Notes under the pieces: model-generated
The model's input: the letters and a program-made list of their open reading frames with translations, nothing else
The model's database searches: none
Told to the model about the DNA's origin: nothing
In this document: piece by piece, positions 1 through 64,000 of the stretch
How the letters are laid out: each line of letters opens with the position of its first letter
How positions within the stretch are numbered: the first letter of the stretch is position 1
Position numbers and translations under genes: made by a program
Assembly (NCBI GenBank): GCA_963931685.1
Contig: OZ007038.1
Location: 529,964-593,963, forward strand
Source of the DNA: an uncultured Bacilli bacterium
GTDB lineage: Bacteria > Bacillota_I > Bacilli_A > RF39 > UBA660
Length of the DNA: 64,000 nucleotides
Direction: 5' to 3'

Positions 1-2
1 TT

Positions 3-1232
3 AAAATTGTATCAGATATTATATTTGTAATTATAATTGGTATTTGTGGTTTTGGGCTTTATTATTTAAATAGTACTTTTACTTTATTAGATAATATTAA
101 AGATAAAGATTATCAACTTGTAAATTATTATGTTTTAGTTTTAAATGATAGTGAATTTCAAAAAATTGATGATTTAGATGATCGATCTTTAGGAATATAT
201 AAATCAGCAGATGAGACTTATGATAAGGCTTTGAAAAAACTTGAAAAGAAAGTTTCTGTCAAGACAAATTCATATGATTCATATTTGAGTGAAGCCGATG
301 CACTTATGAAAGGTGAGGTTGATTCAATTTTTATTAGTGTAGTTAATAAAGATATGCTTGATGAAAGTGTTGATAAATTTGATGAAAGTGTTAGAATTTT
401 AGATACTATATCTGTAAAAATTGAAAGTAATGTTAAAGTAAAAGATGCGGATGTTACTAAAGAGTCATTTAATATTTATATAAGTGGTAATGATATTTAT
501 GGCAATATTGCTTCAGTATCAAGAAGTGATGTTAATATAATTGCGACAGTTAATCCAAATACTCATAAAGTATTATTAACGACTGTTCCAAGAGATTTTT
601 ATGTTCAGTTACATGGAACTAGTGGATACCGTGATAAATTAACGCATGCGGGTGTTTATGGAATTGATATGTCTGTTAGTACTATGGAAGATTTGTTAGA
701 TCTTGATATTAATTATTATATGCGAGTTAATTTCACTTCATTAATGAAACTTGTAGATGCGATTGGTGGCGTAGATGTCGAAAGTGATTATAGTTTTAGA
801 GCAACTAGTGGTGAGCGTTTTGTGAAAGGTATTAATCATTTAAATGGAAAACAAGCATTAGCTTTCTCACGTGAGCGTAAAGCTTTTAGTGATGGTGATC
901 GTCAGCGTGGAAAGAACCAACAAAAAGTTATAATTGCTATTTTGAATAAAACTTTAAGTTCGACAACTTTAATAACTAAATATACGGACATTTTAGATTC
1001 GCTTGGTGGAAGCTTTCAAACTAATATGCCAACAAGTAAAATATATAATTTAGTTAATATGCAATTAGATAAAATGCCAACTTGGACTTTTGAATCTATT
1101 AGTGTAAATGGAACAGGGAAGAGTGAATTTACTTACACATATCCACATCAAAGATTATATGTTATGGAACCTGATATGAATACAGTAAATGAAGCTATTA
1201 ATAAAATAGATGCAGTGGAGAAAGAAAAATAA
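3..1232 (+). CDS. LytR-CpsA-Psr (LCP) family cell-wall polymer phosphotransferase. The 5' end lies upstream of the window: the frame is open from nt 3 and begins inside a TM helix.
   Basis: Open frame from the window edge with a hydrophobic N-terminus (IVSDIIFVIIIGICGFGLYYL). The LCP core region is present: VNPNTHKVLLTTVPRDFYV...KLTHAGVYGIDMSV...NYYMRVNFTSLMKLVDAIGGVDV. The ORF track's first Met at 231 is internal. Confidence 0.8.
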   Translation, partial: KIVSDIIFVIIIGICGFGLYYLNSTFTLLDNIKDKDYQLVNYYVLVLNDSEFQKIDDLDDRSLGIYKSADETYDKALKKLEKKVSVKTNSYDSYLSEADALMKGEVDSIFISVVNKDMLDESVDKFDESVRILDTISVKIESNVKVKDADVTKESFNIYISGNDIYGNIASVSRSDVNIIATVNPNTHKVLLTTVPRDFYVQLHGTSGYRDKLTHAGVYGIDMSVSTMEDLLDLDINYYMRVNFTSLMKLVDAIGGVDVESDYSFRATSGERFVKGINHLNGKQALAFSRERKAFSDGDRQRGKNQQKVIIAILNKTLSSTTLITKYTDILDSLGGSFQTNMPTSKIYNLVNMQLDKMPTWTFESISVNGTGKSEFTYTYPHQRLYVMEPDMNTVNEAINKIDAVEKEK

Positions 1233-1267
1233 TGAAAAATATTCTGAAATGTTTTTAGAATGTTTTT

Positions 1268-1353
1268 TATCTATGAAAAACGTGATAATACATTAAGTTT
1301 TATCTATGAAAAACGTGATAAAACATGAAAATTTATCTATGAAAAACGTGATA
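1268..1353. repeat. Three tandem 33-bp direct repeats. Each unit is a conserved 20-mer TATCTATGAAAAACGTGATA plus a 13-nt variable spacer, phased at 1268, 1301 and 1334.
   Basis: Exact 20-mer copies are visible at 1268-1287, 1301-1320 and 1334-1353. They sit between the LCP stop and the ATPase remnant. Confidence 0.8.
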
Positions 1354-1355
1354 TT

Positions 1356-1679
1356 TTGTCTGATAGTATTTCATTATATAAAGGTGTTATTGCTGAAAAT
1401 TATGTGGCAAATCAACTTGTAGTTAATAACCATGATTTATTTTATTGGCAAAATAATACTTCTGAAATTGATTTTTTGATTTATTCAAATGATGGTATAA
1501 TTCCGGTAGAAGTTAAGGCAAATGATAATACTCGCTTTAAGAGTTTAAATGTATATTATGAGAAATACCATCCTAAATATATGATAATAGTTAGTGCGAA
1601 AAATTTTGGTTACAACGATAAAACAAAGGTAAAGTCAGTACCTCTTTATGCAGTATTTTGTATAGAAAAAGATTTTTAG
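1356..1679 (+). pseudogene. C-terminal remnant (about 105 aa) of a DUF4143-family AAA ATPase. It is paralogous to the full-length gene at 6478-7728.
   Basis: The 107-aa ORF aligns by eye to the last ~105 residues of the 416-aa ATPase. For example EIDFLIYSNDGIIPVEVKAND matches EIDLIIDYENILYPVEIKKGK, and LFYWQNN matches LFYYRDE. It has a TTG start in the track, no Walker A N-terminal part, and is preceded by tandem repeats. Confidence 0.6.
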
Positions 1680-1743
1680 AATATTAAATATTTTAACATG
1701 CAAATTAATTGGAATGTTTTTGCCAAAAAAAGAATAAAAGTTG

Positions 1744-1772
1744 TTGACATTCATATAATGAAATGGTATATT
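1744..1772 (+). promoter_or_regulatory. Sigma-A-type promoter upstream of the rpsL operon: TTGACA, a 17-bp spacer, then TATATT.
   Basis: TTGACA at 1744-1749 and TATATT at 1767-1772. This is about 100 nt upstream of the rpsL ATG. Confidence 0.55.
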
Positions 1773-1869
1773 ATTTATGCATTTAATTTTGGATTTACTT
1801 TCGTGGTAAATCTTTAATTAAGGAGAGAAATGAAACACCTGGGTATGTGTAATGAAAGGAGGTTAAATT

Positions 1870-2289
1870 ATGCCAACTATTAATCAACTTGTTAGAAAAA
1901 GAAGAGGTTCTAAAACTAGAAAGAGTAAATCACCAATGTTAAATATTGGTTACAACAGCAAGGACAAAAAAGAAACAGTAAGTAATTCTCCACAAAAACG
2001 TGGTGTATGTACTCGTGTTGGAACTAAAACACCAAAGAAACCAAACTCAGCTTTAAGAAAATATGCGCGTGTTAGACTTTCAAATGGTAAAGAAGTAGAT
2101 ACTTATATTCCAGGAGAAGGACACAATTTACAAGAACACAGTGTTGTACTTGTTCGTGGTGGACGTGTTAAAGACTTAATCGGTGTTCGTTATCACATTA
2201 TTCGTGGTACTATGGATACTGCTGGAGTTGATGCAAGAAGACAAGGCCGTTCTAAATACGGTGCTAAAAAACCAAAAGGAAATAAATAA
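1870..2289 (+). CDS. rpsL: 30S ribosomal protein S12
   Basis: [10 protein letters not shown]...[19 protein letters not shown]...[19 protein letters not shown] is the canonical S12 sequence. An RBS GGAGG lies upstream. Confidence 0.97.
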
Positions 2290-2319
2290 TTTTAAAATAA
2301 ATTTGGAAGGAGGATTATT

Positions 2320-2787
2320 ATGCGTAAAAGAAGAGCTGTTAAAAGAGATGTTTTACCAGATCCAATTTACAATTCTAAGGTTGTTACTAAATTAATTAAC
2401 CAAATTATGTTAGATGGTAAAAAAGGAACTGCACAAACAATTCTTTATGGTGCGTTTGATATGGTTAAAGAAAAAACTGGCAGTGAACCAACTGAAGTTT
2501 TTAATAAAGCTTTAGAAAATATCAAACCAGCTTTAGAAGTTAAGACAAGACGTGTAGGTGGAGCTAACTATCCAGTACCTATCGAAGTACGTCCTGATCG
2601 AGCTCAAGCTTTAGGACTACGTTGGCTTGTACAATATGCTCGTTTAAGAGGAGGACATTCTATGGCTGAAAATTTGGCTAATGAAATAATCGATGCTTCT
2701 AACGGTGTTGGAGCTGCGGTTAAAAAACGTGAAGAAACTCACAGAATGGCAGAAGCTAATAAAGCATTTGCTCATTATAGATGGTAA
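2320..2787 (+). CDS. rpsG: 30S ribosomal protein S7
   Basis: [27 protein letters not shown]...[25 protein letters not shown] is the canonical S7 sequence. Confidence 0.97.
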
Positions 2788-2808
2788 TTATAAGAAAGGA
2801 AATAAAAT

Positions 2809-4881
2809 ATGGCTCGTGAATATAGTTTAGAAAAAACTCGTAATATTGGTATCATGGCCCACATTGATGCAGGTAAGACTACATGTACTGAAAGAATTTT
2901 ATTCCATACTCATAAGATTCATAAAATTGGTGAAACACATGATGGTGAATCTCAAATGGACTGGATGGAGCAAGAACAAGAACGTGGTATTACTATTACT
3001 TCTGCAGCAACAACTGCATATTGGAATGGCTATAGATTAAATATTATTGATACTCCAGGTCACGTTGACTTTACTGTTGAGGTTCAAAGAAGTTTACGTG
3101 TACTTGATGGTGCAGTTGCGCTTATTGATGCACAAGCTGGTGTTGAACCACAAACTGAAACAGTTTGGAGACAAGCAACTGAATACAATGTTCCTAGAAT
3201 GATTTTTGCCAATAAAATGGATAAAATGGGAGCAGATTTTGAATTTAGTTTAAAGAGTATTGAAGAGCGTTTAGGTGTTAATGCTAAACCAATTGAATGG
3301 CCAATTGGAGCTGAAAGTGATTTCAATGGTGTTGTTGATTTAGTAACTAAAACAGCTTATAAATACGATGGAAAGCCCGAAGAAAATCCTGAAATTATCG
3401 ATATTCCTGCAGATTTAGTAGATATAGTTGAAGAAAAACGTAATGACTTAATCGAAGCAGTTGCAGAGTTTGATGATGATTTAATGAATAAATATTTAGA
3501 GGGAGAAGAAATTTCTATTGATGAAATTAAAGCGGCTATTAGAAAGGGAACTTTAGCTGTTAAATTCTTCCCTGTAATGTGTGGTACTGCACTTGGAAAC
3601 AAAGGTATCAAATTATTACTTGATGCTGTTGTTGACTATTTACCAGCACCTACAGATGTTGAAGCAATTGAAGGTGTTGATATGAATGGTAATGAAATTA
3701 AAAGACATCCTAGTGATAATGAACCATTTTCAGCTTTAGCATTTAAAGTTATGACTGATCCATTTGTTGGACGTTTAACTTTCATCAGAGTTTATTCTGG
3801 TCATTTATCTAATGGTTCATATGTATTAAATTCTAATAAAGATAAGAAGGAAAGGGTAGGACGTATCTTACAAATGCATGCTAATCACAGACAAGAAATT
3901 ACAGATGTTTATACAGGAGATATTGCAGCAGTAGTTGGTCTTAAAGCTACAACTACAGGTGATACTTTATGTGATGAAAAACATGCTTGTATATTAGCTC
4001 CTATGGAATTCCCAGAACCAGTTATTGAACTTGCTGTTGAACCAAAATCTAAAGATGACCAAGATAAGATGGCTTTGGCTTTACAAAAATTATCTGAAGA
4101 AGACCCAACATTTAGAGCTACAACTGATCATGAAACTGGTCAAACTATCATTGCTGGTGTTGGTGAATTACACTTAGACATCATTATTGATAGAATGAAA
4201 AGAGAATTTGGTGTTGAAGCTAATGTTGGTAATCCACAAGTTGCTTATAGAGAAACAATTAAGCAAAAAGGTGATTGTGAAGGAAAATATATTAAACAAT
4301 CAGGTGGCCGTGGACAATATGGTCATGTGTGGGTTGAATTTGAACCTAATCCTGGTAAAGGATATGAGTTTGTTGATGCTATTGTTGGTGGTGTTGTTCC
4401 AAGAGAATACATTCCAGTAGTAGATAAAGGCTTACAAGAGGCTATGGAATCTGGTATTTTAGCAGGATATCCAGTAATTGATGTTAAAGCTACTTTACAT
4501 GATGGATCTTATCATGATGTAGATTCATCTGAAATGGCATTTAAAGTTGCGGCATCTTTAGCTTTAAAAGAAGCTAAAAATAAATGTAATCCTGTTATAT
4601 TAGAACCAATCATGAGTGTTGAAGTAACAGTTCCAGAAGAGTTCTTAGGAACAGTTATGGGTGATATTACTGCAAGACGTGGTAGACCAATGGGTCAAAG
4701 TTCACGTGGTAATGCGTTAAGCATCGATGCAATGGTACCACTTTCAGAAATGTTTGGTTATGTAACAAGTTTGCGTTCTAATACACAAGGTAGAGGTAAC
4801 TTCTCAATGAAGTTTGATCATTATGAGGAAGTACCTAAGAATATTGCAGAAGATATTATCAAAAAAAATGGTGGAAACTAA
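2809..4881 (+). CDS. fusA: Elongation factor G
   Basis: The 690-aa product carries the G-domain motifs [17 protein letters not shown] and NKMD, plus the EF-G C-terminal domains. Confidence 0.97.
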
Positions 4882-4891
4882 ATAAAAATAG

Positions 4892-4920
4892 TTGAAATTT
4901 TAGTTTAGTCATGCTACAAT
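4892..4920 (+). promoter_or_regulatory. Internal promoter for tuf: TTGAAA, a 17-bp spacer, then TACAAT.
   Basis: TTGAAA at 4892-4897 and TACAAT at 4915-4920, in the fusA-tuf intergenic region. Separate tuf promoters are common in bacteria. Confidence 0.5.
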
Positions 4921-4952
4921 GTTTATTGAAATAGAAAGAGGAGGAAATTAAT

Positions 4953-6143
4953 ATGGCAAAAGAAAAATTTGACCGTTCAAAACCACATGTTAATATTGGT
5001 ACTATTGGACACGTTGACCATGGTAAAACAACATTAACTGCGGCTATTACAAAATATTTATCAGATCAAAATCCTAGCTGGGCTAAATTCGAAGCATATG
5101 CTGATATCGATAAAGCTCCAGAAGAAAGAGAACGTGGTATTACTATTAACACTGCTCATATCGAATATGAGACAGCTAATAGACACTATGCACACGTTGA
5201 CTGCCCAGGCCACGCTGACTATGTTAAAAACATGATCACTGGTGCTGCTCAAATGGATGGTGCTATCTTAGTTATTGCTGCTACAGATGGACCTATGGCA
5301 CAAACTCGTGAACACATCTTACTTTCACGTCAAGTTGGAGTACCTCGTATGGTTGTATTCTTAAATAAATGTGATATGGTAGATGATGAAGAATTATTAG
5401 ACTTAGTTGAAATGGAAGTTCGTGAATTATTAACTGAATATGGTTATGATGGCGACAACACACCAATTATCAGAGGTTCTGCTTTAAAAGCTCTTGAAGG
5501 AGATGCTGCTTACGAAGCTAAAATTGGTGAATTAATGGATGCTGTTGATTCATGGATTGAAACTCCAGTTCGTGACAATGATAAACCATTCTTAATGCCA
5601 ATTGAAGATGTATTCACTATTACAGGTCGTGGTACAGTTGTTACTGGACGTGTTGAACGTGGTGAATTAAAATTAAATGAAGAAGTTGAAATCGTTGGTT
5701 TAAAACCTACTAAGAAAACAGTTGTAACTGGTATCGAAATGTTCAGAAAACAACTTGACTTTACTGAAGCAGGAGATAACACAGGTTTATTACTTCGTGG
5801 TGTAAGCCGTGATGAAGTTGAACGTGGTCAAGTTATCGCTAAACCAGGATCAGTTACTCCACACACTAAGTTTAAAGCTCAAGTTTATGTACTTAGTAAA
5901 GAAGAAGGTGGAAGACATACTCCATTCTTCAGTAACTATCGTCCACAATTCTACTTCCGTACAACTGATGTAACTGGTGTTATTGAATTACCTGAAGGTG
6001 TTGAAATGGTAATGCCTGGTGACAATGTTGAAATGACAGTAGAATTAATCGCACCAATCGCTATTGAAAATGGTACTAAATTCTCTATCCGTGAGGGTGG
6101 TAGAACAGTTGGTGCTGGTAACGTTTCAGAAGTTATCGAATAA
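4953..6143 (+). CDS. tuf: Elongation factor Tu
   Basis: The 396-aa product carries [23 protein letters not shown] and NKCD. It is classic EF-Tu. Confidence 0.98.
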
Positions 6144-6159
6144 TATTGTTTAATTTAGT

Positions 6160-6184
6160 CAGAGAATTATTCTCTGGCTTTTTA
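6160..6184 (+). terminator. Rho-independent terminator of the rpsL-tuf operon
   Basis: The hairpin CAGAGAAT-T-ATTCTCTG is followed by GCTTTTT, immediately after the tuf stop. Confidence 0.75.
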
Positions 6185-6407
6185 ATTTACAACTTTTAAA
6201 AATGATTGCTAGTTATTTATTATTGTCGTGTATTAATAGTAGGAAGTGGAGGTATATAAAAAGGTTAAAGAAAAAATGTAAGAAAAATATTACAATCATT
6301 TTAGCTATTTTAAAGGTTATTAGTTTAATTATTGATTTTTTAGCTTATATTGGTATGTTTTAATAAAAAATGAATATAATAATTGGAAGTTTACAAAATT
6401 ATTTTTA

Positions 6408-6440
6408 GCGTAAATTTAAAATGACACTTTAAATTTACGC
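6408..6440. promoter_or_regulatory. Perfect 13-bp inverted repeat (GCGTAAATTTAAA, 7-nt loop, TTTAAATTTACGC). It overlaps the -35 region of the ATPase-gene promoter, which has an extended -10 TGTTATAAT at 6448-6456. Candidate operator.
   Basis: A perfect palindrome read directly from the sequence. No U-tract follows, so it is unlikely to be a terminator. A TATAAT is 10 nt downstream and an RBS AGGAGG lies at 6465-6470. Confidence 0.45.
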
Positions 6441-6477
6441 CAATATATGTTATAATGTACGCAAGGAGGTAACTTAT

Positions 6478-7728
6478 ATGAAAAAGTATATAACGAGAAA
6501 TGTTGAAAAAGTTGTTAAAAATTTGTCTCGTCAATTTCCGGTAGTAATGGTTACTGGACCAAGGCAGGTTGGAAAAACTACAATGCTAAGACATATTAAC
6601 AAAGAAATTAATTACGTAACACTAGATGATTTAAATGTACGTAATTTAGCAGTTAATGATCCTGAACTTTTTTTAGAAACATACGAACCACCTTTAATTA
6701 TTGATGAATTTCAATATGTCCCTAATTTACTTTCTTATATTAAAATAAAAGTTGATGAGATGAGAATTGATAAAACTTTTAATGATACTAAAAGTTTTGA
6801 TGCTTTATATTATTTAACTGGTTCTCAAAGTTTTGTTTCTATGAAAAATGTTAGTGAATCATTAGCTGGAAGGGTTGGAATTATAGAAATGAATGGACTT
6901 TCTACTTCTGAATTACAAGGTATAGATAAAATGCCATTTGTTCCTAATATTTTGCAATTGAAAAATAATTTGAATAATAAGATGGAAACAAATAAACTTT
7001 TTGATAGAATTTTTAAAGGAAGTTATCCAGAACTTTATGTTAACGAAAATATTAGTGTTGAAACTTTTTATAGTAGTTACGTTAAAACTTATATTGAGCG
7101 AGATATTAGAGATTTAATAAATATTAGTGATGAAATTAAATTTATGAAATTTATGACAAGTGTGGCTGCTAGAACTGGTGAAGAATTAAATATTACTACG
7201 GTGGCAAATGATGCGGAGATAAGTGTTCCTACAGCTAATAACTGGTTGTCTATTTTAGTCAACACAGGATTGGTAGTGCTTTTAGAACCTTTTTCTAATA
7301 ATGTGATTAAAAGAACAATTAAAAGACCCAAAATCTATTTTATGGATACTGGACTTGCGTGTTATTTAGCTAAATATCCTAGTTCGGATATATTGGAAGT
7401 AAGTAGTTATTCGGGACATATTTTTGAAACATATGTGGTAAGTGAAATTATTAAAAGTTATGCTAATAACGGAAAAGATTATAAGAAATATTTATTTTAT
7501 TATAGAGATGAAAAAAAGAGGGAAATTGATTTGATTATAGATTATGAAAATATATTATATCCTGTAGAAATAAAGAAAGGTAAACATCCAAATGGTGAAT
7601 GTGTAAAAAATTTTTCTGTTCTTAATAAATTAAATAATGAAATTGCTCAAGGAATTGTTTTGTGTATGATAGACCAAATATTTCCAATTGATAGAAACAA
7701 TTATTATGTACCGATAAGTTATATATGA
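6478..7728 (+). CDS. AAA+ ATPase of the DUF4143 family (ATP-binding protein)
   Basis: Walker A VVMVTGPRQVGKTT and Walker B-like LIIDEFQYV. The C-terminal DUF4143-like region (REIDLIIDYENILYPVEIKKGK) resembles a restriction-endonuclease-like fold. Confidence 0.75.
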   Translation: MKKYITRNVEKVVKNLSRQFPVVMVTGPRQVGKTTMLRHINKEINYVTLDDLNVRNLAVNDPELFLETYEPPLIIDEFQYVPNLLSYIKIKVDEMRIDKTFNDTKSFDALYYLTGSQSFVSMKNVSESLAGRVGIIEMNGLSTSELQGIDKMPFVPNILQLKNNLNNKMETNKLFDRIFKGSYPELYVNENISVETFYSSYVKTYIERDIRDLINISDEIKFMKFMTSVAARTGEELNITTVANDAEISVPTANNWLSILVNTGLVVLLEPFSNNVIKRTIKRPKIYFMDTGLACYLAKYPSSDILEVSSYSGHIFETYVVSEIIKSYANNGKDYKKYLFYYRDEKKREIDLIIDYENILYPVEIKKGKHPNGECVKNFSVLNKLNNEIAQGIVLCMIDQIFPIDRNNYYVPISYI

Positions 7729-7834
7729 TATTAAGTATTTGTAAATTACTTGCAAGTACTTTTAATATGGCTATTTCATTGACTTTTATATAAAAAAACA
7801 ATATAATTTTATATAGAGAAAGGGTGTTTTTATT

Positions 7835-9115
7835 ATGCTACAAAAACCAAAAGGAACTTATGATATATATGGTGATAAGGCTTTAACTTATCTTTATTTT
7901 AGAAAGTTAGTAGAGGCTTTAATGGATAAATATAATGCGAAGTATTTTGAAACTCCAATATTTGAAAGTAGTGAACTTTTTCATAGAGGTGTTGGTGAAA
8001 CAACGGATATAGTAAGTAAAGAAACTTACGATTTTAAAGATAGAGGAGATAGAAATATAACACTTAGACCAGAAGGAACTGCTGGTATTGTTAGAAGTTT
8101 TATTGAAAATAAATTATATGCGGAGAATTTACCTTTAAAGGCTTGGTATTTAGGTCCTATGTTTAGATATGAAAGACCACAAGCAGGCAGATATAGAGAG
8201 TTTTATCAGTTTGGTTTTGAAGCTTTTGGTAGCTCTGATGCAATGATGGATGCGGAAGTTATTGGTATTGTTTGTAATTTATTTAAAATTTTAGGTTTGA
8301 AAGGGGTTAGTGTAAATATAAATACTTTAGGAGATAAGGAATCTAGAGAAAATTATCGAAAAGCATTACTTGATTATTTTAAACCTTATTTGAATGATTT
8401 ATGTGATGATTGCAGGAGAAGATATGAAAAAAATCCATTACGAATTTTAGACTGTAAAGTAGATAGTTCAAATGAAATTATGAAAAATGCTCCTAAAATG
8501 ACTGATTATTTGAATGAAGAAAGTAGAGAACACTTTGATAAAGTTAAAGAATATTTAGATGTGATGGGTATAAATTATAAAGTCAATTCAAGTATTGTTA
8601 GAGGGCTTGATTATTACACTCATACTGTATTTGAAGTTCAAGCTGATATTGAAGGGTTTGGCTCACAAAATACTTTAGCGGCTGGTGGAAGGTATGATCA
8701 TTTAGTTGAATTTGTTGGTGGGCCTAGTGTACCTGGTGTTGGTTTTGCGGTTGGACTTGAAAGGTTGTTTTTGGCTTTAGATGCAGAAAACATAGATATT
8801 AGAGAAATAATATGTCCAGATGTTTACATATTTAGTGCAGATGATGAGCAAAAGCCTTATGTTTTATCACTTTCTAATGATTTAAGACTTGCTGGTTTTA
8901 ATGTTGAGATAGATTATAATGGTAAGAGTTTTAAAAGTAATTTCAAACAAGCTGATAAAGTGAATGCTAGATATATTATTATAATCGGTGAAGAAGAAGT
9001 GGAAAGTAAATTGTTAACTGTTAAGAATAATGAAACAAAAGAAGAATATAAGGTTAAATTAGATAAAATAATAGAATTTTTAGATGAAAAATTAGGTGAG
9101 GAACATGAAGATTAA
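7835..9115 (+). CDS. hisS: Histidine--tRNA ligase
   Basis: The 426-aa product carries class II aaRS motifs (FRYERPQAGRYREFYQ, GGRYD) and a C-terminal anticodon-binding domain. Confidence 0.95.
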   Translation: MLQKPKGTYDIYGDKALTYLYFRKLVEALMDKYNAKYFETPIFESSELFHRGVGETTDIVSKETYDFKDRGDRNITLRPEGTAGIVRSFIENKLYAENLPLKAWYLGPMFRYERPQAGRYREFYQFGFEAFGSSDAMMDAEVIGIVCNLFKILGLKGVSVNINTLGDKESRENYRKALLDYFKPYLNDLCDDCRRRYEKNPLRILDCKVDSSNEIMKNAPKMTDYLNEESREHFDKVKEYLDVMGINYKVNSSIVRGLDYYTHTVFEVQADIEGFGSQNTLAAGGRYDHLVEFVGGPSVPGVGFAVGLERLFLALDAENIDIREIICPDVYIFSADDEQKPYVLSLSNDLRLAGFNVEIDYNGKSFKSNFKQADKVNARYIIIIGEEEVESKLLTVKNNETKEEYKVKLDKIIEFLDEKLGEEHED

Positions 9116-10829
9116 TAATACTAGTATAAATAAAAAAAATGTTGATGAGGTTGTTACACTTTATGGTTGGGTTAATAAAAAAAGAGATTTAGGTGGACTT
9201 ATATTTATTGATTTAAGAGATAGAAGTGGACTAATTCAGTTAGTAGTAAATCCAGATAGTAAAGTATATGAAGTTGCTAGTACACTTAAAAATGAATATG
9301 TTATTAAAGTTAGTGGTAAGGTTGTTTTAAGAAAAGAAGCTAATAAGAATTTGAAAACTGGTGAGGTTGAAGTTGAAGTTCAAAAGCTAGAGATTTTAAA
9401 TAAGTCGGCGGAGCTTCCATTTGATTTAAATAATATGACAGCTTTAGAAGATACTAGATTGAAATATCGTTATTTAGACTTAAGAAGAGAAGAACTTAAG
9501 AATAATTTATTTATTAAACATAAGATTATGCAAAGTGCAAGAAAATATTTAAATTCTTTAGAATTTATGGAAATTGAAACTCCAATTTTATGTAAGTCAA
9601 CTCCAGAAGGAGCGAGAGATTACTTAGTACCTTCTAGAGTGAATAAAGGATGTTTTTATGCATTACCACAGTCACCACAACTTTTTAAACAAATACTTAT
9701 GATGAGTGGTATGGAAAAATATTATCAAATAGCTAGATGTTTTAGGGATGAAGATTTACGTGCAGATAGACAGCCAGAATTTACTCAAATAGATATGGAA
9801 ACAAGTTTTATGTCAGAAGATGAAATCATGAGTATTACAGAGGGTTTACTTTATAATGTTTTTAAAGAAGTAAAAGATATTGAAATTAAATTACCTATTG
9901 ATAGAATGACTTATGATGAGGCGATTAATTTATATGGTTCAGATAAACCTGATTTAAGATTTGAAAATCCAATTTTTGATATTACAGATAATTTTATAGA
10001 TAGTGATTTTAGTTTGTTTAAAACAATAATAAATGATGGCGGAATTATTAATGCTTTAGTATTTAATGTGGCTGATAAATATTCTAGAAAAGATATTGAT
10101 AAATTAACTGATTATGTCAAAACATATGGGGCTAAAGCTTTAGCTTTCCTAAAGTATAATGATGAGTTTACTGGTAGTATTGCTAAGTTTATAACACCTG
10201 AAATTGGTAAAGCTTTAAAAGAAAAATTAAATTTAAAGACTAATGATTTAATTTTAATTATTGCTGGTAATAAGAAAATGGTAAAAACATCTTTAGGTGC
10301 TTTAAGGTGTAAAATAGCTAGAGATTTAGATTTAATTGATAAAAATAAATATGCATTAACTTGGGTAACGGATTTTCCAATGTTTGAATATAGTGAGGAA
10401 GAAGGTAGATATATATCTTGCCATCATCCGTTTACTTTACCAAAGGATGTTAATAGTTTAAGTGACAAGGAAAATGCTAAAGCATATGCTTATGATATAG
10501 TTATAAATGGCTATGAAGCTGGTGGCGGAAGTTTGAGAATATATAATCCAGATGATCAAGAAAAGGTTTTAAATGAACTTGGATTTAGTAAAGAAGAGGC
10601 TGAAGCAAAATTTGGATTTTTGTTAAATGCTTTAAATTATGGATGTCCTCCACATGGTGGGCTTGCTATTGGTTTAGAAAGACTTACTATGATATTGTGT
10701 GGGACAGAAAATATTCGTGATGTAATTGCTTTTCCCAAAACAACTAGTGCATCATGTTTGATGACTGAAGCACCTAGCGAAGTAACTGAAAAACAGTTAG
10801 AAGAATTACATATAAAATTAAACGATTAA
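9096..10829 (+). CDS. aspS: Aspartate--tRNA ligase
   Basis: The 577-aa product has an N-terminal OB fold and the motifs FRDEDLRADRQPEFTQID, QSPQLFKQ and GGGSLRI. It overlaps the hisS stop by 20 nt, the typical hisS-aspS arrangement. Confidence 0.95.
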   Translation: MRNMKINNTSINKKNVDEVVTLYGWVNKKRDLGGLIFIDLRDRSGLIQLVVNPDSKVYEVASTLKNEYVIKVSGKVVLRKEANKNLKTGEVEVEVQKLEILNKSAELPFDLNNMTALEDTRLKYRYLDLRREELKNNLFIKHKIMQSARKYLNSLEFMEIETPILCKSTPEGARDYLVPSRVNKGCFYALPQSPQLFKQILMMSGMEKYYQIARCFRDEDLRADRQPEFTQIDMETSFMSEDEIMSITEGLLYNVFKEVKDIEIKLPIDRMTYDEAINLYGSDKPDLRFENPIFDITDNFIDSDFSLFKTIINDGGIINALVFNVADKYSRKDIDKLTDYVKTYGAKALAFLKYNDEFTGSIAKFITPEIGKALKEKLNLKTNDLILIIAGNKKMVKTSLGALRCKIARDLDLIDKNKYALTWVTDFPMFEYSEEEGRYISCHHPFTLPKDVNSLSDKENAKAYAYDIVINGYEAGGGSLRIYNPDDQEKVLNELGFSKEEAEAKFGFLLNALNYGCPPHGGLAIGLERLTMILCGTENIRDVIAFPKTTSASCLMTEAPSEVTEKQLEELHIKLND

Positions 10830-10863
10830 GATATAAAAGGGGCTTTATGATTGGAATGATTTT

Positions 10864-11808
10864 ATGAATAGACAAATGTTTTTTGAATTACTTAAAGAAA
10901 ATATATGCATTCAAGATGAAGCTTTAAAAAAATTAGTATGGGTATTATATAATAATTTTTATGGAGAAAATAGTATTAAAGAAAATATCTTACTTATAGG
11001 TGATCTTGGAAGTGGAAAAACTACTATGATAAAGGAAACTGCAGAACTTATGGATATACCGATGGGTGAGGTTTATAATGCTTTTTCATCAAATGAAATA
11101 AATTATGATTTGATTGCTAGCGGTTTATTTCAAATGAATATGAATGGTAATAATGGTGGAGAAGGTATTTTATTACTTCATGATTTTCAAGATAGTTTTA
11201 TTTATGGTCATAACCAAGAATTTAATGCAATGATAGCTTCTGGAATTTTGAATTTAGGTGAATATGGTTATTTTAATTCATCTGATGTAATATTTATTGG
11301 TGAGATAGATACTGATAATGTTCGTAATATTTTTGCAGGGAGTCAAGGATTATCTGATTTAGATAATGATGATTTTGTATCGCCAACTTTAAATATTATA
11401 AAAGATTATTTATCAAAGGCAAACCGGATTACTGAAGATGAAAATGGTGATAGATCAGCAAATGTTGGTTTTGAAAAATATATTTCAGATATAATTAGAA
11501 ATCGTTTTTTAAGTTCTAATAGTATGCAAGCTTTTAAAAGAAAAATTTATATGGAAGATATGGGTACTGTGGAAATAGTTAAAGCTTTATCATCACCAAT
11601 TTCTGCTTTGAATTTATATAAAGATGATTTATTAGATGAATATATCGATTCAGATGTGTTTAGAAAAAAGGTTGCAGGATATATCTTAGAAAGTGGAGAA
11701 GGTCTTCATGCGACTGAAGCGGCTATTGAAAATACCTTTATAAATGATGCTAAAAAAAATAAGAAAGTTTTAAAAAAAGATTCTTTGTTTATTTCTCGCA
11801 GGAAATAA
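10864..11808 (+). CDS. Degenerate ClpX/HslU-like AAA+ protein, paralogue 1. Walker A is intact and Walker B has no Asp-Glu pair.
   Basis: LKKLVWVLYNNFYGE...ENILLIGDLGSGKTTMIKETAELMDIPMGEV parallels ClpX (AKKVLAVAVYNHYKR...[27 protein letters not shown]). The Walker B equivalent reads GILLLHDFQD, where ClpX has GIVYIDEIDK. The ClpX zinc-binding N-domain and C-terminal region are absent. Confidence 0.5.
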   Translation: MNRQMFFELLKENICIQDEALKKLVWVLYNNFYGENSIKENILLIGDLGSGKTTMIKETAELMDIPMGEVYNAFSSNEINYDLIASGLFQMNMNGNNGGEGILLLHDFQDSFIYGHNQEFNAMIASGILNLGEYGYFNSSDVIFIGEIDTDNVRNIFAGSQGLSDLDNDDFVSPTLNIIKDYLSKANRITEDENGDRSANVGFEKYISDIIRNRFLSSNSMQAFKRKIYMEDMGTVEIVKALSSPISALNLYKDDLLDEYIDSDVFRKKVAGYILESGEGLHATEAAIENTFINDAKKNKKVLKKDSLFISRRK

Positions 11809-11824
11809 AATCGCGGAGGTATTT

Positions 11825-12763
11825 ATGGAAACAAAAGAATTATATAATGAATTGAGAGATTTGCTATGTAATCAAGATAAGGCTTTAAAAGATCTTGTTT
11901 GGACTATAGCTAGAAATAGAAAATTAAATAGACCTAAAAATGCTTTATTGATAGGTGAACTAGGTAGTGGAAAAACTACAATGGTAGAATTAACTGCTCG
12001 TAAAATGGGTATACCTGTAGTTGGAATGTCAGGTTTTTTTACTCCACAAGGAGTAGAACCTATGGTTTTATATAATGCTTTTATGGGATTGTTTGCTGAA
12101 AATAATCAAAAAGGATGTCAAGGAATTGTTTTGATTCATGATATGAAAGATGTTTTTCTATATGGAGGTTTTTCTACTTTAAATTCTATAATTACTGCTG
12201 GTTCTTTTACTTATAATAATCATGTTATTGATGTTAAAAGTACTATGTTTATTGGTGAGATTGATAATAATGGTTTAGAAGATTGTTTTACTTCAAATCC
12301 TATATATACAATTGATGATATAGATAAAGCAATTTATCCTTCGGTATGTAGTAGTGATGAAGTTACTGAAGTAATTAGCAATATAATAGATGTTTATGGT
12401 GGAGTTACTGATGAAGAAGTAGATAGTAATATGTTTTATGATCAATATAGGGAAGCATTAAAAAAGACTTTTTTATCTCCAGAGTGCAGTAAAGTATTTA
12501 ATAAAAAAATTTTTATGGATGCGATTGGTTTTGAGGATATTAAAAAAGCCTTAAGTTCTCCAGTATCAGAATTACAAACATATAGTGATGATTTATGCGA
12601 AGAATATATTTCATCACCGCAATTTATAAATTCAGTGGCTGGACATATCAGTGAGAGTTTAGTTGGTTTACATGATTTAGATGATGCCGTTAGAGATGTA
12701 TCTAGAATAGATAGTAAAAGGAAGATTAAGGTTTATAAAGAGAATTCTTTATTAAAATTATAG
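11825..12763 (+). CDS. Degenerate ClpX/HslU-like AAA+ protein, paralogue 2 (tandem duplicate of the preceding gene)
   Basis: ALKDLVWTIARNRKLNRPKNALLIGELGSGKTTMVELTARKMGIPVVGMSG. The Walker B equivalent is GIVLIHDMKD. The product is collinear with paralogue 1 throughout, e.g. the shared C-terminal block IFMDAIGFEDIKKALSSPVSELQTYSDDL matching IYMEDMGTVEIVKALSSPISALNLYKDDL. Confidence 0.5.
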   Translation: METKELYNELRDLLCNQDKALKDLVWTIARNRKLNRPKNALLIGELGSGKTTMVELTARKMGIPVVGMSGFFTPQGVEPMVLYNAFMGLFAENNQKGCQGIVLIHDMKDVFLYGGFSTLNSIITAGSFTYNNHVIDVKSTMFIGEIDNNGLEDCFTSNPIYTIDDIDKAIYPSVCSSDEVTEVISNIIDVYGGVTDEEVDSNMFYDQYREALKKTFLSPECSKVFNKKIFMDAIGFEDIKKALSSPVSELQTYSDDLCEEYISSPQFINSVAGHISESLVGLHDLDDAVRDVSRIDSKRKIKVYKENSLLKL

Positions 12764-12765
12764 AT

Positions 12766-13563
12766 ATGGAAAAATATCAAGAAGTAGAAAGAAGTATTAT
12801 TAAAAAATTTAGACCATCTATATGGCATAATTTTGTTAAAGCAGTTAGTAATTATGATTTGATTGGTGAAAATGATAAGATAGCTGTTTGTATAAGTGGT
12901 GGTAAAGATTCTTTTTTGCTTGCTAAATGTTTAGAAGAACTTCAAAAACATGGAAAGATTAAATTTGATTTAGAATATGTTATCATGAATCCAGGGTATA
13001 CTGATGAGGTTTTAAATAAAATTAAGGGTAATTTAAAAATTTTGAATATAAATGCTCATATATTTGAAAGCCCTATTTTTAAAATTATTAGTAAAGAAAA
13101 AAATCCTTGTTATTTATGTGCTAAAATGCGAAGAGGATATTTGTATAATTATGCTAAGGAACTTGGGTGTAATAAAATTGCATTAGGTCATCACTTTGAT
13201 GATGTTTTAGAGACTATTTTAATGAATTTAATATATAATGGAATGTATGCGGGAATGATGCCTAAACTTAGAAGTGATAATTTTGAGGGTATGGAGCTTA
13301 TTAGGCCTTTATATTTAATTAGAGAAGATAGTATTTTAGATTGGGTCAAATATAATAATTTATCATTTATTGATTGTGCGTGCAGTGTTACTAAAAAAGA
13401 TATAGGTAAACGTAAAGAGATGAAAGAATTAGTTAAAACTTTGAAAGAATATTATGCAGATGCAGATAGGAATATATTTAATTCTATGCATAATGTAAAA
13501 TTAGATAAAGTAATAAATTATTTTTACGAAGATAAAGCAAATGTCTTTTTAGATAAATATTAA
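12766..13563 (+). CDS. ttcA: tRNA-cytidine(32) 2-sulfurtransferase, TtcA family (PP-loop ATPase with an Fe-S cluster)
   Basis: CISGGKDS (PP-loop), CYLCAKMRRGYLY, IALGHHFDDVLETILMNLIYNGMYAGMMPKL, IRPLYLIRE and IDCACS are collinear with E. coli TtcA (VCLSGGKDS, CSLCSRLRRGILY, IALGHHRDDILQT...PPKL, PCNLCGS). Confidence 0.75.
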   Translation: MEKYQEVERSIIKKFRPSIWHNFVKAVSNYDLIGENDKIAVCISGGKDSFLLAKCLEELQKHGKIKFDLEYVIMNPGYTDEVLNKIKGNLKILNINAHIFESPIFKIISKEKNPCYLCAKMRRGYLYNYAKELGCNKIALGHHFDDVLETILMNLIYNGMYAGMMPKLRSDNFEGMELIRPLYLIREDSILDWVKYNNLSFIDCACSVTKKDIGKRKEMKELVKTLKEYYADADRNIFNSMHNVKLDKVINYFYEDKANVFLDKY

Positions 13564-13591
13564 CTATAATTTAAATGTTATAGTTTTTTTA
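13562..13591 (+). terminator. Rho-independent terminator after ttcA
   Basis: The hairpin AACTATAA-tttaaatg-TTATAGTT is followed by TTTTT. Confidence 0.7.
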
Positions 13592-13680
13592 TATATATAT
13601 ATAAAAATTATATAGCTATGATTTTTAATTATATTATTATACTTTAAAAAAAATAGATTGTAAGGTATAATATAGGGGAA

Positions 13681-14274
13681 ATGGAGGGTATTATGGCTAA
13701 AGAAAGAGAAGTTACAATTCTTAATATTGATGAGGAGACGTTTATTAAACGATTGTTAGAACATGGTGCAATTAAAAAGGATGAATTTTTACAAAGAAGA
13801 TATACATATGATTTTAATCCAGTAATGCCTAATAAATGGATTAGACTTAGGACAAATGGGAAAAAAACAACTTTGACTATTAAAGAGATAAGGGATAAGA
13901 ATGCTATTGATGGAACAATGGAATTAGAAACGGTTGTTGGTGATTTTGATGTTATGAATAGTATCTTAAAAGAACTAGGATATGTTTATAGAAATTATCA
14001 AGAGAATTACCGAAAAATTTATGTTATAGAGAATGTAGAAATTTCAATTGATTCTTGGCCTATGATACCAACTTATGCTGAAATAGAGGGCAAGAGTAAT
14101 GAAGATGTTGTACGAACTTTAGAATTATTAGGTTATACTTTAGAAGAGGCAACTACTTTAGATGTTACTTCTATTTATAATGAAATATATGGTATTGATT
14201 TACTTGGAATAAAAGAATTAAAGTTTGAAGGGAGTAATCATGAAAGTATGTTGGAACATAACAAGCAAATGTAA
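13681..14274 (+). CDS. CYTH-domain protein (triphosphate tunnel metalloenzyme fold; CyaB/thiamine-triphosphatase-like). The N-terminal ExExK motif is divergent.
   Basis: The CYTH-like blocks are WIRLRTNGKKTTLTIKE, KIYVIENVEISIDSWP and YAEIEGKS. Compare B. subtilis YjbK: ALRIRHKG..TLTLK, FDHSFY and YEIEFEV. The alternative start at 13693 (MAKE...) has RBS GGAGGG. Confidence 0.55.
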   Translation: MEGIMAKEREVTILNIDEETFIKRLLEHGAIKKDEFLQRRYTYDFNPVMPNKWIRLRTNGKKTTLTIKEIRDKNAIDGTMELETVVGDFDVMNSILKELGYVYRNYQENYRKIYVIENVEISIDSWPMIPTYAEIEGKSNEDVVRTLELLGYTLEEATTLDVTSIYNEIYGIDLLGIKELKFEGSNHESMLEHNKQM

Positions 14275-14977
14275 TAGGAATTGTAAGTATTGTTTTAAAT
14301 TTAATAAAGATGATTTGTCTTTAGAAAAAAATAAAAAGGTACTTGATAATTTAGTTAAACTTGGGGTAAAAAAAATTTCGTGGACTGGCGGAGAACCTTT
14401 TTTATACAAGGAGCTTCCTATATTATTAAAATTAAGTAAAAAATATGGAATTATTAATTCTGTAAATACTAATTTAACAACTGTTGATATAGATAATTTA
14501 AAAGAAAAAATTGAAAATATTGATAGACTGATTATTTCTTTGGATTTTGTTCGTGATGATCTAAATTTAAAATATGGCATTGGTAAAGATTATTATTTAC
14601 ATGTGTCAAAGATTTTGAAAAAAATTAAAGATATTAATCCTGATATAATTATACAATTGAATACAGTATTATTTAGCGGAAATATTTCTCGTATGAATGA
14701 GTTATATGAAGAGATTAATAAATATAATATAGATTATTGGAAAATAATAAGATTTTTACCAATTAGAGGAAAAGCATACGCAGAAAAAGATGTTTTAGCA
14801 ATCACGGATGAACAGTTTGAGAATTTTGTTTCTCAGTTTAATAATAGAAAACAAAAATTTAAAATAATTATTCATGGATTAACAGAAATGGAAAAAAAGC
14901 ATATTATTGTGTTAAGTTCAGGAAAGCTTATTTATAGTGAAAAGGGGCAGGATGTGGAAGTTAAATCTTTAATATGA
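14240..14977 (+). CDS. Viperin-like radical SAM enzyme (prokaryotic viperin / pVip-like), 246 aa
   Basis: CNRNCKYCF (CxxxCxxC) with ISWTGGEPFL matches viperin CNYKCGFCF...INFSGGEPFL. LIISLDFVRDDLNLKYGIGKD matches [28 protein letters not shown] matches FKINSVI. YWKIIRFLPIRGKA...LAITDEQFENFVSQF matches RWKVFQCLLIEGEN...FVIGDEEFERFLERH. The start at 14240 has RBS GGGAG and overlaps the CYTH gene by 35 nt. The track's TTG start at 14225 is less likely. Confidence 0.65.
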   Translation: MKVCWNITSKCNRNCKYCFKFNKDDLSLEKNKKVLDNLVKLGVKKISWTGGEPFLYKELPILLKLSKKYGIINSVNTNLTTVDIDNLKEKIENIDRLIISLDFVRDDLNLKYGIGKDYYLHVSKILKKIKDINPDIIIQLNTVLFSGNISRMNELYEEINKYNIDYWKIIRFLPIRGKAYAEKDVLAITDEQFENFVSQFNNRKQKFKIIIHGLTEMEKKHIIVLSSGKLIYSEKGQDVEVKSLI

Positions 14978-14993
14978 GGAAAGGAAGTTAATA

Positions 14994-15887
14994 ATGGATA
15001 AAAATATCAACTTAAATTTATATCGAATTTTTTATGAAGTGGCCAAATATCATAGTATTTCAGATGCTGCTAAAAATATGTATTTGTCGCAGCCAGCAAT
15101 TAGTAAAGCTATTAAAAACTTGGAAAGATAATTAGATGTTATGTTGTTTTATAGAACACTAAATGGAATAATTTTGACTGATAAAGGAAAAGAATTATTT
15201 TTATTAGTTGAAGAAGCTTTGAGTAGTTTTAGACAAGCAGAGAAGAAAATGATGGAAAATAAAAATTTAGAAAAAGGTTCTTTATCTATTGGGGTTCGTT
15301 CTAATGTTGCTTCCTTTTATTTGCTTGATAAAATTGCTGATTTTCACAAAAAATACAATAAGATTGATATAGTAATTATTGATAGACCTAGTAGTGAATT
15401 ATTAGAGATGCTTTCCAATAATGAAATTGATTTTGTACTTGATTCGTTATCTGATAAGGATGAATTAGATGGTTTTGATGTAAAACCTTTGGATAATTTT
15501 ACTCATGTTTTTGTAACACTTCCTAATTTGAAAATTTTATCTGATAAAAACGTATATCATTTAAAAGATTTAGAATCACTTCCGCTTATATTACCTGTTT
15601 CCCATAGTTCTCATAGACAATATTTAAATAATTTAGCAAAGGAAAATAATACAGAATTTAATAATGTACTTTCAATTGAAACGAGTGAACTTATTTATAG
15701 TATGGTTAAAAAAGGACTTGGAATAGGGTATATTTTAAAAGATATGGTAAAAGGTGATATTGATAGAGGTAATTTACGAGAAATAAAAATTAAAGAAAAA
15801 TTACCTGATATATCTTTAAATTTGATATGTAAGGAAAAAAATTTAACTGAGGCTCCACGGAGGTTTATAGATGAGTATTTAAAATAA
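14994..15887 (+). pseudogene. LysR-family transcriptional regulator interrupted by an in-frame TAA at 15129-15131 (HTH 14994-15128; effector-binding domain 15141-15887)
   Basis: The ATG at 14994 encodes a classical LysR HTH (LYRIFYEVAKYHSISDAAKNMYLSQPAISKAIKNLER) and then hits TAA. The same frame continues as LDVMLFYRTLNGIILTDKGKELF..., the LysR linker and substrate-binding domain (ORF 15141-15887). The downstream ATG has no RBS. Confidence 0.6.
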
Positions 15888-15909
15888 CATGAAAAAATGT
15901 TATTTTTTT
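15885..15909 (+). terminator. Rho-independent terminator after the lysR remnant
   Basis: The hairpin TAACAT-gaaaaa-ATGTTA is followed by TTTTTTT. Confidence 0.6.
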
Positions 15910-16051
15910 ATTACTTTTTTTGATGGCAATTACTTATAAATATATGACTTTAAACTTTAGTTATATGAATAATTTATAGTTATGTTTTTATGAAATATTA
16001 GTATTTTTACAATGCCTTAATTTGTGATACATTTAAATTGAAGGAGGAAAT

Positions 16052-17530
16052 ATGTATAAGGTAATTGCAATTAGTGGTTATTCTGGTAGTGGTAAAACTA
16101 CTATTAGTGAGGAGATATTAAAAAATTGTAATGATTTAATTTATTTTGATTTTGGTTTTTTATTTAGGCCTGTGACATACTATTTAATGAATGAACTGAA
16201 AATGACTGAAGATACTATTCGTACAATGGTGATGAGTGGAGAGTTAAAGAAAAAAATTAAATTAACTTACAGAGTTTTAGATAATAAAGTTGAAGTAGGA
16301 GTAAATAATAATTTTTATGATTATGATATTTTAAATAGTTTAAAAATGAATATGGATACAGTTATGGTTGGTTCAATAATTGGTGATGAATTAAATGATG
16401 AATTGAGAGTTATAATTGATGATTTAAAGAAAAGTAGTAATATTTTACTTAATGCGAGAAGACCAATTGTGGTATATCCGGATGCGGATTGTCATATTTT
16501 TTTAGAAACTGATTTTGATGAAAGAGTAAGAAGAAAAATGTTGATGAATGGTGAAGATTACGAAACAACTGTAAGTAAACTTATGAAACGTGATCAAAAA
16601 GAGAAATCTAGTGGTTTTTGGGAAAAATATGATTTTACTAAAACTATTGATACTACTGGTTTATCTAAAGAAGAGGTATTACAAAAAGTTTTGAAAATTA
16701 TAAATAACAATTTTGTTTATTTTAATAATTTAACTTTAATTTTAGGTTCTTATAGGTGTAATAAAAATTGTCCATATTGTATTGCAAAGAATAATCAAAA
16801 GTTTTCTGTTTGTGATAATTTGGAACGATTAGATGAAATTTTAAATGAGTTACAAGAAAATGATATACGATTTAAAAGGTTTGTAGTGAGTGGAAATGGT
16901 GAACCATCATTATATTCTTTAGAAGATTTAAGGTTGATAAAGGAAAGTTTACTCAAATATAGGGATTTATTTGAAATAGTTAGAGTACATTCTTCTGGTA
17001 ATATATTTAACGAAGAAGATAAATTTGATATTTTCGGTTTAGCTGATTTACCACTTGAGTTTGAAATCCTTAGAGTTGCTTTAGATTCAAATGTTGATAT
17101 GGACGTGCTTGAATATAACAATGATTATTTAGAAAGTCCATTATTTAAAAGAGGTAATATAAAATGTGATATTGCTTTGACAGATTATTTAGAAAATACT
17201 GATTTATTATTTCAATTAAATCATTTTTTGGAAAATAATCCATCAATTAAAAAGGTTAGATTAAAAAGATTATTAGTAGGGGATAATGATACTACAATAC
17301 AAGCTAAATGGGTTAAAGAACATTCACTTGATAATGATGAAATTCAGAGAGTGGTTAAAGAATTAGGATTAACTTTGAAAAATGGTATTTATCAATCTGA
17401 GGATAGAAAAATTCTTTATAAAATGAGTGGAGATTATGATTTTGATTATGTTGTTAATGCAGGTGAATTTCAAAATTATGAAAATAAAAAATGCCATATC
17501 AAAGTTTTGAGAAGAAAGTTAGGTGGTTAA
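16052..17530 (+). CDS. Fusion protein: N-terminal cytidylate kinase (Cmk)-like P-loop NMP kinase domain (aa 1 to ~222) plus C-terminal viperin-like radical SAM domain (aa ~225-492)
   Basis: The N-terminal half is collinear with B. subtilis Cmk: IAISGYSGSGKTT matches IAIDGPAAAGKST, FDFGFLFRPVTY matches IDTGAMYRAITY, DADCHIFLETDFDERVRRKM matches NAEVKIFLLASVEERAKRRY, and IDTTGLSKEEV matches IDTTSLSIQEV. The C-terminal half carries CNKNCPYC (CxxxCxxC), FVVSGNGEPSL, ILRVALDSNVDMDVL (viperin [16 protein letters not shown]) and KKVRLKRLLVGDND (viperin VRWKVFQCLLIEGEN). Confidence 0.7.
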   Translation: MYKVIAISGYSGSGKTTISEEILKNCNDLIYFDFGFLFRPVTYYLMNELKMTEDTIRTMVMSGELKKKIKLTYRVLDNKVEVGVNNNFYDYDILNSLKMNMDTVMVGSIIGDELNDELRVIIDDLKKSSNILLNARRPIVVYPDADCHIFLETDFDERVRRKMLMNGEDYETTVSKLMKRDQKEKSSGFWEKYDFTKTIDTTGLSKEEVLQKVLKIINNNFVYFNNLTLILGSYRCNKNCPYCIAKNNQKFSVCDNLERLDEILNELQENDIRFKRFVVSGNGEPSLYSLEDLRLIKESLLKYRDLFEIVRVHSSGNIFNEEDKFDIFGLADLPLEFEILRVALDSNVDMDVLEYNNDYLESPLFKRGNIKCDIALTDYLENTDLLFQLNHFLENNPSIKKVRLKRLLVGDNDTTIQAKWVKEHSLDNDEIQRVVKELGLTLKNGIYQSEDRKILYKMSGDYDFDYVVNAGEFQNYENKKCHIKVLRRKLGG

Positions 17531-17531
17531 A

Positions 17532-18242
17532 GTGAGACAGATATTAAAATTTATTGGAACAGGAGGTGCTTTTTCTAGTAAGTATGTAAATAATTCGGCT
17601 TATTATTATTTAAAAAATGATGAGATACTTTTATTTGATTGTGGGGAAACGGTGTTTCATGAAATTTTAAAATTAGATATTATAACCGAGAAGATTAAAA
17701 GGATAGATATTGTGATTACACATTTTCATAGTGATCATGTTGGAAGTTTGGGAAGTTTGATTTTTTATTTAAGATTTAAAAAGATAAAAGAAGTTAATGT
17801 GATTTTTCCGATAAAGACACTTCCTTATATGTTATTACAAATTTATGGCATAGATGAAAGTCTTTTTAAAGTAAAATTGCCAGAAGAAGTAGATGGATAT
17901 TATATTAAAGAATATGAACAATTACATGGTGATGTTGATGTAGATGGTAATATTGTATCAATGCCTAGTTATGGATATCATGTGGTGAATGATAATGATA
18001 ATTTCTTTTATAGTGGTGACACATGTATTATAAGTGATATAATATTAGAGAAGTTTAAAAGTAAAGAGATTAAGATAATGTATCACGAAGTTACAACAGA
18101 TGGATATAAATCGCATATGCAGTTAGAAAATTTAGTAGAGATTATTCCTTTTGAGGATAGACAAAGAGTAGTTTGTATGCATATGGGTGATGGTGTAGAT
18201 GTATCAGAAATAGAAAAATTTGGATTAGAAAGTGTGAGGTAA
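17532..18242 (+). CDS. MBL-fold metallo-hydrolase, RNase Z / PhnP-like (possible cyclic-nucleotide or phosphodiester hydrolase)
   Basis: FIGTGGAFSS...LLFDCGE and ITHFHSDHVGSLGS (HxHxDH). A GTG start at 17532 follows RBS AGGTGG directly after the upstream stop. The track's start at 17523 is an alternative. Confidence 0.65.
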   Translation: MRQILKFIGTGGAFSSKYVNNSAYYYLKNDEILLFDCGETVFHEILKLDIITEKIKRIDIVITHFHSDHVGSLGSLIFYLRFKKIKEVNVIFPIKTLPYMLLQIYGIDESLFKVKLPEEVDGYYIKEYEQLHGDVDVDGNIVSMPSYGYHVVNDNDNFFYSGDTCIISDIILEKFKSKEIKIMYHEVTTDGYKSHMQLENLVEIIPFEDRQRVVCMHMGDGVDVSEIEKFGLESVR

Positions 18243-18244
18243 TT

Positions 18245-18820
18245 ATGAAAGAAGAATTAGAAGTTTGTGTGAGATCTTTAGTTCCTTTTGAAGATTTATA
18301 TAATGATATGATAGATTTAGGTTTTCATGTACAGGAAGATTTTGTGTTGAATGATATTTACATGGTTAAAAATGATGTAGAAGTATCTTTAGATAATGAA
18401 AATGTAATTTTTTCTGATTATGTTTTAATTAGAGAAACAGTAGGAAAACGAAAAATGCTTGTTTTAAAACATAAGGAATTAAATTCTAAAGGTGAGATAA
18501 CAAAACAAGAGTCAGTTAAATGTCCAATTACAGATTGTGATAAAGCATATGATTTTATGAAAGCTATCGGTTATAAAAAATTATTTGAAATAAGTGATCA
18601 TAATGTTTTGATGAGTAATGGAAAAAATGAAATTTATATTCAAAGAGTTAAAGGGTTAGGTACTTATGTAGAAATGGAACAAAAGAATTTACTTTTGGAA
18701 AATAATAATGGTAATACAATTGATGAAATGAAAAATGTTTTATGTGATTATAATTTAAAAATTGATACTAGTGATTATTTTGTGAGAAAAGCATATGATG
18801 CTTTAAAAGAAACTGTCTGA
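18245..18820 (+). CDS. Second CYTH-like domain protein (divergent)
   Basis: YVLIRETVGKRKMLVLKHKE, EIYIQRVKGLGTYVEMEQK and the N-terminal EELEVCVR follow the CYTH pattern (RIR..TLK, G.f.EiE). It lies 2 nt after the MBL gene stop. Confidence 0.45.
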   Translation: MKEELEVCVRSLVPFEDLYNDMIDLGFHVQEDFVLNDIYMVKNDVEVSLDNENVIFSDYVLIRETVGKRKMLVLKHKELNSKGEITKQESVKCPITDCDKAYDFMKAIGYKKLFEISDHNVLMSNGKNEIYIQRVKGLGTYVEMEQKNLLLENNNGNTIDEMKNVLCDYNLKIDTSDYFVRKAYDALKETV

Positions 18821-19237
18821 TTGTTATTACGCATATCCGTTGTTTCCTTTATTTATGGTTTAAATTTATAATTAAACTAAAAGCAGGCTGTGAATACTTG
18901 TTTTTGCATATGTTTATAGATTTATAAATTTAATAAAACTTTTAAAATAAAGAATATAATTGTTATATTTAGCTATGAATAGTAACATCTGATTATGGTA
19001 AATATTGTTAACTTTTGTAAAGATACTGGTCAAACTAAAATATATATGATATAATTTAATTGTCTAAAAGAAGAATACCGCTATGAAAAACCTACTAAGT
19101 ATAACGATTGGGAATCTAATTCGTTGGTGGTGTAGAATACTTTAATTTATTAGAGGATCCTAAAACTGATGATGTGATGCCCACCTGGGAGATCAGGTTT
19201 TTAATTCGTTAAGGTTTCTCTTTTGGACTTTGCTTAA

Positions 19238-19262
19238 AACGGGGATTTTTTCCTCGTTTTTG
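19238..19262. terminator. Rho-independent hairpin that probably acts as a bidirectional terminator. It could also be the 3' end of a putative sRNA from the 18.8-19.3 kb intergenic region.
   Basis: AACGGGGA-ttttt-TCCTCGTT with one G-U pair, followed by TTTTG on the + strand. It lies 15 nt downstream of the rnhC stop on the - strand. Confidence 0.6.
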
Positions 19263-19276
19263 TTATGAAAAAAGAA

Positions 19277-20251
19277 TTAGTTTTTAGCTAATTCTTTTAT
19301 TTTTTCAGTGTTTTTAAAATTGGTTTTAGCTATTTCATTTAAAACATCAATACCATATTCTTTTACTAATTTAGCACCGACTTCATCGACTATTGGTCCA
19401 GCACCTTTAGGAAGCGTGTGATTATATTTTTTTGATAGTTTGTCGAACTCTTTAATAAATATATATCTACTTATGATTGCTGAACAAGCAACAGATAAGC
19501 ATTGGTCTTCGGCTTTGGTAATAAAAGTAATATTTCTTTGAACATTAGGTACTTGTTTTAAATAATTATAATAAACATATTTTTCAGCAAATTGATCAAC
19601 AACTATATAATCATATTGTTTGTATTGTTTTGTCATTTCTATTAAAACTTTATTGTGTAAAATAGCTTTCATGGCATTCATGTTGTATTTATTATGTCTT
19701 TGGTTATATTCAGTGTTGGAAAGAGTCATCGTATAGTATGGAATTTTTTTAATAATTTGAGGAGTTATTTTTAAAATTTGTTCATCGGTTAATTTTTTAG
19801 AATCTTTAACGCCTAAACTTTCTAAAAATGGTATATTTTCTTTAGTAACATATGAGGCTGTTACAATAATGGGTCCAAAGTAATCTCCTGTTCCAACTTC
19901 ATCTGAACCAATGGTGTTTGCATAGTAGACTTTAGAGTTTTTTTTAGTTTCTTTTTTTTTCTCATTACTAGCAACTTTCATATCAACTTTTTTATTTGGA
20001 TTTAGATTTTTTTCCATTTGTGACCATAGATTTGCATCTATATCTGCACTTATACCTTGAAAAACAGCTTTACCTGATTCATATAAAGTAACAACAGTAT
20101 CTGCTTCATCAGCTTGAAAGACAGCATATGGTGGTGTTTTTATACGTTTTTTTTCTTCAAAGTATTCGTTCATCTTGTCCATTGTGTTTTTACTTACTTT
20201 TAGTGTAATTGTTTTTACGGGTTCTTTTTTCATGTTATCACCTATACACAT
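19277..20251 (-). CDS. rnhC: Ribonuclease HIII
   Basis: The 324-aa product carries the RNase HII/HIII catalytic motif GSDEVGTGDYFGPIIV and the N-terminal extension typical of HIII. Confidence 0.75.
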   Translation of the reverse strand: MCIGDNMKKEPVKTITLKVSKNTMDKMNEYFEEKKRIKTPPYAVFQADEADTVVTLYESGKAVFQGISADIDANLWSQMEKNLNPNKKVDMKVASNEKKKETKKNSKVYYANTIGSDEVGTGDYFGPIIVTASYVTKENIPFLESLGVKDSKKLTDEQILKITPQIIKKIPYYTMTLSNTEYNQRHNKYNMNAMKAILHNKVLIEMTKQYKQYDYIVVDQFAEKYVYYNYLKQVPNVQRNITFITKAEDQCLSVACSAIISRYIFIKEFDKLSKKYNHTLPKGAGPIVDEVGAKLVKEYGIDVLNEIAKTNFKNTEKIKELAKN

Positions 20252-20334
20252 TTTAACATATTTCTTATTTCATCACAATAAATGCTTTACTTTTTGTTTT
20301 TGGATATAATATAATTAGTATAGGGTGAGTAAAA

Positions 20335-21054
20335 ATGAATATTATAGATTTATTAATTATAATTTTTATATTAATTGGAGCTGTCGTTGGTTTTAAACGA
20401 GGATTTACTAGTAGTTTATTTAATTTTGTTGGTGTGATTTTAGTTGTAATTATTGCTTATTTTTTGAAAAACCCAGTTAGTGAGTTTTTAATGAGTTTTT
20501 GTCCATTTTTTAATTTTGGAGGAATTATAAAAGGTGTTACTGTTTTAAATATTGCAGTATATGAGATTATTGCTTTTATATTAGTGTTTAGTCTTTTGAT
20601 GATTGGACTTAAGGCTTTACTTATGGCAACTGGTATTTTTGAAACAATTTTAAAATTTACTATTGTTTTAGGTTTTCCTTCTAAGATTTTGGGTGCTATT
20701 GTAGGTTTGATTGAAAACTATATTATTGTATTTTTTGTTTTATATATTCTTTCAATGCCAAACTTTTTAGATGTTGGATTTATTAAAGATTCAACTTACC
20801 GTGAACCAATTCTTAAAAACACACCTATTTTATCTAATGTGGCAGAATCAACTCTTGCCGTTTTAGATGAATTTAAAGGTTTGAGCGATAAGTATACTGA
20901 AACAGAAAATAGTAATGAATTTAATTTAGAAACATTAGATTTATTCTTAAAATACAAAGTTGTAACGGTAGATACTGTTGAAAAACTTGACGATAGTGGT
21001 AAAATAAAGATTGAGGGAATTGAAACAGTTTTAAATAAATATAGGGAGGAATAA
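20335..21054 (+). CDS. cvpA: CvpA-family membrane protein
   Basis: MNIIDLLIIIFILIGAVVGFKRGF... has four TM segments. It lies divergent from rnhC, as in Bacillus. Confidence 0.6.
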   Translation: MNIIDLLIIIFILIGAVVGFKRGFTSSLFNFVGVILVVIIAYFLKNPVSEFLMSFCPFFNFGGIIKGVTVLNIAVYEIIAFILVFSLLMIGLKALLMATGIFETILKFTIVLGFPSKILGAIVGLIENYIIVFFVLYILSMPNFLDVGFIKDSTYREPILKNTPILSNVAESTLAVLDEFKGLSDKYTETENSNEFNLETLDLFLKYKVVTVDTVEKLDDSGKIKIEGIETVLNKYREE

Positions 21055-21056
21055 TT

Positions 21057-21353
21057 ATGGAAATTATTATAGGAAATTCAGAAAACTTTGAGGAAATTAC
21101 TAGTAAAGGGGATGTGCTTGTTGATTTTTTTGCGACATGGTGTGGTCCTTGCAAAATGCTTACTCTAGAGTTAGAGGAAATTAAGGATAAAGTTCAAATT
21201 ATGAAAATTGATATTGATGAAAATTTGGAGCTTTGTAAAAGATTTGGAGTTATGAGTGTTCCAACGCTTGTTTATTTTAAAAAAGATGGTACTTATGTTA
21301 TGCATATCGGTTATATGACAAGTGACGAGATTTTAAAATTTATTCAAAGTTAA
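21057..21353 (+). CDS. trxA: Thioredoxin
   Basis: The 98-aa product carries the WCGPCK active site. Confidence 0.9.
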   Translation: MEIIIGNSENFEEITSKGDVLVDFFATWCGPCKMLTLELEEIKDKVQIMKIDIDENLELCKRFGVMSVPTLVYFKKDGTYVMHIGYMTSDEILKFIQS

Positions 21354-21391
21354 AAGCTATTAGGAATAATCTTAATAGCTTTTAGTTATTT
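21353..21391. terminator. Bidirectional rho-independent terminator between trxA (+) and the dCMP deaminase gene (-)
   Basis: AAAGCTATTA-ggaataatct-TAATAGCTTT with T-rich tracts on both sides. Confidence 0.65.
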
Positions 21392-21882
21392 TTAATATTT
21401 AATATTATTTCTTTATTCATTTTTATTTTGTGATATTTCACATTACATTTATCAAATAAAGTTCTAGATGCAATATTGTTATCGCTATTCGCATATTTGT
21501 CGTTTAAATAAATTACTTCTTTAATTCCTGATTGGATAATCATTTTTGCACATTCGTTACAAGGAAATAAGTCGACATATATTTTAGAATTTTCTAAATC
21601 TTTTTTATAACCTCTATAATTTAATATAGCATTTAATTCAGCGTGACAGACATAAGGATATTTTGTTTCTAAATTATTTCCTTCACGGTTCCACGGAAAT
21701 TCATCATCATCAAAACCATTTGGGGCCCCATTATAACCTATGGATAAAATTCTATTATCATTACTAACTATGCAGGCTCCAACTCTTGTGGAAGGATCTT
21801 TACTACGCATTGCACTTAGTTCAGTTATTGCAATAAAGTATTCATCCCAAGATAGATAATCTTTTCTTTTTTCATTTTTCAT
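21382..21882 (-). CDS. dCMP deaminase (ComEB / cytidine-deoxycytidylate deaminase family)
   Basis: HAELNAI and PCNECAKMI zinc-binding motifs; 166 aa. Confidence 0.8.
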
Positions 21883-21971
21883 ATTTTCACTTCCTTTTAG
21901 ACTATTTTATCATATTTTTATTATTTTGAATAATATGATTTTTCTGATATAATATTTAGTGGTGACATGAA

Positions 21972-22445
21972 ATGAAAAAACTATATGGATTTGTTTTTGG
22001 AACTTTATTACTAGATCAAATTGTTAAAAATTTATTATTGTTTTTTATGAATTATGGGCAGTCTATTAGTGTTATTAAGGGTTTTTTTAATATTACTTTA
22101 GTTGGAAATACTGGGGCTGCTTTTAGTATTTTAAGTTCAAATACTATTTTATTAATAGTAATTTCTTTAGCTGTTTTGAATATAATTTATTTCTTTTTTA
22201 TTAAAGGAAAGAAATTAACTATATTTGAACAAGTTTCATATGGTTTATTAGTTGGTGGAATTATGGGAAATTTAGTTGATAGAGTAGTACATATGCAGGT
22301 GATTGATTATTTGGATTTTAATATATTTGGCTATAATTTTCCAATATTTAATTTGGCTGATATCGCAATTGTTGTTTCAATGATTTTGATTGCAATTCAG
22401 GTGATAAAAGGTGATAAAGATGGAGTATCAAGTAAAACAAAGTGA
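21972..22445 (+). CDS. lspA: Lipoprotein signal peptidase II
   Basis: The 157-aa product has four TM segments and the FNLADIAIV motif. Confidence 0.8.
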   Translation: MKKLYGFVFGTLLLDQIVKNLLLFFMNYGQSISVIKGFFNITLVGNTGAAFSILSSNTILLIVISLAVLNIIYFFFIKGKKLTIFEQVSYGLLVGGIMGNLVDRVVHMQVIDYLDFNIFGYNFPIFNLADIAIVVSMILIAIQVIKGDKDGVSSKTK

Positions 22446-23295
22446 TATAAGATTAGATAACTATTTATCTTCTATTTTGGAAGTTAGCCGTAGTCAGGTT
22501 ACTAAAATGATTAAGGCACATGAGGTTTTAGTAAATGGAAAAGAAGTAAAACCTGGTTTTTTACTAAAAGAAAATGATAAGGTTATAGTTAGTCATGTTA
22601 CAGAAGATGAACTTAAACCAGAGAAAATGAATTTGGATATTGTTTATGAAGACGATGATGTAATTGTAGTTAATAAGGCTAATGGAGTGGTTGTACATCC
22701 TGGGGCTGGAAATCATAGTGGTACTTTAGTAAATGGACTATTATATCATACTAAATTAAGTGATTTAAATGATGATGTAAGACCTGGTATTGTTCATAGA
22801 ATTGATGCTTATACAACTGGTTTACTTATGATTGCTAAAAATAATAAAGCTCATGAAGTTTTGGCTAAAGAACTAGCTTCAAAGAAGACTTATAGAAAAT
22901 ATGTTGCTTTAGTATGGGGCGTAATAAAAAATGATACGGGGGAGATAGATGCACCAATTGGAAGAAGTACACATGACCGTAAAAAAATGACAGTTCGCGC
23001 TGATGGTAAAGAGGCTATTACTCATTTTAGAGTTTTAAAAAGATATGATAATGCAACTTTAATTGAACTTAAACTAGAAACGGGAAGAACACATCAAATT
23101 AGAGTGCATATGGATTATATTGGACATCCTTTAGTAAATGATCCTGTTTATGGTAATAGGAAATTATTTGATGATAGTGGCCAATGTTTGCATGCTAAAG
23201 AATTGGGATTTGTTCATCCTAGAACTTTAAAATATATGCAGTTTGATAGTGAACTTCCAGAGTGCTTTTTGAATATTTTGAAAAAATTCGAGTAG
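22411..23295 (+). CDS. rluD: RluA-family 23S rRNA pseudouridine synthase (RluD-like)
   Basis: N-terminal S4-like domain, HRIDAYTTGLLMIAKN and RTHQIRVH. Confidence 0.85.
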   Translation: MIKMEYQVKQSDIRLDNYLSSILEVSRSQVTKMIKAHEVLVNGKEVKPGFLLKENDKVIVSHVTEDELKPEKMNLDIVYEDDDVIVVNKANGVVVHPGAGNHSGTLVNGLLYHTKLSDLNDDVRPGIVHRIDAYTTGLLMIAKNNKAHEVLAKELASKKTYRKYVALVWGVIKNDTGEIDAPIGRSTHDRKKMTVRADGKEAITHFRVLKRYDNATLIELKLETGRTHQIRVHMDYIGHPLVNDPVYGNRKLFDDSGQCLHAKELGFVHPRTLKYMQFDSELPECFLNILKKFE

Positions 23296-23303
23296 GTGAT
23301 GAT

Positions 23304-24446
23304 ATGAACGAAATAGTTATTGATAAAAAAGAAGAACTGGTCATGAAACTTTTACACTATTTTATTACTGAAAGAGGATATAATCCAGTAATTATTAGGG
23401 GTGTGAAAGATGAAATATGGCTTGAGAATTTAGATGATGATTATAAGATTATTAGGATTGTTTCAGGTTATATTCATAATAATGAACAGTTTAAATTTGA
23501 TATATTTAAAACTGAAAGTTTACTTAAAACTATTAAGAAAAAAACATTGTCTTTTAAAATTAATGCCCTTAGTATATTTGTTAATTTAGGGGATAATGTT
23601 GATATATCTGAATTTGAGGATACTCCTAATATTAAATTTGCTAATATTCATGATGCGGATGATTTAAATAAATATAGATTTGTTACTTCAGCATTTCCAG
23701 ATATTACCAATGATATGGATTTTAAGGAGAAGGGTTTAGAACTTTTTATGAAAATTACTAGTGATATAAATAAAAAAAATGAAGGAGATGCGAAGATGAA
23801 TGAGGATGTATTTAGACCTAAAAAACCAGTTATTACTTATGCTTTAATTGCTATAAATGTTGTTATTTATATTTTAAGTTTATTTAATGATAGCATTTTA
23901 CAAATGTTTGCGGTAAATAGATTTTATATTGTAGAGTTAAATCAATATTATAGACTTTTTACTGGTATATTTTTACATGCTAATTTATTACATTTACTTT
24001 TTAATATGTATGCTTTGTATGTAATAGGTATGCAGCTTGAAAGCTTTTTAGGAAAATGGAAGTATTTGACAGTTTATTTACTTTCAGGCTTAGGCGGTTC
24101 AATGCTTTCAATATTCTTTAGTAATAATTTTAGTGTTGGAGCATCTGGTGCAATATTTGGCTTAATGGGAGCTTTACTTTATTTTGGATATCACTATAGA
24201 GTGTATTTGGATAGTGTAGTTAAATCACAAATTATTCCACTTATTGTTATTAATTTATTTATTGGTTTTACGGTGAGTGGAATTGATAATTGGGCACATA
24301 TTGGTGGTTTAGTTGGAGGAATTTTGTCTTGTATGGCTGTTGGTGTTAAATATAAATCTAGTAGATTTGAAATGATTAATGGAGCTATTATGTACTTGAT
24401 TTTTATTGGATTTATAGGATATATGGTGTTTGTTAGAGGATTATAA
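23304..24446 (+). CDS. Rhomboid-family intramembrane serine protease with an N-terminal cytoplasmic extension
   Basis: GIFLHANLLHLLFNMYAL and GASGAIFGLMGA (rhomboid GxSG). A start at 23304 (RBS GGTGATG) is preferred over the track's 23262. Confidence 0.8.
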   Translation: MNEIVIDKKEELVMKLLHYFITERGYNPVIIRGVKDEIWLENLDDDYKIIRIVSGYIHNNEQFKFDIFKTESLLKTIKKKTLSFKINALSIFVNLGDNVDISEFEDTPNIKFANIHDADDLNKYRFVTSAFPDITNDMDFKEKGLELFMKITSDINKKNEGDAKMNEDVFRPKKPVITYALIAINVVIYILSLFNDSILQMFAVNRFYIVELNQYYRLFTGIFLHANLLHLLFNMYALYVIGMQLESFLGKWKYLTVYLLSGLGGSMLSIFFSNNFSVGASGAIFGLMGALLYFGYHYRVYLDSVVKSQIIPLIVINLFIGFTVSGIDNWAHIGGLVGGILSCMAVGVKYKSSRFEMINGAIMYLIFIGFIGYMVFVRGL

Positions 24447-24477
24447 AAGAAACAAGTGTTAGTGCTTGTTTCTTTTA
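24446..24477. terminator. Bidirectional hairpin terminator between the rhomboid gene (+) and the phosphatidyltransferase gene (-)
   Basis: AAAGAAACAAG-tgttagtg-CTTGTTTCTTT followed by TTT. Confidence 0.6.
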
Positions 24478-25280
24478 GTATATTGTTTTCCTGTTTCTTT
24501 AGTTTCTTCTATTTGTTTATCTTTTTCATCTTGATTTAATTCATAAATCATTGCCATGTGATTTTCTTTAGAAAGTTTTAATTTTGAAGTTTTAGTTTTT
24601 TTGTTTGTTAATGCTTTATTTTTTTTGCTTGTATTTTGTTTTGAAGGTTCTTTTTCAATATTTTCTTCTTCATTTTTTGTTTGTTTTTTGTATTCATCTA
24701 GGTACTGTTTAATATTTATACTTTGAAGAGGGATTGTTCCAATGCTTAAAGCAGTACTTATTGCTAATAAGGTTTCATTGGTTATTCCAGCAATGTTTAA
24801 ATTTTGAATAGCTAGGGCAAGGTAACCTAATATTAAAGCGATTGATAGTGGCCATATTTTAGCTTTACCTAGTAAATTACTTTTTGGATGACCACCTTTA
24901 GATAATAATTTAGCATTTATTAAAGCTATGGCGCTTTCTAGTATTCCATTTATGGCAAAAACTGGTAACATAGGAATGATGCCTATAATTAGTAAAAGAG
25001 AAAAAATTTTGTCTGAAACGGCATCTAACCTGGCTCCTTCTTCTGTTTCTTCTTTAGCAATTATTCTAGCTGCTTTTCCATCTAAGAAATCGGAGATGGC
25101 TAGAAAACTTATTGTTCCAAATAGAACAGGTAAGGGGGTGCCAGTATATGTCATAATTGGTATAGCTAAACCACCAATTACCCTTGAAAATGATAGCCAG
25201 TTAGGTATTAATGATAGTTTGTTATCTGGGTTAAATAATCCTTTGGCAAATTTTTGGGTTGTATTTTTGATTGCGTTCAT
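24459..25280 (-). CDS. CDP-alcohol phosphatidyltransferase family protein (PgsA-like) with a ~90-aa Lys/Glu-rich C-terminal tail
   Basis: DFLDGKAARIIAKEETEEGARLDAVSDK matches the D-x2-DG-x2-AR...G-x3-D-x3-D motif. The tail (KKQTKNEEENIEKEPSKQNTSKKNKALTNKKTKTSKLKLSKE...) is low-complexity. Confidence 0.65.
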   Translation of the reverse strand: MNAIKNTTQKFAKGLFNPDNKLSLIPNWLSFSRVIGGLAIPIMTYTGTPLPVLFGTISFLAISDFLDGKAARIIAKEETEEGARLDAVSDKIFSLLLIIGIIPMLPVFAINGILESAIALINAKLLSKGGHPKSNLLGKAKIWPLSIALILGYLALAIQNLNIAGITNETLLAISTALSIGTIPLQSINIKQYLDEYKKQTKNEEENIEKEPSKQNTSKKNKALTNKKTKTSKLKLSKENHMAMIYELNQDEKDKQIEETKETGKQYTKRNKH

Positions 25281-25640
25281 TTTATCACTCCAATTTGTTT
25301 ATATATTTTATCATAAAAATGGTTTTAATGTAAAATATTTTACACATTTGTTTGTTTTGTTTTTAAATTTATTGACAATTCATTAAATTTATTTTACGAT
25401 GAGTTTGCAAAAGAAATTTTGCTGAGTTAGGTCGCTTTTTTCCCCAGCGTTAGATAATTAATTTTTCTAGTGTTTGGGCTAACTCTTTTTTTCTTATAAG
25501 TTGTATTGTTTTAAAACCATAAGTTATTTTAAATTTATGGTTTTTTTGTCAAATAATGTCTAGTTTGAATGTTTCAATTATATACAATATATATATTCTT
25601 TGATATAATATTTATAGGATAATTAAGGGGGCTTGAGCAT

Positions 25641-28600
25641 ATGAAAAAACTTTTACAATTTACTTTTATTTTATTTTTAATGTTTAATCTTGTGCCTTCT
25701 TATGAAGTTGAGGCAGCATCTAATTATACGGTTGAAATGGTTGCTAATCAAACTGGAAATAAGGTTATAGGAAGTTATAGTAGTTATAGTGCGGCTTTAA
25801 ATGCTATGAATGCTCAAAACTCTACTGCAAATAGTGTCGCAACAATTTATAGAGATGGTGTGCCTGTAGATAGTAAATATGGAATTTTTAAATTTAAACC
25901 TGGAAAAACATATAATTTATATACTTCTGCAACTGGCTCTACTTATACTTCTATTCATGGTTCATATGGAACAGATGCGGCTTTACTTGGATATAGTGAA
26001 AATGGTAGAGTTAAGGTTATGATAAGCGGTTATATTGGCTGGACTGAAGTTACTAATGGAGTGGTAACCCCTATTTCTTTAATGGGGGTTAATGGAAATA
26101 TGATTAATGTTCCTGGCGGTCTTGGAATCAGAATTAGAAAAACGCCTTCATTAAAAGGTACAGTTATAACTCAGGTTAAGACAACTTCTAATTTTAGTTA
26201 TACAGAAACTAGAAATGCGGATGGATATACTTGGTATAAAATTAGTTATAATGGTTCTGAAGCTTGGATTGCTAAAACTGATAGTGTGACAGAACTTACT
26301 GGTACTAATGGACTTGGAACTTATTATAATCACTATGGGCCTACGGGAAATTTAATTCATCATTTTACTTATTATAATGGGTCTGGATATGGTGATACTT
26401 TTACTAATTTAGGTACTGCACCTTCTTATTTAGCTAAGGATGTAAGGTATTATAGTTTTGATGGTAATTATTTTTATGCGGATATTATGACGATGCTTGA
26501 TGATTATAGAAGTGGTGTTTATACTCATAGTATTAATTATGATAGTCCTCATTATGCTTATTATTTATATTTATCTAGTCATTCTGTTACTGGTTATACT
26601 GCAGAGGATTTTGATGAAATTATTTCTAATAAAGGTTATAATGCATCAACTTCTAAGATGTTTGGAACTGGTAAATATTTTAAAGAAGCTGAAGCTACTT
26701 ATGGCCAAAATGCTTTAATGATGTTTGGAACGGCAATGAACGAAAGTGCGAATGGTACTAGTAAAATTGCTATGGATAAGAATAATTTATTTGGTTATGG
26801 TGCTGCTGATAGCTGTGCTTATGATTGTGCTTATTCTTATGATAGTCCTAGGGATTCTATTATGGATTATGCTAAAAAAACTGATACAAATTATTCACTT
26901 GCAACAGGTAAGTATTATTATGGAAGCCATTATGGTAATAAAGCTAGTGGGCGTAATGTAAAATATGCTACTGATCCATATTGGGGCGAAAAGCAGGCAG
27001 GTAATTCATTTACTAATGATTTGGATTATGGAGGTAAGGATTTTAATTCAAGTACAATTGGTGTTGTTAAGAAGGATAGTAATGTTGGCAGACCTTGGGT
27101 ATTTGATAAACCAGAAAGAACTGATGAGGCTCATGTTTATACTTTGAAAAATCCAAATAGTAATGAAAAAGTTAATGATTTATCTGTTAATGTCGTGGAT
27201 AAAGTTGTTGGTTTAAATGGTGTTGAGTTTTATAAAATTTATACTGATTTACCTGCTGAGGATAATTTACTTTATGGATATGTTCCAACTGAAGAGATTT
27301 ATGTATCTAATAATCAACCTGTAATTAGTGCTTCTGATAAGACTATTAAAGAAGGAAATAATTTTAATCCTTTAGAAGGTGTTAGTGCAAGTGATGCAGA
27401 AAATGGTAATTTAACAGGTAAAATTACATATGAAAGTGATGTTAAACCGGAAAAAGAAGGAACATATCATGTTACTTATACTGTTTCAGATAATAGTAAT
27501 TTCCATGTTAGTAAAACAATTACTGTTAAAGTTATATCTGCTGAGCTTCCTATAATTACTGCTGAAGATAAGGAAGTTAAACAATTCGAAGAGTTTGATT
27601 ATATGGATGGTGTAAGTGCTAAGGCATATGATGGAACAGATTTAACTGATGATATTACTTATGAACAGACAGTTAATACAGATGTTGCTGATACTTATGA
27701 GGTTACTTATAAGGTAAAAGATTCTAAAGGTAAAGAAGTAAGTAAAACTATTAATGTAACTGTTATTCCTAATGAAAAGCCAGTTATTAATGCATCAGAT
27801 AAAGAAATTTATTTAAATAGTGATTTTGATCCTTTAGAAGGCGTTACAGCTAGTGACGCTGAGGATGGACCTATTGAAAAAATTGAATATAAAGGTGAAG
27901 TTAAAACTGATGAGGTAGGGGATTATAAGGTTACTTATATAGTTACTGATAAAAATGGTCAAAAGACCGAAAAAACTATAACTGTTAAAGTTATTGTAAA
28001 TCAGCTTCCAGTAATTAATGTTTCTGATAAGACTATTTATTTGAATAGTGAGTTTGACCCATTAGATGGTGTTACAGCTTATGATCCTGAAGATGGAACA
28101 ATTATTAAAATTAATGTTGATTTAAATGAAGTAAAAACAAATGAACTTGGTCAATATAAAGTGACTTATTCAGTAACTGATTCATATGAACAAACAGTCA
28201 CTAAAACAATTACGGTTACTGTTAGTGAAAAAATATTGGAAGAAAAAGATGGAGAATTTTATTTAGATGGAATAAAATGGAATGATAATTCTAAAAAATA
28301 TGAGATTAGTGGTTATTTGATACAGTTGGGTGCAAAAAATGGAATTGATGATTATTTGAAATTTCAATTGGTATTAGAAAACAAAAGCACTAATGAAAAA
28401 TATAATGTAAATGTTGATCGATGGACAAATGATTTGCCATATGATTTGGGCGAAGAAAATGGTTATGATTATCGTGGTGCGTGGTTCAAAGGAGAAATTG
28501 ATTTATCAGGAATTCCTCAAGGAGATTATGATTTGTACATGAGAAGTGAGGGTACGGATTATTATTCCGAAACTTTATTTTCTAATATATTAAATAGTTC

Positions 28601-29168
28601 AATTGATAAAAGAAGTGAAGATAATAAAAAAGGATATAATTTTTATGTCAATTTAAAGAAAAAAACTAAAGCTGTTGAACTTAGTATTAGAGATGGAGGA
28701 CTTATTTCAACTAGTGAGTCTCCTACATATCGTAATATGATAAATGATTATGATGATATGAGTTTTGAGGGTAATTGTTTGAAATTAATTGGAACTTCTT
28801 ATAATTATGGAGTTGACTATAGTAATAAATCAAACATTGATAGAAAAGTATATTTAGAAAATGTTAAAACCTTTGATTTAATTTTCACTGATATAGATAG
28901 TACCAATCAAGGAAGTTATAGTATTACATCTTTAGATAATTTATCTAAAGAATATGCTTGGTATAATGGTCAAATTGATGTCTCTCAATTAGAAAAAGGT
29001 ACATATGCTATCATTATTGATACTAAAGTTGGAAATGTTGAAGATTATGGATATGTTGTCGATATGTTTAATGCCATTAACGAAGCACAAACTTCAATTG
29101 ATGGTAAAAATTATAAGTTAGTTGTCAATACAAAAGAAAACAATCGTGTTGAACTAGTAGTTAGTTAA
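25641..29168 (+). CDS. Secreted 1175-aa cell-wall hydrolase: signal peptide, SH3b-like domain, GH73 N-acetylglucosaminidase domain, four tandem Ig-like repeats (~80 aa, DUF5011-type) and a C-terminal domain
   Basis: Signal peptide MKKLLQFTFILFLMFNLVPSYEVEA. SH3b-like GYTWYKISYNGSEAWIAK. GH73 motif MFGTAMNESANGTSKIAMDKNNLFGYGA. The four repeats of the type PVISASDKTIKEGNNFNPLEGVSASDAENG...YHVTYTVSD...KTITVKV span 27.30-28.23 kb. Confidence 0.7.
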   Translation: MKKLLQFTFILFLMFNLVPSYEVEAASNYTVEMVANQTGNKVIGSYSSYSAALNAMNAQNSTANSVATIYRDGVPVDSKYGIFKFKPGKTYNLYTSATGSTYTSIHGSYGTDAALLGYSENGRVKVMISGYIGWTEVTNGVVTPISLMGVNGNMINVPGGLGIRIRKTPSLKGTVITQVKTTSNFSYTETRNADGYTWYKISYNGSEAWIAKTDSVTELTGTNGLGTYYNHYGPTGNLIHHFTYYNGSGYGDTFTNLGTAPSYLAKDVRYYSFDGNYFYADIMTMLDDYRSGVYTHSINYDSPHYAYYLYLSSHSVTGYTAEDFDEIISNKGYNASTSKMFGTGKYFKEAEATYGQNALMMFGTAMNESANGTSKIAMDKNNLFGYGAADSCAYDCAYSYDSPRDSIMDYAKKTDTNYSLATGKYYYGSHYGNKASGRNVKYATDPYWGEKQAGNSFTNDLDYGGKDFNSSTIGVVKKDSNVGRPWVFDKPERTDEAHVYTLKNPNSNEKVNDLSVNVVDKVVGLNGVEFYKIYTDLPAEDNLLYGYVPTEEIYVSNNQPVISASDKTIKEGNNFNPLEGVSASDAENGNLTGKITYESDVKPEKEGTYHVTYTVSDNSNFHVSKTITVKVISAELPIITAEDKEVKQFEEFDYMDGVSAKAYDGTDLTDDITYEQTVNTDVADTYEVTYKVKDSKGKEVSKTINVTVIPNEKPVINASDKEIYLNSDFDPLEGVTASDAEDGPIEKIEYKGEVKTDEVGDYKVTYIVTDKNGQKTEKTITVKVIVNQLPVINVSDKTIYLNSEFDPLDGVTAYDPEDGTIIKINVDLNEVKTNELGQYKVTYSVTDSYEQTVTKTITVTVSEKILEEKDGEFYLDGIKWNDNSKKYEISGYLIQLGAKNGIDDYLKFQLVLENKSTNEKYNVNVDRWTNDLPYDLGEENGYDYRGAWFKGEIDLSGIPQGDYDLYMRSEGTDYYSETLFSNILNSSIDKRSEDNKKGYNFYVNLKKKTKAVELSIRDGGLISTSESPTYRNMINDYDDMSFEGNCLKLIGTSYNYGVDYSNKSNIDRKVYLENVKTFDLIFTDIDSTNQGSYSITSLDNLSKEYAWYNGQIDVSQLEKGTYAIIIDTKVGNVEDYGYVVDMFNAINEAQTSIDGKNYKLVVNTKENNRVELVVS

Positions 29169-29192
29169 TACGATTGTTTTTAAATAAATTAA

Positions 29193-29867
29193 TTGACATT
29201 ATATTTCATCTTTGTTATTTTGTATATAGGTGATGTAATAATGAAATATTTAAGAAATAAATATATTAATTTAAATACAAAAATTAATATTATAGAAAAT
29301 AATAATTATATAAAAGTTAGTACATATCAAGACTTAAATTTATTAAGAACTACCGTTAGAAATACCCTAAATTTAAATAGAGGAATAATTGTTAATAATG
29401 CTACTGGAATATGTGCTAAAATAACTAAAGAAACAGTTAATAAGATTATTTTTCCAAAATCTAAATTTAATTTTTTTAACAAGAGATATATTGATAATTT
29501 AAATGCAGCAGTATATTTAGATTGTTTGTTCAATAATGCCATTTATATTGATACTTTAATACCAATGAAAGATAAAAGACAAAGTGTAACAGAGAAGGGC
29601 TATCATCATTTTGTTGCTCCTTTAAAAATGAATAATTATTGTTATAAAGCATATATTACTGTAAAAGAAAAACATAATTCAAATATTCTATATGTTGTTT
29701 CAGTTATATTATTTCAATTTGATTATTCACAAAAGAGTATTATTGCTAAAGATTTAATTGACAATACAAGTATTTGGAATTATGATTTAAATGGATATAA
29801 TTACTATAGTTATGCTGACTTTATTGCTGAAAGTTTTGATTATGATTATGTGTGGTTAGTAAGTTAA
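29193..29867 (+). CDS. Hypothetical protein with no recognisable domain (a likely alternative start is 29241, MKYLRNKY)
   Basis: An ORF of 224 aa that sits between the autolysin and the convergent PASTA gene. Confidence 0.3.
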   Translation: MTLYFIFVILYIGDVIMKYLRNKYINLNTKINIIENNNYIKVSTYQDLNLLRTTVRNTLNLNRGIIVNNATGICAKITKETVNKIIFPKSKFNFFNKRYIDNLNAAVYLDCLFNNAIYIDTLIPMKDKRQSVTEKGYHHFVAPLKMNNYCYKAYITVKEKHNSNILYVVSVILFQFDYSQKSIIAKDLIDNTSIWNYDLNGYNYYSYADFIAESFDYDYVWLVS

Positions 29868-29980
29868 ATGTACGAAAAAAGAGAGCCCATACGCAAGCAC
29901 TCAGCTTCCATATTTTGTGGAATCTCTCTTTTTCTTTTACATTTTATCACTTATTTTTTTTTGTGTCAATTAGTTAAGCA

Positions 29981-32032
29981 TTATTTTGCTATTATGAATT
30001 CAACACTTCCTGGGCAAGAAACATTTCCACCCTTAAATCCATCAACATATGATCCAGAACTTGCACCTGAAGTTGAATCAGGAACTGGAACTACTTTTAT
30101 ACCAGGATATTTATCAGCAAAATATTTCTCTAGTTTTTTTACTGCATCAGCATAATTTTCAGCATTATTAAATATATCGTTTAGTGGTCTTATGCTTATA
30201 TTGTAATTAGAAGCTTTACATTGATTTGTAGTTGTATTTCCACCTGAACTTCCACCTGATGAACCAGAATTGTTTGATGAACTATTGCTTGATGAGTTAG
30301 AAGATGAACTAGAGCTTGATGTTTTATTTGAATTGCTATTTGTCTTTTTATCGGTAGCAATAGTTATAGTAATTGTATCTCCTTTTGAAATTTGTGTTCC
30401 TTCTGCAATGCTTTGATTAATAACTTTTCCTGATGATTTTGTAGAATATTCTTCTTTGAATGTACAACTAATACCTAAATTATCGCATTCTTTTTTAGCT
30501 TCAGATTTAGTCATTCCATTAAAGTTTGGAACAGTTACAGCAGTTCCTTTAGAAACATATACAGTAAGGGTTTCTTCTAAATTTATATTTGCTCCTTCTT
30601 CAATAGAAGTTTTAATAATTTGATTTTTTTCAAATTCATTATTAAATTCTTCTTTTATTTCATATTTGATACCATTTGTATCAGCCCAACTTTTAAAATC
30701 ATTTATATTATCGAATTTTTTCATAACAAGTGGACCTTTAGAGAAGATAACATCAACAGTTGTTCCTTCTTCAATTATATCTCCTTTTTTATAATTACTT
30801 TCAATTACACGGCCAGATTTAATTTCGTTATCATATTTATCTGAATAATTGATTTGTAAATTATTTTCAACCATCCATTTTGTAACATAAGCCATTGTTT
30901 TATTTTTTAAATCGGGAACTTTTATTTCTTTACCTTTAGAAATTGTTAAAGTAACTGTTTCATCTGGATTTACAGTTGTTCTTTTTTTAGGGGTGCTACT
31001 GATTACATGATCTTTTTCTATATTGTCTGAAAATTCATATTTTAATTCATATAAAATTCCATTACGGCCTAAATAAACTTCGGCATTTAATAAACTTTCG
31101 TTTTTTAAATCTTTTAATTTAATAGGGGATAGAGCAGCTTTATCTCCTAAAGATACTGTAAATATAATTGGATCATTTCTTTTTATTGTTCCAGTTTTAT
31201 TTTGTGATATTATTGTATCTTTTTTAACGCTTGTATTTTCTTCAAAGTTAATAGTAACACTATTTAAGAAATTTTCATTAATAAAATTTAAAACATCATC
31301 GACATTCCATCCTGTCATATCAGCTAGAATTACATCTTTATTATAATCTGGACCATTTGAGACAACAAATTCAACATTGTCAATATTTTTAGTTAAAGTT
31401 TCTGGTTTTTTACTTTGACTTATTACACTATATTTTTGAGTAGTATCACTATATTCAAAATTTTGATTTGTTTTAACATTATTCTCTTCAGTCCAGTTAA
31501 TGGCTTTGGTTAAATTTTTACTTTCAAAGTCAGGTAAGTAACTTTGTTTTGGAAGCGTTAATACATCTGTCATGTATAAGCCATTGAAAGCTATGGTTCC
31601 TATAACTAATATGGAAGTTATAGCTGTTGCGAGAGATTTATTTTTGAAGAATGATTTTTTAAAACTTACTAAGAATGAAGTAACAATCATTAAGATTAAA
31701 AAAGCGTTTATTATTTGGTATATTTGGTCAATTCTATTTGTAGAGTCTAATATTAGGAAAACGAATAGGGCAATAGCTGCCACGTAGGTAATTGATAAAA
31801 ATATATTAGCTGCTTTTGGTTTTTTTATTTCATTTGTGATGTTTTCATTTTTTGTTTTCCTTTGTTTTTTATATACGTTTTTGTCTTCATCAAATAAAAT
31901 GTTTTTTAATTCTTTTCTTTTTTCTTCAAGGTCTTTTTCTTTTTCTAATTGTTTATTTTTTAATTCTTCTTCAAACTTTTTTCTTTCGGTTCTAGAAGTA
32001 TATGATGTATTATTAAAATCTTTATTTTCCAT
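29981..32032 (-). CDS. Membrane protein with a charged, coiled-coil-like cytoplasmic N-terminus, about three TM helices, about six extracellular PASTA repeats, a Ser-rich linker and a small Cys-containing C-terminal domain. It has no kinase or transpeptidase domain.
   Basis: PASTA-like repeats ending ...VSNG, ...VSLG, ...ISKG, ...FSKG and ...VSKG, e.g. VTVPNFNGMTKSEAKKECDNLGIS. TM helices IFLSITYVAAIALFVFLIL and LILMIVTSFLVSF. Low-complexity linker SSSSSSSNSSSNSSSNNSGSSGGSSGG. Confidence 0.55.
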   Translation of the reverse strand: MENKDFNNTSYTSRTERKKFEEELKNKQLEKEKDLEEKRKELKNILFDEDKNVYKKQRKTKNENITNEIKKPKAANIFLSITYVAAIALFVFLILDSTNRIDQIYQIINAFLILMIVTSFLVSFKKSFFKNKSLATAITSILVIGTIAFNGLYMTDVLTLPKQSYLPDFESKNLTKAINWTEENNVKTNQNFEYSDTTQKYSVISQSKKPETLTKNIDNVEFVVSNGPDYNKDVILADMTGWNVDDVLNFINENFLNSVTINFEENTSVKKDTIISQNKTGTIKRNDPIIFTVSLGDKAALSPIKLKDLKNESLLNAEVYLGRNGILYELKYEFSDNIEKDHVISSTPKKRTTVNPDETVTLTISKGKEIKVPDLKNKTMAYVTKWMVENNLQINYSDKYDNEIKSGRVIESNYKKGDIIEEGTTVDVIFSKGPLVMKKFDNINDFKSWADTNGIKYEIKEEFNNEFEKNQIIKTSIEEGANINLEETLTVYVSKGTAVTVPNFNGMTKSEAKKECDNLGISCTFKEEYSTKSSGKVINQSIAEGTQISKGDTITITIATDKKTNSNSNKTSSSSSSSNSSSNSSSNNSGSSGGSSGGNTTTNQCKASNYNISIRPLNDIFNNAENYADAVKKLEKYFADKYPGIKVVPVPDSTSGASSGSYVDGFKGGNVSCPGSVEFIIAK

Positions 32033-32147
32033 GTTATCACCTATAATAATTATACATTAAAAGGTAAATAAATAATATATTATAAAGTGTTTTTGATTTT
32101 TATTTTACTTATACTTTACAAAAGAAAAAAGAAGGCAAAACGCATTC

Positions 32148-32795
32148 TTAGTTTAAATGATTTTTAATTAAACTCATAGTTTTATTTCTATTATTAATGC
32201 TTGTTAATGGATTGTGTAGTTTTGAATTAATAACTTCAATTTTTACATTATTTTTTCTATTGGCTAAGCGGTGAAGATATTCCACTGGTATAAAAATATC
32301 ATCTTTAGAATAAATAATTAAAATTGGAACATTAATTCTTTCAAGAGCTAATGTAGCCCATGGTTTGGTTCTATTAAATAAAATGATAGATTTAGCGGTT
32401 TCTCTACTAATTTTTTTACTTTTTTCTCCAAAAGGTCTTTGTATAGAAGGATGAGTTTTTGTTTCTCCAATTATTCTTTTTTCTTTTTTAGAATATTCTC
32501 CAAATTCTGGTGAAATTAAAATTACTTTTTTAATTTTAGAAGATTTTTCTGCATTTAATATTCCTAAATTACATCCCATAGAGTGACAAATAATGTTTAC
32601 ATCTTGGCCTATAGGGTTGCTTCTTCTAACCTCATCATCAATAGCTGCATTTAATTTTTCTTTTGAAAAAAGAGGTAGACCTTCGTAACTATAAAATACA
32701 TTTGTAAATCTTAAATCTTTTTCTTTAAACGTACTTCTAATTTTGTCTAACTCTTGATTATCAGTAGATAATCCTTTGAAATATAAATTGTTCAT
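32148..32795 (-). CDS. Alpha/beta-hydrolase fold esterase/lipase
   Basis: The GxSxG nucleophile elbow CHSMG sits in a ~215-aa protein. Confidence 0.55.
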   Translation of the reverse strand: MNNLYFKGLSTDNQELDKIRSTFKEKDLRFTNVFYSYEGLPLFSKEKLNAAIDDEVRRSNPIGQDVNIICHSMGCNLGILNAEKSSKIKKVILISPEFGEYSKKEKRIIGETKTHPSIQRPFGEKSKKISRETAKSIILFNRTKPWATLALERINVPILIIYSKDDIFIPVEYLHRLANRKNNVKIEVINSKLHNPLTSINNRNKTMSLIKNHLN

Positions 32796-32963
32796 AATAT
32801 CATTTCCTTTCTGGTTATTTCATTATAACACATATATGATATTATGAATAAAAATATATAATTATTAAAAACTAATTATTGAAAAATATGATTTAAAGAA
32901 CTATTGTATATATTTTTCCATTCTGTTATACTTATTTTGTAAGATTTAATTTGGAGGTAAACT

Positions 32964-33902
32964 ATGAAAAAAATATCATTGGTTGTTCCTTGTTATAATG
33001 AACAGGAAGTAATTAAATTATTTTATGCAGAAATTCAAAAAATTAAAAAGGATTTTAACAATGTAACATTCGAAATTATTTTTGTCAATGATGGTTCTAA
33101 AGATAAAACATTAGAATTAATGAGAGAATTATCTAAAAACGATGATGTAAGATATGTTTCTTTTTCACGTAATTTTGGAAAAGAAGCAGCAATGTATGCT
33201 GGGCTTGAAGCATCAACAGGTGATTATGTTGCTATTATGGATGCGGATTTACAAGATCCCCCAGCGCTTCTGAAAGAAATGTATGAGATTTTGGAATCTA
33301 AAGAGTATGACAGTGTGGCAACTAGAAGAGTAACTCGTAAGGGAGAACCGGTAATCAGAAGCTTTTTTGCGAGACTTTATTATAAGATTATAAATAAAAT
33401 TTCTAAAACAGAAATAGTTGATGGTGCAAGAGATTTTAGATTAATGACTAAACAAATGGTTAATTCAGTATTATCTTTAAAAGAATATAATAGATTTTCT
33501 AAAGGTATTTTTTCTTGGGTAGGGTATAGAACAAAATGGCTTGAATATGAAAATGTTGAAAGAGCAGCAGGCGAGACAAAGTGGTCTTTTTGGAAATTGT
33601 TTTTGTACTCTTTAGAAAGTATTGTAGCTTTTTCTACTGTACCACTTTCAATAGCTTCAGTTATGGGAATATTATTTTGTTTTGTAGCTTTTATTATAAT
33701 AATTTTTATAATTGTAAGAACACTTATGTTTGGTGATCCAACAAGTGGATGGCCAAGTATGGTTTGTATTATGTTTTTCATAGGTGGTGTTCAATTACTA
33801 TGCCTTGGAATCATGGGTCAATACTTATCAAAAACATATTTGGAAGTAAAGAAAAGACCAATTTATATTGTAGCTGAAACTGAAAAAGATAAAATAGATT
33901 AA
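32964..33902 (+). CDS. GT2 polyprenyl-phosphate glycosyltransferase (GtrB/CsbB/DPM1-like)
   Basis: VVPCYNEQEVI, FVNDGSKDKT, FSRNFGKEAAMYAGL and DADLQDPP, with two C-terminal TM helices. Confidence 0.8.
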   Translation: MKKISLVVPCYNEQEVIKLFYAEIQKIKKDFNNVTFEIIFVNDGSKDKTLELMRELSKNDDVRYVSFSRNFGKEAAMYAGLEASTGDYVAIMDADLQDPPALLKEMYEILESKEYDSVATRRVTRKGEPVIRSFFARLYYKIINKISKTEIVDGARDFRLMTKQMVNSVLSLKEYNRFSKGIFSWVGYRTKWLEYENVERAAGETKWSFWKLFLYSLESIVAFSTVPLSIASVMGILFCFVAFIIIIFIIVRTLMFGDPTSGWPSMVCIMFFIGGVQLLCLGIMGQYLSKTYLEVKKRPIYIVAETEKDKID

Positions 33903-33984
33903 TAGTGCTTTTATTAACACAATTGATAAAGAATATCAATTGTGTTATAATTTTTATGGTTTATTTTAAGCTAGAGGTGATGTT

Positions 33985-35511
33985 ATGCGAACAAAAAAAT
34001 CTATTATAAATGCTATTGTGGCAACCTTAGCAAGTGCTGTTGGCATGGTTTTAGGATTTATTACACAAAAAGTTTTTTTGGAATGTTTGGGTTTAGAATA
34101 TTCTGGAGCTAATGGACTTTTTACTAATATAATGTCAATGCTTAGTATTGTAGAACTTGGTATTGGTAGTGCGATTGTTTATAATTTATATAAACCGATT
34201 GCAGAAGATAACAAGGATCAAATTATATCTTTGATGTATTTTTATAGAAAATGTTACCGTATTTTAGCGGCTGTAATATTTGTACTTGGATTGATAGTTC
34301 TTCCGTTTGTACCACTTTTTGTTGGAGAAAATTCAATTAAAGAAAGTATGTATTTGCTTTATTTTTTAGCTTTGATTGATACAGTATTTTCATATTTACT
34401 TTCTTATAAACGGTCTATTTTAATGGCGAATCAAGAGAATTATATAGTTAACCTTGTTCATATGGGTTATTTAATTTTCATGAATCTATTTGAAATTGGC
34501 TTGTTATTTATAACTAAGAACTATATATTATATTTGGTATCTAGAATTATATTTAGAGTTTTAGAAAACCTAATAATTACTTTGATTGCAAATAAGAAGT
34601 ATCCTTATATTAATAGTAAAAATTATGAGAAGCTTAGTAAGGAAATTCAAACAGATATATTTACTAAAGTGAAAGGCTTATTTTTTCATAAAATTGGAGG
34701 TTTTATTGTAGGAAGTACTTCTTATATTGTAATTTCAACTATTCGTGGATTAAAAGATGCGGGTATTTATAATAATTATTATTTAATTTTTAATTCTATT
34801 TCTATTTTACTTTCACAAATATTTTATTCAATTGTATCAAGCGTTGGTAATTTACTTGTTAATGAAGATGAAGAGAAGAGTTATGTTGTATATGAGAAGT
34901 TAACGTTATTTAATTTCTGGATTTATGCTTTATGTTCAGTTGGGTTATTTGCAGTATTACAACCTTTTATTACATGGTGGATTGGAGAAAAATATTTATT
35001 GCCAGTATATGCTGTTATTTGGCTTGCTGTTTATTTTTATGTTCAAGGTATGCGTAAAACTATTAATTTGTTTAAGGAAGCTGCAGGAATTTTTTACGAA
35101 GATAGAAGAATTCCAGTTTTAGAATCTATTATTAATTTGGTATGTGCCATTATATGTGTTCATTTCTTTGGAATTGCCGGTGTATTTATGGCTGGAGTTA
35201 TTAGTTCATTATTACTATTTTTATATAGTTATCCAAAGTATGTATATACTAAGTTATTTAAAAGAAAATATATGGATTTTATATTAGAACAACTTAAATT
35301 ATTTGTGATAATGATTGTAATGTTAGGTGCAACTTATGCTTTAATTAGTTTAGTAAGTGTTGGAAATCCATTATTACAATTTATTGTAAATGGTATCTTT
35401 GTTTTAATCGTTGTTAATTTGATTTTTTGGATTTTATTTAGAAAAACTGATGAGTATAACTATTTTAAATGGTTATTAAGTAGCTTTTTTAAAAAGGCAA
35501 AAAAGAGTTAA
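33985..35511 (+). CDS. MOP-superfamily polysaccharide flippase (Wzx-like)
   Basis: A 508-aa protein with about 12-14 TM helices and a flippase-like N-terminus. Confidence 0.6.
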   Translation: MRTKKSIINAIVATLASAVGMVLGFITQKVFLECLGLEYSGANGLFTNIMSMLSIVELGIGSAIVYNLYKPIAEDNKDQIISLMYFYRKCYRILAAVIFVLGLIVLPFVPLFVGENSIKESMYLLYFLALIDTVFSYLLSYKRSILMANQENYIVNLVHMGYLIFMNLFEIGLLFITKNYILYLVSRIIFRVLENLIITLIANKKYPYINSKNYEKLSKEIQTDIFTKVKGLFFHKIGGFIVGSTSYIVISTIRGLKDAGIYNNYYLIFNSISILLSQIFYSIVSSVGNLLVNEDEEKSYVVYEKLTLFNFWIYALCSVGLFAVLQPFITWWIGEKYLLPVYAVIWLAVYFYVQGMRKTINLFKEAAGIFYEDRRIPVLESIINLVCAIICVHFFGIAGVFMAGVISSLLLFLYSYPKYVYTKLFKRKYMDFILEQLKLFVIMIVMLGATYALISLVSVGNPLLQFIVNGIFVLIVVNLIFWILFRKTDEYNYFKWLLSSFFKKAKKS

Positions 35512-35541
35512 TATTATATTTGATGGTGAGGGAAAATTAGT

Positions 35542-36273
35542 ATGAAAAGAAAAGATTGTTTATATATTGTTATACCAGCTTATAATGAAGAAGAAAATAT
35601 TACTGATGTCATTAATGGTTGGTATCCTGTAGTAGAAAAATATGGTTCAAAAAAATCAAAATTAGTTATTTTGAATGATGGCAGTAAGGATAATACTTCA
35701 AAGGTGGTAAAAGAGCTAAAGAAAAGTAGACCTTTACTAGAAGTTGTGGATAAGGAAAATTCTGGTCATGGATCAACTGTATTATATGGTTATAGATATG
35801 CACTTGATAATGGAGCAGATTATATTTTTCAAACTGATTCTGATGGTCAGACTTTACCTAGTGAGTTTAAAAACTTTTGGAAACTTAGAAATGATTATGA
35901 TATGGTTATTGGTCACCGTAATAAGAGAGAAGATGGAATTTCAAGAGTGTTTGTAACAAAAGTATTAAAGCTTGTTATTAAAGTAGCATTTAAAGAAAGT
36001 GTTGTTGATGCCAATACTCCTTTTAGGCTAATGAATAGAGTATCACTTGAAGATTGCATACAATTAATACCTGATGACTTCAATTTATCTAATGTAATTT
36101 TATCAGTTGTTTATCAGAAAAAGAATTATAAAGTGAAATATCTTCCGGTTACTTTTAGACCTAGACAGGGTGGAGTAAATTCAATTAATTTAAAGAAAAT
36201 TAGTGGTATTGGTAAGAAGGCATTAAAGGATTTTAAAAATATTAATAATAGTTTTAAAGAGGCGGGTTTATAA
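35542..36273 (+). CDS. GT2 glycosyltransferase (DPM1/GtrB-like soluble type)
   Basis: IVIPAYNEEENI, LNDGSKDNT and QTDSDGQ. Confidence 0.7.
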   Translation: MKRKDCLYIVIPAYNEEENITDVINGWYPVVEKYGSKKSKLVILNDGSKDNTSKVVKELKKSRPLLEVVDKENSGHGSTVLYGYRYALDNGADYIFQTDSDGQTLPSEFKNFWKLRNDYDMVIGHRNKREDGISRVFVTKVLKLVIKVAFKESVVDANTPFRLMNRVSLEDCIQLIPDDFNLSNVILSVVYQKKNYKVKYLPVTFRPRQGGVNSINLKKISGIGKKALKDFKNINNSFKEAGL

Positions 36274-37784
36274 TGAGGATAAACCGCAATAACATACTAG
36301 TTCTATTTTGTTTATTATTTATTACATTTTTGATATGTATGTTAAGTCCTCTAGATATTTTTACTTTTAATGCCGCTTCTTGGATAGATTCTAGTGTTTT
36401 TAAGTATATTGGATGGCAAATGGCTGAGGGTCAAATTCCATATTTGGATATGTTTGATCATAAAGGATTATTAATTTATTTTATAAATTATATTGGTTAT
36501 ATAATTTCACCACATAGAGGTGTGTGGTTTATTGAATTTATATTTATGTTTATTACTGTACTTTTTGCATATAAAATAGCACGTAAGTTTGCATCGAAAC
36601 CTATTTCTATGCTTATAGTTTTAATTGCTTTGGCGCCTATTTATGATTATTTTGAAGGTGGTAATTTTACTGAAGAATATGCACTTCCTTTTCAAATGAT
36701 AGCTTTGTATATATTTATTGATTTTTTTAAAAATCCTTATAAATATATGAGTAGGGGAGATAATTATAAATCTAAGGTTAATTTTAAATTTTTTAACATT
36801 TTAGTTTTTATTAATGGCATTTGTATGGGATGCGTATTATTTTTGAGACCTAATATGATTTCTATTTGGATTGTATTTTGTTTAATGGTTTTAATATATT
36901 GTATTTTGAAAAAATATTATTTAGAATTACTAAAGTTTTTTATATCCTTTTTTACAGGATTATTAATCGTAATAATTCCAATGATTATTTATCTTGTTTT
37001 AAATGGTGCGTTTATGGCTTTTATAGATGATTATATTTTATTTAATATGATGTATGCGACAGATAGAAAAATATCTTTTATAATGGATGTTTTTTCTGAG
37101 TTTTTTACAACGCCTATAATTATTTTTTCTTTTGTTGTTATTTGCAGTAAAATTTATTTACAGATAAAAAACAAAGAAAACTTTTATTTTAATGTTGGTT
37201 ATTTGATATATATGTTTTTAACTGTTGTATTAATTTCGATGTCTGGTAGAATGTATAATCATTATGCGATGACTTTACTTCCAATGCTTATATATCCAAT
37301 TTCTCTTTTATTTGTTTATTTTAACAAAATAAAATTAAAGGATGAATTTATGACAATGATCGTGGTTATTTTAATTACAGTATTTGTGACTCCAACTTGG
37401 TCTAAATTACTTTTTAATAGTATAGTTGATATTGTTGATAAAGATGAACCATATACTAATAGAACTATAGAATATGTTAAGGCTAATACCGATGAAGATG
37501 ATAAGATATCTGTTTGGGGTAATAACAATGTTATTTATAATTTTACTAAACGTAGTTCTGTTTCAAAATATTCATATCAATTTTCAATTATTGCAATGTC
37601 AGAGAAAATTGAAAAAGAGTATTTTGCTGATTTGAAAAAAAATAAGCCGAAGATTATTGTTGATGGACAGCCTTTAGACGAATATCCAGATCTAGCTGAA
37701 AAGTGGTCAAAATTTTTAAAAGATAATAATTATGAATTAGTTTTTGAAGATTCATATACAGTTTATGAAAGAAAAGATAAATAA
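36273..37784 (+). CDS. Integral-membrane GT-C-fold glycosyltransferase-like protein (ArnT/PMT-like topology)
   Basis: A 503-aa protein with more than 10 TM helices and a C-terminal soluble region. It lies adjacent to the GtrB-like GT2 and the flippase. Confidence 0.45.
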   Translation: MRINRNNILVLFCLLFITFLICMLSPLDIFTFNAASWIDSSVFKYIGWQMAEGQIPYLDMFDHKGLLIYFINYIGYIISPHRGVWFIEFIFMFITVLFAYKIARKFASKPISMLIVLIALAPIYDYFEGGNFTEEYALPFQMIALYIFIDFFKNPYKYMSRGDNYKSKVNFKFFNILVFINGICMGCVLFLRPNMISIWIVFCLMVLIYCILKKYYLELLKFFISFFTGLLIVIIPMIIYLVLNGAFMAFIDDYILFNMMYATDRKISFIMDVFSEFFTTPIIIFSFVVICSKIYLQIKNKENFYFNVGYLIYMFLTVVLISMSGRMYNHYAMTLLPMLIYPISLLFVYFNKIKLKDEFMTMIVVILITVFVTPTWSKLLFNSIVDIVDKDEPYTNRTIEYVKANTDEDDKISVWGNNNVIYNFTKRSSVSKYSYQFSIIAMSEKIEKEYFADLKKNKPKIIVDGQPLDEYPDLAEKWSKFLKDNNYELVFEDSYTVYERKDK

Positions 37785-37802
37785 CGTCTAGTTTGTGCTA
37801 AC

Positions 37803-39479
37803 CTAGACGTTTTCTTTTGATTCATAATAATTTCTTCCTATATAAAGTGGAGTTTCATTTTTTACTTTTTCTTTTGTTTTAAATTTTATATTATGGTCTA
37901 TTAAATTAAATTGTACTCCAGTAAATCCACCTTTTTTAAGTGTGATTGTTTGGTTTTCTAGTTTTTCTAAGTTCATTCTTGTTTGTCCGCTAACTGGAAT
38001 TTTAGTTTTGACCATTTGTTTAAAAATAAGAGCTGAATTGAAAGCACATAGAAGTAATAAAATGCTTGCTAGTGCGTATAATTTTTTGTTTTGTGATGTT
38101 AGTAAAATAAATAGTGCCATTAAAACTATAAAATATGTTTGAGGTGAATATCTGGCCCACCAACTTTCACCAAAGAAAAAGATTAATAATATTGTTATTA
38201 TAAAAGGTATTCCTATAAAAATTAATTTTTCGTACTCTTTGTTTTTCATTTTAAAAATTATATATACAATTATGACTATAATTGAAATGATAAGGATCCC
38301 ACTGAAATAAATACCAAATCCACCAACTCTAGTATCTTCTACTATAGAGAGTAATTCACTGTTCATATTACTTGTAAATGGTATTTTTAATTTTGGAGTT
38401 CCTTCATTAAAAGTTGTGGCGTAGTTAGCTGTATAACTAAATATTGAATAGAAGTTTTTTTCGATTGGTGATTTACCTGCAAATAATTTAGGTTGTTGAG
38501 GAGTTATAATATCAACTTTGTCTTTACCAATAATTGGATATAGTGGATTACCTTTAGTAATTAAATTTTTTACATATGAGTTACTTCCCACAATTAGTAA
38601 GGAAATAATTAAAACGATTGAAAAAGAAATCGTTGTTTTTATCAATGGTTTGTAGTCTTTGTTTTTTATTTTCTTTACTAAGTAGTATATATAGTATCCA
38701 AGACAGAAGATACCAGCATAGAATAAACCTGTATATTTTATATTACTAATTATAATTATCAGGGAGGCACTCATTAAAAAGTATTCTTTATTTTGGTCAT
38801 CTTTGATAAATAAATAGAAATATATAATTAGTAATAGAAGAATAATTCCCATAAATCCATCGAGGTATAGACAGAAAATTTGCTGCCAAATTATTGGGAA
38901 CGTACATGCTCCAATAGCGAGCATTATAGCTATTAATTTTTTTTGATAAAATTTATTGATTAGATATGTAATTATAAAAAATAGGGTAAATACAGCCATT
39001 AAGTTAAATGATTTAGCTGTTTCAATATTGTTTGTTAATTTGTAGACATTCGCGCCATAAATCCATGTTGCTTTTGGATAATGTTCTGCCCAAGTATTTT
39101 CTTCAGCATCTAAATTTATCTTTTCTATGATTTCTTCTTGTGAATCATATATTGGATTCCATCCGTTTTTAAGTAATCCTATAGCAAATTTATGATATCC
39201 ATTACCATCGGCTGAATCATCATATACATGTCCACATAGTAAACAAGAGACTGTAAAAATTAATATAAAAGTAATTAAGGAAATAACAATTGTTTTTATG
39301 CTTTCATTTCTAATTAATTTTAATTCAATTGTTGCTAAAATTAAACTTATAGGTAAATGTAATATTGAAATTGGAATATTAATTAAGAATAGTGTTGATG
39401 TTAGAACAAGTGAGTTGGCAAACATTAATATGAATAGTAATGCAACATTATAAAAATTATTAAGTATTTTGTTTATCAT
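37803..39479 (-). CDS. Polytopic membrane protein, possibly a GT-C-like glycosyltransferase or polymerase
   Basis: A 558-aa protein with more than 12 TM helices. A loop containing DDSADGNGYH lies between the N-terminal helices. Confidence 0.35.
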   Translation of the reverse strand: MINKILNNFYNVALLFILMFANSLVLTSTLFLINIPISILHLPISLILATIELKLIRNESIKTIVISLITFILIFTVSCLLCGHVYDDSADGNGYHKFAIGLLKNGWNPIYDSQEEIIEKINLDAEENTWAEHYPKATWIYGANVYKLTNNIETAKSFNLMAVFTLFFIITYLINKFYQKKLIAIMLAIGACTFPIIWQQIFCLYLDGFMGIILLLLIIYFYLFIKDDQNKEYFLMSASLIIIISNIKYTGLFYAGIFCLGYYIYYLVKKIKNKDYKPLIKTTISFSIVLIISLLIVGSNSYVKNLITKGNPLYPIIGKDKVDIITPQQPKLFAGKSPIEKNFYSIFSYTANYATTFNEGTPKLKIPFTSNMNSELLSIVEDTRVGGFGIYFSGILIISIIVIIVYIIFKMKNKEYEKLIFIGIPFIITILLIFFFGESWWARYSPQTYFIVLMALFILLTSQNKKLYALASILLLLCAFNSALIFKQMVKTKIPVSGQTRMNLEKLENQTITLKKGGFTGVQFNLIDHNIKFKTKEKVKNETPLYIGRNYYESKENV

Positions 39480-39630
39480 ATGTATCTTTATCCTTTCTAA
39501 TTAATCTTTATTTTATTATAACACATTTATTTCACATTGATATATTGTATAGTGTTGAATTTGTATTTTATCATTTTCTTGTGAGTGATGAAAATATTTG
39601 ATATAATATGTTTGTAGATTGGGAGGATAA

Positions 39631-42165
39631 TTGATGGAGAGAAAGTTTATTTATGGTGTGATGTTTTTAGTTTCATTTTTTATGTTTAGCTTTGATGTTA
39701 GTGCAGCTACTATAAAAGAAGGTGTATATACGATTCAAAGTGCGATTGCTAATAAAACTTTAGATGTTGCTGGCGGGCAAACTAGTAATGGTACTAATGT
39801 TCAATTGTATCAATCTAATGGAAGCAATGCTCAAAGATGGTATGTAAAACAATTGGATGATGGCTATTATGAAATTACAACAATGCTTGATAATACTAAA
39901 TCACTTGATGTGGCAGGTGGTAAATTAGTTAATGGAACAAATGTTCAAATATATAATTCTAATGGTTCTGATTCTCAAAAATGGTATTTTAATGATGCTG
40001 GTGATGGATATTATTATATTATTTCTAAACGTAATGGTTTATATGTTGATGTAGCTGGTGGTAAATCCGCAAATGGAACTAATATTCAAATGTACAAAGG
40101 GAATAAAAGTAATGCTCAAAAGTTTAAATTTATCGAAGATATCGAGGGAAAGCAGTCATTAGAGGATGGAGTTTATTCTATTACAAGTTTAGTCAACAAT
40201 AATGTTTTTTTTGATACTAAAGGTAATGCTTCTAGTGAAGCTGGTATTATTTTAAATAATAAAACTGATGAGTGGAATCAACTTTGGAGAGTTAAATATT
40301 TAGGTGATGGTTATTATAGTATTACATCTTATGAAGATGAAAGACTTTCTTTAGATGTTAAAGGTGGTAAGTCTAGTAATGGTACTAAAATTCAATTATA
40401 TAAAACAAATAATAGTAATGCTCAAAAATGGATTATATATGAAAATGATGGGTATTATAATATAATTTCTTATATTGATAAAATGTATGTGGATGTTAAA
40501 GATGGAAAGCTTTCTAAGGATGGGGTAATTCAACTTTATCATGGAAATGGTACTGATGCCCAAAAATTTATTTTTAATAAAGTTTCTGTGTCACAAATTA
40601 GTGATGGTTATTATACTTTAAATAGCGCTTTAGACGAGAAAAAAGTTGTTACAGTAAATTCTAATCTTACATTTAATGGAATTGAATCTGATTTAAGAAC
40701 TGATTTAGATATTAATTCACAAAAATGGTATATAGAATATTTACAAGATGGTTATTATGTTATAAAGTCAGGAATTTCTGGTAATTATGTGTTAGATGTA
40801 AAAAGTGGAGGTACTACAAATGGTACTAAAGTGCAGTTATATACATCTAATAAGAGCGATGCACAAAAATGGTATATAAAGGATGCTGGTGATGGATATT
40901 ATTATTTGATTGCAAAACATAGTAATAAGTATATGGACGTTACTAGTGGAAAAAGTGCTGATGGTACTAAAATTCAAACATATACTGGAAATGAGACCAA
41001 TTCTCAGAAGTTTAAATTAACTGAAACAAAAATTAATGATAAGGATGTAATAAGTCATATTTATGAAGAGGGCTATTATACAATATCTAGTAAGCTTGAT
41101 TTAAATAAAGTTGTAGATGTTAATGGGGCAAAAAAAGCTAATGGCACGAATGTTTGGCTTTATAACAATAATAGTTCAGTTGCGCAAATTTGGTATTTAC
41201 ATAAGTTAGATGATGGTTATTATTATATTACTAGTTCTATGAATCCAGAAACGGCTTTAACAGCAGCAAGTGGTGATATTAAAAATCAAATTAATGTTAT
41301 GCTTTCTAAATATACAGGAGCCAATACTCAAAAATGGGGACTTAAATATACTTCAGATGGATATATTTCTATTGTTAACAAAGCGAATGGACTTAATTTG
41401 GATGTTCAAGGTGGAAATGTGGCCAATGGCACTAATATTCAATTATATGAAAATAATAATTCTAATTCACAAGCTTTTAAAATAACAAAAAATACTAGTC
41501 AGAAGGTTTATACTGGTATTGATGTTTCACATCACCAAAATATAATAGATTGGGCGAATGTTTCTAATTCTGGCGTAGGATTTGTTATTATTAGAGCAGG
41601 ATATGGTGGTAATTGGACTGAACAAGATGATAGACAATTTTTAAATAATGTTGCTGCTTGTGAAAGGTTTAATATTCCATATGGTTTATATTTGTATTCG
41701 TATGCTAGTGAAATAGATGATAGTGACCATAGTGCTCAAAATGAGGCTAGACATATGCTTAGATTAATTGATGAAATTGAGAAAAATAATTATTCTCCTA
41801 ATCTTGGTACTAAGGTATTCATAGACATGGAAGATAATAGTGTGGTTAATGCTGGTAAAGATAAGTTAACTGCTGTTTCTGATACTTTCTGTTCAGAGAT
41901 TGAATCTAATGGTTATAGCTGCGGAATATATGCAAATAAAACGTGGTTAACTAATTATTTAAATTCTCAAGAACTTGCTAAGAAATATGAGATTTGGTTA
42001 GCTGAATGGTTACCTGTACCTAGTCCGACTTTTAATTATGCAAAAACACAAAAACCAACTTATAATTTAACTCCATTTAAGTATTGGCAGTTTGCATCAG
42101 ATGGTAAAGTTGCTGGTATAACTGGTAATGTTGATTTAGATTTGGGATATGATATTTTTGATTAA
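39631..42165 (+). CDS. Secreted 844-aa protein with multiple ricin-B (beta-trefoil, QxW) lectin repeats and a C-terminal GH25 muramidase (lysozyme)
   Basis: Signal peptide present. Repeated ...NAQRWYVKQLDDGYYEI, DSQKWYFNDAGDGYYYI, NAQKFKF and NSQKFKL lectin units. GH25 motif GIDVSHHQNIIDWANVSNSGVGFVIIRAGYGGNWTEQDDRQF. Confidence 0.75.
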   Translation: MMERKFIYGVMFLVSFFMFSFDVSAATIKEGVYTIQSAIANKTLDVAGGQTSNGTNVQLYQSNGSNAQRWYVKQLDDGYYEITTMLDNTKSLDVAGGKLVNGTNVQIYNSNGSDSQKWYFNDAGDGYYYIISKRNGLYVDVAGGKSANGTNIQMYKGNKSNAQKFKFIEDIEGKQSLEDGVYSITSLVNNNVFFDTKGNASSEAGIILNNKTDEWNQLWRVKYLGDGYYSITSYEDERLSLDVKGGKSSNGTKIQLYKTNNSNAQKWIIYENDGYYNIISYIDKMYVDVKDGKLSKDGVIQLYHGNGTDAQKFIFNKVSVSQISDGYYTLNSALDEKKVVTVNSNLTFNGIESDLRTDLDINSQKWYIEYLQDGYYVIKSGISGNYVLDVKSGGTTNGTKVQLYTSNKSDAQKWYIKDAGDGYYYLIAKHSNKYMDVTSGKSADGTKIQTYTGNETNSQKFKLTETKINDKDVISHIYEEGYYTISSKLDLNKVVDVNGAKKANGTNVWLYNNNSSVAQIWYLHKLDDGYYYITSSMNPETALTAASGDIKNQINVMLSKYTGANTQKWGLKYTSDGYISIVNKANGLNLDVQGGNVANGTNIQLYENNNSNSQAFKITKNTSQKVYTGIDVSHHQNIIDWANVSNSGVGFVIIRAGYGGNWTEQDDRQFLNNVAACERFNIPYGLYLYSYASEIDDSDHSAQNEARHMLRLIDEIEKNNYSPNLGTKVFIDMEDNSVVNAGKDKLTAVSDTFCSEIESNGYSCGIYANKTWLTNYLNSQELAKKYEIWLAEWLPVPSPTFNYAKTQKPTYNLTPFKYWQFASDGKVAGITGNVDLDLGYDIFD

Positions 42166-42182
42166 AATATAGGAGTGGTGAT

Positions 42183-43166
42183 ATGCCTAAAATATCTGTT
42201 ATTATACCTGTTTATAATGGCGAAAAATATATTCAAAGATGTATTGATTCAGTATTTAATCAGACTTATAGTAATGTAGAAATAATTGTTGTTAATGATG
42301 GAAGTACTGATAATACAGAAAACATTTTGAAAAAATATTCAAATATAGTTTTAGTGAATAAAAAAAATGAAGGTGTTTCAAAGGCCAGGAATACTGGCCT
42401 TTCTTTAGCAACCGGTGATTATGTTTATTTTTGTGATGCGGATGATTATTTAGAAAAAGATGCATTTGAAGTTTTGATAAATGAATATGATGAAAATGAT
42501 TTGCTTAGATTTGGGCATTATGTAGTTAATGGTGAAAAAAAGAAGGAAAAGAAAAATACCGATGATGTTTTGGCTTTAGTTGATTTAACTTTTGATAGTA
42601 AGAAGCTTTTAGAATATTTAGTTTCAAACAAAACAGAGGGACATTTATGGAATTATCTGTTTAAATTGAGTGTTATTAAAGATAACAAAATTTTATTTGA
42701 TGAAGAATTATTTTATCAAGAAGATGTTATGTTTTTGCTTGAATATTGTTTAAAGATTAAAAATGTTAAAGTTATTTCTAATCCTTATTATAATTATTGT
42801 GTCAATGAAAATAGTGTAACTAAAAATATTGAAAGTTCCATTAGAAATTTATCTTCAATTGCAAATTTACGTTATAAAATTTTGAAGTTATTAAAAGATA
42901 GCAATAATATGAATTTATCCTCTTTACTTGAACAACGCTTTTTGAATCTGCAACTTAGTTATATTTTAGATTACCGTAAAAAACTTTCTAAAAAAGAATA
43001 TTTTAATGCTTTGAAGAGAATTGCTACAGCGAATTATGAATATTATGTGGAAGTTTTAAAAGAACCTATTTCAAAAAAATGGAAAATATTTATTAATCTT
43101 TTAAAAAACAAAAGAATGCATTTATTTAATTTTTATATTAGGTTATATTTACTATTTAAAAAATAA
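42183..43166 (+). CDS. GT2 glycosyltransferase
   Basis: ISVIIPVYNGEKYI, VVNDGSTDNT and CDADD. Confidence 0.8.
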   Translation: MPKISVIIPVYNGEKYIQRCIDSVFNQTYSNVEIIVVNDGSTDNTENILKKYSNIVLVNKKNEGVSKARNTGLSLATGDYVYFCDADDYLEKDAFEVLINEYDENDLLRFGHYVVNGEKKKEKKNTDDVLALVDLTFDSKKLLEYLVSNKTEGHLWNYLFKLSVIKDNKILFDEELFYQEDVMFLLEYCLKIKNVKVISNPYYNYCVNENSVTKNIESSIRNLSSIANLRYKILKLLKDSNNMNLSSLLEQRFLNLQLSYILDYRKKLSKKEYFNALKRIATANYEYYVEVLKEPISKKWKIFINLLKNKRMHLFNFYIRLYLLFKK

Positions 43167-43226
43167 TATTTTTATCATTGGCTTAATAGGGAAAATAATG
43201 TATAATTATAATAACAAGGAGGATAT

Positions 43227-43712
43227 ATGGCAAAGGAGAAAAAGAAAAAAGTTTTGTTTATCGCGAGTACCGGGGGACATTTATCTGAATTAATGCAACT
43301 TAGACCACTTTTTGATTATTATGATTATCGTATTATTACTGAAAAAACGCCTTCTAATCTTTCATTGAAGGATAAATATAAGAAAAAAGTTAGTTTTGTA
43401 ATATATGGTACTAAAGATCATAAGTTTACCTATTTATTTAAACTATTTTTTAACTGTTGGATTGAATTATTTAATTATATTAAATTTAGGCCAAAATATA
43501 TTGTTACAACTGGCGCACATATAGCTGGACCCATGTGCTGTATTGGTAAGTTATTTGGCAGTAAAATAATTTTTATTGAGACATTTGCTAATATAAATAC
43601 CAAGACAATTACTGGAAAACTTGTATATAAGTTTGCTGATTTATTTTTAGTTCAGTGGGAAGATATGTTAGAACTTTATCCTAATGCTAAATATTGGGGT
43701 AGTGTTTTTTAG
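43227..43712 (+). CDS. Alg14-like glycosyltransferase membrane/enhancer subunit (EpsE/Cps14F-like)
   Basis: KKVLFIASTGGHLSELMQL; 161 aa. It is paired with the downstream Alg13-like gene. Confidence 0.7.
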   Translation: MAKEKKKKVLFIASTGGHLSELMQLRPLFDYYDYRIITEKTPSNLSLKDKYKKKVSFVIYGTKDHKFTYLFKLFFNCWIELFNYIKFRPKYIVTTGAHIAGPMCCIGKLFGSKIIFIETFANINTKTITGKLVYKFADLFLVQWEDMLELYPNAKYWGSVF

Positions 43713-43721
43713 GAGGTATTT

Positions 43722-44201
43722 ATGATTTTTGTTGCACTTGGAACACAAGATAAAAGTTTTGAAAGACTTTTGAAAATTATTGATGAAAATATAGAAAATA
43801 ATGTTATAACTGAAGAAGTTATTGTACAAGCTGGTTATACTAAATATAAAAGCGATAATATGCAGATATTTGATTATGTAAGTATAGATGATTTTAATAA
43901 GTATATTAATGAATGTTCCTTATTTATTACACATGGTGGAGTAGGAAATATTTTGTCTGCTTTGAAAGCAAATAAAAAAATTATTGCTGTACCTAGACTT
44001 GCTAAATATAAGGAACATACAAATGATCATCAGTTACAGATTGTTAATAACTTTTATGAAAAAGGATATATTTTAAGGTTACTTGAAACAGATGATTTTA
44101 AAGAGGTTTATGAAAAGGCTAAGAATTTTGAACCTAAAAAATGGGTAAATAATAATGATTTACTGATTAGTAAATTAAAAGAGTATATAGATAATAATTG
44201 A
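43722..44201 (+). CDS. Alg13-like (GT28 C-terminal domain) glycosyltransferase catalytic subunit (EpsF/Cps14G-like)
   Basis: MIFVALGTQDKSFERLL...THGGVGNILSAL; 159 aa. Confidence 0.7.
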   Translation: MIFVALGTQDKSFERLLKIIDENIENNVITEEVIVQAGYTKYKSDNMQIFDYVSIDDFNKYINECSLFITHGGVGNILSALKANKKIIAVPRLAKYKEHTNDHQLQIVNNFYEKGYILRLLETDDFKEVYEKAKNFEPKKWVNNNDLLISKLKEYIDNN

Positions 44202-44218
44202 TAGAATGGATGTGAATT

Positions 44219-45709
44219 ATGGTTGAGAAAATTAAAAATAATTATTTATATTTAATATGTTTTATATTTTTTCTTGTCATTCTTTCGCTAGCGCCAATAA
44301 ATGGTGATGATTGGGGTAATTATCCTGTTGGGGCTCAAGGATTAAGAATGATATTGTCGGCCGCAAAAGGTATGTATTTTTCATGGGAAGGTCGATTTAT
44401 TAGTAGAATTTTTATTTATTTGTTTACATATTATAAAGTCTTATTTGTGGTTGTAACTTCTGGACTATTAACATTAATTGTTTATATAGCTAATAAAATT
44501 ATTGGTAAAGTTCAAAATAAGGCTATATATATTATGCCATTTATATTTTTGCTTTTATTAAATGTTAATAGTATTTCGCAGACATATACTTGGATTGCTG
44601 GTAGTATTACATATTTATATCCTGCTTCTATTGTATTAGCTTATTTTTACTATTTATATCAAAAGAAAGAATTTAAATTTGGAAATATTGAATTTTTAAT
44701 TTTATTATTTATAAATACTATTACACCAATGTTTGTTGAAAATATTGGTCTTGCATTTGTATTTGGCAATATTTTATGGTTAATATTACATAGGAAAGAA
44801 GATAAAAAAGAACTTGTTAAATTTGGTATTTTATCTGTTGTTTCAGTAGTGGCTTTGGTTTTAATGCTTATTTCTCCTGGAACGGCAAATAGAGTAAATA
44901 CTGAAACTGAATTTTATAGTATGAATATATTTGGAAGAATTTTTTCTAATATACCTTATTTAATCGGTTATGCTATTACTAGAAATATAATTGTATTAGT
45001 TATGATGTCTTTGGCTATTTTGATTGTTTTGAAAAAGAAAAATATTAAGACACGTTATATTATATTATTTTTGATTATTCCAATTTTAGGTGTTATCCAA
45101 AATTTATACTTAATGTTTCCTTTGGATTTTAATGGTATAGATGCTAATAAACTTGCATCAATGTGTGGAATTTTTGGTGTAGATAATTGGTATTTTATAT
45201 TTTATTGGATTTTATTTGTAGTCTTATTTTTCTATTCTATTATTTATTTAGTGCAAGATGATAAAGAAAAAATGTTTTTGATATTTTTGACTTTGGTTGG
45301 TGGTGTGGCTATTGGTTCTATGCTTGTATCTCCAACATGGGGTGAGAGAACAGCTATTTTATCAGAGTTTATATTTTTAATTGTATCACTTAGACTTATA
45401 AAAGATAATTTTAATTTAAATAAAAGTGTGTATGTATTTTTGATTTTAATTATTATATATTTTATTGTTATGTTTGTTTTAATATTTATTATGCAAAAAG
45501 ATAGAGATGTTTATATAGAAAAACAATTAAAAGATAAAAATATAGATACAATTGAGGTTTATGATCAGTTTATATATTATATTTGGACAAGAGGTCCTTG
45601 GGGCGAATATCATACTAAAGTATTTAAAAAATATTATGGTATTCCAGAAGATAAAAATGTTAAAATAGTTGATCATAAATTTGAAAAAATTTTGTATGAT
45701 GTTTTCTAA
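44219..45709 (+). CDS. Polytopic membrane protein, candidate Wzy/EpsG-like polysaccharide polymerase
   Basis: A 496-aa protein with more than 10 TM helices, located inside the glycosyltransferase cluster. Confidence 0.4.
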   Translation: MVEKIKNNYLYLICFIFFLVILSLAPINGDDWGNYPVGAQGLRMILSAAKGMYFSWEGRFISRIFIYLFTYYKVLFVVVTSGLLTLIVYIANKIIGKVQNKAIYIMPFIFLLLLNVNSISQTYTWIAGSITYLYPASIVLAYFYYLYQKKEFKFGNIEFLILLFINTITPMFVENIGLAFVFGNILWLILHRKEDKKELVKFGILSVVSVVALVLMLISPGTANRVNTETEFYSMNIFGRIFSNIPYLIGYAITRNIIVLVMMSLAILIVLKKKNIKTRYIILFLIIPILGVIQNLYLMFPLDFNGIDANKLASMCGIFGVDNWYFIFYWILFVVLFFYSIIYLVQDDKEKMFLIFLTLVGGVAIGSMLVSPTWGERTAILSEFIFLIVSLRLIKDNFNLNKSVYVFLILIIIYFIVMFVLIFIMQKDRDVYIEKQLKDKNIDTIEVYDQFIYYIWTRGPWGEYHTKVFKKYYGIPEDKNVKIVDHKFEKILYDVF

Positions 45710-45724
45710 AATGGTGGTGTTTAT

Positions 45725-46729
45725 ATGCAAGAAAAAATTGATTTTGTGATAATGTGGGTTGATGGGAGTGACCCTAAATGGCTTGAAGAAAAAAATAAAT
45801 ATTTAGATAAAAAAATTGATACTAGCAATGCTATTAATAGATATAGAGATATGGGACTTTTAAAATATTGGTTTAGAGGTGTAGAAAGGTTTGCTCCTTG
45901 GGTAAATAAAATTCATTTTGTTACTTGGGGTCATGTTCCTTCTTGGCTTAATACCGATAATCCTAAGTTAAATGTTGTTAAGCATGAAGATTTTATTCCT
46001 CAAAAGTATTTACCGGTTTTTAATGCTAATGCCATAGAAATTCATTTACACAGGATAAAAGACATTGCTGATAAATTTGTTTTTTTCAATGATGATATGT
46101 TTCTTTTAAAGCCAATTGATCCGTCATATTATTTTAAAAATGGTCTTCCATGTGATTTTTGGAGAGATAATATTCCATATTGTGATGATAAAACAGATAC
46201 TTTATTTGAACATATTTTATTAAATGATAAAATGCTTATTTGTAGACATTTTAATAAAAGGAAAGTTATTAAGCAAAACTTTTCTAAATGTTTTAATCTA
46301 AAATATGGAAAGAGAAATATAAGATTTTTATTGCTTTATAAATGGCCTTATATGGCTGGTTTTGATAATTTTCATATGGCCGCTCCTTTTTTGAAAAGTA
46401 CTTTTGAAGATGTTTGGAAAAAAGAATATGATGTTTTAGAAACGACAGCTTATTCAAAGTTTAGAAGAATGGTAGATGTTAATCAATATGTTTTTCAGCT
46501 ATGGCAAATTTATACTGGTAATTTTGAACCAAAATCTATTAAAAAGATTGGAAAATTCTTTGTTTTAGGTAACAATAATGATGATTTGTTTGATTGTATT
46601 GATAATCAAAAAGCTGAAGAGATATGTATTAATGATAGTGATTTGTCTATTGATTATGGTAAAGCTACTAAAGAACTTGCTGAACATTTTGAAAAAATAT
46701 TGCCAGATAAATCTAGTTTTGAAAAGTAA
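45725..46729 (+). CDS. Stealth-family sugar-1-phosphate (hexose-phosphoryl) transferase
   Basis: Stealth CR1 IDFVIMWVDGSDPKW (compare IDVVYTWVNGSD) and CR2 FFNDDMFLLKP. Confidence 0.7.
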   Translation: MQEKIDFVIMWVDGSDPKWLEEKNKYLDKKIDTSNAINRYRDMGLLKYWFRGVERFAPWVNKIHFVTWGHVPSWLNTDNPKLNVVKHEDFIPQKYLPVFNANAIEIHLHRIKDIADKFVFFNDDMFLLKPIDPSYYFKNGLPCDFWRDNIPYCDDKTDTLFEHILLNDKMLICRHFNKRKVIKQNFSKCFNLKYGKRNIRFLLLYKWPYMAGFDNFHMAAPFLKSTFEDVWKKEYDVLETTAYSKFRRMVDVNQYVFQLWQIYTGNFEPKSIKKIGKFFVLGNNNDDLFDCIDNQKAEEICINDSDLSIDYGKATKELAEHFEKILPDKSSFEK

Positions 46730-46740
46730 TGGAGGATGTT

Positions 46741-47697
46741 ATGACGAAAATTAGTGTTATTGTACCTGTTTACAATGTTGAGGATTTACTTCCTAAATGT
46801 TTAGATAGTTTAGTTAATCAAACTTTTGATGATTATGAGGTTATTGTAGTAAATGATGGTTCTCCGGACAATTCGCAAGACATTATTGATGAATATCAAA
46901 AAAAATACCCTAATATCATTAAATCTTTGAAAAAAGAAAATGGAGGCCTTTCAAGTGCTAGAAATTTTGGTTTAAAGTATGCTCAAGGTGAATTTGTTTT
47001 ATATGTTGATTCAGATGATTGGGTTAGTAATGATATGCTTGAGAAAATGTATATGACAGCTGTGAGGGATAATAGTGATATTGTTGTTTGCCGAAGTTAT
47101 ATGGTTTGTGATGATAATTTAGAAGAGATGGATAAAGAGGTTTTGAGTACAGATTTGTATAAAAGATATATTCTTAATAGGCCATCAGCTGCCTGTAAAT
47201 TAGTTAAGAAAGAAATTTTATTGTATCCAGAGCTTGCTTTTTTTGAAGGACATCATTATGAAGATATTGCTGAAGTTCCTGCGTTTGCTTTATATGCTAA
47301 AAATATTTCTTTTATAGATGATTATTTATATTTTTATTTAGTAAGAAAAGGCTCTATTATGCATAATAAAGAATATTCTGAAAAATTAAACGATATTTTT
47401 GATTCACTTGATAATCTTACAAATATATTTATAAATAAAAATTCTTTTGATAAGTATAGAGATGAATTAGAATTTATATATATAAAGCATTTATTACATG
47501 CGGCTTCTTTAAGGTTTTTGCCATATGAAGAGGGTATTTCTTCTTTAAATAGGATATGTGAAATAATGAATGATAAATTTCCAAAATGGTCTAAAAATAA
47601 ATATTATAAAAAAATGAATTTTAAATACAAAATTGTTTGTAATTTAATTTATAAGAAAAAATTTAATTTTTTGAAGAAGATTTTAAAAGTTAATTAG
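46741..47697 (+). CDS. GT2 glycosyltransferase
   Basis: ISVIVPVYNVEDLL, VVNDGSPDNS and VDSDD. A start at 46741 (RBS GGAGG) is preferred over the overlapping 46729. Confidence 0.8.
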   Translation: MTKISVIVPVYNVEDLLPKCLDSLVNQTFDDYEVIVVNDGSPDNSQDIIDEYQKKYPNIIKSLKKENGGLSSARNFGLKYAQGEFVLYVDSDDWVSNDMLEKMYMTAVRDNSDIVVCRSYMVCDDNLEEMDKEVLSTDLYKRYILNRPSAACKLVKKEILLYPELAFFEGHHYEDIAEVPAFALYAKNISFIDDYLYFYLVRKGSIMHNKEYSEKLNDIFDSLDNLTNIFINKNSFDKYRDELEFIYIKHLLHAASLRFLPYEEGISSLNRICEIMNDKFPKWSKNKYYKKMNFKYKIVCNLIYKKKFNFLKKILKVN

Positions 47698-47709
47698 TGG
47701 TGATTATAA

Positions 47710-48858
47710 ATGAAAAAGGACTTATTAATAGTAGTTGATGAAAGAAGAATGGGCGGAGTTTCAATTTTATTAGAAGATATGCTTAATTTAGAAATTTTTT
47801 CTGATTATAATACCGATATTTTGGTTTTACATAATAACGGAAGTAGACTTGAAAATGTTAATGCGAATGTTATTTATGGTACTAATTTTTTTAATACAAT
47901 AGATTTGACAATAAAAGAAGTGTTAAAAACAAAGAAACCTAGTCTTATTTTTTCTAAGGTACGTTTAGTTTTTGAGATGAAAACAGGACTTATTAAGAAA
48001 AGAATAGTTCGTGAAAGAAAAAAAATACTTAATAAAAGATATGATATAGAGATTGCTTTTAAAGATGGTTTTACTGCTATTTTTACTGCTTTTGGTGATA
48101 GTTTAAAAAAGATACATTGGCTTCATTATGAATATGGTGAAAGTAATCCTAACATTAAATACAATAAATTATTTAATGAATTATTACCAAAATTTGATAA
48201 GATAGTGGCTGTTTCTGAAGGGGTAAAGGAAGCTTTTTGTGCTTTTTATAAAATGGATGATATTGAAGTTATACCAAATATTGTTAACAAAGAAAAAATA
48301 AAGCTTTTAGCTCAAGAAAATAGTGAAATTAAATATGAATCAGGCAAGTTAAATGCTGTTTTAATCGGGCGCATTCATCCAGTTAAAGGGTATGATCGGT
48401 TTTTGAACGTGGTTAAAAAATTATACGATGATGGTTATAAGGATAAAATTGTTATAAATATTATTGGTGATGGACCTGATTTTGAAAAAATTCAATCTAT
48501 TAATAATGATTTAAATTTAGATGTTCATTTTTGGGGTAAAATGGATAATCCTTATAAGGAATTAAAAAATATGGATTTACTTATTTTGCCATCTTTATAT
48601 GAAGCTTTTGGTTTAGTTGCTTTAGAGGCTTTAATTTTAGGTGTTCCAGTACTTGCAACTAAAACGGCGGCTACAGAAAAAATTGTCTCTAATGAAATAA
48701 ACGGTTTAGTTGTTGATAATAGTGAAGAAGGAATTTATAATGGAATGAAGGATTTATTAATTAATTTTGGTAAAATAGAGAGATTTAAGGATAATTTGAA
48801 GAATTATAGTTATGATATTGATGATATAATTAAAAAGATTAAAAATATATTAGATTAA
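47710..48858 (+). CDS. GT4 (GT-B fold) glycosyltransferase
   Basis: The C-terminal EAFGLVALEALILGVPVLATK motif (E-x7-E) of the GT4 family. Confidence 0.75.
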   Translation: MKKDLLIVVDERRMGGVSILLEDMLNLEIFSDYNTDILVLHNNGSRLENVNANVIYGTNFFNTIDLTIKEVLKTKKPSLIFSKVRLVFEMKTGLIKKRIVRERKKILNKRYDIEIAFKDGFTAIFTAFGDSLKKIHWLHYEYGESNPNIKYNKLFNELLPKFDKIVAVSEGVKEAFCAFYKMDDIEVIPNIVNKEKIKLLAQENSEIKYESGKLNAVLIGRIHPVKGYDRFLNVVKKLYDDGYKDKIVINIIGDGPDFEKIQSINNDLNLDVHFWGKMDNPYKELKNMDLLILPSLYEAFGLVALEALILGVPVLATKTAATEKIVSNEINGLVVDNSEEGIYNGMKDLLINFGKIERFKDNLKNYSYDIDDIIKKIKNILD

Positions 48859-48889
48859 ACGTAAAGAGGTGCAAGGAGGATAATTTTTT

Positions 48890-50356
48890 ATGAAGAAACT
48901 TACAGATGAGAAACTTTTAAAGAAAATATTATTAATTTTTTTATGTATACAGCCAATTTTAGATTGTTATATTTTATATACTGATGAGGTTATTAACTTT
49001 TTTCATTTTTCACCAACTACTATTATTCGTATGCTTATTATCGCTTTTCTTTTTTGTCTACTTTTCTTTAATAAGAAAAATAAAGAAAATAGAAAAATTA
49101 TATATATATATGGTGGATTAACTATTGTTTATACTATTTTACATCATTTTGTAACATCAGGATTAGATAATAGTGGTTATCCAACTTTTGCTTATAGTAT
49201 TGTAACTGAATTATTCTATATCATTAGAATGTTACTTCCTATAGCGGTAATTTATTTAACATATTTGTTAAAACCTACTAAAGATGAGTTTATTAAATTA
49301 TTTTTAACTATTGGTGCGATTACCTCAGTGATTATTGTTGGTTCTAATCTTTTAGAAATTTCTTTAGCTTCTTATGGTGGAGGAACAATAAAAGGAAATA
49401 TATTTGATTGGTTTTTTAGTAATAAATATGGTTCTCAAGATTTAGCTAGTAAAGGATGGTTTAATTCAGCTAATCAAATTAGTGGTCTTATGTTTATTTT
49501 GCTTCCAATTTGTGTATACTCTTTATTTGAGAAAATAACTAAACCTAGAATTACAGTTGTAATTTTACTTGTCATTTCAATGGTTATGCTAGGAACAAGA
49601 GTGGCATCTTATGGTTGGCTTTTAATTATTATAATGATGATCATTTTATATTTGTTTTTTGCATTCATTATTAAAAATATAAAATTTGAATGGAAAAAAT
49701 TAGTAACAGTTATTTTGATTATGGCTTTTGGGATTGTTTTAATGCTTAATGCTCCTATTGTTAGTACAAATATAGACCATCATGAAAGTAGTGAAGAAGA
49801 ACTTCAAAAAATGCGTGATGAAAATGTTTCAACATTGAAAATGCTTGGATATATAGGAATGAATGAAATATACTATGAAGAAATATATCCATATGAAGAT
49901 CATGAAGAATTTTGGGAGTATGTTGTTGATGATGTTTCTCCAACACAGAGGGTAGGAAATAGAAATTCTCAGCAATTGGTTACTAATGATGTGGCAAAAA
50001 CTTATGAAAATTTTCCACGTAGTTTATTTGGCTTAGGTTATAGTAGATTTATTAATGCGAAGCTATATTTAGAAAAGGATTTTGTTGTTCATTTTTATAC
50101 AATAGGTATTGTCGGAATAATTTTGTTACTTCTTCCATATGTGTCTATTGCTATTTATGGATTATTTAAATCAATTAAAAATAAGAAATTTAATTTGTTT
50201 ATTGTTACCGTTTTAGCAATTTTAGTGTTACCTTTAGGTGTTTCTTATTTTAGTGGACATATTGTTGATGAACTTATTATTTCACTTTATTTAGGATTCA
50301 TTGGTGGATATATTTTATGTGAAAGTAAAGAGGCGAGAGATGATGGTCAAAGTTAG
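48890..50356 (+). CDS. Polytopic membrane protein, O-antigen ligase/polymerase (Wzy)-like
   Basis: A 488-aa protein with more than 10 TM helices and a periplasmic loop rich in E/H/Y. Confidence 0.4.
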   Translation: MKKLTDEKLLKKILLIFLCIQPILDCYILYTDEVINFFHFSPTTIIRMLIIAFLFCLLFFNKKNKENRKIIYIYGGLTIVYTILHHFVTSGLDNSGYPTFAYSIVTELFYIIRMLLPIAVIYLTYLLKPTKDEFIKLFLTIGAITSVIIVGSNLLEISLASYGGGTIKGNIFDWFFSNKYGSQDLASKGWFNSANQISGLMFILLPICVYSLFEKITKPRITVVILLVISMVMLGTRVASYGWLLIIIMMIILYLFFAFIIKNIKFEWKKLVTVILIMAFGIVLMLNAPIVSTNIDHHESSEEELQKMRDENVSTLKMLGYIGMNEIYYEEIYPYEDHEEFWEYVVDDVSPTQRVGNRNSQQLVTNDVAKTYENFPRSLFGLGYSRFINAKLYLEKDFVVHFYTIGIVGIILLLLPYVSIAIYGLFKSIKNKKFNLFIVTVLAILVLPLGVSYFSGHIVDELIISLYLGFIGGYILCESKEARDDGQS

Positions 50357-51305
50357 TGTTGTTATTCCGGTATATAATGCTGAAAAACATATTGAAAAGA
50401 CAATTGACAGTTTATTAAATCAAACTTTTAAGGATATTGAATTTATATTTGTCAATGATGGTTCTAAGGATAAATCTTTAGAAATTTTGAGAGAATATGA
50501 AAAAAAAGATAATAGAGTTATTGTAATTGATCAAACTAATTCTGGACCTGGGGGTGCAAGAAATTCTGGTATATTAAAGGCTAGGGGAGAATATATCGGG
50601 TTTTTAGATAGTGATGATTTTGTAACCGAAAATATGTATGAAGCATTATATAATAAAGCAAAAGATAAAAATTTTGATATTGTAGAATGCGATTTTAGGT
50701 ATACTGATGGTAATAAAACTTGGGAGGGTATACATGATTTAAATAGTGATATACTTTCTTTACAAGAGAAAAAAAAATATATGATTCGTATGTATCCTGT
50801 TTTATGGAATAAAATTTATAAATATAATAAAGTAAAACAAATATTTTTTACTGAAGGGGTATTTGCAGAAGACGTTGAGTATTTATATCGTGTTATGCCT
50901 GCGATTAATACTATCGGTTATGTGAATAATACATATTATTATTATTATCAAAGGCCTGATTCTGAATCAAATAGTTATGGCCAAAAACTTTATGATTATA
51001 TTACTAATTTTAACAGTTTGGTTGATTACTATAAAAAGAATGGAATTTACAATGAATATAAAGATGAGATTGAATATTGTTATGTTCGCTATAATTATGC
51101 AACCTTTATTAAAAGAGCTACTATTTTTGATAAAAATCAATATGTGAAAGCCACAAATATAGTTATGAAAAATGTTAAGGAGAAATTTCCAAATTATAAA
51201 AAAAATAAATATATAAATCAATTGAGTTTTAAGAATATATATTTGAAATATTTTAATAAATTTTTGGCTAATGTTGTTTATTTAATTGAAAATAGAAAAA
51301 TATAA
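50340..51305 (+). CDS. GT2 glycosyltransferase
   Basis: VSVVIPVYNAEKHI, FVNDGSKDKS and LDSDD. The start at 50340 (MMVKV) is preferred over the track's 50301, which overlaps the upstream gene. Confidence 0.8.
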   Translation: MMVKVSVVIPVYNAEKHIEKTIDSLLNQTFKDIEFIFVNDGSKDKSLEILREYEKKDNRVIVIDQTNSGPGGARNSGILKARGEYIGFLDSDDFVTENMYEALYNKAKDKNFDIVECDFRYTDGNKTWEGIHDLNSDILSLQEKKKYMIRMYPVLWNKIYKYNKVKQIFFTEGVFAEDVEYLYRVMPAINTIGYVNNTYYYYYQRPDSESNSYGQKLYDYITNFNSLVDYYKKNGIYNEYKDEIEYCYVRYNYATFIKRATIFDKNQYVKATNIVMKNVKEKFPNYKKNKYINQLSFKNIYLKYFNKFLANVVYLIENRKI

Positions 51306-51306
51306 T

Positions 51307-53076
51307 ATGGAATTTTTTTATAGTTTTTTTGAAAAATATGTTATTTTGAAAGTAGGGATTGTAATGTCTAATTTTTTGATAAATTTAAAAGGTTTTTTAA
51401 AAAATAATGTTCAATTTTTTATAATTTTAGGTGTTTCTTTCTTTTTAATGAGTTTTACTTTATTTGAAAAAATTGCTTGGGGTAATGATTATCCATTCCA
51501 TATTGCTAATATTTTATCTTTGGATAACAATATAACTCCAACATTATTTGATTTTGCGTTTTCTAAAATTACTAATATTGCTGGGTTTGGACTAGGGTAT
51601 GGGACTTATATTTTTTATCCAATATTATCTCATTTATTTACAGCTTATACTTTTATTTTCACGAAGATAATAGGTCTTAATTTGCCACAAACAATGGAAT
51701 TTGTTAAGATGATGGTTTTATTTTTCTCTGGTTTAACGATCTATTTTTTAGTAAAAAAAATATCTAACAACAAGAATGTTGGTCTTATTAGTGCAATTTC
51801 TTATATGTGTGCACCTTACTTTTTGTCTGATATTTATGTTAGATGTGCATTTGCAGAAATTTTTACTTTTATTTTTATGCCTCTTATTTTAAATGGTTTA
51901 TATGAATTGGTATATGGTAATAAAGACAAATTTTTCCTTTATTTTATTATTGGATATCTTGGGTTAATGTTTTCTCATTTAGTAATGGCAGTATATTTCA
52001 TGTTTGTTGTTATATTGTTTTTAATATTTAATTTTAAAAAAGTTTTAACGAAAGAATGTATTATTCCTTTGATTATATCCAGCTTATTAATTTTATTAAT
52101 TGCTAGTTCTTTTTATGTACCTATGTTAGAACACAAAATTCTTGGTGATTATGTAGTTTTTCAAGATGGAGCTATGATAAATGATTTCCCAATTCAAACA
52201 GAAACTTTGTTTTTTAATAAATTTTTGTCTATAGGAACTGATAGCAAACATTTTATGCATTACGGATTTAATATAGTGATGATTTGTTTTGTTTTATATG
52301 TATTATTTAATTATAATAAAATATTTACCAATAAGAATATGAAATCATTTATTAAATTTTTATTATTTGCTTGTTTGATATTTATAATTTTAATATCATC
52401 AATATTTCCGTGGGATAAGATGCCAAGTATTTTACAAATGATTCAATTTCCATGGAGACTTTTGTCGTTTGTTATTTTGGGATTTAGTGTGATTGCTGGT
52501 TTTATTATTTTAGCTTTTCCTAAGTCACAACAAAAAATTGTAACTTTTGTTAGTGTAATTTTGCTTATGTTAATTGGGATATATTCTATTCCAACTGCAA
52601 ATTTAGCTCCACCAAATCTTCCTTCAGATATGGATGAGTGGGGAATGGGGGCTCAACATGAATATTTACCTGTAAATGCCAAAAAAAACGAAAATTATCT
52701 AAAAAATAGAGGTACTGATATTTTGGTTACTAAGGGTAAGGCTAATATTAAATTAATTGCTAATGAAGTTCCGTATTTAAAGGCTCAAATTGAATTAAAA
52801 TCTGATGAGGTTGTTTTGGAATTGCCTAGAATATATTATTTAGGTTATCATATTGACTTTATTGTTAATAATAAACATAAAGAAATTGATTATAAGGAAA
52901 ACAAAAATGGATTAATAGAAGTGACATTGGCTGAAAGTGGAACATTAATTGTTAATTATACTGGCACTAAATTAGATAAGATATGTAATTTTATTTCTTT
53001 CAGTTCTGTTTTATTTATTTTTATATATTTAATATATAAAAATAAATATATAAAGAGAAAATTTAACCATAATTAG
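51307..53076 (+). CDS. Polytopic membrane protein with a C-terminal soluble domain, GT-C-like (candidate polyprenyl-phospho-sugar-dependent glycosyltransferase)
   Basis: About 13 TM helices followed by a ~160-aa soluble C-terminal region. The ATG at 51307 lies directly after the upstream stop. Confidence 0.4.
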   Translation: MEFFYSFFEKYVILKVGIVMSNFLINLKGFLKNNVQFFIILGVSFFLMSFTLFEKIAWGNDYPFHIANILSLDNNITPTLFDFAFSKITNIAGFGLGYGTYIFYPILSHLFTAYTFIFTKIIGLNLPQTMEFVKMMVLFFSGLTIYFLVKKISNNKNVGLISAISYMCAPYFLSDIYVRCAFAEIFTFIFMPLILNGLYELVYGNKDKFFLYFIIGYLGLMFSHLVMAVYFMFVVILFLIFNFKKVLTKECIIPLIISSLLILLIASSFYVPMLEHKILGDYVVFQDGAMINDFPIQTETLFFNKFLSIGTDSKHFMHYGFNIVMICFVLYVLFNYNKIFTNKNMKSFIKFLLFACLIFIILISSIFPWDKMPSILQMIQFPWRLLSFVILGFSVIAGFIILAFPKSQQKIVTFVSVILLMLIGIYSIPTANLAPPNLPSDMDEWGMGAQHEYLPVNAKKNENYLKNRGTDILVTKGKANIKLIANEVPYLKAQIELKSDEVVLELPRIYYLGYHIDFIVNNKHKEIDYKENKNGLIEVTLAESGTLIVNYTGTKLDKICNFISFSSVLFIFIYLIYKNKYIKRKFNHN

Positions 53077-53201
53077 ATTAAATTATGAAGTTTAATGAAA
53101 GGCAGTGTTGTATTTGATGTTATAAAATTTATTACCACTATTTTGTTATAATTAATATTTGTTATTATTTTTCTTAGTAAATGATTTGTCTTTAAAGAGA
53201 G

Positions 53202-54056
53202 TTGGATATTATGGAATATTTAAAGTTAATTAGAGTAAAGCATTATTTGAAAAATTTTTTAGTTTTTTTACCTGCTATTTTTAGTGCTATGCTATTTGAT
53301 TCTAATGTTTTATTTAAAGTGATAATAATGTTTTTTGCTTTTTCTTTTACTAGCAGTATTATTTATGTTATTAATGATATTAATGATATAGAAAGTGATA
53401 GAAAACATCCTATAAAGAAAAATAGACCACTTGCTAGTGGTAAGGTTTCTAAAAAGGTAGCTATTATTACTATTATTATACTGGTTTTATTAATTACTGG
53501 TTTGTTATATTTTGCTAATCTTTTATTTGATTTTAGTTCATTAATTTTAATTGTTTATTTTATTATTAATTTAGGATATAGTTTTGGGTTAAAGAATATT
53601 CCATTAGTTGATATTACAATACTTGCTTTAGGTTTTGTGCTTAGAGTTACTTATGGTGGAGTAGGGCTTGGTATTGAAATTTCTAATTGGCTATTTTTAA
53701 CAATACTCTCTATCTCTTTTTATATGGCTTTTGGAAAAAGAAGAAATGAACTTATAAAAAATGGTAGTAATTCTCGTAAGGTTTTAAAAAGTTATAATAA
53801 GGATTTTTTGGATAAAAATATGTATATGTTTTTAGCTTTAACTATAGTTTTTTATTCATTATGGGCTGTTAGTGCATTTAATAATGAATTTTTCAAATAT
53901 TCTATTATTTTAGTGATTGTTATTTTACTTAAATATTGTATGGATGTAGAGGATGATAATTTTGGTGATCCTATTGAAGTAATTACTCATGATAAGGTTT
54001 TATTAGTTTTAGGGGCTTTGTATATTATTTTTGTTTTTAGTTCTATTTATTTTTAA
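53202..54056 (+). CDS. UbiA-family polyprenyl-phosphate phosphoribosyltransferase-like protein (DPPR-synthase-like)
   Basis: The UbiA motif NDINDIESDRKHPIKKNRPLASG (NDxxDxxxD...RPLxSG) and about eight TM helices. Confidence 0.65.
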   Translation: MDIMEYLKLIRVKHYLKNFLVFLPAIFSAMLFDSNVLFKVIIMFFAFSFTSSIIYVINDINDIESDRKHPIKKNRPLASGKVSKKVAIITIIILVLLITGLLYFANLLFDFSSLILIVYFIINLGYSFGLKNIPLVDITILALGFVLRVTYGGVGLGIEISNWLFLTILSISFYMAFGKRRNELIKNGSNSRKVLKSYNKDFLDKNMYMFLALTIVFYSLWAVSAFNNEFFKYSIILVIVILLKYCMDVEDDNFGDPIEVITHDKVLLVLGALYIIFVFSSIYF

Positions 54057-54256
54057 ATTATATGTGTGATGTTTTGGTGTTGAGAATGTCGCAAAAAAGA
54101 TAATATTATTTTTGTGTAATTTTTATAATTATATTTATGAATCCAATTAATAATTATGCTTAAAAAACTAGAATTTTTTTTTATTGACTTTGATTTTTTC
54201 TTTATTATATAATGGTTATAAAGAATAAATGGGCAACTTTAGTTAGGAGTCTTCAT

Positions 54257-55363
54257 ATGAAAGTTAGACAGTCAAATTTTGAACTTATGCGAATTTTATC
54301 AATGATTTTAATTATTATTTATCATATTTTATTGCATGGCAGGGTTTTAGATAATACTACCGGTGTTTTGCATTTGTTTTTTATTTTAATAATGTCATTT
54401 ACTTTAGTTCATGTTAATTCATTTGTATTGCTTGCTGGATATTTTAATTATAATAAAGATTTTTCTTGGAAAAAGTTTTTTAAATCCTTTAATCAAGCTT
54501 GGTTTTATCAGATTGTGATAGTTTTACTTGCTTTTTTTACTGGGTTGGAAACTTTTTCTAAAATTGATTTAGTGAATTATTTATCACCATTTTATAATGC
54601 ATATTGGTATGTTGTTTGTTATTTGTGTTTATATTTACTCTCACCTTTTTTAAATAGGTTAATTAGTAATTTGAATCAAAAAGAACATAAAAGACTCATT
54701 ATTATACTTTTGTTTCTTTTTAGTTTTATTCCTTTCATTACAAATCAAGAATCGATTGTTAATAGGGGACTTACATTAGTTAATTTTATTATGTTATATT
54801 TTATAGGGGCTTATTTAAAAAAATACTCTATTAGTGAAAATTTTCATTTTAAAAATTATTCAAAAAATAAATTACAAATTATTTTGTTTTTAGGTTTTAT
54901 TTGCTTTGGAATACTTCATTTTATTGGATTTCAACTTGGAATAGAAGCAACGGAATATGATAATTCCTTGTTAATAAGAATTGGAAACATATTAGAGACT
55001 TCATTTCGAACTTATAGTGCCCCTTTTGTTATATGTATGTCTATTTGTTATTTCTTGTGGTTTAGCACTTTAAATATTAAAAGTAAGGTTATTAATTTTA
55101 TTGCTTCTTTAATATTTGGTGTTTACTTGATTCATGATAACAATGTTATAAGAAATCATTTATATTATTGGTTAGATATTAATAATGATATTTTAATTAC
55201 TTCTTATTCTATTATTTTTAAAATTTTTGTTTCTTCAGTTATTATATTTGTTAGTTGTATTATTATTGAATATATTAGACAGAAGCTATTTAGTTTTGTT
55301 AAAAAAAGAAAAGTATATATAAAGTGTAGAGATAAGGTTTTAAATTATATTAAAGGTATATAA
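54257..55363 (+). CDS. Acyltransferase-3 family membrane O-acyltransferase (OatA/WecH-like, without a fused SGNH domain)
   Basis: MKVRQSNFELMRILSMILIIIYHIL is the conserved acyltransferase_3 N-terminus. It has about 10 TM helices, RBS TAGGAG before 54257, and a promoter TTGACT...TATATAAT upstream. Confidence 0.75.
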   Translation: MKVRQSNFELMRILSMILIIIYHILLHGRVLDNTTGVLHLFFILIMSFTLVHVNSFVLLAGYFNYNKDFSWKKFFKSFNQAWFYQIVIVLLAFFTGLETFSKIDLVNYLSPFYNAYWYVVCYLCLYLLSPFLNRLISNLNQKEHKRLIIILLFLFSFIPFITNQESIVNRGLTLVNFIMLYFIGAYLKKYSISENFHFKNYSKNKLQIILFLGFICFGILHFIGFQLGIEATEYDNSLLIRIGNILETSFRTYSAPFVICMSICYFLWFSTLNIKSKVINFIASLIFGVYLIHDNNVIRNHLYYWLDINNDILITSYSIIFKIFVSSVIIFVSCIIIEYIRQKLFSFVKKRKVYIKCRDKVLNYIKGI

Positions 55364-55386
55364 AAAGGTTATTTTAGATAACCTTT

Positions 55387-56379
55387 TTAATTTTCTGCTT
55401 CTTCTAACATGTTTGTTATAAAGATACCATAACCTTTATGAGGATTATTAATTACTACATGAGTTACTGCACCTATTATTTTGTCTCCTTGAATAATAGG
55501 GGAACCACTCATTCCTTGAATAATTCCGTTTGTTTTGTTTAATAGATTTTTGTCAGTTATTTCAAATATAAAATTTTTGTTTTTTTGTTTTTCCTTGTTA
55601 AGGCTTGTAATATTTATTTCATATTCTTTTACTTCGGTACCATTTAAAACGGTTAGAATTTTTGCTTTTCCTTTTTTTATTTCATTTGGTTTAGCTACTT
55701 TATAGGTTTTATTATTCTTGATTTCAGCTGTATATTCACCAAAGATTCCCTGGGTTGTATTTTCTTCTACATTACCTGTGGTATTTGTTTTATCATATTC
55801 GGCCTTTTTTTCACCCGGTGATCCATCAGTGCTTGGTAAGACTCCAGTTACTTTAGAGGTGAATATTGTACCATCTTCAACTTCAAATATCTGTCCTGTT
55901 GTTTGTTCTTGAATTTCATGACCTAAAGCTCCAAATTTTTTTGTGTTTGGATCAATAAAAGTTAATGTTCCAATACCTGTTACGCTATCTTTAACATAAA
56001 GTCCAGTTTTATAGATATTATTTTCATCTTTATATAAATTTAAAATGGTTTCTTTTTCTTTGTTATTTCTTAAATAACTTATATTTATTTTGTTATCTTG
56101 AACTTTATTGATTTGAGTTGCCATTTCTTCAATTGTTGAAACTTTATTACCATTTATTTTCGTGATAATGTCTCCTGTTTTTAAACCAGCTTCTTTAGCA
56201 GGAGATGCATTTTTTACTTCATATGTTCCAACAATTAAAATACCTTTTGAGTTTAAGGTTATACCAATATTTTGCCCTCCAACTATTATTTTATCTGAAT
56301 AGGCAAATACATTTATTGGTATAATAAAAAGGAAAAGTATAAGCAAGAAGATTGATTTTTTTAAATTTTTAATAAGCAA
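55387..56379 (-). CDS. SpoIVB-like S55 serine peptidase with a PDZ domain
   Basis: Signal/TM segment, then a PDZ domain (PAKEAGLKTGDIITKINGNKV), then GIGTLTFIDPNTKKFGALGHEI, which matches the SpoIVB catalytic region. Confidence 0.7.
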   Translation of the reverse strand: MLIKNLKKSIFLLILFLFIIPINVFAYSDKIIVGGQNIGITLNSKGILIVGTYEVKNASPAKEAGLKTGDIITKINGNKVSTIEEMATQINKVQDNKINISYLRNNKEKETILNLYKDENNIYKTGLYVKDSVTGIGTLTFIDPNTKKFGALGHEIQEQTTGQIFEVEDGTIFTSKVTGVLPSTDGSPGEKKAEYDKTNTTGNVEENTTQGIFGEYTAEIKNNKTYKVAKPNEIKKGKAKILTVLNGTEVKEYEINITSLNKEKQKNKNFIFEITDKNLLNKTNGIIQGMSGSPIIQGDKIIGAVTHVVINNPHKGYGIFITNMLEEAEN

Positions 56380-56507
56380 AGAATCATCTCCTAATTTAAA
56401 TCAGACTACATTATTATTATGGAATAAAGATAATAAAATACAAGTAGTATTTTATGGAAAATATTTTATTTATTTTGTAAATGTGGTAATATATTTATGG
56501 TGGTTCT

Positions 56508-57392
56508 ATGATTTTAAAATTTTGTGAAGACAATTTTTTATTTTTTATCACTCACACAAAATATTTTGATATTTTGTGTTTATTTGTTATTCTATTTTTT
56601 ATTGTTTTGTTTTTTCTTGTTCAAAAAGATGAATTTTTACAGAAATTTAAAAATAATGATTTTAAACGATTTTTAACTATTTTGTCTTTAGGTTTGTTTA
56701 CTGGTTTTTTTGTTTTTTTGTTTGTTTGGATTTTAAATGCTAAATCATTTAATGGGTGTTCAACTAAGTTTAATATGAATATTTATACTAAAATTAAAAA
56801 TAATGTTAGTTTGACTACAAAAAAAATTGATTCTAGTATGATTATTATAATTGGGGATTCTAGAATGGAATTTATTAAAAATGATAAAAATATTCAATTA
56901 CCACGCAATGTAGAAATAGTGGCAAAAAGTGGTGCTTCGCTTGAATGGTTTGAGGAGTATGGATTAAAAGAAACAAAAAAAATTGTTTCTAAAAACAAAA
57001 ATGAATTTGATAATATATTTATAGTTGTTAATATGGGTGTTAATGATGTGCTATATATATCTGAATATATGAAAAATGCAGATTATTATTTTGCAGATTA
57101 TTTGGAGCTAGCGGAATATAATTCTAAAATAGATTTATATGTATTATCAGTTAATCCAATAATGGAAAAAAAACTAAAAAAATATAAACCACAAATTGTT
57201 CGAACAAATACAGAAATTGACAAGTTTAATAAAAGCTTAACAAAGAAAATATCTGATGCGAAAAGTGATAATATTTTTTATTGTGATTCAAATAATGAAT
57301 TAAATTTTGATACAGATGATGGACTACATTACACTAGAGAAACAAATAGAAATATTATTAATTATATAGTTAATAAATGCGTAAAATATTAA
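56508..57392 (+). CDS. Membrane-anchored SGNH/GDSL hydrolase
   Basis: N-terminal TM segment and the GDS block IIIGDSRMEF. Confidence 0.6.
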   Translation: MILKFCEDNFLFFITHTKYFDILCLFVILFFIVLFFLVQKDEFLQKFKNNDFKRFLTILSLGLFTGFFVFLFVWILNAKSFNGCSTKFNMNIYTKIKNNVSLTTKKIDSSMIIIIGDSRMEFIKNDKNIQLPRNVEIVAKSGASLEWFEEYGLKETKKIVSKNKNEFDNIFIVVNMGVNDVLYISEYMKNADYYFADYLELAEYNSKIDLYVLSVNPIMEKKLKKYKPQIVRTNTEIDKFNKSLTKKISDAKSDNIFYCDSNNELNFDTDDGLHYTRETNRNIINYIVNKCVKY

Positions 57393-57400
57393 AGCGTCTA

Positions 57401-57436
57401 CTTGATTTTAAGTAAACGCTTTTTATACATAAACAA
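57401..57436. terminator. Rho-independent terminator after the SGNH hydrolase gene
   Basis: AAAGCGT-c-TACTT-gatttt-AAGTA-a-ACGCTTT followed by TT. Confidence 0.65.
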
Positions 57437-57600
57437 ATAGACCTGCTATAAAGAATGCTATTATACCAATAAGCATAATCCATACTGCAATTTTTTGTAC
57501 TTTAGGATTCACGATTATCACCTCTAGATAATTATATAATATTTTTTCTTTTTTTGGAATATTTTTTATTCAAAAGAGTATAATTTGATGAGGGATAAAT

Positions 57601-58230
57601 ATGAAAAAATACATGGACAAGTTAAAAAGTAATATTCGCATTAATAAAAAATTATTTGTTTTTTTAGTTGTAATAGTAGCTGTTGGAGTGGCTTCTGGTA
57701 GTATTTTTGTTACATTATTGAATGATAGCGATAAAGCACTTGTAAGTAATTATTTAAAAAATTTTTTGGAAAATTTAAATAATAATAGTTTAAATTATAA
57801 TAGTACTTTAATTAACACAATTATTTTTACTTTAGGCTTAGCTTTTCTTATTTGGATTTTAGGTATATCTGTTATTGGCTTTATTTTGATTTTGTTACTT
57901 TTGTTTATTAAATCGTTTTCTTTAGGTTTCTCAATAGCTAGCATTATTATTAATTTTAATTTTAAAGGTATTTTAATTGCAGGAGCTTATGTGATTCCTC
58001 ATCATATAATTAATTTGATGATTTATTTATTGATTTCTTCATATGCTTTGATTTTATCTTATAGGCTAATAAATAGTTTTACAAAAAAGAAGAATTTTGA
58101 TTTTAAAGGCATTTTTAATAGGTATATATTTATATTATTTTTCTCCTTAATTATACTTTTATTTAGTGTTTTTTATGAGGTCTATTTTGCACCTAGATTG
58201 ATTGATATTATTGTAAATTTATTAACTTAA
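57601..58230 (+). CDS. spoIIM: Stage II sporulation protein M family membrane protein
   Basis: A 209-aa protein with SpoIIM-like topology and a conserved N-terminus MKKY..KL...I..NKKLF. Confidence 0.6.
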
Positions 58231-58280
58231 ATATAGCATTTGTGCTATATTTTTTGTATAATTATTATGGAAGTGATGTT

Positions 58281-59369
58281 ATGGCAAAAGTTGTAGTTGG
58301 AATGAGTGGGGGAGTAGATAGTAGTGTAGCTGCTATTTTGCTTCAAAAACAAGGTTACGAAGTTATTGGACTTTTTATGCGTAATTGGGATAGTACTATT
58401 AATAATGACTTTTTAGGTAATCCTAATGATTTAAATGACATATGTCCGCAAGAAAAAGATTATAACGATGCTTTAAAGGTTTGTAATAAATTAGGTATTC
58501 CTCTAAGAAGAGTAGATTTTGTTAAAGAATATTGGGATTATGTTTTTACTTATTTTTTAGATGAGTTAAAAAAAGGAAGAACACCTAATCCAGATGTAAT
58601 GTGCAACAAATATATTAAATTTGATATGTTTGCAAAAGAAGCTTTTAAACTAGGCGCTGATTATATTGCGACTGGTCATTATGCTAGATTAATTGATGGT
58701 AAATTATATAAAGGACTTGATAAAAATAAAGATCAGACATATTTTTTATCGCAAGTTTCTAAAAAACAGTTAGAAAAAGTTTTATTTCCAGTAGGGGAGT
58801 TACAAAAGAGTGAAGTTAGAAAGATTGCTCATGAATATGATTTAATTACTGCTGATAAAAAAGATTCAACTGGTATATGTTTTATTGGTGAACGTAATTT
58901 TAAGAAGTTTTTAGAAAATTATTTACCAAATAATCCTGGTGATATTGTAAATATTGATACTGGTGAGGTTTTAGGCAAACATATTGGGCTTATGTATTAT
59001 ACAATTGGTCAAAGAAGAGGTCTTAATATTGGTGGTACTAAAGATAGAACATTTGTTTGTAAAAAAGATTTAGATAAAAACATTTTATATGTGGCCATGG
59101 GTGATGAAAATAAATATTTAATGAGTTATGCAGCTGAGATTGAGGATGTTAATTTATTAGATGAATTACCTACTAAATGTATGGCTAAATTTAGATATAG
59201 ACAGGAAGATAATGAGGTTTATACTGAAAAGTTAGAGAATGGAAATGTTTTAGTTAAATATCCTCGTGGTGTTAAAGCGGTTACTGAAGGACAAGCTTGT
59301 GTATTTTATAATGATGATGAATGCTTGGGTGGCGGAATTATTAAAAAAGTTTATAAGGAGAAGAATTAG
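58281..59369 (+). CDS. mnmA: tRNA-specific 2-thiouridylase
   Basis: [18 protein letters not shown] (PP-loop), the CNKYIKF Cys motif, and the C-terminal domain. Confidence 0.9.
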
Positions 59370-59374
59370 TTTTT

Positions 59375-59779
59375 ATGATGGAGTTACTTAAAAAATATAA
59401 ATTTATAATTTTGTATGGTATTTTTGGCGTTTTAACGACAGTTATTAATATTGCTGTTTATGGAATGTTTTATAGTGTATTTGATGTTTCAAATGTCATT
59501 AGTAATATTATCGCTTGGGTAATATCAGTGCTTTTTGCTTTTATTACTAATAAACTTTGGGTGTTTGAAAGTAAGAGTTTTGACATTAAATTATTTATGA
59601 AAGAACTTGGAAGTTTTACTTTATGTAGAGTTACAACTGGAGTTTTAGATTTAGGGATTATGTTTGTTGGTGTTGATTTATTAAAAGGTCCTGCTATGAT
59701 TTTAAAAGTTGTATCTAATGTTATAGTGATAATTTTAAATTATATAATGAGTAAATTATTTGTATTTAAAAAGAAATAG
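59375..59779 (+). CDS. GtrA-family small membrane protein
   Basis: A 134-aa protein with four TM helices and the GtrA signature ...AWVISVLFAFITNKLWVF. Confidence 0.7.
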   Translation: MMELLKKYKFIILYGIFGVLTTVINIAVYGMFYSVFDVSNVISNIIAWVISVLFAFITNKLWVFESKSFDIKLFMKELGSFTLCRVTTGVLDLGIMFVGVDLLKGPAMILKVVSNVIVIILNYIMSKLFVFKKK

Positions 59780-59855
59780 TTCATTTTATGAACTTTTTTT
59801 CTATAGTAATTGAAATTCTTTAAAAAATAAGATAAAATATTTAATTATTAGGAGG

Positions 59856-60296
59856 ATGGGATTTATGTATGTTTTGTTTACTTTATTTATTCCAAGTATC
59901 ATTGGGGTTAGAATAATTAACTATTTTAATAAAAATTTAAAAATTAAAGATATACTATACAATTATATCACTTTACTTTTATTTTCTTTTATTATAAATA
60001 TGTTTATTATGTTTAATTTTTTTGGGGTAAAAGAAGATATTTTTGATGCTTTAAATTCTAATATAATGTTATTTATTTGGATGAGTTTAATTTCTATTGC
60101 TGTAAATATTATTTTATGTTTTATTGGTTTAGTGATTCAAAAAAATATTGAGTTTAAAATAGAGGTTGTAGAAAATGAAGTTAAAACTAAAACAGTTTCT
60201 AGTAATAATAATAAAATTAATACTAAAGATAGTAAAAATAGCAAAAAAACTAGGAAAACTGTTTCTAAAACTGTTAAGAAAGATAAAGATAAGTAG
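59856..60296 (+). CDS. Small membrane protein with a Lys-rich C-terminal tail (hypothetical)
   Basis: A 146-aa protein with about four TM helices, then KTKTVSSNNNKINTKDSKNSKKTRKTVSKTVKKDKDK. Confidence 0.35.
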   Translation: MGFMYVLFTLFIPSIIGVRIINYFNKNLKIKDILYNYITLLLFSFIINMFIMFNFFGVKEDIFDALNSNIMLFIWMSLISIAVNIILCFIGLVIQKNIEFKIEVVENEVKTKTVSSNNNKINTKDSKNSKKTRKTVSKTVKKDKDK

Positions 60297-61821
60297 TTTA
60301 TTTACTTTTGTTTTTTTGACGCTAGCTTTTATTATTTATTTTGTTAGTAATTATATTAATGAAGCATTTTATAATATTACAGTAGACCAACTTTTATATA
60401 GTTTAACAACTGCTGAAGGAACTAGTAATACTATATTTATTGATGGAGCTAAATATGTGCTTGAACGCTTAATTCCAATATATTTAGTTATATTAGTTGT
60501 TATTATAATTTTTAAAATATTTATAAAAACAAAAACATATTTAAATATTGAAATTAAAGGTAGAAAATTAAAATTTATTTTATTTCCTATTTCTAGAATT
60601 ATTAGAGTTTTATTTTCTTTTATACTTTTAATTTTATCAATTAATTATGTATATATTGAATTTGACTTAGAAAATTATTTTAATCCAAACAGAAAAACTA
60701 ATTTTTTTGAGGTTTATTATACGGATCCTAAAAACATTAAATTGACAGCTCCTAAGGAGAAAAGAAATTTGATATACATTTATGTTGAATCACTAGAAAC
60801 GTCTTTATTTTCTAATAAAAACGGTGGAAATTTTAATGATTCAATTATTCCTAATTTAGAAAAACTTGCTAAAAATAATATTAGTTTTAGCACGAATAAC
60901 AAATTAGGTGGTGCGTATAGTGCTTTTGGGGCTAGCTGGACTGTAGCAGCTATGGTCGCATCTACTTCAGGGGTTCCTTTGAAAGTACCGATTGATGGTA
61001 ATTTATATTCTGGTTATGGTGAATTTTTACCTGGGGTTTATTCTTTGGGTGATATACTTAAAGATAATGGATATAACAATTATTTGATGATTGGTTCAGA
61101 TGCAAATTTTGGCGGTAGAAAAGATTATTTTACTTATCATGGAAAATATAAAATTATGGATTATAATTATGCGAAAGAAAAAGGATATATAGATGATAAT
61201 TATTATGTTTGGTGGGGATATGAGGATAGTAAGCTATTTGAATATGCTAAAAAAGAACTTTCTGAAATAACTAAAAATGATGAACCTTTTAATTTTACTA
61301 TGCTTACTGCTGATACTCATTTTACTGATGGATATGTCGATAAATCTTGTGATTATATTTATGATTATAAATATTTAAATTCATATCATTGTAGCGATAA
61401 TATGATAGGGGAGTTTATTAGTTGGATTAAAAAGCAAGATTTTTATAAGGATACTACAGTTGTTATTACAGGAGATCATTTATCTATGCAAGCCAATATA
61501 TCCAATATGTTTGATAGTAATGATTATAATAGAAGTGTTTATAATGTGTATATTAATTCTGTAAGTAATACTAAAAACACTAATAATAGAATATTTACAA
61601 CTTTTGATTATTATCCTACTACTTTAGCTTCTTTAGGGTTTGATATTGATGGTAATAGACTTGGCTTGGGTACTAATTTATTTTCTAAAAGGGAAACTTT
61701 AGCAGAAGAACTAGGATTAGATGAATTAAATGATGAATTATCTAAGAATTCTAAATACTATAATAATAGATTACTTGGAGATAGTTATGAAGAACTTAAA
61801 AAAGCAGTTTCTTCTGAATAA
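60175..61821 (+). CDS. LtaS-family (sulfatase-fold) phosphoglycerol transferase / lipoteichoic-acid-synthase-like protein. The start is uncertain (alternative TTG near 60318).
   Basis: N-terminal TM helices plus an extracellular sulfatase domain with the MLTADTHF motif. The annotated 5' end overlaps the preceding gene by 122 nt in an A-rich, low-complexity region. Confidence 0.7.
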   Translation: MKLKLKQFLVIIIKLILKIVKIAKKLGKLFLKLLRKIKISSLFTFVFLTLAFIIYFVSNYINEAFYNITVDQLLYSLTTAEGTSNTIFIDGAKYVLERLIPIYLVILVVIIIFKIFIKTKTYLNIEIKGRKLKFILFPISRIIRVLFSFILLILSINYVYIEFDLENYFNPNRKTNFFEVYYTDPKNIKLTAPKEKRNLIYIYVESLETSLFSNKNGGNFNDSIIPNLEKLAKNNISFSTNNKLGGAYSAFGASWTVAAMVASTSGVPLKVPIDGNLYSGYGEFLPGVYSLGDILKDNGYNNYLMIGSDANFGGRKDYFTYHGKYKIMDYNYAKEKGYIDDNYYVWWGYEDSKLFEYAKKELSEITKNDEPFNFTMLTADTHFTDGYVDKSCDYIYDYKYLNSYHCSDNMIGEFISWIKKQDFYKDTTVVITGDHLSMQANISNMFDSNDYNRSVYNVYINSVSNTKNTNNRIFTTFDYYPTTLASLGFDIDGNRLGLGTNLFSKRETLAEELGLDELNDELSKNSKYYNNRLLGDSYEELKKAVSSE

Positions 61822-62012
61822 AAGGTATTTTAATTTTAAATATACCTTTTTTAGTATACTTTTTGTACATTTTTTAATTTTTGTGTAGCTAGAAGATATA
61901 ATGAAATTATTCTGTTAAAACAGAACATATATTCTTTTTGACAGAATTTTACATTTCTCTTGACTTTAGTAGGGGAGTTAGGTAAAATTAATAGTAGGAG
62001 GGTTACAGACAT

Positions 62013-62798
62013 ATGGAAAGATTAAATGACATATTAAGAGAACTTGGTATTTCTAAAGTGAAGTTAGCTAAATGTTTAGGAGTGTCTAGACAAATGATTT
62101 ATAATTATTTGGAGTTAGATGATATTAATAAATGGCCAAAGGATAAAAAAGTTATTTTACTTAATATTTTAGGTATTAAATCAGCTGATGAATTAAATGA
62201 TATTAAGGTTGATACAGATTATATTATGGATGTTGAAACTAGAATTAATAGTTTATTTGAAAATTCAAATAAAAGTGAACTTGGCGAAGGAAATGTTATA
62301 TTTTCTGGTTTAGATGAAAAAAGAAAAGAACTTTTACATAATATAGTTGATGAACTAAAGGAACGTTTAGAAGATGAAAAAGATGAAGAGGGATATAATT
62401 CAATTCTTTATTTATATCATTATTTACAAACGATGCCTAGTATGAAGGAACTTAAATATATATTAGCTTATGTGTCTAAAGTTGGTGGATATACAAAACC
62501 TTATGAATTTGCATTTGATGAAACTGAGCAATTTGTTTTTGAAAGTATTTTATTTTCTGCCTTTAATTTATATCATGCTGGAACTTCTAGTAAGGCTAGA
62601 ATAGCTGAAACTCATAAACGTTTTGTCGCTCAAATAGAACATAAATTAGAAGATAAGATGAGTAGAACTTTAGAGATTAATTCTGCTAAAGTACAAGCTA
62701 TGAAGGAACTTGGTTATACAGAAGTTAATGATGAAAATGTAGCCGAAATACTATATAAAATAGATGAAATTCAAGCTCGTAAAGCAAGAAATAATTAA
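62013..62798 (+). CDS. HTH-domain protein (XRE-like N-terminal helix-turn-helix)
   Basis: ELGISKVKLAKCLGVSRQMIYNYL. A promoter TTGACT...TAAAAT lies upstream. Confidence 0.45.
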   Translation: MERLNDILRELGISKVKLAKCLGVSRQMIYNYLELDDINKWPKDKKVILLNILGIKSADELNDIKVDTDYIMDVETRINSLFENSNKSELGEGNVIFSGLDEKRKELLHNIVDELKERLEDEKDEEGYNSILYLYHYLQTMPSMKELKYILAYVSKVGGYTKPYEFAFDETEQFVFESILFSAFNLYHAGTSSKARIAETHKRFVAQIEHKLEDKMSRTLEINSAKVQAMKELGYTEVNDENVAEILYKIDEIQARKARNN

Positions 62799-62895
62799 TC
62801 CGATAATATATCTTATGTTAACTTGTATGAATTGAAAATTTGAGTAGTATTAATTTGTTTTAAGTACTACTCTTTTATTTTAAATAATAAGGGGT

Positions 62896-63441
62896 GTGTT
62901 TTGTGTGGAAATGTTTTATGAATTAATTTATACTATTACTATTATTGCTTTTATGATATTGGTATTTTATGCTATTATTTCCCGTTTTGGGCATTCTTCT
63001 GATAAAACTGAAAATGACGAACCTACAGAAATAGATGGTCCTAATACGTCTTATATTCCTAAAAAATTTTTATCTAATAATGAATATAGTTTTTTAACTA
63101 AATTTATTGATTTAGAAAATGAATTAAATGTTAATATTGTACCTCAAGTTAATTTAGCTTCTATTATTGATAAAGTATCTGATTCTAGATTTCATAACGA
63201 ATTATTTAGAAATATTGACTTTGGTATTTTTAATGCTGATTACAGTAAATTACTTTTACTAATTGAACTTAATGATGAATCACATAATAATTATCATAGA
63301 AGAAAACGCGATATTAAAGTTAGAGATATTTGTAATAAGGCTGGGATTAAATTAATAACTTTTTATACAAGATATCCAAATGAGCAATCTTATGTAAAGG
63401 GTAGGATAATTAAAGAATTAGAGAGTCAAAATAAAAATTGA
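62896..63441 (+). CDS. Membrane-anchored DUF2726-like (PD-(D/E)xK nuclease-related fold) protein
   Basis: An N-terminal TM segment, then IDFGIFNADYSKLLLLIELNDESH...RRKRDIKVRDICNKAGIKLITF, which matches the DUF2726 pattern (DF.i.d...l.IElD...H...RD......G). Confidence 0.4.
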   Translation: MFCVEMFYELIYTITIIAFMILVFYAIISRFGHSSDKTENDEPTEIDGPNTSYIPKKFLSNNEYSFLTKFIDLENELNVNIVPQVNLASIIDKVSDSRFHNELFRNIDFGIFNADYSKLLLLIELNDESHNNYHRRKRDIKVRDICNKAGIKLITFYTRYPNEQSYVKGRIIKELESQNKN

Positions 63442-63472
63442 TTACTCCCCTACCCTTATTTTATAAGGTTTT

Positions 63473-64000
63473 TTAGCTTAACATATGATTTACATACATA
63501 AATAATATACCAATTAGAAAACTTATTATGGTTTTCTTTTTTTCTTTATATTGTAAAGCTTCTGGTAATAACTCAATTATTGCTATATAAGTCATAATAC
63601 CAGCAATCATTGCGAATAAAGCACCCAAAATTGTATCATTTACTATTGGCTTTAAGAATAAGAATGCTAGTAAAGCACCAAATGGCTCTGACATACCTGA
63701 TATAAATGTTAAACCTATGGCTTTCTTTTTATTTTTAGTTGCATAATATACTGGCATAGCAATACTAATTCCTTCTGGTATATTGTGCATAGCAATCGCA
63801 ATGGTTATGGATATACCTAGTTTTATATTTGTTTCGGAGGATATATAAGTTGCTATACCCTCTGGAATGTTATGAATTATAATGGCTATCATAGTAAATA
63901 TACCTAATTTATATAATTTGTTTTGTTTATTTAATTTTTTTGGAAGTATTTTATCAATGAAAAGGGGTATAATTAATCCCATTATTATAAATAAAGTTTC
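63473..64000 (-). CDS. ZIP-family metal cation transporter (ZupT-like). The 5' end lies beyond the window.
   Basis: HNIPEGIATY and HNIPEGISIAM motifs. The frame stays open to the window end. Confidence 0.75.
   Translation of the reverse strand, partial: ETLFIIMGLIIPLFIDKILPKKLNKQNKLYKLGIFTMIAIIIHNIPEGIATYISSETNIKLGISITIAIAMHNIPEGISIAMPVYYATKNKKKAIGLTFISGMSEPFGALLAFLFLKPIVNDTILGALFAMIAGIMTYIAIIELLPEALQYKEKKKTIISFLIGILFMYVNHMLS

Follow-up and report, generated by a model that had tools for sequence, protein, structure and literature searches.

A tandem pair of ClpX-derived AAA+ proteins with degenerate catalytic and substrate-loop motifs in a conserved hisS-aspS-ttcA gene cluster of uncultured Bacilli

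Two adjacent genes located between aspS and ttcA in an uncultured RF39-type Bacilli bacterium of the gut, here called A and B, encode AAA+ proteins of ClpX ancestry. Their fold, a distinctive set of motif states, a conserved operon position and purifying selection characterize both products. We consider it somewhat more probable than any contrary view (roughly 0.55) that A and B are loop- and catalysis-degenerate ClpX descendants which act as a nucleotide-dependent, oligomeric binding or scaffold unit encoded in a core operon. The family is an undescribed, lineage-restricted variant of the well-known ClpX family: literature searches on ClpX-like proteins with TtcA, on ClpX paralogues and on RF39/CAG-822 found no description of it. 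If this explanation is true, a bacterial ClpX descendant has been stripped of the main unfoldase elements and is yet kept by selection in a core operon. Furthermore, intact long forms, intermediates and degenerate duplicates found at one locus would provide a natural series leading from an AAA+ motor to a non-motor subunit, and A and B may mark an unrecognized tRNA or translation factor in RF39-type gut bacteria.

The gene pair and its operon

The window, i.e. the whole stretch of DNA analyzed here (64,000 nucleotides), is AT-rich, with about 22–38% GC per kb. The features of the cluster are the following:

7779..7807, + strand: TTGACT-17-TATAAT, the closest sigma-70-like match (11/12), in front of hisS; possible promoter of the operon, defined by consensus match only
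7835..10829, + strand: hisS and aspS, upstream genes in a putative common operon (from ORFs, Pfam labels on orthologous loci and synteny)
10864..11808, + strand: gene A, 314 aa; ClpX-derived AAA+ module with large and small domain, without N-domain
11825..12763, + strand: gene B, 312 aa; paralogous to A and identical to it in architecture
12766..13563, + strand: ttcA-like PP-loop tRNA thiolase gene, conserved downstream partner

A preliminary description, made from the sequence of the window, had reported two neighboring ORFs of 314 and 312 aa on the + strand, with coordinates that proved exact, and had considered them co-operonic with ttcA. The gene arrangement agrees with the latter view. 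A, B and ttcA share one orientation, the gap between A and B is 16 nt, and the stop codon of B lies 2 nt from the start of ttcA. A scan of the window found no terminator-like site in the intergenic gaps between hisS and the end of ttcA. The ATG of B is preceded at 7 nt by a GGAGG ribosome-binding site. The ttcA product matches the NCBIfam TtcA model NF007972 with an E-value of 7e-61 and 206 bits, which is under the cut-off of 272 bits. Searches by tblastn with E. coli ClpX and ClpP detected no canonical clpX or clpP in the 64-kb window or in the loci retrieved by then.

The two products had also been described as collinear paralogues, and they align over their full length with 33% identity (E 1e-50). 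This end-to-end alignment makes them true paralogues rather than chance similarities or gene halves. Since each ORF covers a complete AAA+ module, A and B are not pieces of one gene, and the disrupted single gene envisaged in the preliminary description as an alternative was not found.

Homologues are scarce: clustered at 90% identity, the collection amounts to about 110 clusters. Nearly all are unnamed, and a single one bears the label ‘unknown [Firmicutes bacterium CAG:822]’. An exhaustive search, covering 1.84 billion representatives, gave just 12 clusters with E <= 1e-30. Most of the other matches listed, midasin-sized multi-AAA proteins aside, are 24–43% identical to E. coli ClpX. At least 17 GTDB species carry the family according to a scan of a genome collection with one genome per species (185,579 species), and the 17 loci are a lower bound because a single peptide pattern was used. 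All 17 belong to uncultured Bacilli, Candidatus Coprosoma or CAG:822. CAG-822 corresponds to Ca. Coprosoma, in the order RF39 and the family CAG-822 (PMC8035907).

The order hisS-aspS-A-B-ttcA is present in the window and in 23 related metagenome or MAG loci. Gaps within aspS-A-B-ttcA range from -14 to +36 nt, with the exception of one locus which has a shortened ttcA ORF. In every locus long enough to show it, ttcA adjoins the AAA+ gene or genes. Two loci contain a single copy, of A-type in L036 and of B-type in L024, and a related lineage (L034/L035) has no AAA+ gene. An 82-aa ORF located between aspS and ttcA in L034 was considered as a remnant of the AAA+ gene and rejected, as it has no recognizable similarity. 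The A/B pair consists of core genes, vertically inherited in the housekeeping operon hisS-aspS-A-B-ttcA.

Fold and motif states

In Pfam, NCBIfam, PADLOC and PHROGs, A and B produced only sub-threshold P-loop matches (TsaE, AAA, RFC, BrxF), and neither reaches the cut-off of any Pfam or NCBIfam family, in line with the initial view that they belong to no named family. The ClpX models give 23.7 bits for A and 14.7 bits for B against a cut-off of 359 (NF003745), and 20 and 17 bits against 370.75 (TIGR00382). With a single sequence, the PDB search returned only weak ClpX matches (E 0.006); it became informative once a family profile replaced the single sequence. The profile of the A1 alignment, which comprises 64 family sequences, matched ClpX with E 1.3e-8 and HslU with 1.6e-5. 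The top profile matches were to midasin, and these were set aside as a product of summed, repeated P-loop matches rather than specific homology.

Comparison with a profile of 57 ClpX-type sequences by hhalign gave a probability of 99.9 over 291 columns. Residue 1 maps to residue ~64 of E. coli ClpX and residue 314 to ~414, and the large and small AAA+ domains of the two families share the same fold, collinear over this range. AlphaFold models computed from the family alignments have pLDDT values of 85.5 (A) and 87.1 (B). With the A model, the best 50 PDB matches in Foldseek are all ClpX, with alignments of 307–353 columns. ClpX is the best match by both sequence profile and structure. The models display the typical AAA+ architecture, in which an all-helical small (lid) domain comes after an α/β large domain. 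Both also contain a short β-hairpin directly before the sensor-1 strand, as in the ClpX/HslU/Lon clade. This hairpin, the helix preceding the P-loop, Walker A and the small-domain helices are common to A, B and ClpX.

Profile searches and structure comparison of the HHpred/Foldseek type, which the preliminary description had proposed as a check, thus both point to ClpX. They agree with the original assignment to ClpX/HslU-like AAA+ proteins whose P-loop is intact and whose Walker B is degenerate; A and B are not a non-AAA+ P-loop family. The pair differs from HslU by the absence of the I-domain; profiles favor ClpX, and relative to HslU the catalytic motifs show the same degeneration as relative to ClpX. 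The term ‘truncated’, applied earlier to both proteins, is half correct. Since residue 1 aligns to ClpX residue ~64 with no N-terminal extension, the zinc-binding N-domain is indeed missing. The C-terminal small domain, also presumed absent, is present according to hhalign, Foldseek and the models: residues ~200–300 form a helical domain which aligns to ClpX ~320–414, and A and B are therefore not truncated at the C-terminus.

The motifs discussed below are located as follows:

10999..11025, + strand: Walker A (P-loop) of A, G46-T54, GDLGSGKTT
11164..11193, + strand: degenerate Walker B strand of A, G101-D110, GILLLHDFQD; His106 at the position of ClpX D184, Asp107 at that of E185 (hhalign)
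11293..11310, + strand: F-I-G-E-I-D in the sensor-1 strand of A, residues 144-149; a hallmark of the family
11701..11709, + strand: G-L-H of A, residues 280-282; His282 at the position of ClpX sensor-2 Arg370 (hhalign)
11954..11980, + strand: Walker A (P-loop) of B, G44-T52, GELGSGKTT
12122..12151, + strand: degenerate Walker B strand of B, G100-D109, GIVLIHDMKD

As first proposed, Walker A is intact in both proteins. The motif is invariant across the ~110 homologue clusters; G46, G49, G51 and K52 are fixed in the alignment, and the lysine K125 of ClpX corresponds to the invariant K52. The loss of the Walker B Asp-Glu pair was likewise recognized correctly. Compared with GIVYIDEID of ClpX, D184 is replaced by His and E185 by Asp. 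In A-type sequences, H106 is found in 68/68 and D107 in 66/68, whereas in B-type sequences the first position varies (22 H, 11 E, 7 Q) and the second is Asp in 40/42. The sensor-1 strand, ILFICGGAF in ClpX, has become F-[IV]-G-E-[IV]-D with invariant Gly146-Glu147, and this F-I-G-E-I-D motif also occurs in distant family members which retain the Walker B DE. The sensor-2 Arg370 is substituted by His282 (66/68 A-type, 41/42 B-type).

The functional loops of ClpX are affected as well. The pore-1 motif GYVG is gone: A has S-N-E-I-N-Y, and the family consensus G-[FIVL]-[ND] contains no conserved Tyr. Profile alignment places a 13-aa deletion at the pore-2 loop and an 11-aa deletion at the RKH loop. 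The IGF region is replaced by a variable linker without an IGF or LGF motif, and residues 161-186 of A have pLDDT <50. The Arg finger R307 aligns to position 223, occupied by A/V/T in A-type and V/A/I in B-type sequences, in a column which derives from a ~15%-identity profile alignment and may be one residue off. The adjoining position 222 is K/R in 41/42 B-type sequences and acidic or amide in A-type ones. This basic residue, kept one position before the finger, leaves the Arg-finger status of the B-type uncertain.

The real losses relative to ClpX are the N-domain with its C4 zinc site, pore-1, pore-2, RKH, IGF and the sensor-2 Arg, and A has lost the Arg finger too; the Walker B pair reads HD instead of DE. 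Conversely, the family has conserved motifs of its own, FLS, SPxS, GLH and a C-terminal KV[LY]Kx(2)SL, and 25 invariant plus 35 near-invariant columns were counted in the A1 alignment. A last difference from ClpX concerns gene position: A and B are duplicated in tandem in the hisS-aspS-ttcA operon, and not beside tig and clpP.

Long forms, intermediates and ancestry

Relatives of the pair which resemble ClpX more closely occupy the same chromosomal position, after hisS or aspS. In L032, the order is hisS-aspS-ORF-ttcA with a 492-aa ClpX-like gene inserted before ttcA, which it overlaps by 8 nt. In L038, a 514-aa ClpX-like gene directly follows hisS, and in L039 a 477-aa one directly follows aspS; in neither locus does ttcA come next. 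These long forms (P0150, P0168, P0220) are single-copy and carry an N-terminal region of ~150–200 aa without the zinc-finger cysteines. Unlike A and B, they retain GPTGxGKT, GYKG, the Walker B DE in hhhhDEI, EFIGR, GAR and, with some exceptions, IGF. Their matches to ClpX have E-values of 2.5e-58 to 1.6e-69, still under the equivalog cut-off, and those to HslU ~1e-25 to 1.7e-31.

Intermediate states are also found. L026-L028 and L042 contain a pair in which Walker B is still canonical (GIVLIDELE or GLIVIDELE) in the first protein, of 361 or 356 aa; in L026-L028, the product of the second gene (297 aa) is degenerate. P0123 and P0136, which keep the Walker B DE, occupy the position aspS-AAA-AAA-ttcA. 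Scores against the family HMM form a downward gradient, in which the long forms are the nearest relatives outside the family:

Core A/B family: 270–470 bits
P0114: 150 bits
P0117: 98 bits
P0119 / P0122: 82–87 bits
P0123 / P0136: 71–78 bits
Long forms: 48–67 bits
E. coli ClpX: 31 bits

The two tandem genes of L026 score nearly equally against the A-type and B-type HMMs. This pair is about as distant from A as from B, which fits a duplication that was independent or took place very early. According to the simplest reading, a ClpX-type gene resident 3′ of hisS/aspS shed its N-domain, its loops and its catalytic residues step by step, and underwent either two duplications or a single, very early one. 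As an evolutionary series of intermediates, the A/B family is unusually clear.

The following course of events may be proposed. An ancestral ClpX-type AAA+ unfoldase gene would have resided just 3′ of hisS or aspS in reduced-genome gut Bacilli (RF39 and relatives). In the CAG-822/Coprosoma-like clade, its product would have lost the N-terminal domain, the pore-1, pore-2 and RKH substrate loops and the ClpP-docking IGF loop, while the Walker B pair changed to His-Asp and the sensor-2 Arg to His. Tandem duplication after these losses would then have generated A and B.

Possible functions

The products of A and B would still bind nucleotides through the intact P-loop, and their motif states suggest that hydrolysis is slow or does not occur at all. 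They would probably be unable to thread polypeptides or to feed ClpP, and may instead act as a nucleotide-dependent binding or scaffold oligomer, or as a switch. Where both genes are present, this oligomer is probably an A/B hetero-oligomer. Hetero-oligomerization is plausible on sequence grounds: the conserved difference between A and B at the trans-acting basic residue, combined with the two tandem pairs which different lineages carry at this locus, favors it where both genes exist. It would not be obligatory, since A-only (L036) and B-only (L024) lineages indicate that a homomer can suffice. These single-copy lineages and the absence of the gene from L034 further indicate that the function is dispensable in some backgrounds.

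Degenerate AAA+ subunits working inside AAA+ assemblies include Torsin (with LAP1/LULL1), the chloroplast FtsHi proteins and the clamp-loader subunits δ and δ′. These examples belong to other clades or lineages and have no specific sequence relationship to A and B. Moreover, since both paralogues are degenerate in this lineage, the operon offers no evident active partner subunit. Our best guess, based on translational coupling, is a partner encoded in the same operon, most plausibly TtcA or one of the two aminoacyl-tRNA synthetases. The link between the pair and TtcA is drawn from gene order. The conserved link to hisS/aspS is at least equal to it, since in L038 and L039 the gene after the long form is not ttcA.

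The strongest competitor, to which we grant a limited but real chance, holds that A and B form an active, non-canonical ATPase or remodeler. Asp107 would serve as the catalytic base, assisted by Glu147 and His282, and the enzyme would act at the ring surface and not by pore-loop threading. Residual or alternative catalysis is conceivable because an invariant Asp occupies the catalytic-Glu position and an invariant Glu lies in the sensor-1 strand; together, Asp107, Glu147, His106 and His282 could permit catalysis of a slow or alternative kind, or bind a metal. The label ‘pseudo-ATPase’ given in the preliminary description is therefore provisional. Across both paralogues, D107, G146-E147, D149 and H282 vary little or not at all, which suggests a maintained and not a decayed active site. 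Complete conservation of the P-loop, the K/R kept beside the Arg-finger position in the B-type and purifying selection on both genes point in the same direction. However, changes coincide at four canonical ATPase elements, namely the two Walker B residues, sensor-2 and the Arg finger (the last in A), the B-type tolerates variation (H, E or Q) in the first Walker B residue, and the substrate-contacting loops are all deleted.

A more specific proposal, which we regard as rather unlikely in its full extent, makes the pair a pseudo-unfoldase repurposed to serve the tRNA machinery of the surrounding genes as a dedicated partner, gated by nucleotide. For instance, an A/B hetero-hexamer could hold or present TtcA, the Fe–S/sulfur donor of TtcA or tRNA. 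If this were true, a bacterial ClpX descendant would have acquired a protease-independent, non-threading role, and the locus would record stepwise the passage from an unfoldase to a switch or scaffold.

Could the two genes simply be relics of a ClpX-like gene, decaying to loss and devoid of function? We judge this improbable. A and B do change about three times faster than their neighbors at the protein level (49–67% identity versus 82–87% for aspS). Their dN/dS values, 0.12–0.35 over nine informative pairs, exceed those of aspS (0.04–0.11) and ttcA (0.07–0.22) in the same genomes. In addition, the gene is missing from the L034/L035 lineage and reduced to one copy in L024 and L036. Against decay, the dN/dS values are far under 1, the ORFs are intact and full-length in 24/24 A/B-type loci (window included), the invariant and near-invariant columns include new family-specific motifs, and the predicted structures are confident and well folded. 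A and B are under purifying selection, with a constraint about three-fold more relaxed than that on the neighboring genes.

An origin outside ClpX has very little in its favor. It would require descent from another P-loop or AAA+ clade (clamp loader/RarA or TsaE-like), or else two halves of one disrupted gene. TsaE is the best Pfam match of A and the RFC large subunit the best NCBIfam match of B, both sub-threshold. Clamp-loader/RarA ancestry came into consideration since rarA is found in the vicinity of hisS-aspS in B. subtilis and of hisS in L038. It was rejected: the Foldseek ranking, the hhalign match to ClpX and the hairpin preceding sensor-1 all contradict a non-ClpX origin, and neither TsaE nor the clamp-loader families (RFC, RarA) give a family-level profile match beyond the P-loop.

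In practical terms, genes which are now unnamed or ‘unknown’ in public data could be labelled ClpX-like degenerate AAA+ proteins.

Lastly, the preliminary description had linked the pair to the viperin-like accessory region located downstream, and membership in such a defense or accessory island is the least credible explanation of all: it draws on proximity alone (the island starts ~120 nt after ttcA), PADLOC and PHROG searches gave no significant match for A or B, and most relatives, among them L001-L007, carry the pair without the island. The segment 13564-18994 is precisely absent from L008-L010, which are ~98% identical to the window through aspS-A-B-ttcA, and the junction coincides with the ttcA stop. 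The island is found at the same site in L013.

A variable insertion downstream of the operon and a probable one upstream

A strain-variable insertion of 5.4 kb (13564-18994) begins right at the stop codon of ttcA, the last gene of the hisS-aspS-A-B-ttcA operon. It is missing from three homologous loci (L008-L010) which are ~98% identical to the window, and is carried at 81% identity by another (L013). The island harbors the following genes:

13681-14274, CYTH/CyaB-like gene
14225-14977, viperin-like radical SAM gene (NF038283, 127 bits, under the 180-bit cut-off)
15141-15887, LysR-type regulator without an N-terminal HTH
16052-17530, CMP-kinase/radical-SAM fusion
17523-18242, MBL-fold RNase Z-like gene
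18245-18820, second CYTH-like gene

In the homologous loci L005, L011 and L023, the second CYTH-like gene adjoins ttcA and the remaining island genes are absent.

Beyond the island, a 6S/SsrS RNA (19058-19233, +; Rfam RF00013, 49.9 bits with a gathering score of 46.4) is flanked by the CYTH-like gene and by a convergent RNase HIII gene (19277-20251, -). Rfam gave no other match in the window, and ARAGORN detected no tRNA gene across all 64 kb.

Upstream, a P-loop ATPase ORF of 416 aa (6478-7728, +) lies between hisS and the putative str-operon genes rpsL, rpsG, fusA and tuf (1870-6143), which are assigned from ORF length and synteny with the homologous locus L001. A 122-aa ORF occupies this site in relatives including L001 and L005, and the 416-aa ORF is probably another variable insertion.

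Uneven divergence of ttcA and gene B

Compared with its ~98%-identical relative L008, the ttcA of the window (12766-13563) is several-fold more diverged than aspS, with a dS of 0.215 against 0.055 and a protein identity of 95% against 99%. This excess is consistent with recombination close to the island junction.

The comparison of L011 with L023 concerns gene B, the second of the two AAA+ paralogues. While dS is low for aspS (0.10) and gene A (0.20), gene B is much more diverged (dN 0.34, dS 0.95) and its product differs in length (315 and 309 aa, respectively), which suggests that recombination replaced the gene B allele between these loci.

The AAA+ position in other lineages

In a related lineage, the aspS/ttcA interval contains only an 82-aa ORF where the AAA+ gene is expected (L034:5650-5898, L035:2371-2619). 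This ORF has no detectable similarity to the AAA+ family; apparently, this lineage has either lost the AAA+ gene or had it replaced.

Other uncultured Bacilli encode longer, uncharacterised ClpX-like proteins (477-514 aa):

L032:4530-6008, ClpX-like gene
L038:3009-4553, ClpX-like gene
L039:2223-3656, ClpX-like gene

Their NCBIfam ClpX scores (198-235 bits) are under the cut-off of 359. The catalytic and pore motifs are all complete, with GYKG in place of the GYVG of ClpX, and an N-terminal region of ~150-200 aa devoid of zinc-finger cysteines takes the place of the ClpX N-domain. In all three loci, hisS or aspS is located just upstream.

Follow-up and report, generated by a model that had tools for sequence, protein, structure and literature searches.

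The question raised by the locus described here is whether six genes that join viperin-like radical SAM enzymes to a nucleotide kinase constitute an anti-phage system or serve another nucleotide pathway. The genes lie in the window analysed in this study, a stretch of 64,000 nucleotides of contig OZ007038.1 from an uncultured Bacilli bacterium, and the earlier note on this DNA regarded them as a viperin-type defence island. That observation was partly confirmed and its interpretation partly supported, as detailed below.

Layout and boundaries of the locus

All six ORFs proposed in the earlier note were present on the forward strand, essentially at the positions given there, and the domain calls (CYTH, radical SAM, LysR, kinase fusion, MBL and CYTH-like) mostly held (Table 1). 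The arrangement in two tight operons was borne out by the spacing of the ORFs: ORF1 and ORF2 share 35 nt, 16 nt separate ORF2 from the LysR gene, ORF4 and ORF5 abut or overlap, and 2 nt lie between ORF5 and ORF6. Alternative start codons are found for CYTH1 (ATG at 13681) and ORF5 (GTG at 17523). The locus divides into two separable modules, CYTH1–pVipL–LysR (module A) and Cmk::rSAM2–MBL–CYTH2 (module B), both of which pair a predicted CYTH protein with a predicted short viperin-fold radical SAM enzyme.

Intrinsic terminators had been claimed at 13562, 15885 and 19238. The first two are plausible, each being a hairpin followed by T7. The hairpin around 19238 is real (-12.4 kcal/mol) but lies 410 nt beyond the stop codon of ORF6 and directly 3' of a 6S RNA gene; thus, we rejected it as the terminator of the operon and assign it to the 6S RNA gene. 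No convincing terminator was found immediately 3' of ORF6. The promoter-like site 5' of ORF1 was called solely from its match to the consensus (10/12 positions).

Table 1. Positions in the window of the genes, domains and signals of the six-gene locus and its borders.
Feature	Coordinates	Strand	Description
Hairpin + T-run	13562..13590	+	AU-rich, 3' of ttcA; 9-bp stem, -6.7 kcal/mol, z -2.4, then T7; upstream boundary of module A
Promoter-like site	13643..13671	+	5' of ORF1; TTTAAA-17-TATAAT
CYTH1 (ORF1)	13693..14274	+	Triphosphate-tunnel (CYTH) protein, 193 aa
pVipL (ORF2)	14240..14977	+	Short viperin-fold radical SAM enzyme, 245 aa, CNRNCKYC motif
LysR-type regulator	14994..15887	+	In-frame TAA at 15129-15131
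Hairpin + T-run	15886..15912	+	10-bp stem, -7.5 kcal/mol, z -4.3, then T7; 0/200 shuffles as good; closes module A
Intergenic region	15913..16051	+	Promoter-like elements, repeated TTATA blocks; conserved
ORF4, N-terminal domain	16052..16708	+	Cmk-like NMP kinase, residues 1-219
rSAM2 (ORF4, C-terminal domain)	16709..17530	+	Small radical SAM domain, residues 220-492; CNKNCPYC, SGNGEPS
MBL (ORF5)	17532..18242	+	MBL-fold, phosphodiesterase-like; HFHSDH motif; Apyc1/YhfI/RNase Z branch
CYTH2 (ORF6)	18245..18820	+	Divergent CYTH protein, 191 aa, reduced tunnel-residue set
6S RNA gene	19058-19233		Rfam 49.9 bits (gathering score 46.4)

Module A and its broken regulator

The CYTH assignment of ORF1 was supported by PF01928 (24.9 bits against a cutoff of 23.2). 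The best PDB match of the CYTH1 family profile was SaTTM (7ns8; 2.4e-15), an archaeal protein annotated as a triphosphate tunnel metalloenzyme, which we take to be a triphosphatase and not a cyclase. The charged tunnel residues E4, E6, K48, R51, R53, K64, E77, E79, R107, E116, D120, E130 and E132 were invariant in 11 orthologues. CYTH1 also matched the cyaB model TIGR00318 (6e-10), with a score below the cutoff of 57.95 bits.

For ORF2, the best model match was viperin_w_prok, and viperin was the best structural match as well; the PADLOC pVip model was hit with an E-value of 1.5e-38. Compared with viperin, ORF2 possesses neither the NxH motif nor the C-terminal tail, and equivalents of Arg194, Lys220, Arg245 and Tyr302 are missing. 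These four residues and NxH presumably have triphosphate-binding or catalytic roles in viperin. In the light of these losses, it is not safe to infer ddhNTP as the product. The earlier claim of two viperin-like radical SAM enzymes stands for ORF2 insofar as viperin is its closest relative, but neither ORF2 (126.7 bits) nor rSAM2 (19.6 bits) reached the curated cutoff of 180 bits.

The LysR gene, of which the effector domain scored 110 bits, is indeed broken as the earlier note had it: an HTH ORF (14994-15131) and an effector-domain ORF (15141-15887) lie in the same frame and are split by a single TAA, at a position occupied by Glu in relatives. Intact orthologues of 297 aa were found in the related loci L006 and L010. 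The split was called at 5/5 places shown, from five different samples, so that the stop is not a read error. Owing to this nonsense codon, the regulation by LysR has probably been lost or altered in this genome. The region between the two modules contains 48 invariant columns across seven loci, in which the fusion proteins can be as little as ~52% identical, and a promoter-like element (TTTACA-16-TACATT, extended TG). We regard this region as a candidate LysR operator for module B.

The in-frame stop could be taken as a sign of a decaying or coincidental cluster, in which LysR is dead, the remaining genes are unrelated housekeeping paralogues and no joint function exists here; housekeeping members are known in each of the Cmk, MBL and CYTH families. 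Nevertheless, every ORF other than LysR is intact, dN/dS values of 0.1-0.27 indicate purifying selection on all six genes, translational coupling is seen between the genes, the set is found again in other genera and contexts, and its components are tied to one another by domain fusions. The conservation and the fusions already largely refute this reading, which we regard as highly improbable.

Module B

The physical fusion of a nucleotide kinase to a second radical SAM domain, as described in the earlier note, was recovered in ORF4 by domain matches. Cytidylate_kin (PF02224) covered residues 5-218 with 52.5 bits, while the score against TIGR00017 was 50.7 (cutoff 135.55). The P-loop, Arg39, Arg136/137, Arg158, Arg161 and Arg180 are invariant. 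The motifs of the NMP site are altered (YLDTGAMYR to YFDFGxLFR, and DGRD to NARR), and even a pyrimidine substrate is thus a guess. The radical SAM match spanned residues 233-320 (32.6 bits). Viperin was not ranked at all for rSAM2 by Foldseek and was not found in a sequence-profile search of PDB; ORF4 gave no match to the PADLOC pVip-kinase fusion model at E<=0.1. The resemblance of rSAM2 to viperin is only weak. Homology between the pVipL and rSAM2 families extends over their full length (hhalign 96.5%, E 8e-10).

ORF5 was most similar among PDB entries to 7fct, an unannotated MBL (1e-28). ORF6 had no match in Pfam, but matched TIGR00318 (1e-10, 41.8 bits, below the cutoff of 57.95) and the CYTH1 family (hhalign probability of 93.8%). 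The invariant residues of CYTH2 are E6, D37, R63, K75, K77, E143, E145 and K182, and its best PDB matches were class IV adenylyl cyclases, albeit weak (E 0.005). Given the reduced catalytic set, CYTH2 could serve in binding and not in catalysis.

Distribution and modularity in relatives

The fusion was found in 12 species-representative gut Bacillota genomes, eight of which possess all six genes; among the rest, two have module B only and two have the locus on truncated contigs. The six-gene set occurs in at least three genomic contexts, including another context in L010 with ~52% identity, and in L030 the whole set forms one operon with the kinase unfused. Each module also stands without the other (module B in L009, L018 and L020; module A in L111 and L113). 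The relatives in Clostridia bear CYTH::Cmk fusions (L026), and PHP or NUDIX occupies the MBL slot. ORF2-like enzymes were found to be fused to LysR (P0147, P0152, P0165 and P0180 by domain scan; P0162 by gene-call annotation; L030), to a PfkB kinase (P0149) and to a Ppx/GppA phosphatase (P0278). Where LysR is fused to an ORF2-like enzyme in relatives, it adjoins transporters.

Altogether, CYTH and phosphoesterase genes are conserved beside the radical SAM genes in different genera and different contexts. Neither a placement of the radical SAM domains in an unrelated family nor an absence of such linkage, the two outcomes named in the earlier note as speaking against it, was observed.

Comparison with known systems

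The same link between a viperin fold and an NMP kinase is known from pVips whose kinase is adjacent or fused (Bernheim et al. 2021; PADLOC pVip and pVip-kinase; NF038283) and from vertebrate viperin–CMPK2, and ORF4 shares with the pVip-kinase fusion the order of its domains (kinase N-terminal, radical SAM C-terminal) and approximate length (492 residues versus 474 model positions). If the locus were a canonical anti-phage pVip system, pVipL and perhaps rSAM2 would turn NTPs from the fused kinase into ddhNTP chain terminators, and CYTH and MBL would be accessories for host protection or product maturation. Besides the viperin matches of ORF2 and the typical association of viperins with kinases, the patchy distribution of the cluster over at least three genomic locations favors this possibility, as does Ophion, a validated anti-jumbo-phage defence composed of the radical SAM protein OpnA, the PHP protein OpnB and the PRTase OpnC (bioRxiv 10.1101/2025.09.30.679545). 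Compared by description, both Ophion and our locus combine a radical SAM enzyme related to yet distinct from pVip with a phosphoesterase and an enzyme of nucleotide metabolism, and PHP fills the MBL slot in the clostridial relatives of module B. On the other hand, CYTH, kinase and LysR are all absent from Ophion, which is found in Gammaproteobacteria and adjoins Juk. ORF2, with only 245 aa, falls below the family cutoff and lacks the tail and residues listed above, the radical SAM domain of ORF4 went unmatched by the fusion model, the kinase belongs with bacterial Cmk and not with the CMPK2/Tmk-like enzymes, and the locus here has conserved partners in CYTH, phosphoesterase and LysR. Moreover, a chain terminator would be inactivated by triphosphate hydrolysis.

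The genomic setting does not fit the defence island proposed in the earlier note. Housekeeping genes flank the locus in every context, its GC content is the same as in the flanking DNA, neither an integrase nor a repeat signature was found at the locus, none of the Pfam-annotated neighbor genes has a recognised defence domain, and the ORF2 family was not found on viral contigs. The LysR wiring and fusions, together with the transporters in related loci, are atypical for defence and look more like regulated metabolism or signalling. We thus consider a canonical pVip system unlikely.

A signalling function could take the form of a second-messenger circuit, in which one or both CYTH proteins act as class-IV-type cyclases and the cyclic nucleotide is broken down by MBL, with the radical SAM enzymes producing or altering the messenger and LysR as its receptor. 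The cyaB matches of both CYTH proteins, the cyclase-like PDB matches of CYTH2 directly adjoining the phosphodiesterase-like MBL, the recurrent radical SAM::LysR fusions, and the position of module A 5' of varied operons are consistent with this idea. ORF5 can be aligned from end to end with Apyc1 (7u2r; 1.8e-19) and shares HxHxDH with the chromosomal Apyc1/YhfI MBLs (Hobbs 2022; Tesson 2024, PMC11724313); the chromosomal Apyc1 homologues cleave all cNMPs, and some have been reported beside a cyclase with no effector (PMC11724313). However, ORF5 stays below the Apyc1 cutoff in Pfam (PF23023; 47.7 versus 50) and far below that of NF041851 (26.7 versus 400). CYTH1 and CYTH2 share the tunnel fold and charged residues with SaTTM and CyaB, but both fall short of the cyaB equivalog cutoff, and the nearest solved relative of CYTH1 is SaTTM. 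PHP or NUDIX in the MBL slot of relatives suits phosphate removal better than cNMP turnover. Such a circuit seems quite improbable to us.

Further parallels concern the architecture. Plant TTM1/2 are kinase–CYTH fusions, and a P-loop kinase::CYTH architecture is seen in the clostridial L026. Four eukaryotic viperin fusions, mentioned but uncharacterised, likewise link a viperin-type enzyme physically to a triphosphate-acting domain, whereas the linkage here is bacterial, through operons, and occurs twice per locus. As far as we can tell, no association between CYTH and radical SAM proteins has been described. Nor did we find the six-gene combination in the literature, in agreement with the earlier note, which did not recognise it as a described system.

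A proposed LysR-wired nucleotide pathway

We propose, with about an even chance of being right, that the locus encodes a conserved LysR-controlled pathway in which a nucleotide is modified before its phosphates are removed, and that it is a variant of the viperin-plus-kinase theme rather than a canonical pVip. The kinase domain would phosphorylate an NMP, probably pyrimidine-like but not plain CMP, and pass the product to the fused radical SAM domain. This hand-over parallels CMPK2–viperin. The radical SAM enzymes may attack the ribose of a phosphorylated nucleoside by radical chemistry of the viperin type, and the CYTH enzymes may process the triphosphate end of either substrate or product, hydrolysing it or cyclising the molecule with release of pyrophosphate. 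MBL would cleave the remaining phosphoester, a job that PHP or NUDIX would take in relatives, and LysR would sense a pathway metabolite and control module B. Under these phosphate-processing steps, ddhNTP itself is a less likely end product than a modified nucleotide that is dephosphorylated or cyclic. The six genes, conserved but uncharacterised, belong to a gut bacterium whose genome is small, and two of the enzymes that they encode resemble the antiviral protein viperin.

Organization and surroundings of the locus

Six ORFs running in the same direction occupy 13.6-18.8 kb of the window and form two tight operons (see the table below), much as the earlier note had observed. We refer to CYTH1, pVipL (ORF2) and LysR as module A, and to Cmk::rSAM2 (ORF4), MBL and CYTH2 as module B. 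The GC content of the window is ~26%, and the source is an uncultured gut member of Bacillota with a genome of ~1.3 Mb, for which the comparison against a genome collection returned two Bacilli MAGs at 79% and Candidatus Coprosoma at 78%.

Features of the two-operon locus and the adjacent RNA gene (window positions)
Feature	Position	Strand	Remarks
CYTH1	13693-14274	+	35-nt overlap with ORF2
ORF2 (pVipL)	14240-14977	+	
LysR	14994-15887	+	16 nt after ORF2
ORF4 (Cmk::rSAM2)	16052-17530	+	opens the second operon, after a hairpin, a T-run and a 139-nt spacer
MBL	17532-18242	+	
CYTH2	18245-18820	+	
6S RNA (ssrS)	19058-19233	+	Rfam RF00013, 49.9 bits vs gathering score 46.4, full-length match

The hairpins at 13562 and 15886 were more stable than shuffled sequence, and each is directly followed by T7. 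The hairpin at 19229-19258 is also real and lies 3' of both the 6S RNA gene and, on the opposite strand, rnhC. As it comes after the 6S RNA gene, the signal at ~19238 that had been taken for the downstream terminator of the operon belongs to the neighboring gene. The proposal that the cluster was inserted recently by horizontal transfer found no support either: the GC content is 0.24-0.27 both inside and outside the cluster, and neither an integrase nor flanking repeats were found. The interval between ttcA and rnhC is variable among relatives. In L006, a 76%-identical relative, the ttcA-CYTH1 spacer contains an IS605 TnpB gene (L006:3762-4970), and the CYTH2-rnhC spacer contains the genes for a 1371-aa SpaA/Cna_B pilin and a sortase (L006:11234-16016). 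The interval is a variable spot that surrounds a stable cluster.

Two paralogous P-loop proteins of ~313 aa are encoded upstream (10864-11808 and 11825-12763, both on the + strand). They showed weak N-terminal matches to AAA, TsaE and ClpX-like proteins with no family over its cutoff, and the pair is kept together with ttcA in three related loci (L006, L015 and L019). Further upstream, the gene annotation of an identical contig places an AAA_14/DUF4143 ATPase gene between tuf and hisS (6478-7728, + strand).

Both the HTH_1 and LysR_substrate domains are present in LysR, but the gene is split by a single in-frame TAA (15129-15131), in agreement with the earlier description of a broken regulator. 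The orthologues in relatives are intact (297 aa) and bear Glu at this position, and the split was called at all five of the places listed, which derive from five samples. Across seven loci, 48 columns are invariant in the spacer 5' of ORF4, and the search for LysR-box inverted repeats returned low-complexity AT palindromes only. The conserved blocks of this spacer are a better lead to a putative LysR box than the inverted-repeat matches.

Relationship of pVipL to viperin

The CX3CX2C motif of radical SAM enzymes was found in both ORF2 (CNRNCKYC) and ORF4 (CNKNCPYC), and its cysteines are invariant in both families. The best NCBIfam family for ORF2 was viperin_w_prok (NF038283), with a score of 126.7 bits against a cutoff of 180; the score against TIGR04278 was 60.3 bits (cutoff 450). 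ORF2 also matched PADLOC pVip at 1.5e-38. When the ORF2-family profile was searched against PDB, nine viperin sequences were retrieved at 1e-24 to 1e-28 and the best non-viperin sequence at 5e-13. Viperin is, by a clear margin, the closest solved structure. QueE, NrdG and BlsE were considered as families for the two radical SAM enzymes, and each scored clearly under viperin for ORF2.

ORF2 is 245 aa in length and spans positions 2-250 of the 281-position viperin HMM. In mouse viperin, N77, H79, K120, R194, K220, N222, R245, K247 and Y302 are reportedly the NTP-binding/catalytic residues (Fenwick et al. are said to have described them), and the C-terminal tail of viperin closes over the nucleotide. 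We aligned the ORF2-family profile to a human viperin sequence, of which the length (361 aa) and Cys83/87/90 were as expected. Against this sequence, and in mouse numbering, the equivalents of K120, N222 and K247 are retained in ORF2, and the remaining positions are substituted (N77C, H79N, R194I, K220Q, R245Y, and Y302I with a neighboring His). ORF2 thus departs from viperin in this profile alignment in both the set of NTP-binding/catalytic residues and the C-terminal tail. Altogether, we regard ORF2 as a viperin-fold protein, yet no curated viperin; the viperin identity claimed in the earlier note holds for the fold and the best match, and is weakened by the family cutoff and the active-site residues.

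The Cmk::rSAM2 fusion

The N-terminal half of ORF4 is a kinase of the Cmk family: it matched PF02224 with 52.5 bits (cutoff 26) over profile positions 1-210 of 211, and the Cmk structures 1q3t and 2h92 were retrieved from PDB at ~1e-13. Its P-loop and catalytic arginines are intact, and GSGK, R39, R136/137, R158, R161 and R180-D181 are invariant across 19 fusions. The score against the cmk equivalog TIGR00017 was 50.7 bits with a cutoff of 135.55, and the CMP-site motifs are changed (DTGAMYR to YFDFGxLFR and DGRD to NARR).

The C-terminal 273 residues constitute a small radical SAM domain, termed rSAM2 (CNKNCPYC and SGNGEPS). ORF4 scored 19.6 bits against viperin_w_prok (cutoff 180) and gave no match at E<=0.1 to the PADLOC pVip-kinase fusion PDLC02905, the viperin half of which was matched by ORF2 (71.2 bits). 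The best PADLOC matches of ORF4 were VakA (25.3 bits) and pVip (22.3 bits over ~50 residues). The sequence-profile search of PDB found relatives for the Cmk half only and no solved family for the radical SAM domain. In the profile-profile comparison, the ORF2 family and rSAM2 were aligned with 96.5% probability over 215 columns, extending through the C-terminal strands. We regard rSAM2 as viperin-related at the most.

The MBL and CYTH proteins

MBL bears the metal site HFHSDH (HxHxDH). It scored 47.7 bits against the Apyc1 Pfam family PF23023, just under the cutoff of 50 and over residues 8-96 only, and 26.7 bits against the Apyc1 family NF041851 (cutoff 400). In PDB, its full length was aligned to Apyc1 (7u2r; 1.8e-19 over residues 8-226) and to an unannotated MBL (7fct; 1e-28).

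CYTH1 scored 24.9 bits against PF01928 (cutoff 23.2), and the archaeal triphosphatase SaTTM is the solved protein closest to it (2.4e-15). The full invariant set of tunnel residues (ExExK, RxR, K, ExE, R and ExE) was found in CYTH1 except for the lysine of ExExK; at this position the Bacilli-type loci have Thr/Arg, and the two most divergent loci (L026 and L027) have Lys. For CYTH2, there was no Pfam match, and the tunnel residues are a subset only (E6, R63, K75, K77, E143, E145 and K182). CYTH2 was aligned to CYTH1 with an hhalign probability of 93.8%, and its best PDB matches were class IV adenylyl cyclases, albeit weak. CYTH2 is a divergent paralogue belonging to CYTH at the superfamily level, and its activity is putative. 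Both CYTH proteins scored under the cutoff of the CyaB equivalog TIGR00318 (57.95 bits), with 39.2 bits for CYTH1 and 41.8 bits for CYTH2.

These sub-cutoff scores for Apyc1 and CyaB bear on the possibility that the locus encodes a second-messenger circuit. Chromosomal Apyc1 homologues cleave all cNMPs and sometimes adjoin cyclases (PMC11724313), and such neighborhoods keep a cyclic-nucleotide reading alive; we consider a second-messenger circuit of this kind quite unlikely.

Conservation and modularity

The Cmk::rSAM2 fusion was found in ~45 clusters at 50-98% identity, constituting a family without a name. In the scan of one genome per species, 12 species of gut Bacillota carried the fusion: the six genes are complete in eight, module B alone is present in two, and the contigs are truncated in the remaining two. 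Close relatives have the six genes in the ttcA-rnhC interval; at ~52% identity, vanY lies on one side of them and the S10 ribosomal operon on the other. One related locus (L030) holds all six in one operon with the kinase unfused. Module B occurs alone in L009, L018 and L020, and module A in L113 and in L111, where it adjoins a nucleoside phosphorylase gene. The relatives in Clostridia possess CYTH::Cmk fusions together with rSAM2 and a CYTH2-like gene, and the slot of MBL is taken by a PHP or NUDIX enzyme. The dN/dS values, calculated with three relatives, were 0.1-0.27 for all six genes. We regard it as highly improbable that the genes of the cluster have no joint function.

The wider ORF2-like and rSAM2-like groups

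The exhaustive profile search recovered 205 clusters of the ORF2-like group at E<=1e-30 with a continuous score gradient. Viperin_w_prok was the best family for all of the ten relatives sampled, with scores of 111-166 bits, each under the cutoff of 180. Five cluster representatives are fused to a complete LysR (HTH_1 and LysR_substrate), four of them by domain scan (P0147, P0152, P0165 and P0180) and P0162 by gene-call annotation. The loci with single-polypeptide fusions of this type include L030:4381-6069 and L115:6001-7686. Each ORF2-like::LysR fusion has a CYTH gene nearby, and the downstream operons vary, encoding either an NMT1-type ABC transporter and a PEP-utilising enzyme, or NUDIX and AP_endonuc_2. 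Further fusion partners of ORF2-like proteins are a PfkB sugar/nucleoside kinase (P0149; L118:6001-7653, where a divergent LysR gene lies alongside), a Ppx/GppA phosphatase (P0278) and a BpsA_C polyamine-synthase domain (P0204). Over the group, the neighbors include CYTH, NUDIX, an AP_endonuc_2-family protein, the NMT1-type ABC transporter and PEP-utilising enzymes. From these fusions and neighbors, the recurring partners are a kinase, an enzyme acting on tri-/polyphosphate, a phosphoesterase and a LysR regulator.

Distant stand-alone relatives of rSAM2 (28-38% identity) were found at L032-L093 (e.g., L035:4549-8813 and L042:5304-11350), the hosts being gut Alphaproteobacteria, Gastranaerophilales, Bacilli and Clostridia. 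Their conserved operon encodes a PnuC-like riboside transporter, a 170-aa nucleoside-2-deoxyribosyltransferase-like protein (in some cases joined with the radical SAM enzyme in one polypeptide), a 296-aa P-loop protein, Ham1/RdgB, NMNAT-like and CofE-like proteins, and often LysR; it is a second uncharacterised nucleoside pathway. An N-terminal CYTH domain suspected by eye in the 296-aa protein found no support in an HMM search of PDB or in hhalign against both CYTH families (probability ~1%), and the idea was dropped.

The ORF2 family was absent from the viral contigs searched. Four UViGs (L094-L097, phage-like, from IMG/VR; e.g., L094:5986-7471) contain an rSAM2-like gene of 32-47% identity, with GIY-YIG endonuclease genes around it and a 223-aa class II aminoacyl-tRNA-synthetase-core-like gene directly 3' of it. 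The cluster is absent there, and these genes are uninformative on its function.

Functional implications

The linkage and fusions say that the proteins of the locus act on one phosphorylated small molecule, and the folds indicate that this molecule is in all probability a nucleotide whose ribose is modified through radical chemistry. Each radical SAM enzyme is paired with its own CYTH, and the phosphoesterase slot is taken by the non-homologous MBL, PHP and NUDIX enzymes. Together with the Ppx/GppA fusion, these pairings and interchangeable phosphoesterases argue for phosphate removal after the modification. We therefore expect the product to be a trimmed or cyclic nucleotide in preference to 3'-deoxy-3',4'-didehydro-NTP (ddhNTP).

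The earlier note proposed the locus as a candidate viperin-type nucleotide-modification/defence island. Its observation is largely right, and the reading as a viperin defence island that makes ddhNTP is supported in part. The viperin-fold match accords with this reading, as do real precedents in published work, including the validated Ophion system, which comprises a viperin-related radical SAM enzyme and a PHP phosphoesterase (bioRxiv 10.1101/2025.09.30.679545). The substituted residues and the family cutoff speak against it, as do the wiring to LysR and the housekeeping flanks. Co-transcription with or fusion to LysR, transporters in related loci and housekeeping flanks are unusual for defence and characteristic of regulated metabolism or signalling. 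We judge canonical pVip defence to be unlikely, and give about even chances to a LysR-controlled pathway for nucleotide modification and processing. On a further reading, which we consider less probable than not, the short viperin-fold radical SAM enzymes paired with CYTH might make a nucleotide-derived small molecule that is read by LysR, the regulator co-transcribed with the enzyme here and fused to it in relatives. Viperin chemistry would then have a hitherto overlooked use in regulation or anaerobic nucleotide metabolism instead of immunity, and module B, together with the rSAM2 family at large as found in gut Alphaproteobacteria, Melainabacteria and Bacilli, would represent downstream nucleoside-processing branches.

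The literature search found no description of viperin-like enzymes with CYTH, MBL and LysR partners, and none of the relatives is named. The closest known kind, viperin with a kinase, differs from the locus in enzyme length and active-site residues, and the locus adds a second radical SAM paralogue, two CYTH partners, a phosphoesterase and a regulator.

Viperin is a textbook immune enzyme common to bacteria and humans, and its relatives are usually read as antiviral producers of chain terminators. The locus belongs to a large sub-cutoff viperin-like group whose consistent partners are triphosphate-tunnel enzymes, kinases, phosphoesterases and LysR. The small size, conservation and ease of expression of the gene set make the question of its product and role directly testable. 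If the group makes a product different from ddhNTP or serves a role outside defence, viperin chemistry would have a wider range of functions, and pVip assignments made automatically in gut metagenomes would need caution.

What the first reader, a model, noticed from the sequence alone, without database searches (positions are those of the whole stretch)
14240..14977. Standalone viperin homologue translationally coupled to a CYTH gene
Each viperin-like block listed for this feature lines up, in order, with human viperin core motifs; the colinear region ends at ...LAITDEQFENFVSQF, which mirrors viperin ...FVIGDEEFERFLERH. The start overlaps the upstream CYTH gene by 35 nt, which implies coupled expression of a triphosphate-handling enzyme with the radical SAM enzyme. 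This second paralogue is only distantly related to the fused one, which suggests different nucleotide specificities (ddhCTP, ddhUTP or ddhGTP).
Basis: partly seen in the sequence, partly recalled or inferred. Interest (0 to 1): 0.7.

Follow-up and report, generated by a model that had tools for sequence, protein, structure and literature searches.

The report
Truncated viperin-like enzyme paired with CYTH
This gene encodes a radical-SAM enzyme with the fold of the antiviral protein viperin but without several residues viperins need to bind and convert nucleoside triphosphates; it belongs to an undescribed sister group that is almost always encoded with a triphosphate-handling CYTH enzyme and a LysR regulator, so it probably makes a different or differently handled modified nucleotide.

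Summary
ORF 14240-14977 (+) is a 245-aa radical-SAM protein, colinear with viperin, and its ATG overlaps the upstream CYTH gene by 35 nt.

Viperin is the closest known family by sequence and by fold, but the protein is not a canonical viperin:
- It scores 126.5 bits against NCBIfam viperin_w_prok, whose cut-off is 180.
- It has C-W-N where viperins have N-Φ-H.
- Ile, Gln and Tyr replace three conserved basic pocket residues.
- His replaces the catalytic Tyr.
- It ends before the C-terminal Arg/Tyr γ-phosphate clamp.

It belongs to a large unnamed clade of short "CW" viperin-like proteins. An orthologous CYTH gene sits directly upstream in most members examined. A LysR gene lies directly downstream, and in six protein clusters LysR is fused to the enzyme.

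The family containing the window protein occurs in uncultured gut Bacilli. I found no copy in phage records. The kinase-fused radical-SAM gene 1 kb downstream is not viperin-like, so the locus does not hold two viperin paralogues.

Most likely this is a regulated two-enzyme nucleotide-modifying module whose phosphate handling differs from viperin. Substrate, product and biological role are inferred, not shown. I rate it a new variant of a known kind, of moderately high interest.

The parts
13595..13634 (.). AT-rich dyad (18-nt arms, 4-nt gap) upstream of the promoter. Candidate operator for the co-encoded LysR regulator.
   Evidence: Inverted repeat with 83% complementary arms. A dyad of the form AAAAA..TAT-N-ATA..TTTTT lies at the equivalent place in L001 and L014, and the alignment of upstream regions puts a similar element there in further orthologous loci. 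Binding by LysR is inferred, and chance palindromes are common in AT-rich DNA.
13643..13671 (+). Promoter-like site TTTAAA-17-TATAAT in front of the CYTH gene.
   Evidence: 10 of 12 matches in the consensus scan, although the scan as a whole is not enriched over shuffles. The (T)GTATAAT -10 element is conserved in position across orthologous loci.
13681..14274 (+). CYTH / triphosphate-tunnel-metalloenzyme gene (CYTH1). The likely true start is the ATG at 13693.
   Evidence: Pfam CYTH E = 2.1e-5. NCBIfam cyaB 39 bits, below its cut-off. Best PDB hit is the triphosphate tunnel metalloenzyme Saci_0718, E = 5.5e-6. ExEx[T/K], RxR, K..K, ExE, R..E..R, D and ExE are conserved in 15 orthologues, and most orthologues start at the M equivalent to 13693.
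14230..14234 (+). Shine-Dalgarno GGGAG for the radical-SAM gene, lying inside the last codons of CYTH1.
   Evidence: Read from the sequence. GGGAG, GGAG or GGGGA is conserved 5-8 nt before the start in most orthologous loci.
14240..14977 (+). The finding: a 245-aa viperin-like radical-SAM enzyme of the truncated 'CW' clade.
   Evidence: See the full report.
14994..15887 (+). LysR-family regulator gene 16 nt after the radical-SAM stop. In this window it is interrupted by an in-frame TAA at 15129-15131.
   Evidence: LysR_substrate E = 1e-31. Intact 297-aa orthologues follow the radical-SAM gene by 4-21 nt in 14 of the 17 loci measured; the start was not resolved in the other three. The window has TAA where L007, L008 and L010 have GAA. 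Six protein clusters fuse the radical-SAM domain to a full LysR.
16052..17530 (+). Cytidylate-kinase / radical-SAM fusion. A variable accessory of the module, and not viperin-like.
   Evidence: Cytidylate_kin E = 6.9e-14 and Radical_SAM E = 1.1e-7. Present in about half of the orthologous loci. The radical-SAM domain model has pLDDT 90.3. Its best PDB folds are EpeE, NosL and HydE with TMq no higher than 0.54, and no viperin appears.
17523..18242 (+). Metallo-β-lactamase-fold hydrolase similar to RNase Z and Apyc1. Variable accessory.
   Evidence: Lactamase_B_2 E = 4.8e-11. Anti-Pycsar_Apyc1 scores 47.7 bits against a cut-off of 50. It co-occurs with the fusion gene.
18245..18820 (+). Second, divergent CYTH-like gene (CYTH2). 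Variable accessory.
   Evidence: NCBIfam cyaB 41.8 bits, below its cut-off. No Pfam or PDB sequence hit. Orthologues are present in 12 loci.

Best explanation
ORF 14240-14977 encodes an active radical-SAM enzyme with the viperin fold. It belongs to a previously unnamed, C-terminally truncated sister group of viperins, called the 'CW clade' here after the C-W-N that replaces viperin's N-Φ-H.

It is one component of a conserved three-gene module:
- a catalytically intact CYTH (triphosphate tunnel) enzyme directly upstream;
- the radical-SAM enzyme, translationally coupled to it;
- a LysR-type regulator directly downstream, fused to the enzyme in some relatives.

Inferred mechanism. As in viperin, the enzyme probably uses the 5'-deoxyadenosyl radical to attack the ribose of a nucleotide. 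However, it has lost the γ-phosphate clamp, three basic pocket residues and the catalytic Tyr. The phosphate part of the substrate must therefore be different or be handled by the partner. Either CYTH converts an NTP before the radical step (to an NDP, NMP or cyclic form), or it trims or cyclises the product afterwards. LysR adjusts expression to a pathway metabolite.

The module is conserved on the chromosomes of one lineage of small-genome gut Bacilli. It is not a free-standing, mobile, canonical antiviral pVip.

Shown here: fold, clade membership, residue differences, gene linkage and distribution. Inferred: substrate, product, order of the two enzymes and biological role.
For: Fold and nearest family:
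- The AF2 model has pLDDT 94.6.
- The 18 best PDB folds are all viperins, TMq 0.81-0.87.
- viperin_w_prok is the best NCBIfam model at 126.5 bits. The next non-viperin family, MoaA, reaches 58 bits.

Not canonical:
- It is below the 180-bit cut-off and aligns only to profile positions 3-250 of 281. Canonical pVips P0209, P0210 and P0217 score 258-301 bits, and the first two align over the full profile.
- The table below uses human viperin numbering.

| Position | 8 canonical viperins | Window's family (71 sequences) |
|---|---|---|
| 76-78 | N-Φ-H, 8/8 | C-W-N in 63 |
| R193 | R, 8/8 | Ile in 69 |
| K219 | K, 8/8 | Gln in 57 |
| R244 | R, 8/8 | Tyr, Cys or Asn in 61 |
| Y301 | Y, 8/8 | His in 68 |
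| K246 | K, 8/8 | Lys in 70 |
| N221 | N, 8/8 | Asn in 69 |

- The protein ends near human residue 325, before R346-G-G-K-Y350. Mutating that Arg and Tyr to Ala abolished ddhNTP synthesis in human and fungal enzymes (bioRxiv 10.64898/2026.09.10.750538).
- The model fits apo viperin, which has 258 ordered residues, better (TMt 0.81) than CTP-bound viperin with its ordered tail of 291-293 residues (TMt 0.73-0.74).

Clade:
- 210 cluster representatives match the family profile at E < 1e-30.
- On the shared core, the window protein scores 245 bits against an HMM of 97 CW-clade sequences built without its own family. It scores 157 bits against a canonical-viperin HMM.

Linkage:
- CYTH1, the radical-SAM gene and LysR are adjacent in all orthologous loci where the contig covers them.
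- CYTH1 orthologues of 38-60% identity also sit directly upstream of distant CW-clade members P0087, P0100, P0085 and P0090, and near P0086.
- Overlaps are 23-47 nt or gaps 2-12 nt.
- The catalytic acidic and basic residues of CYTH are conserved.
- Radical-SAM/LysR fusions occur in six clusters that share less than 50% identity. LysR is divergently transcribed next to P0088.
- Other neighbours in the clade act on nucleotides: NUDIX, HD, Ham1, thymidylate kinase, PfkB kinase and a nucleoside phosphorylase-family (PNP_UDP_1) protein.

Distribution:
- Hosts are uncultured Bacilli, including Ca. Coprosoma and one 1.52-Mb chromosome.
- There is no family member in IMG/VR or in GenBank phages.
Against: - No biochemical data exist for any member of the clade, so nucleotide chemistry rests on homology of fold and on the neighbouring genes.
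- Basal CW-clade members keep R193, K219, R244, K246 and Y301. They might still be NTP dehydratases, so the clade may not be uniform in function.
- Some members sit with U32 peptidase-family and methyltransferase genes and have neither CYTH nor LysR nearby.
- My neighbour-joining trees did not resolve whether the CW clade is sister to canonical viperins or paraphyletic to them.
- The roles I assign to individual viperin pocket residues partly rest on my memory of Fenwick et al. 2020, which I could not re-read.
- PADLOC's pVip models match at E = 1e-38, so automated defence finders may well call this gene a pVip.
Confidence: 0.6

Rival explanations
1. It is a bona fide prokaryotic viperin: an antiviral ddhNTP synthase that chain-terminates phage transcription. 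CYTH would be an accessory, for example detoxifying the product or supplying substrate, much as nucleotide kinases accompany other pVips.
For: - Viperin is the best family hit in NCBIfam, PADLOC, PDB sequences and PDB folds.
- A cytidylate-kinase gene lies 1 kb downstream, echoing the pairing of viperin with CMPK2 or other kinases.
- One canonical pVip (P0215) is fused to a Ppx/GppA phosphatase domain, so phosphatase partners exist in true viperins.
- One distant CW-clade member sits with its CYTH in a phage-like region.
- An Abi_2 gene lies about 7 kb upstream in locus L004.
Against: - It is below the curated cut-off (126.5 vs 180 bits).
- N-Φ-H, R193, K219, R244 and Y301 are all replaced, and the R-G-G-x-Y clamp is absent. 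Mutating the clamp residues abolished activity in canonical enzymes.
- It is always paired with a LysR regulator and is conserved across a whole lineage beside housekeeping genes (aspS, a ttcA-like gene, rnhC), not in a defence island.
- The kinase is fused to a radical-SAM domain that is not viperin-like.
Confidence: 0.15
2. It is a signal-making enzyme. Its product, a modified nucleotide, is the effector of the co-encoded or fused LysR regulator. CYTH makes the precursor or degrades the signal. The module would then be a transcriptional sensing circuit rather than a metabolic or defence pathway.
For: - Six independent clusters fuse the radical-SAM domain to a complete LysR, with HTH and effector-binding domains.
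- Another relative carries a weak receiver-domain match, and the neighbour of P0088 resembles a receiver domain.
- Between the window and each locus compared, LysR is more conserved than the enzyme (52-87% vs 53-80% identity).
- A positionally conserved dyad lies upstream of the operon.
Against: - An enzyme next to a LysR regulator is also the ordinary arrangement for a substrate-induced catabolic or biosynthetic operon.
- No ligand is known.
- In this window the LysR gene itself carries a stop codon, so here the module would lack its receiver.
Confidence: 0.15
3. It performs unrelated radical chemistry on a non-nucleotide substrate, such as a cofactor, a tRNA or rRNA base, or a natural-product intermediate. 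The viperin-like fold would only reflect shared ancestry.
For: - Some CW-clade members are encoded with U32-family proteins, methyltransferases and ATP-grasp enzymes.
- One relative is fused to a BpsA_C polyamine-synthase domain.
- The catalytic Tyr is replaced by His and the pocket is less basic.
Against: - In the window's own family, and in most contexts examined, the partners are enzymes that act on nucleotides or triphosphates: CYTH, kinases, NUDIX, HD, Ham1 and a nucleoside phosphorylase-family (PNP_UDP_1) protein.
- K246 and N221 of the viperin pocket are kept in nearly all members.
- No SPASM or twitch domain and no MoaA C-terminal domain were detected.
Confidence: 0.1

Closest known systems
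Viperin / prokaryotic viperins (pVips; RSAD2; 'SAND'; NCBIfam NF038283, PADLOC pVip)
   Same: - Radical-SAM CX3CX2C and GGEP motifs.
- The same partial-barrel fold, including the β8 region (TMq 0.81-0.87 to 5VSM, 6Q2P and 9DFN).
- Colinear sequence blocks.
- K246 and N221 of the pocket are kept.
- Association with genes that act on nucleotides.
   Different: - 126.5 bits against a 180-bit cut-off.
- C-W-N instead of N-Φ-H.
- R193 to Ile, K219 to Gln, R244 to Tyr, Y301 to His.
- About 30-35 C-terminal residues are missing, including the R-G-G-x-Y γ-phosphate clamp.
- Obligate CYTH and LysR partners.
- Conserved within a lineage on the chromosome rather than scattered in defence islands.
CYTH / triphosphate tunnel metalloenzymes (SaTTM Saci_0718, CthTTM, class IV adenylate cyclase CyaB, thiamine triphosphatase)
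   Same: - The partner protein has the CYTH domain.
- Its closest solved relative is SaTTM.
- It keeps the acidic pairs and basic residues that line the tunnel.
   Different: - The Lys of ExExK is Thr in the window's family, though it is Lys in more distant orthologues.
- It is below the cyaB cut-off.
- The papers searched do not describe any CYTH coupled to a radical-SAM enzyme.
Viperin with a nucleotide kinase (CMPK2-viperin in vertebrates; pVip-kinase pairs and fusions, PADLOC PDLC02905, VakA)
   Same: A cytidylate-kinase domain is encoded in the same cluster. It matches VakA weakly, E = 4.5e-6.
   Different: - The kinase is fused to a different radical-SAM domain that is not viperin-like.
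- The fusion protein does not match the pVip-kinase fusion model.
- The kinase gene is absent from several orthologous loci.
MoaA (GTP 3',8-cyclase)
   Same: It is the next-best characterised family (58 bits) and a radical-SAM enzyme that acts on a nucleoside triphosphate. Viperin studies use it as the outgroup (Shomar et al.).
   Different: - The score is far below the cut-off of 284 bits.
- No Mob_synth_C domain or second cluster is present.
- The fold match is much poorer (TMq 0.57-0.60, rmsd 9.5-10 Å).

Membership tests
Canonical viperin / pVip (NCBIfam NF038283) | Radical-SAM CX3CX2C cluster motif and GGEP SAM-binding motif | tested here: met
   C11, C15, C18 and G50-G51-E52-P53 are invariant in 33 family members. 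Pfam Radical_SAM E = 1.2e-18.
Canonical viperin / pVip (NCBIfam NF038283) | Whole-protein score at or above the curated cut-off (180 bits), with a full-length match to the profile | tested here: not met
   126.5 bits, aligned to profile positions 3-250 of 281. Canonical controls score 258-301 bits, and P0209 and P0210 align to positions 3-280.
Canonical viperin / pVip (NCBIfam NF038283) | Viperin fold as the nearest structural neighbour | tested here: met
   The model has pLDDT 94.6. The 18 best Foldseek PDB hits are viperins, E about 1e-14 to 1e-16 and TMq 0.81-0.87.
Canonical viperin / pVip (NCBIfam NF038283) | N-Φ-H motif seven to five residues before the first cluster cysteine | tested here: not met
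   The window has C4-W5-N6. Eight of 8 canonical sequences have N-Φ-H, and 63 of 71 family members have CWN.
Canonical viperin / pVip (NCBIfam NF038283) | Conserved pocket residues K119, R193, K219, N221, R244 and K246 (human numbering) | tested here: not met
   The window has K, I, Q, N, Y, K, so three of the four Arg/Lys residues other than K246 are lost. The canonical set is identical at all six positions in 8 of 8 sequences.
Canonical viperin / pVip (NCBIfam NF038283) | Conserved active-site tyrosine (human Y301, mouse Y302) | tested here: not met
   His221 in the window. His in 68 of 71 family members and Tyr in 8 of 8 canonical sequences.
Canonical viperin / pVip (NCBIfam NF038283) | C-terminal tail with the R-G-G-x-Y clamp on the γ-phosphate | tested here: not met
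   The protein ends at the position of about human residue 325. The clamp, R346...Y350, is present in the canonical pVips aligned. It is essential according to the work read.
Canonical viperin / pVip (NCBIfam NF038283) | Conversion of NTP to 3'-deoxy-3',4'-didehydro-NTP, and protection against phage | not testable with these tools
   Needs enzymology and LC-MS, plus plaque assays.
Truncated 'CW' viperin-like clade (defined in this report) | C-W-x motif, length of about 245-290 aa without the clamp, sub-threshold viperin score, and a higher score to the clade HMM than to a canonical-viperin HMM | tested here: met
   245 vs 157 bits with the protein's own family left out of the clade HMM. Relatives P0084-P0100 score 120-168 bits on NF038283 and align only as far as profile positions 244-250.
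Truncated 'CW' viperin-like clade (defined in this report) | An orthologous CYTH gene directly upstream and/or a LysR gene adjacent or fused | tested here: met
   In the window, CYTH overlaps by 35 nt and LysR starts 16 nt downstream. The same holds across the orthologous loci, and CYTH and/or LysR is adjacent in 8 of 9 informative distant contexts.
CYTH / TTM (the partner gene, 13681-14274) | CYTH domain with an N-terminal ExExK motif and the conserved acidic and basic residues of the tunnel | tested here: met
   Pfam CYTH is above its cut-off (24.9 vs 23.2 bits). ExExT is seen here and ExExK in distant orthologues, with RxR, K..K, ExE, R..E..R, D and ExE conserved. Enzyme activity was not tested.
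MoaA | C-terminal Mob_synth_C domain with a second 4Fe-4S cluster, and a score above the cut-off | tested here: not met
   58 bits vs 284. No PF06463 hit.
SPASM/twitch peptide maturases | C-terminal SPASM or twitch auxiliary-cluster domain | tested here: not met
   No PF13186 hit. The scores to these families (about 41-54 bits) come from the radical-SAM core only.

The most novel reading that the evidence does not exclude
The truncated viperin-like enzyme and its CYTH partner together synthesise and turn over a modified nucleotide. This nucleotide would be the effector of the co-encoded LysR regulator, which is fused to the enzyme in six lineages. Viperin-type radical chemistry would then be used in bacteria for transcriptional signalling, for example reporting nucleotide, SAM, redox or infection state, rather than for direct chain termination.
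Probability: 0.15. Interest if true: 0.85.

Novelty: new variant of a known kind. Interest (0 to 1): 0.6.

Why it matters
Viperins are the best-known example of an immune enzyme shared by humans and bacteria, and they are thought to have one job, making chain-terminating ddhNTPs.

This gene represents a large group of unnamed relatives. At least about 200 clusters at 50% identity match the family profile at E < 1e-30. They keep the viperin fold but lack the γ-phosphate clamp. The window's own family has also lost the catalytic tyrosine. Members are typically encoded next to a triphosphate tunnel enzyme and a metabolite-sensing regulator.

If the pair makes a new nucleotide derivative, it would widen the known chemistry of the viperin scaffold. 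It could yield new nucleotide analogues. It would also show how the antiviral enzyme relates to regulated, possibly non-immune, nucleotide metabolism.

There is a practical point as well. Viperin detection models that lack a strict score cut-off may label such genes as pVip defence systems.

Tried and rejected
- **Phylogeny.** Neighbour-joining trees of 140-150 domain sequences with generic radical-SAM outgroups were unstable. Canonical viperins were monophyletic in only 44 of 100 bootstraps, and the root was unresolved. I replaced this with a leave-family-out HMM comparison. Whether the CW clade is sister or paraphyletic to viperins remains open.
- **Structural papers.** I tried to read Fenwick 2017 and 2020, Lachowicz 2021, Rivera-Serrano 2020 and Bernheim 2021. 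None is held. The roles of individual residues therefore rest on conservation seen here, on the Shomar et al. preprint and on a 2026 preprint.
- **Literature on the pairing.** Searches for viperin + CYTH, CYTH domain + radical SAM, and viperin + LysR returned nothing relevant.
- **Riboswitch.** A search upstream of the operon, which could have named a ligand, found none.
- **Phage origin.** There are no family members in IMG/VR or GenBank phages.
- **Source annotations.** None of the family members looked up carries a name.
- **The idea that the fused radical-SAM gene is a second viperin.** Rejected on pairwise comparison, PDB sequence search and fold search.
- **Truncation artefact or pseudogene.** Rejected. 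About 70 clusters share a length of 244-257 aa. The model is confident to its last residue. The LysR start follows within 4-21 nt.
- **An error of mine.** The 'LysR_N' query used the wrong start, 15005 instead of 14994, and so was out of frame. Its hits reflect DNA conservation only. The correct frame and the stop codon were established.
Full report
**1. The observation**

The + strand carries an ORF from 14225/14240 to 14977. The ATG at 14240 follows a GGGAG at 14230-14234. It yields 245 aa beginning MKVCWNITSKCNRNCKYCF, which contains a radical-SAM CX3CX2C motif, followed by GGEP.

The upstream ORF (13681-14274) is a CYTH-domain protein (Pfam E = 2.1e-5).

Similarity to viperin is not a chance pattern:
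- NCBIfam viperin_w_prok: E = 1.1e-36.
- PADLOC pVip: E = 1.6e-38.
- The nine best PDB sequence matches are all viperins or viperin-like enzymes. The block LAITDEQFENFVSQ aligns with F-T/V-I-S/G-D-K/E-Q/E-F-E-x-F.

**2. Structure**

An AlphaFold2 model built on 33 family members is very confident (mean pLDDT 94.6, pTM 0.91). Against the PDB, the 18 best Foldseek matches are mouse, fungal and cnidarian viperins (E about 1e-14 to 1e-16, TMq 0.81-0.87). Next come SkfB, SuiB, BlsE, DesII and MoaA with poorer scores.

The model covers apo viperin (5VSM, 258 ordered residues, TMt 0.81) better than CTP-bound viperin (6Q2P, 291-293 residues, TMt 0.73-0.74). The extra residues in 6Q2P are the C-terminal tail, which orders on the nucleotide.

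**3. Why it is not a canonical viperin**

The NCBIfam score of 126.5 bits is below the curated cut-off of 180. It covers only profile positions 3-250 of 281.

An exhaustive profile search gave 210 cluster representatives with E < 1e-30.
- Those closest to the query are 234-290 aa. They also score 120-168 bits and also stop at profile positions 244-250.
- True pVips among the hits (P0209, P0210, P0217) score 258-301 bits, and the first two match the whole profile. They share 32-38% identity with human viperin through residue 348 or beyond.

I aligned all hits to an HMM that includes human viperin. Positions use human numbering.

| Position | 8 canonical | 103 other 'CW' relatives | 71 members of the window's family |
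|---|---|---|---|
| 76-78 | N-Φ-H, 8/8 | C-W-x | C-W-N in 63 |
| K119 | K, 8/8 | K in 53 | K 30, R 20 |
| R193 | R, 8/8 | R in 90 | Ile in 69 |
| K219 | K, 8/8 | K 62, R 19 | Gln in 57 |
| N221 | N, 8/8 | N in 97 | N in 69 |
| R244 | R, 8/8 | R 49, K 21 | Tyr 40, Cys 15, Asn 6 |
| K246 | K, 8/8 | K 70, R 21 | K in 70 |
| Y301 | Y, 8/8 | Y in 68 | His in 68 |
| C-terminal R-G-G-x-Y | present in those aligned | absent in most of those inspected | absent |

A 2026 preprint reports that human R346 and Y350 hydrogen-bond the terminal phosphate of the NTP. It also reports that changing them to Ala abolishes all ddhNTP synthesis in the human and fungal enzymes. Shomar et al. place base recognition in the β8 loop (mouse C314 and K319). 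That loop is present here, but what follows it is not.

On the shared core, with the tail excluded, the window protein scores 245 bits against an HMM of 97 CW-clade sequences that excludes its own family. It scores 157 bits against a canonical-viperin HMM.

My neighbour-joining trees did not resolve the deep branching. I therefore claim a distinct clade nearest to viperins, not a specific sister relationship.

**4. The gene neighbourhood is the strongest lead**

*The window's own family.* It comprises about 70 clusters at 90% identity, 244-257 aa long and 48-81% identical to the query. It occurs in uncultured gut Bacilli, including Ca. Coprosoma and a 1.52-Mb chromosome.

In every locus recovered, the order CYTH1, radical-SAM, LysR is kept wherever the contig covers it.
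- The CYTH stop overlaps the radical-SAM start by 23-47 nt in 12 of 17 loci. It lies 2-12 nt upstream in the rest.
- LysR starts 4-21 nt after the radical-SAM stop in the 14 loci where it could be measured.

A second block follows in about half of the loci: a cytidylate-kinase/radical-SAM fusion, an MBL hydrolase and CYTH2. Elsewhere it is partly or wholly missing.

*More distant CW-clade members.* The same partners recur.

| Member | Context |
|---|---|
| P0087 | Radical-SAM/LysR fusion directly after a CYTH1 orthologue (60% identity) |
| P0100 | NUDIX, NUDIX-HD, CYTH, radical-SAM, LysR |
| P0085 | Ham1, CYTH (41% identity, overlapping), radical-SAM |
| P0090 | CYTH, radical-SAM, DNA ligase in a phage-like region |
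| P0086 | Two CYTH genes and a thymidylate kinase nearby |
| P0092 and L021 | Radical-SAM then LysR |
| P0088 | Radical-SAM/PfkB-kinase fusion with a divergent LysR |

Six representatives that share less than 50% identity are full radical-SAM/HTH/LysR-effector-domain fusions. One member (P0104) sits with U32, methyltransferase and ATP-grasp genes, without CYTH or LysR. The clade is therefore not uniform.

**5. The partner enzyme**

CYTH1's closest solved relative is the triphosphate tunnel metalloenzyme SaTTM. Fifteen orthologues conserve the acidic pairs and basic residues of the CYTH tunnel. The N-terminal motif is ExExT in this family and ExExK in distant orthologues.

Most orthologues begin at the Met equivalent to 13693, which is probably the true start.

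The conserved C-terminal '...ESMLEHNKQM' of CYTH1 is simply the other reading frame of the conserved radical-SAM N-terminus. CYTH genes that stop before the radical-SAM start lack it.

**6. Regulation**

- A -10 element ((T)GTATAAT, 13666-13671) is conserved in position across loci.
- A long AT-rich dyad lies upstream (13595-13634 here; AAAAAGTCTTTAT-N3-ATAAAGATTTTTT in L001). It is a candidate LysR operator.
- No riboswitch was found.
- No convincing terminator separates the genes from 13681 to 18820.
- In this window, the LysR gene (14994-15887) has an in-frame TAA at 15129-15131 where three close relatives have GAA. This is either a pseudogene or an assembly error.

**7. The 'fused paralogue'**

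The radical-SAM domain of the kinase fusion (16052-17530) resembles the standalone enzyme only over 54 residues around the cluster motif. It has no significant PDB sequence hit.

Its confident model (pLDDT 90.3) matches only generic radical-SAM folds (EpeE, NosL, HydE, PFL-AE; TMq no higher than 0.54). No viperin appears in the top 50.

The fusion does not match PADLOC's pVip-kinase fusion model. Its kinase matches VakA only weakly. The locus therefore holds one viperin-like enzyme, not two.

**8. Mechanism**

Shown:
- an intact radical-SAM site;
- the viperin fold;
- retention of K246 and N221;
- loss of the clamp, of three basic residues and of the Tyr;
- obligate, translationally coupled CYTH;
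- an adjacent or fused LysR;
- neighbours that act on nucleotides.

Inferred:
- The enzyme still attacks a nucleotide ribose by a radical route.
- The phosphate moiety it sees differs from the free triphosphate that viperin clamps. One possibility is that CYTH first converts an NTP. By my own knowledge, CYTH enzymes such as CthTTM hydrolyse PPPi and NTPs, and CyaB cyclises ATP. The other possibility is that CYTH acts on the product.
- His221 could serve as a general acid or base, but not as the proposed electron and proton donor.
- LysR ties expression to a pathway metabolite. The fusions raise the possibility that the product itself is the LysR effector.

**9. Comparison with what is known, and novelty**

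The gene works most like viperin and is closest to it. It fails five of the defining sequence features that I could test, so I do not file it as a pVip.

I found no paper that describes a CYTH/radical-SAM pairing or a viperin/LysR pairing. No source gives these proteins a name. The methods of Shomar et al. state that sequences with apparent C-terminal truncations were removed when their viperin profile was built. That may be why the clade has gone unnoticed.

Verdict: a new variant of a known kind, with interest of about 0.6.

Noticed in passing
window 14994-15887 (stop at 15129-15131): The LysR gene of the module is interrupted by an in-frame TAA after codon 45, inside the HTH region. L007, L008 and L010 have GAA there. 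An in-frame ATG at 15141 could restart translation of a protein with only the effector domain. This is a pseudogene, a strain-specific loss of regulation, or an assembly error.
   Followed up: partly
window 16052-17530: This is a cytidylate-kinase/radical-SAM fusion whose radical-SAM domain has no specific known relative. The best PDB folds are EpeE, NosL and HydE with TMq no higher than 0.54, and the domain is not viperin-like. Standalone homologues of the radical-SAM domain (270-334 aa) also exist. With the MBL and CYTH2 genes it forms a second, variably present block of unknown function.
   Followed up: partly
window 17523-18242: The MBL-fold hydrolase carries an intact HxHxDH motif (HFHSDH). 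It scores 47.7 bits on the anti-Pycsar Apyc1 family, just under the 50-bit cut-off, and 68 bits on RNase Z, far under that cut-off. It could be a cyclic-nucleotide or nucleic-acid phosphodiesterase.
   Followed up: no
window 19058-19233 (+): A 6S RNA (Rfam RF00013; 49.9 bits against a gathering score of 46.4; full-length match) lies just downstream of CYTH2. A terminator-like hairpin lies within it at 19183-19198.
   Followed up: no
window 10864-11808 and 11825-12763: Two tandem paralogous P-loop proteins (314 and 312 aa, 33-37% identical across the paralogue pair in related loci) have only weak AAA and TsaE N-terminal matches. A TtcA-like PP-loop ATPase gene follows at 12766-13563. The trio is syntenic upstream of the module in the closest relatives (L007, L008, L010, L011) but not in more distant ones.
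   Followed up: no
P0087, P0089, P0102, P0105, P0120, P0121 (e.g. L053 6001-7686): Single polypeptides of 561-564 aa join a CW-clade radical-SAM domain to a complete LysR regulator, with HTH_1 and LysR_substrate domains. They fall in six clusters that share less than 50% identity. P0087 is preceded by a CYTH gene and followed by an NMT1-type ABC transporter.
   Followed up: partly
L089 4458-5744: A CYTH/radical-SAM pair from the same clade sits in a phage-like region. Neighbours include a PARP-like 'polymerase' PHROG, an ATP-dependent DNA ligase (phrog_114), RNase H and many small ORFs. The pair may therefore also be carried by mobile elements or phages.
   Followed up: partly
P0215 (673 aa): A canonical pVip, with N-W-H and all pocket residues, is fused at its N-terminus to a Ppx/GppA phosphatase-family domain. 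True viperins can therefore also be joined to an enzyme that handles polyphosphates or nucleotide phosphates.
   Followed up: no
L062 2054-5628; L091 5001-8780: Some CW-clade members are encoded with a roughly 700-aa Peptidase_U32-family protein and a roughly 240-aa methyltransferase-like protein. In L091 an ATP-grasp enzyme and a chorismate-mutase/DAHP-synthase gene are also present. This hints at a different function for that branch.
   Followed up: no
window 14240-14274 and orthologous loci: The C-terminal 10-14 residues of CYTH1 ('ESMLEHNKQM') look conserved only because they are read from the same DNA as the conserved radical-SAM N-terminus (MKVCWNITSKCN) in another frame. The same tail ('LLEYNRKM') appears in a CYTH orthologue of 41% identity (L088).
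   Followed up: yes
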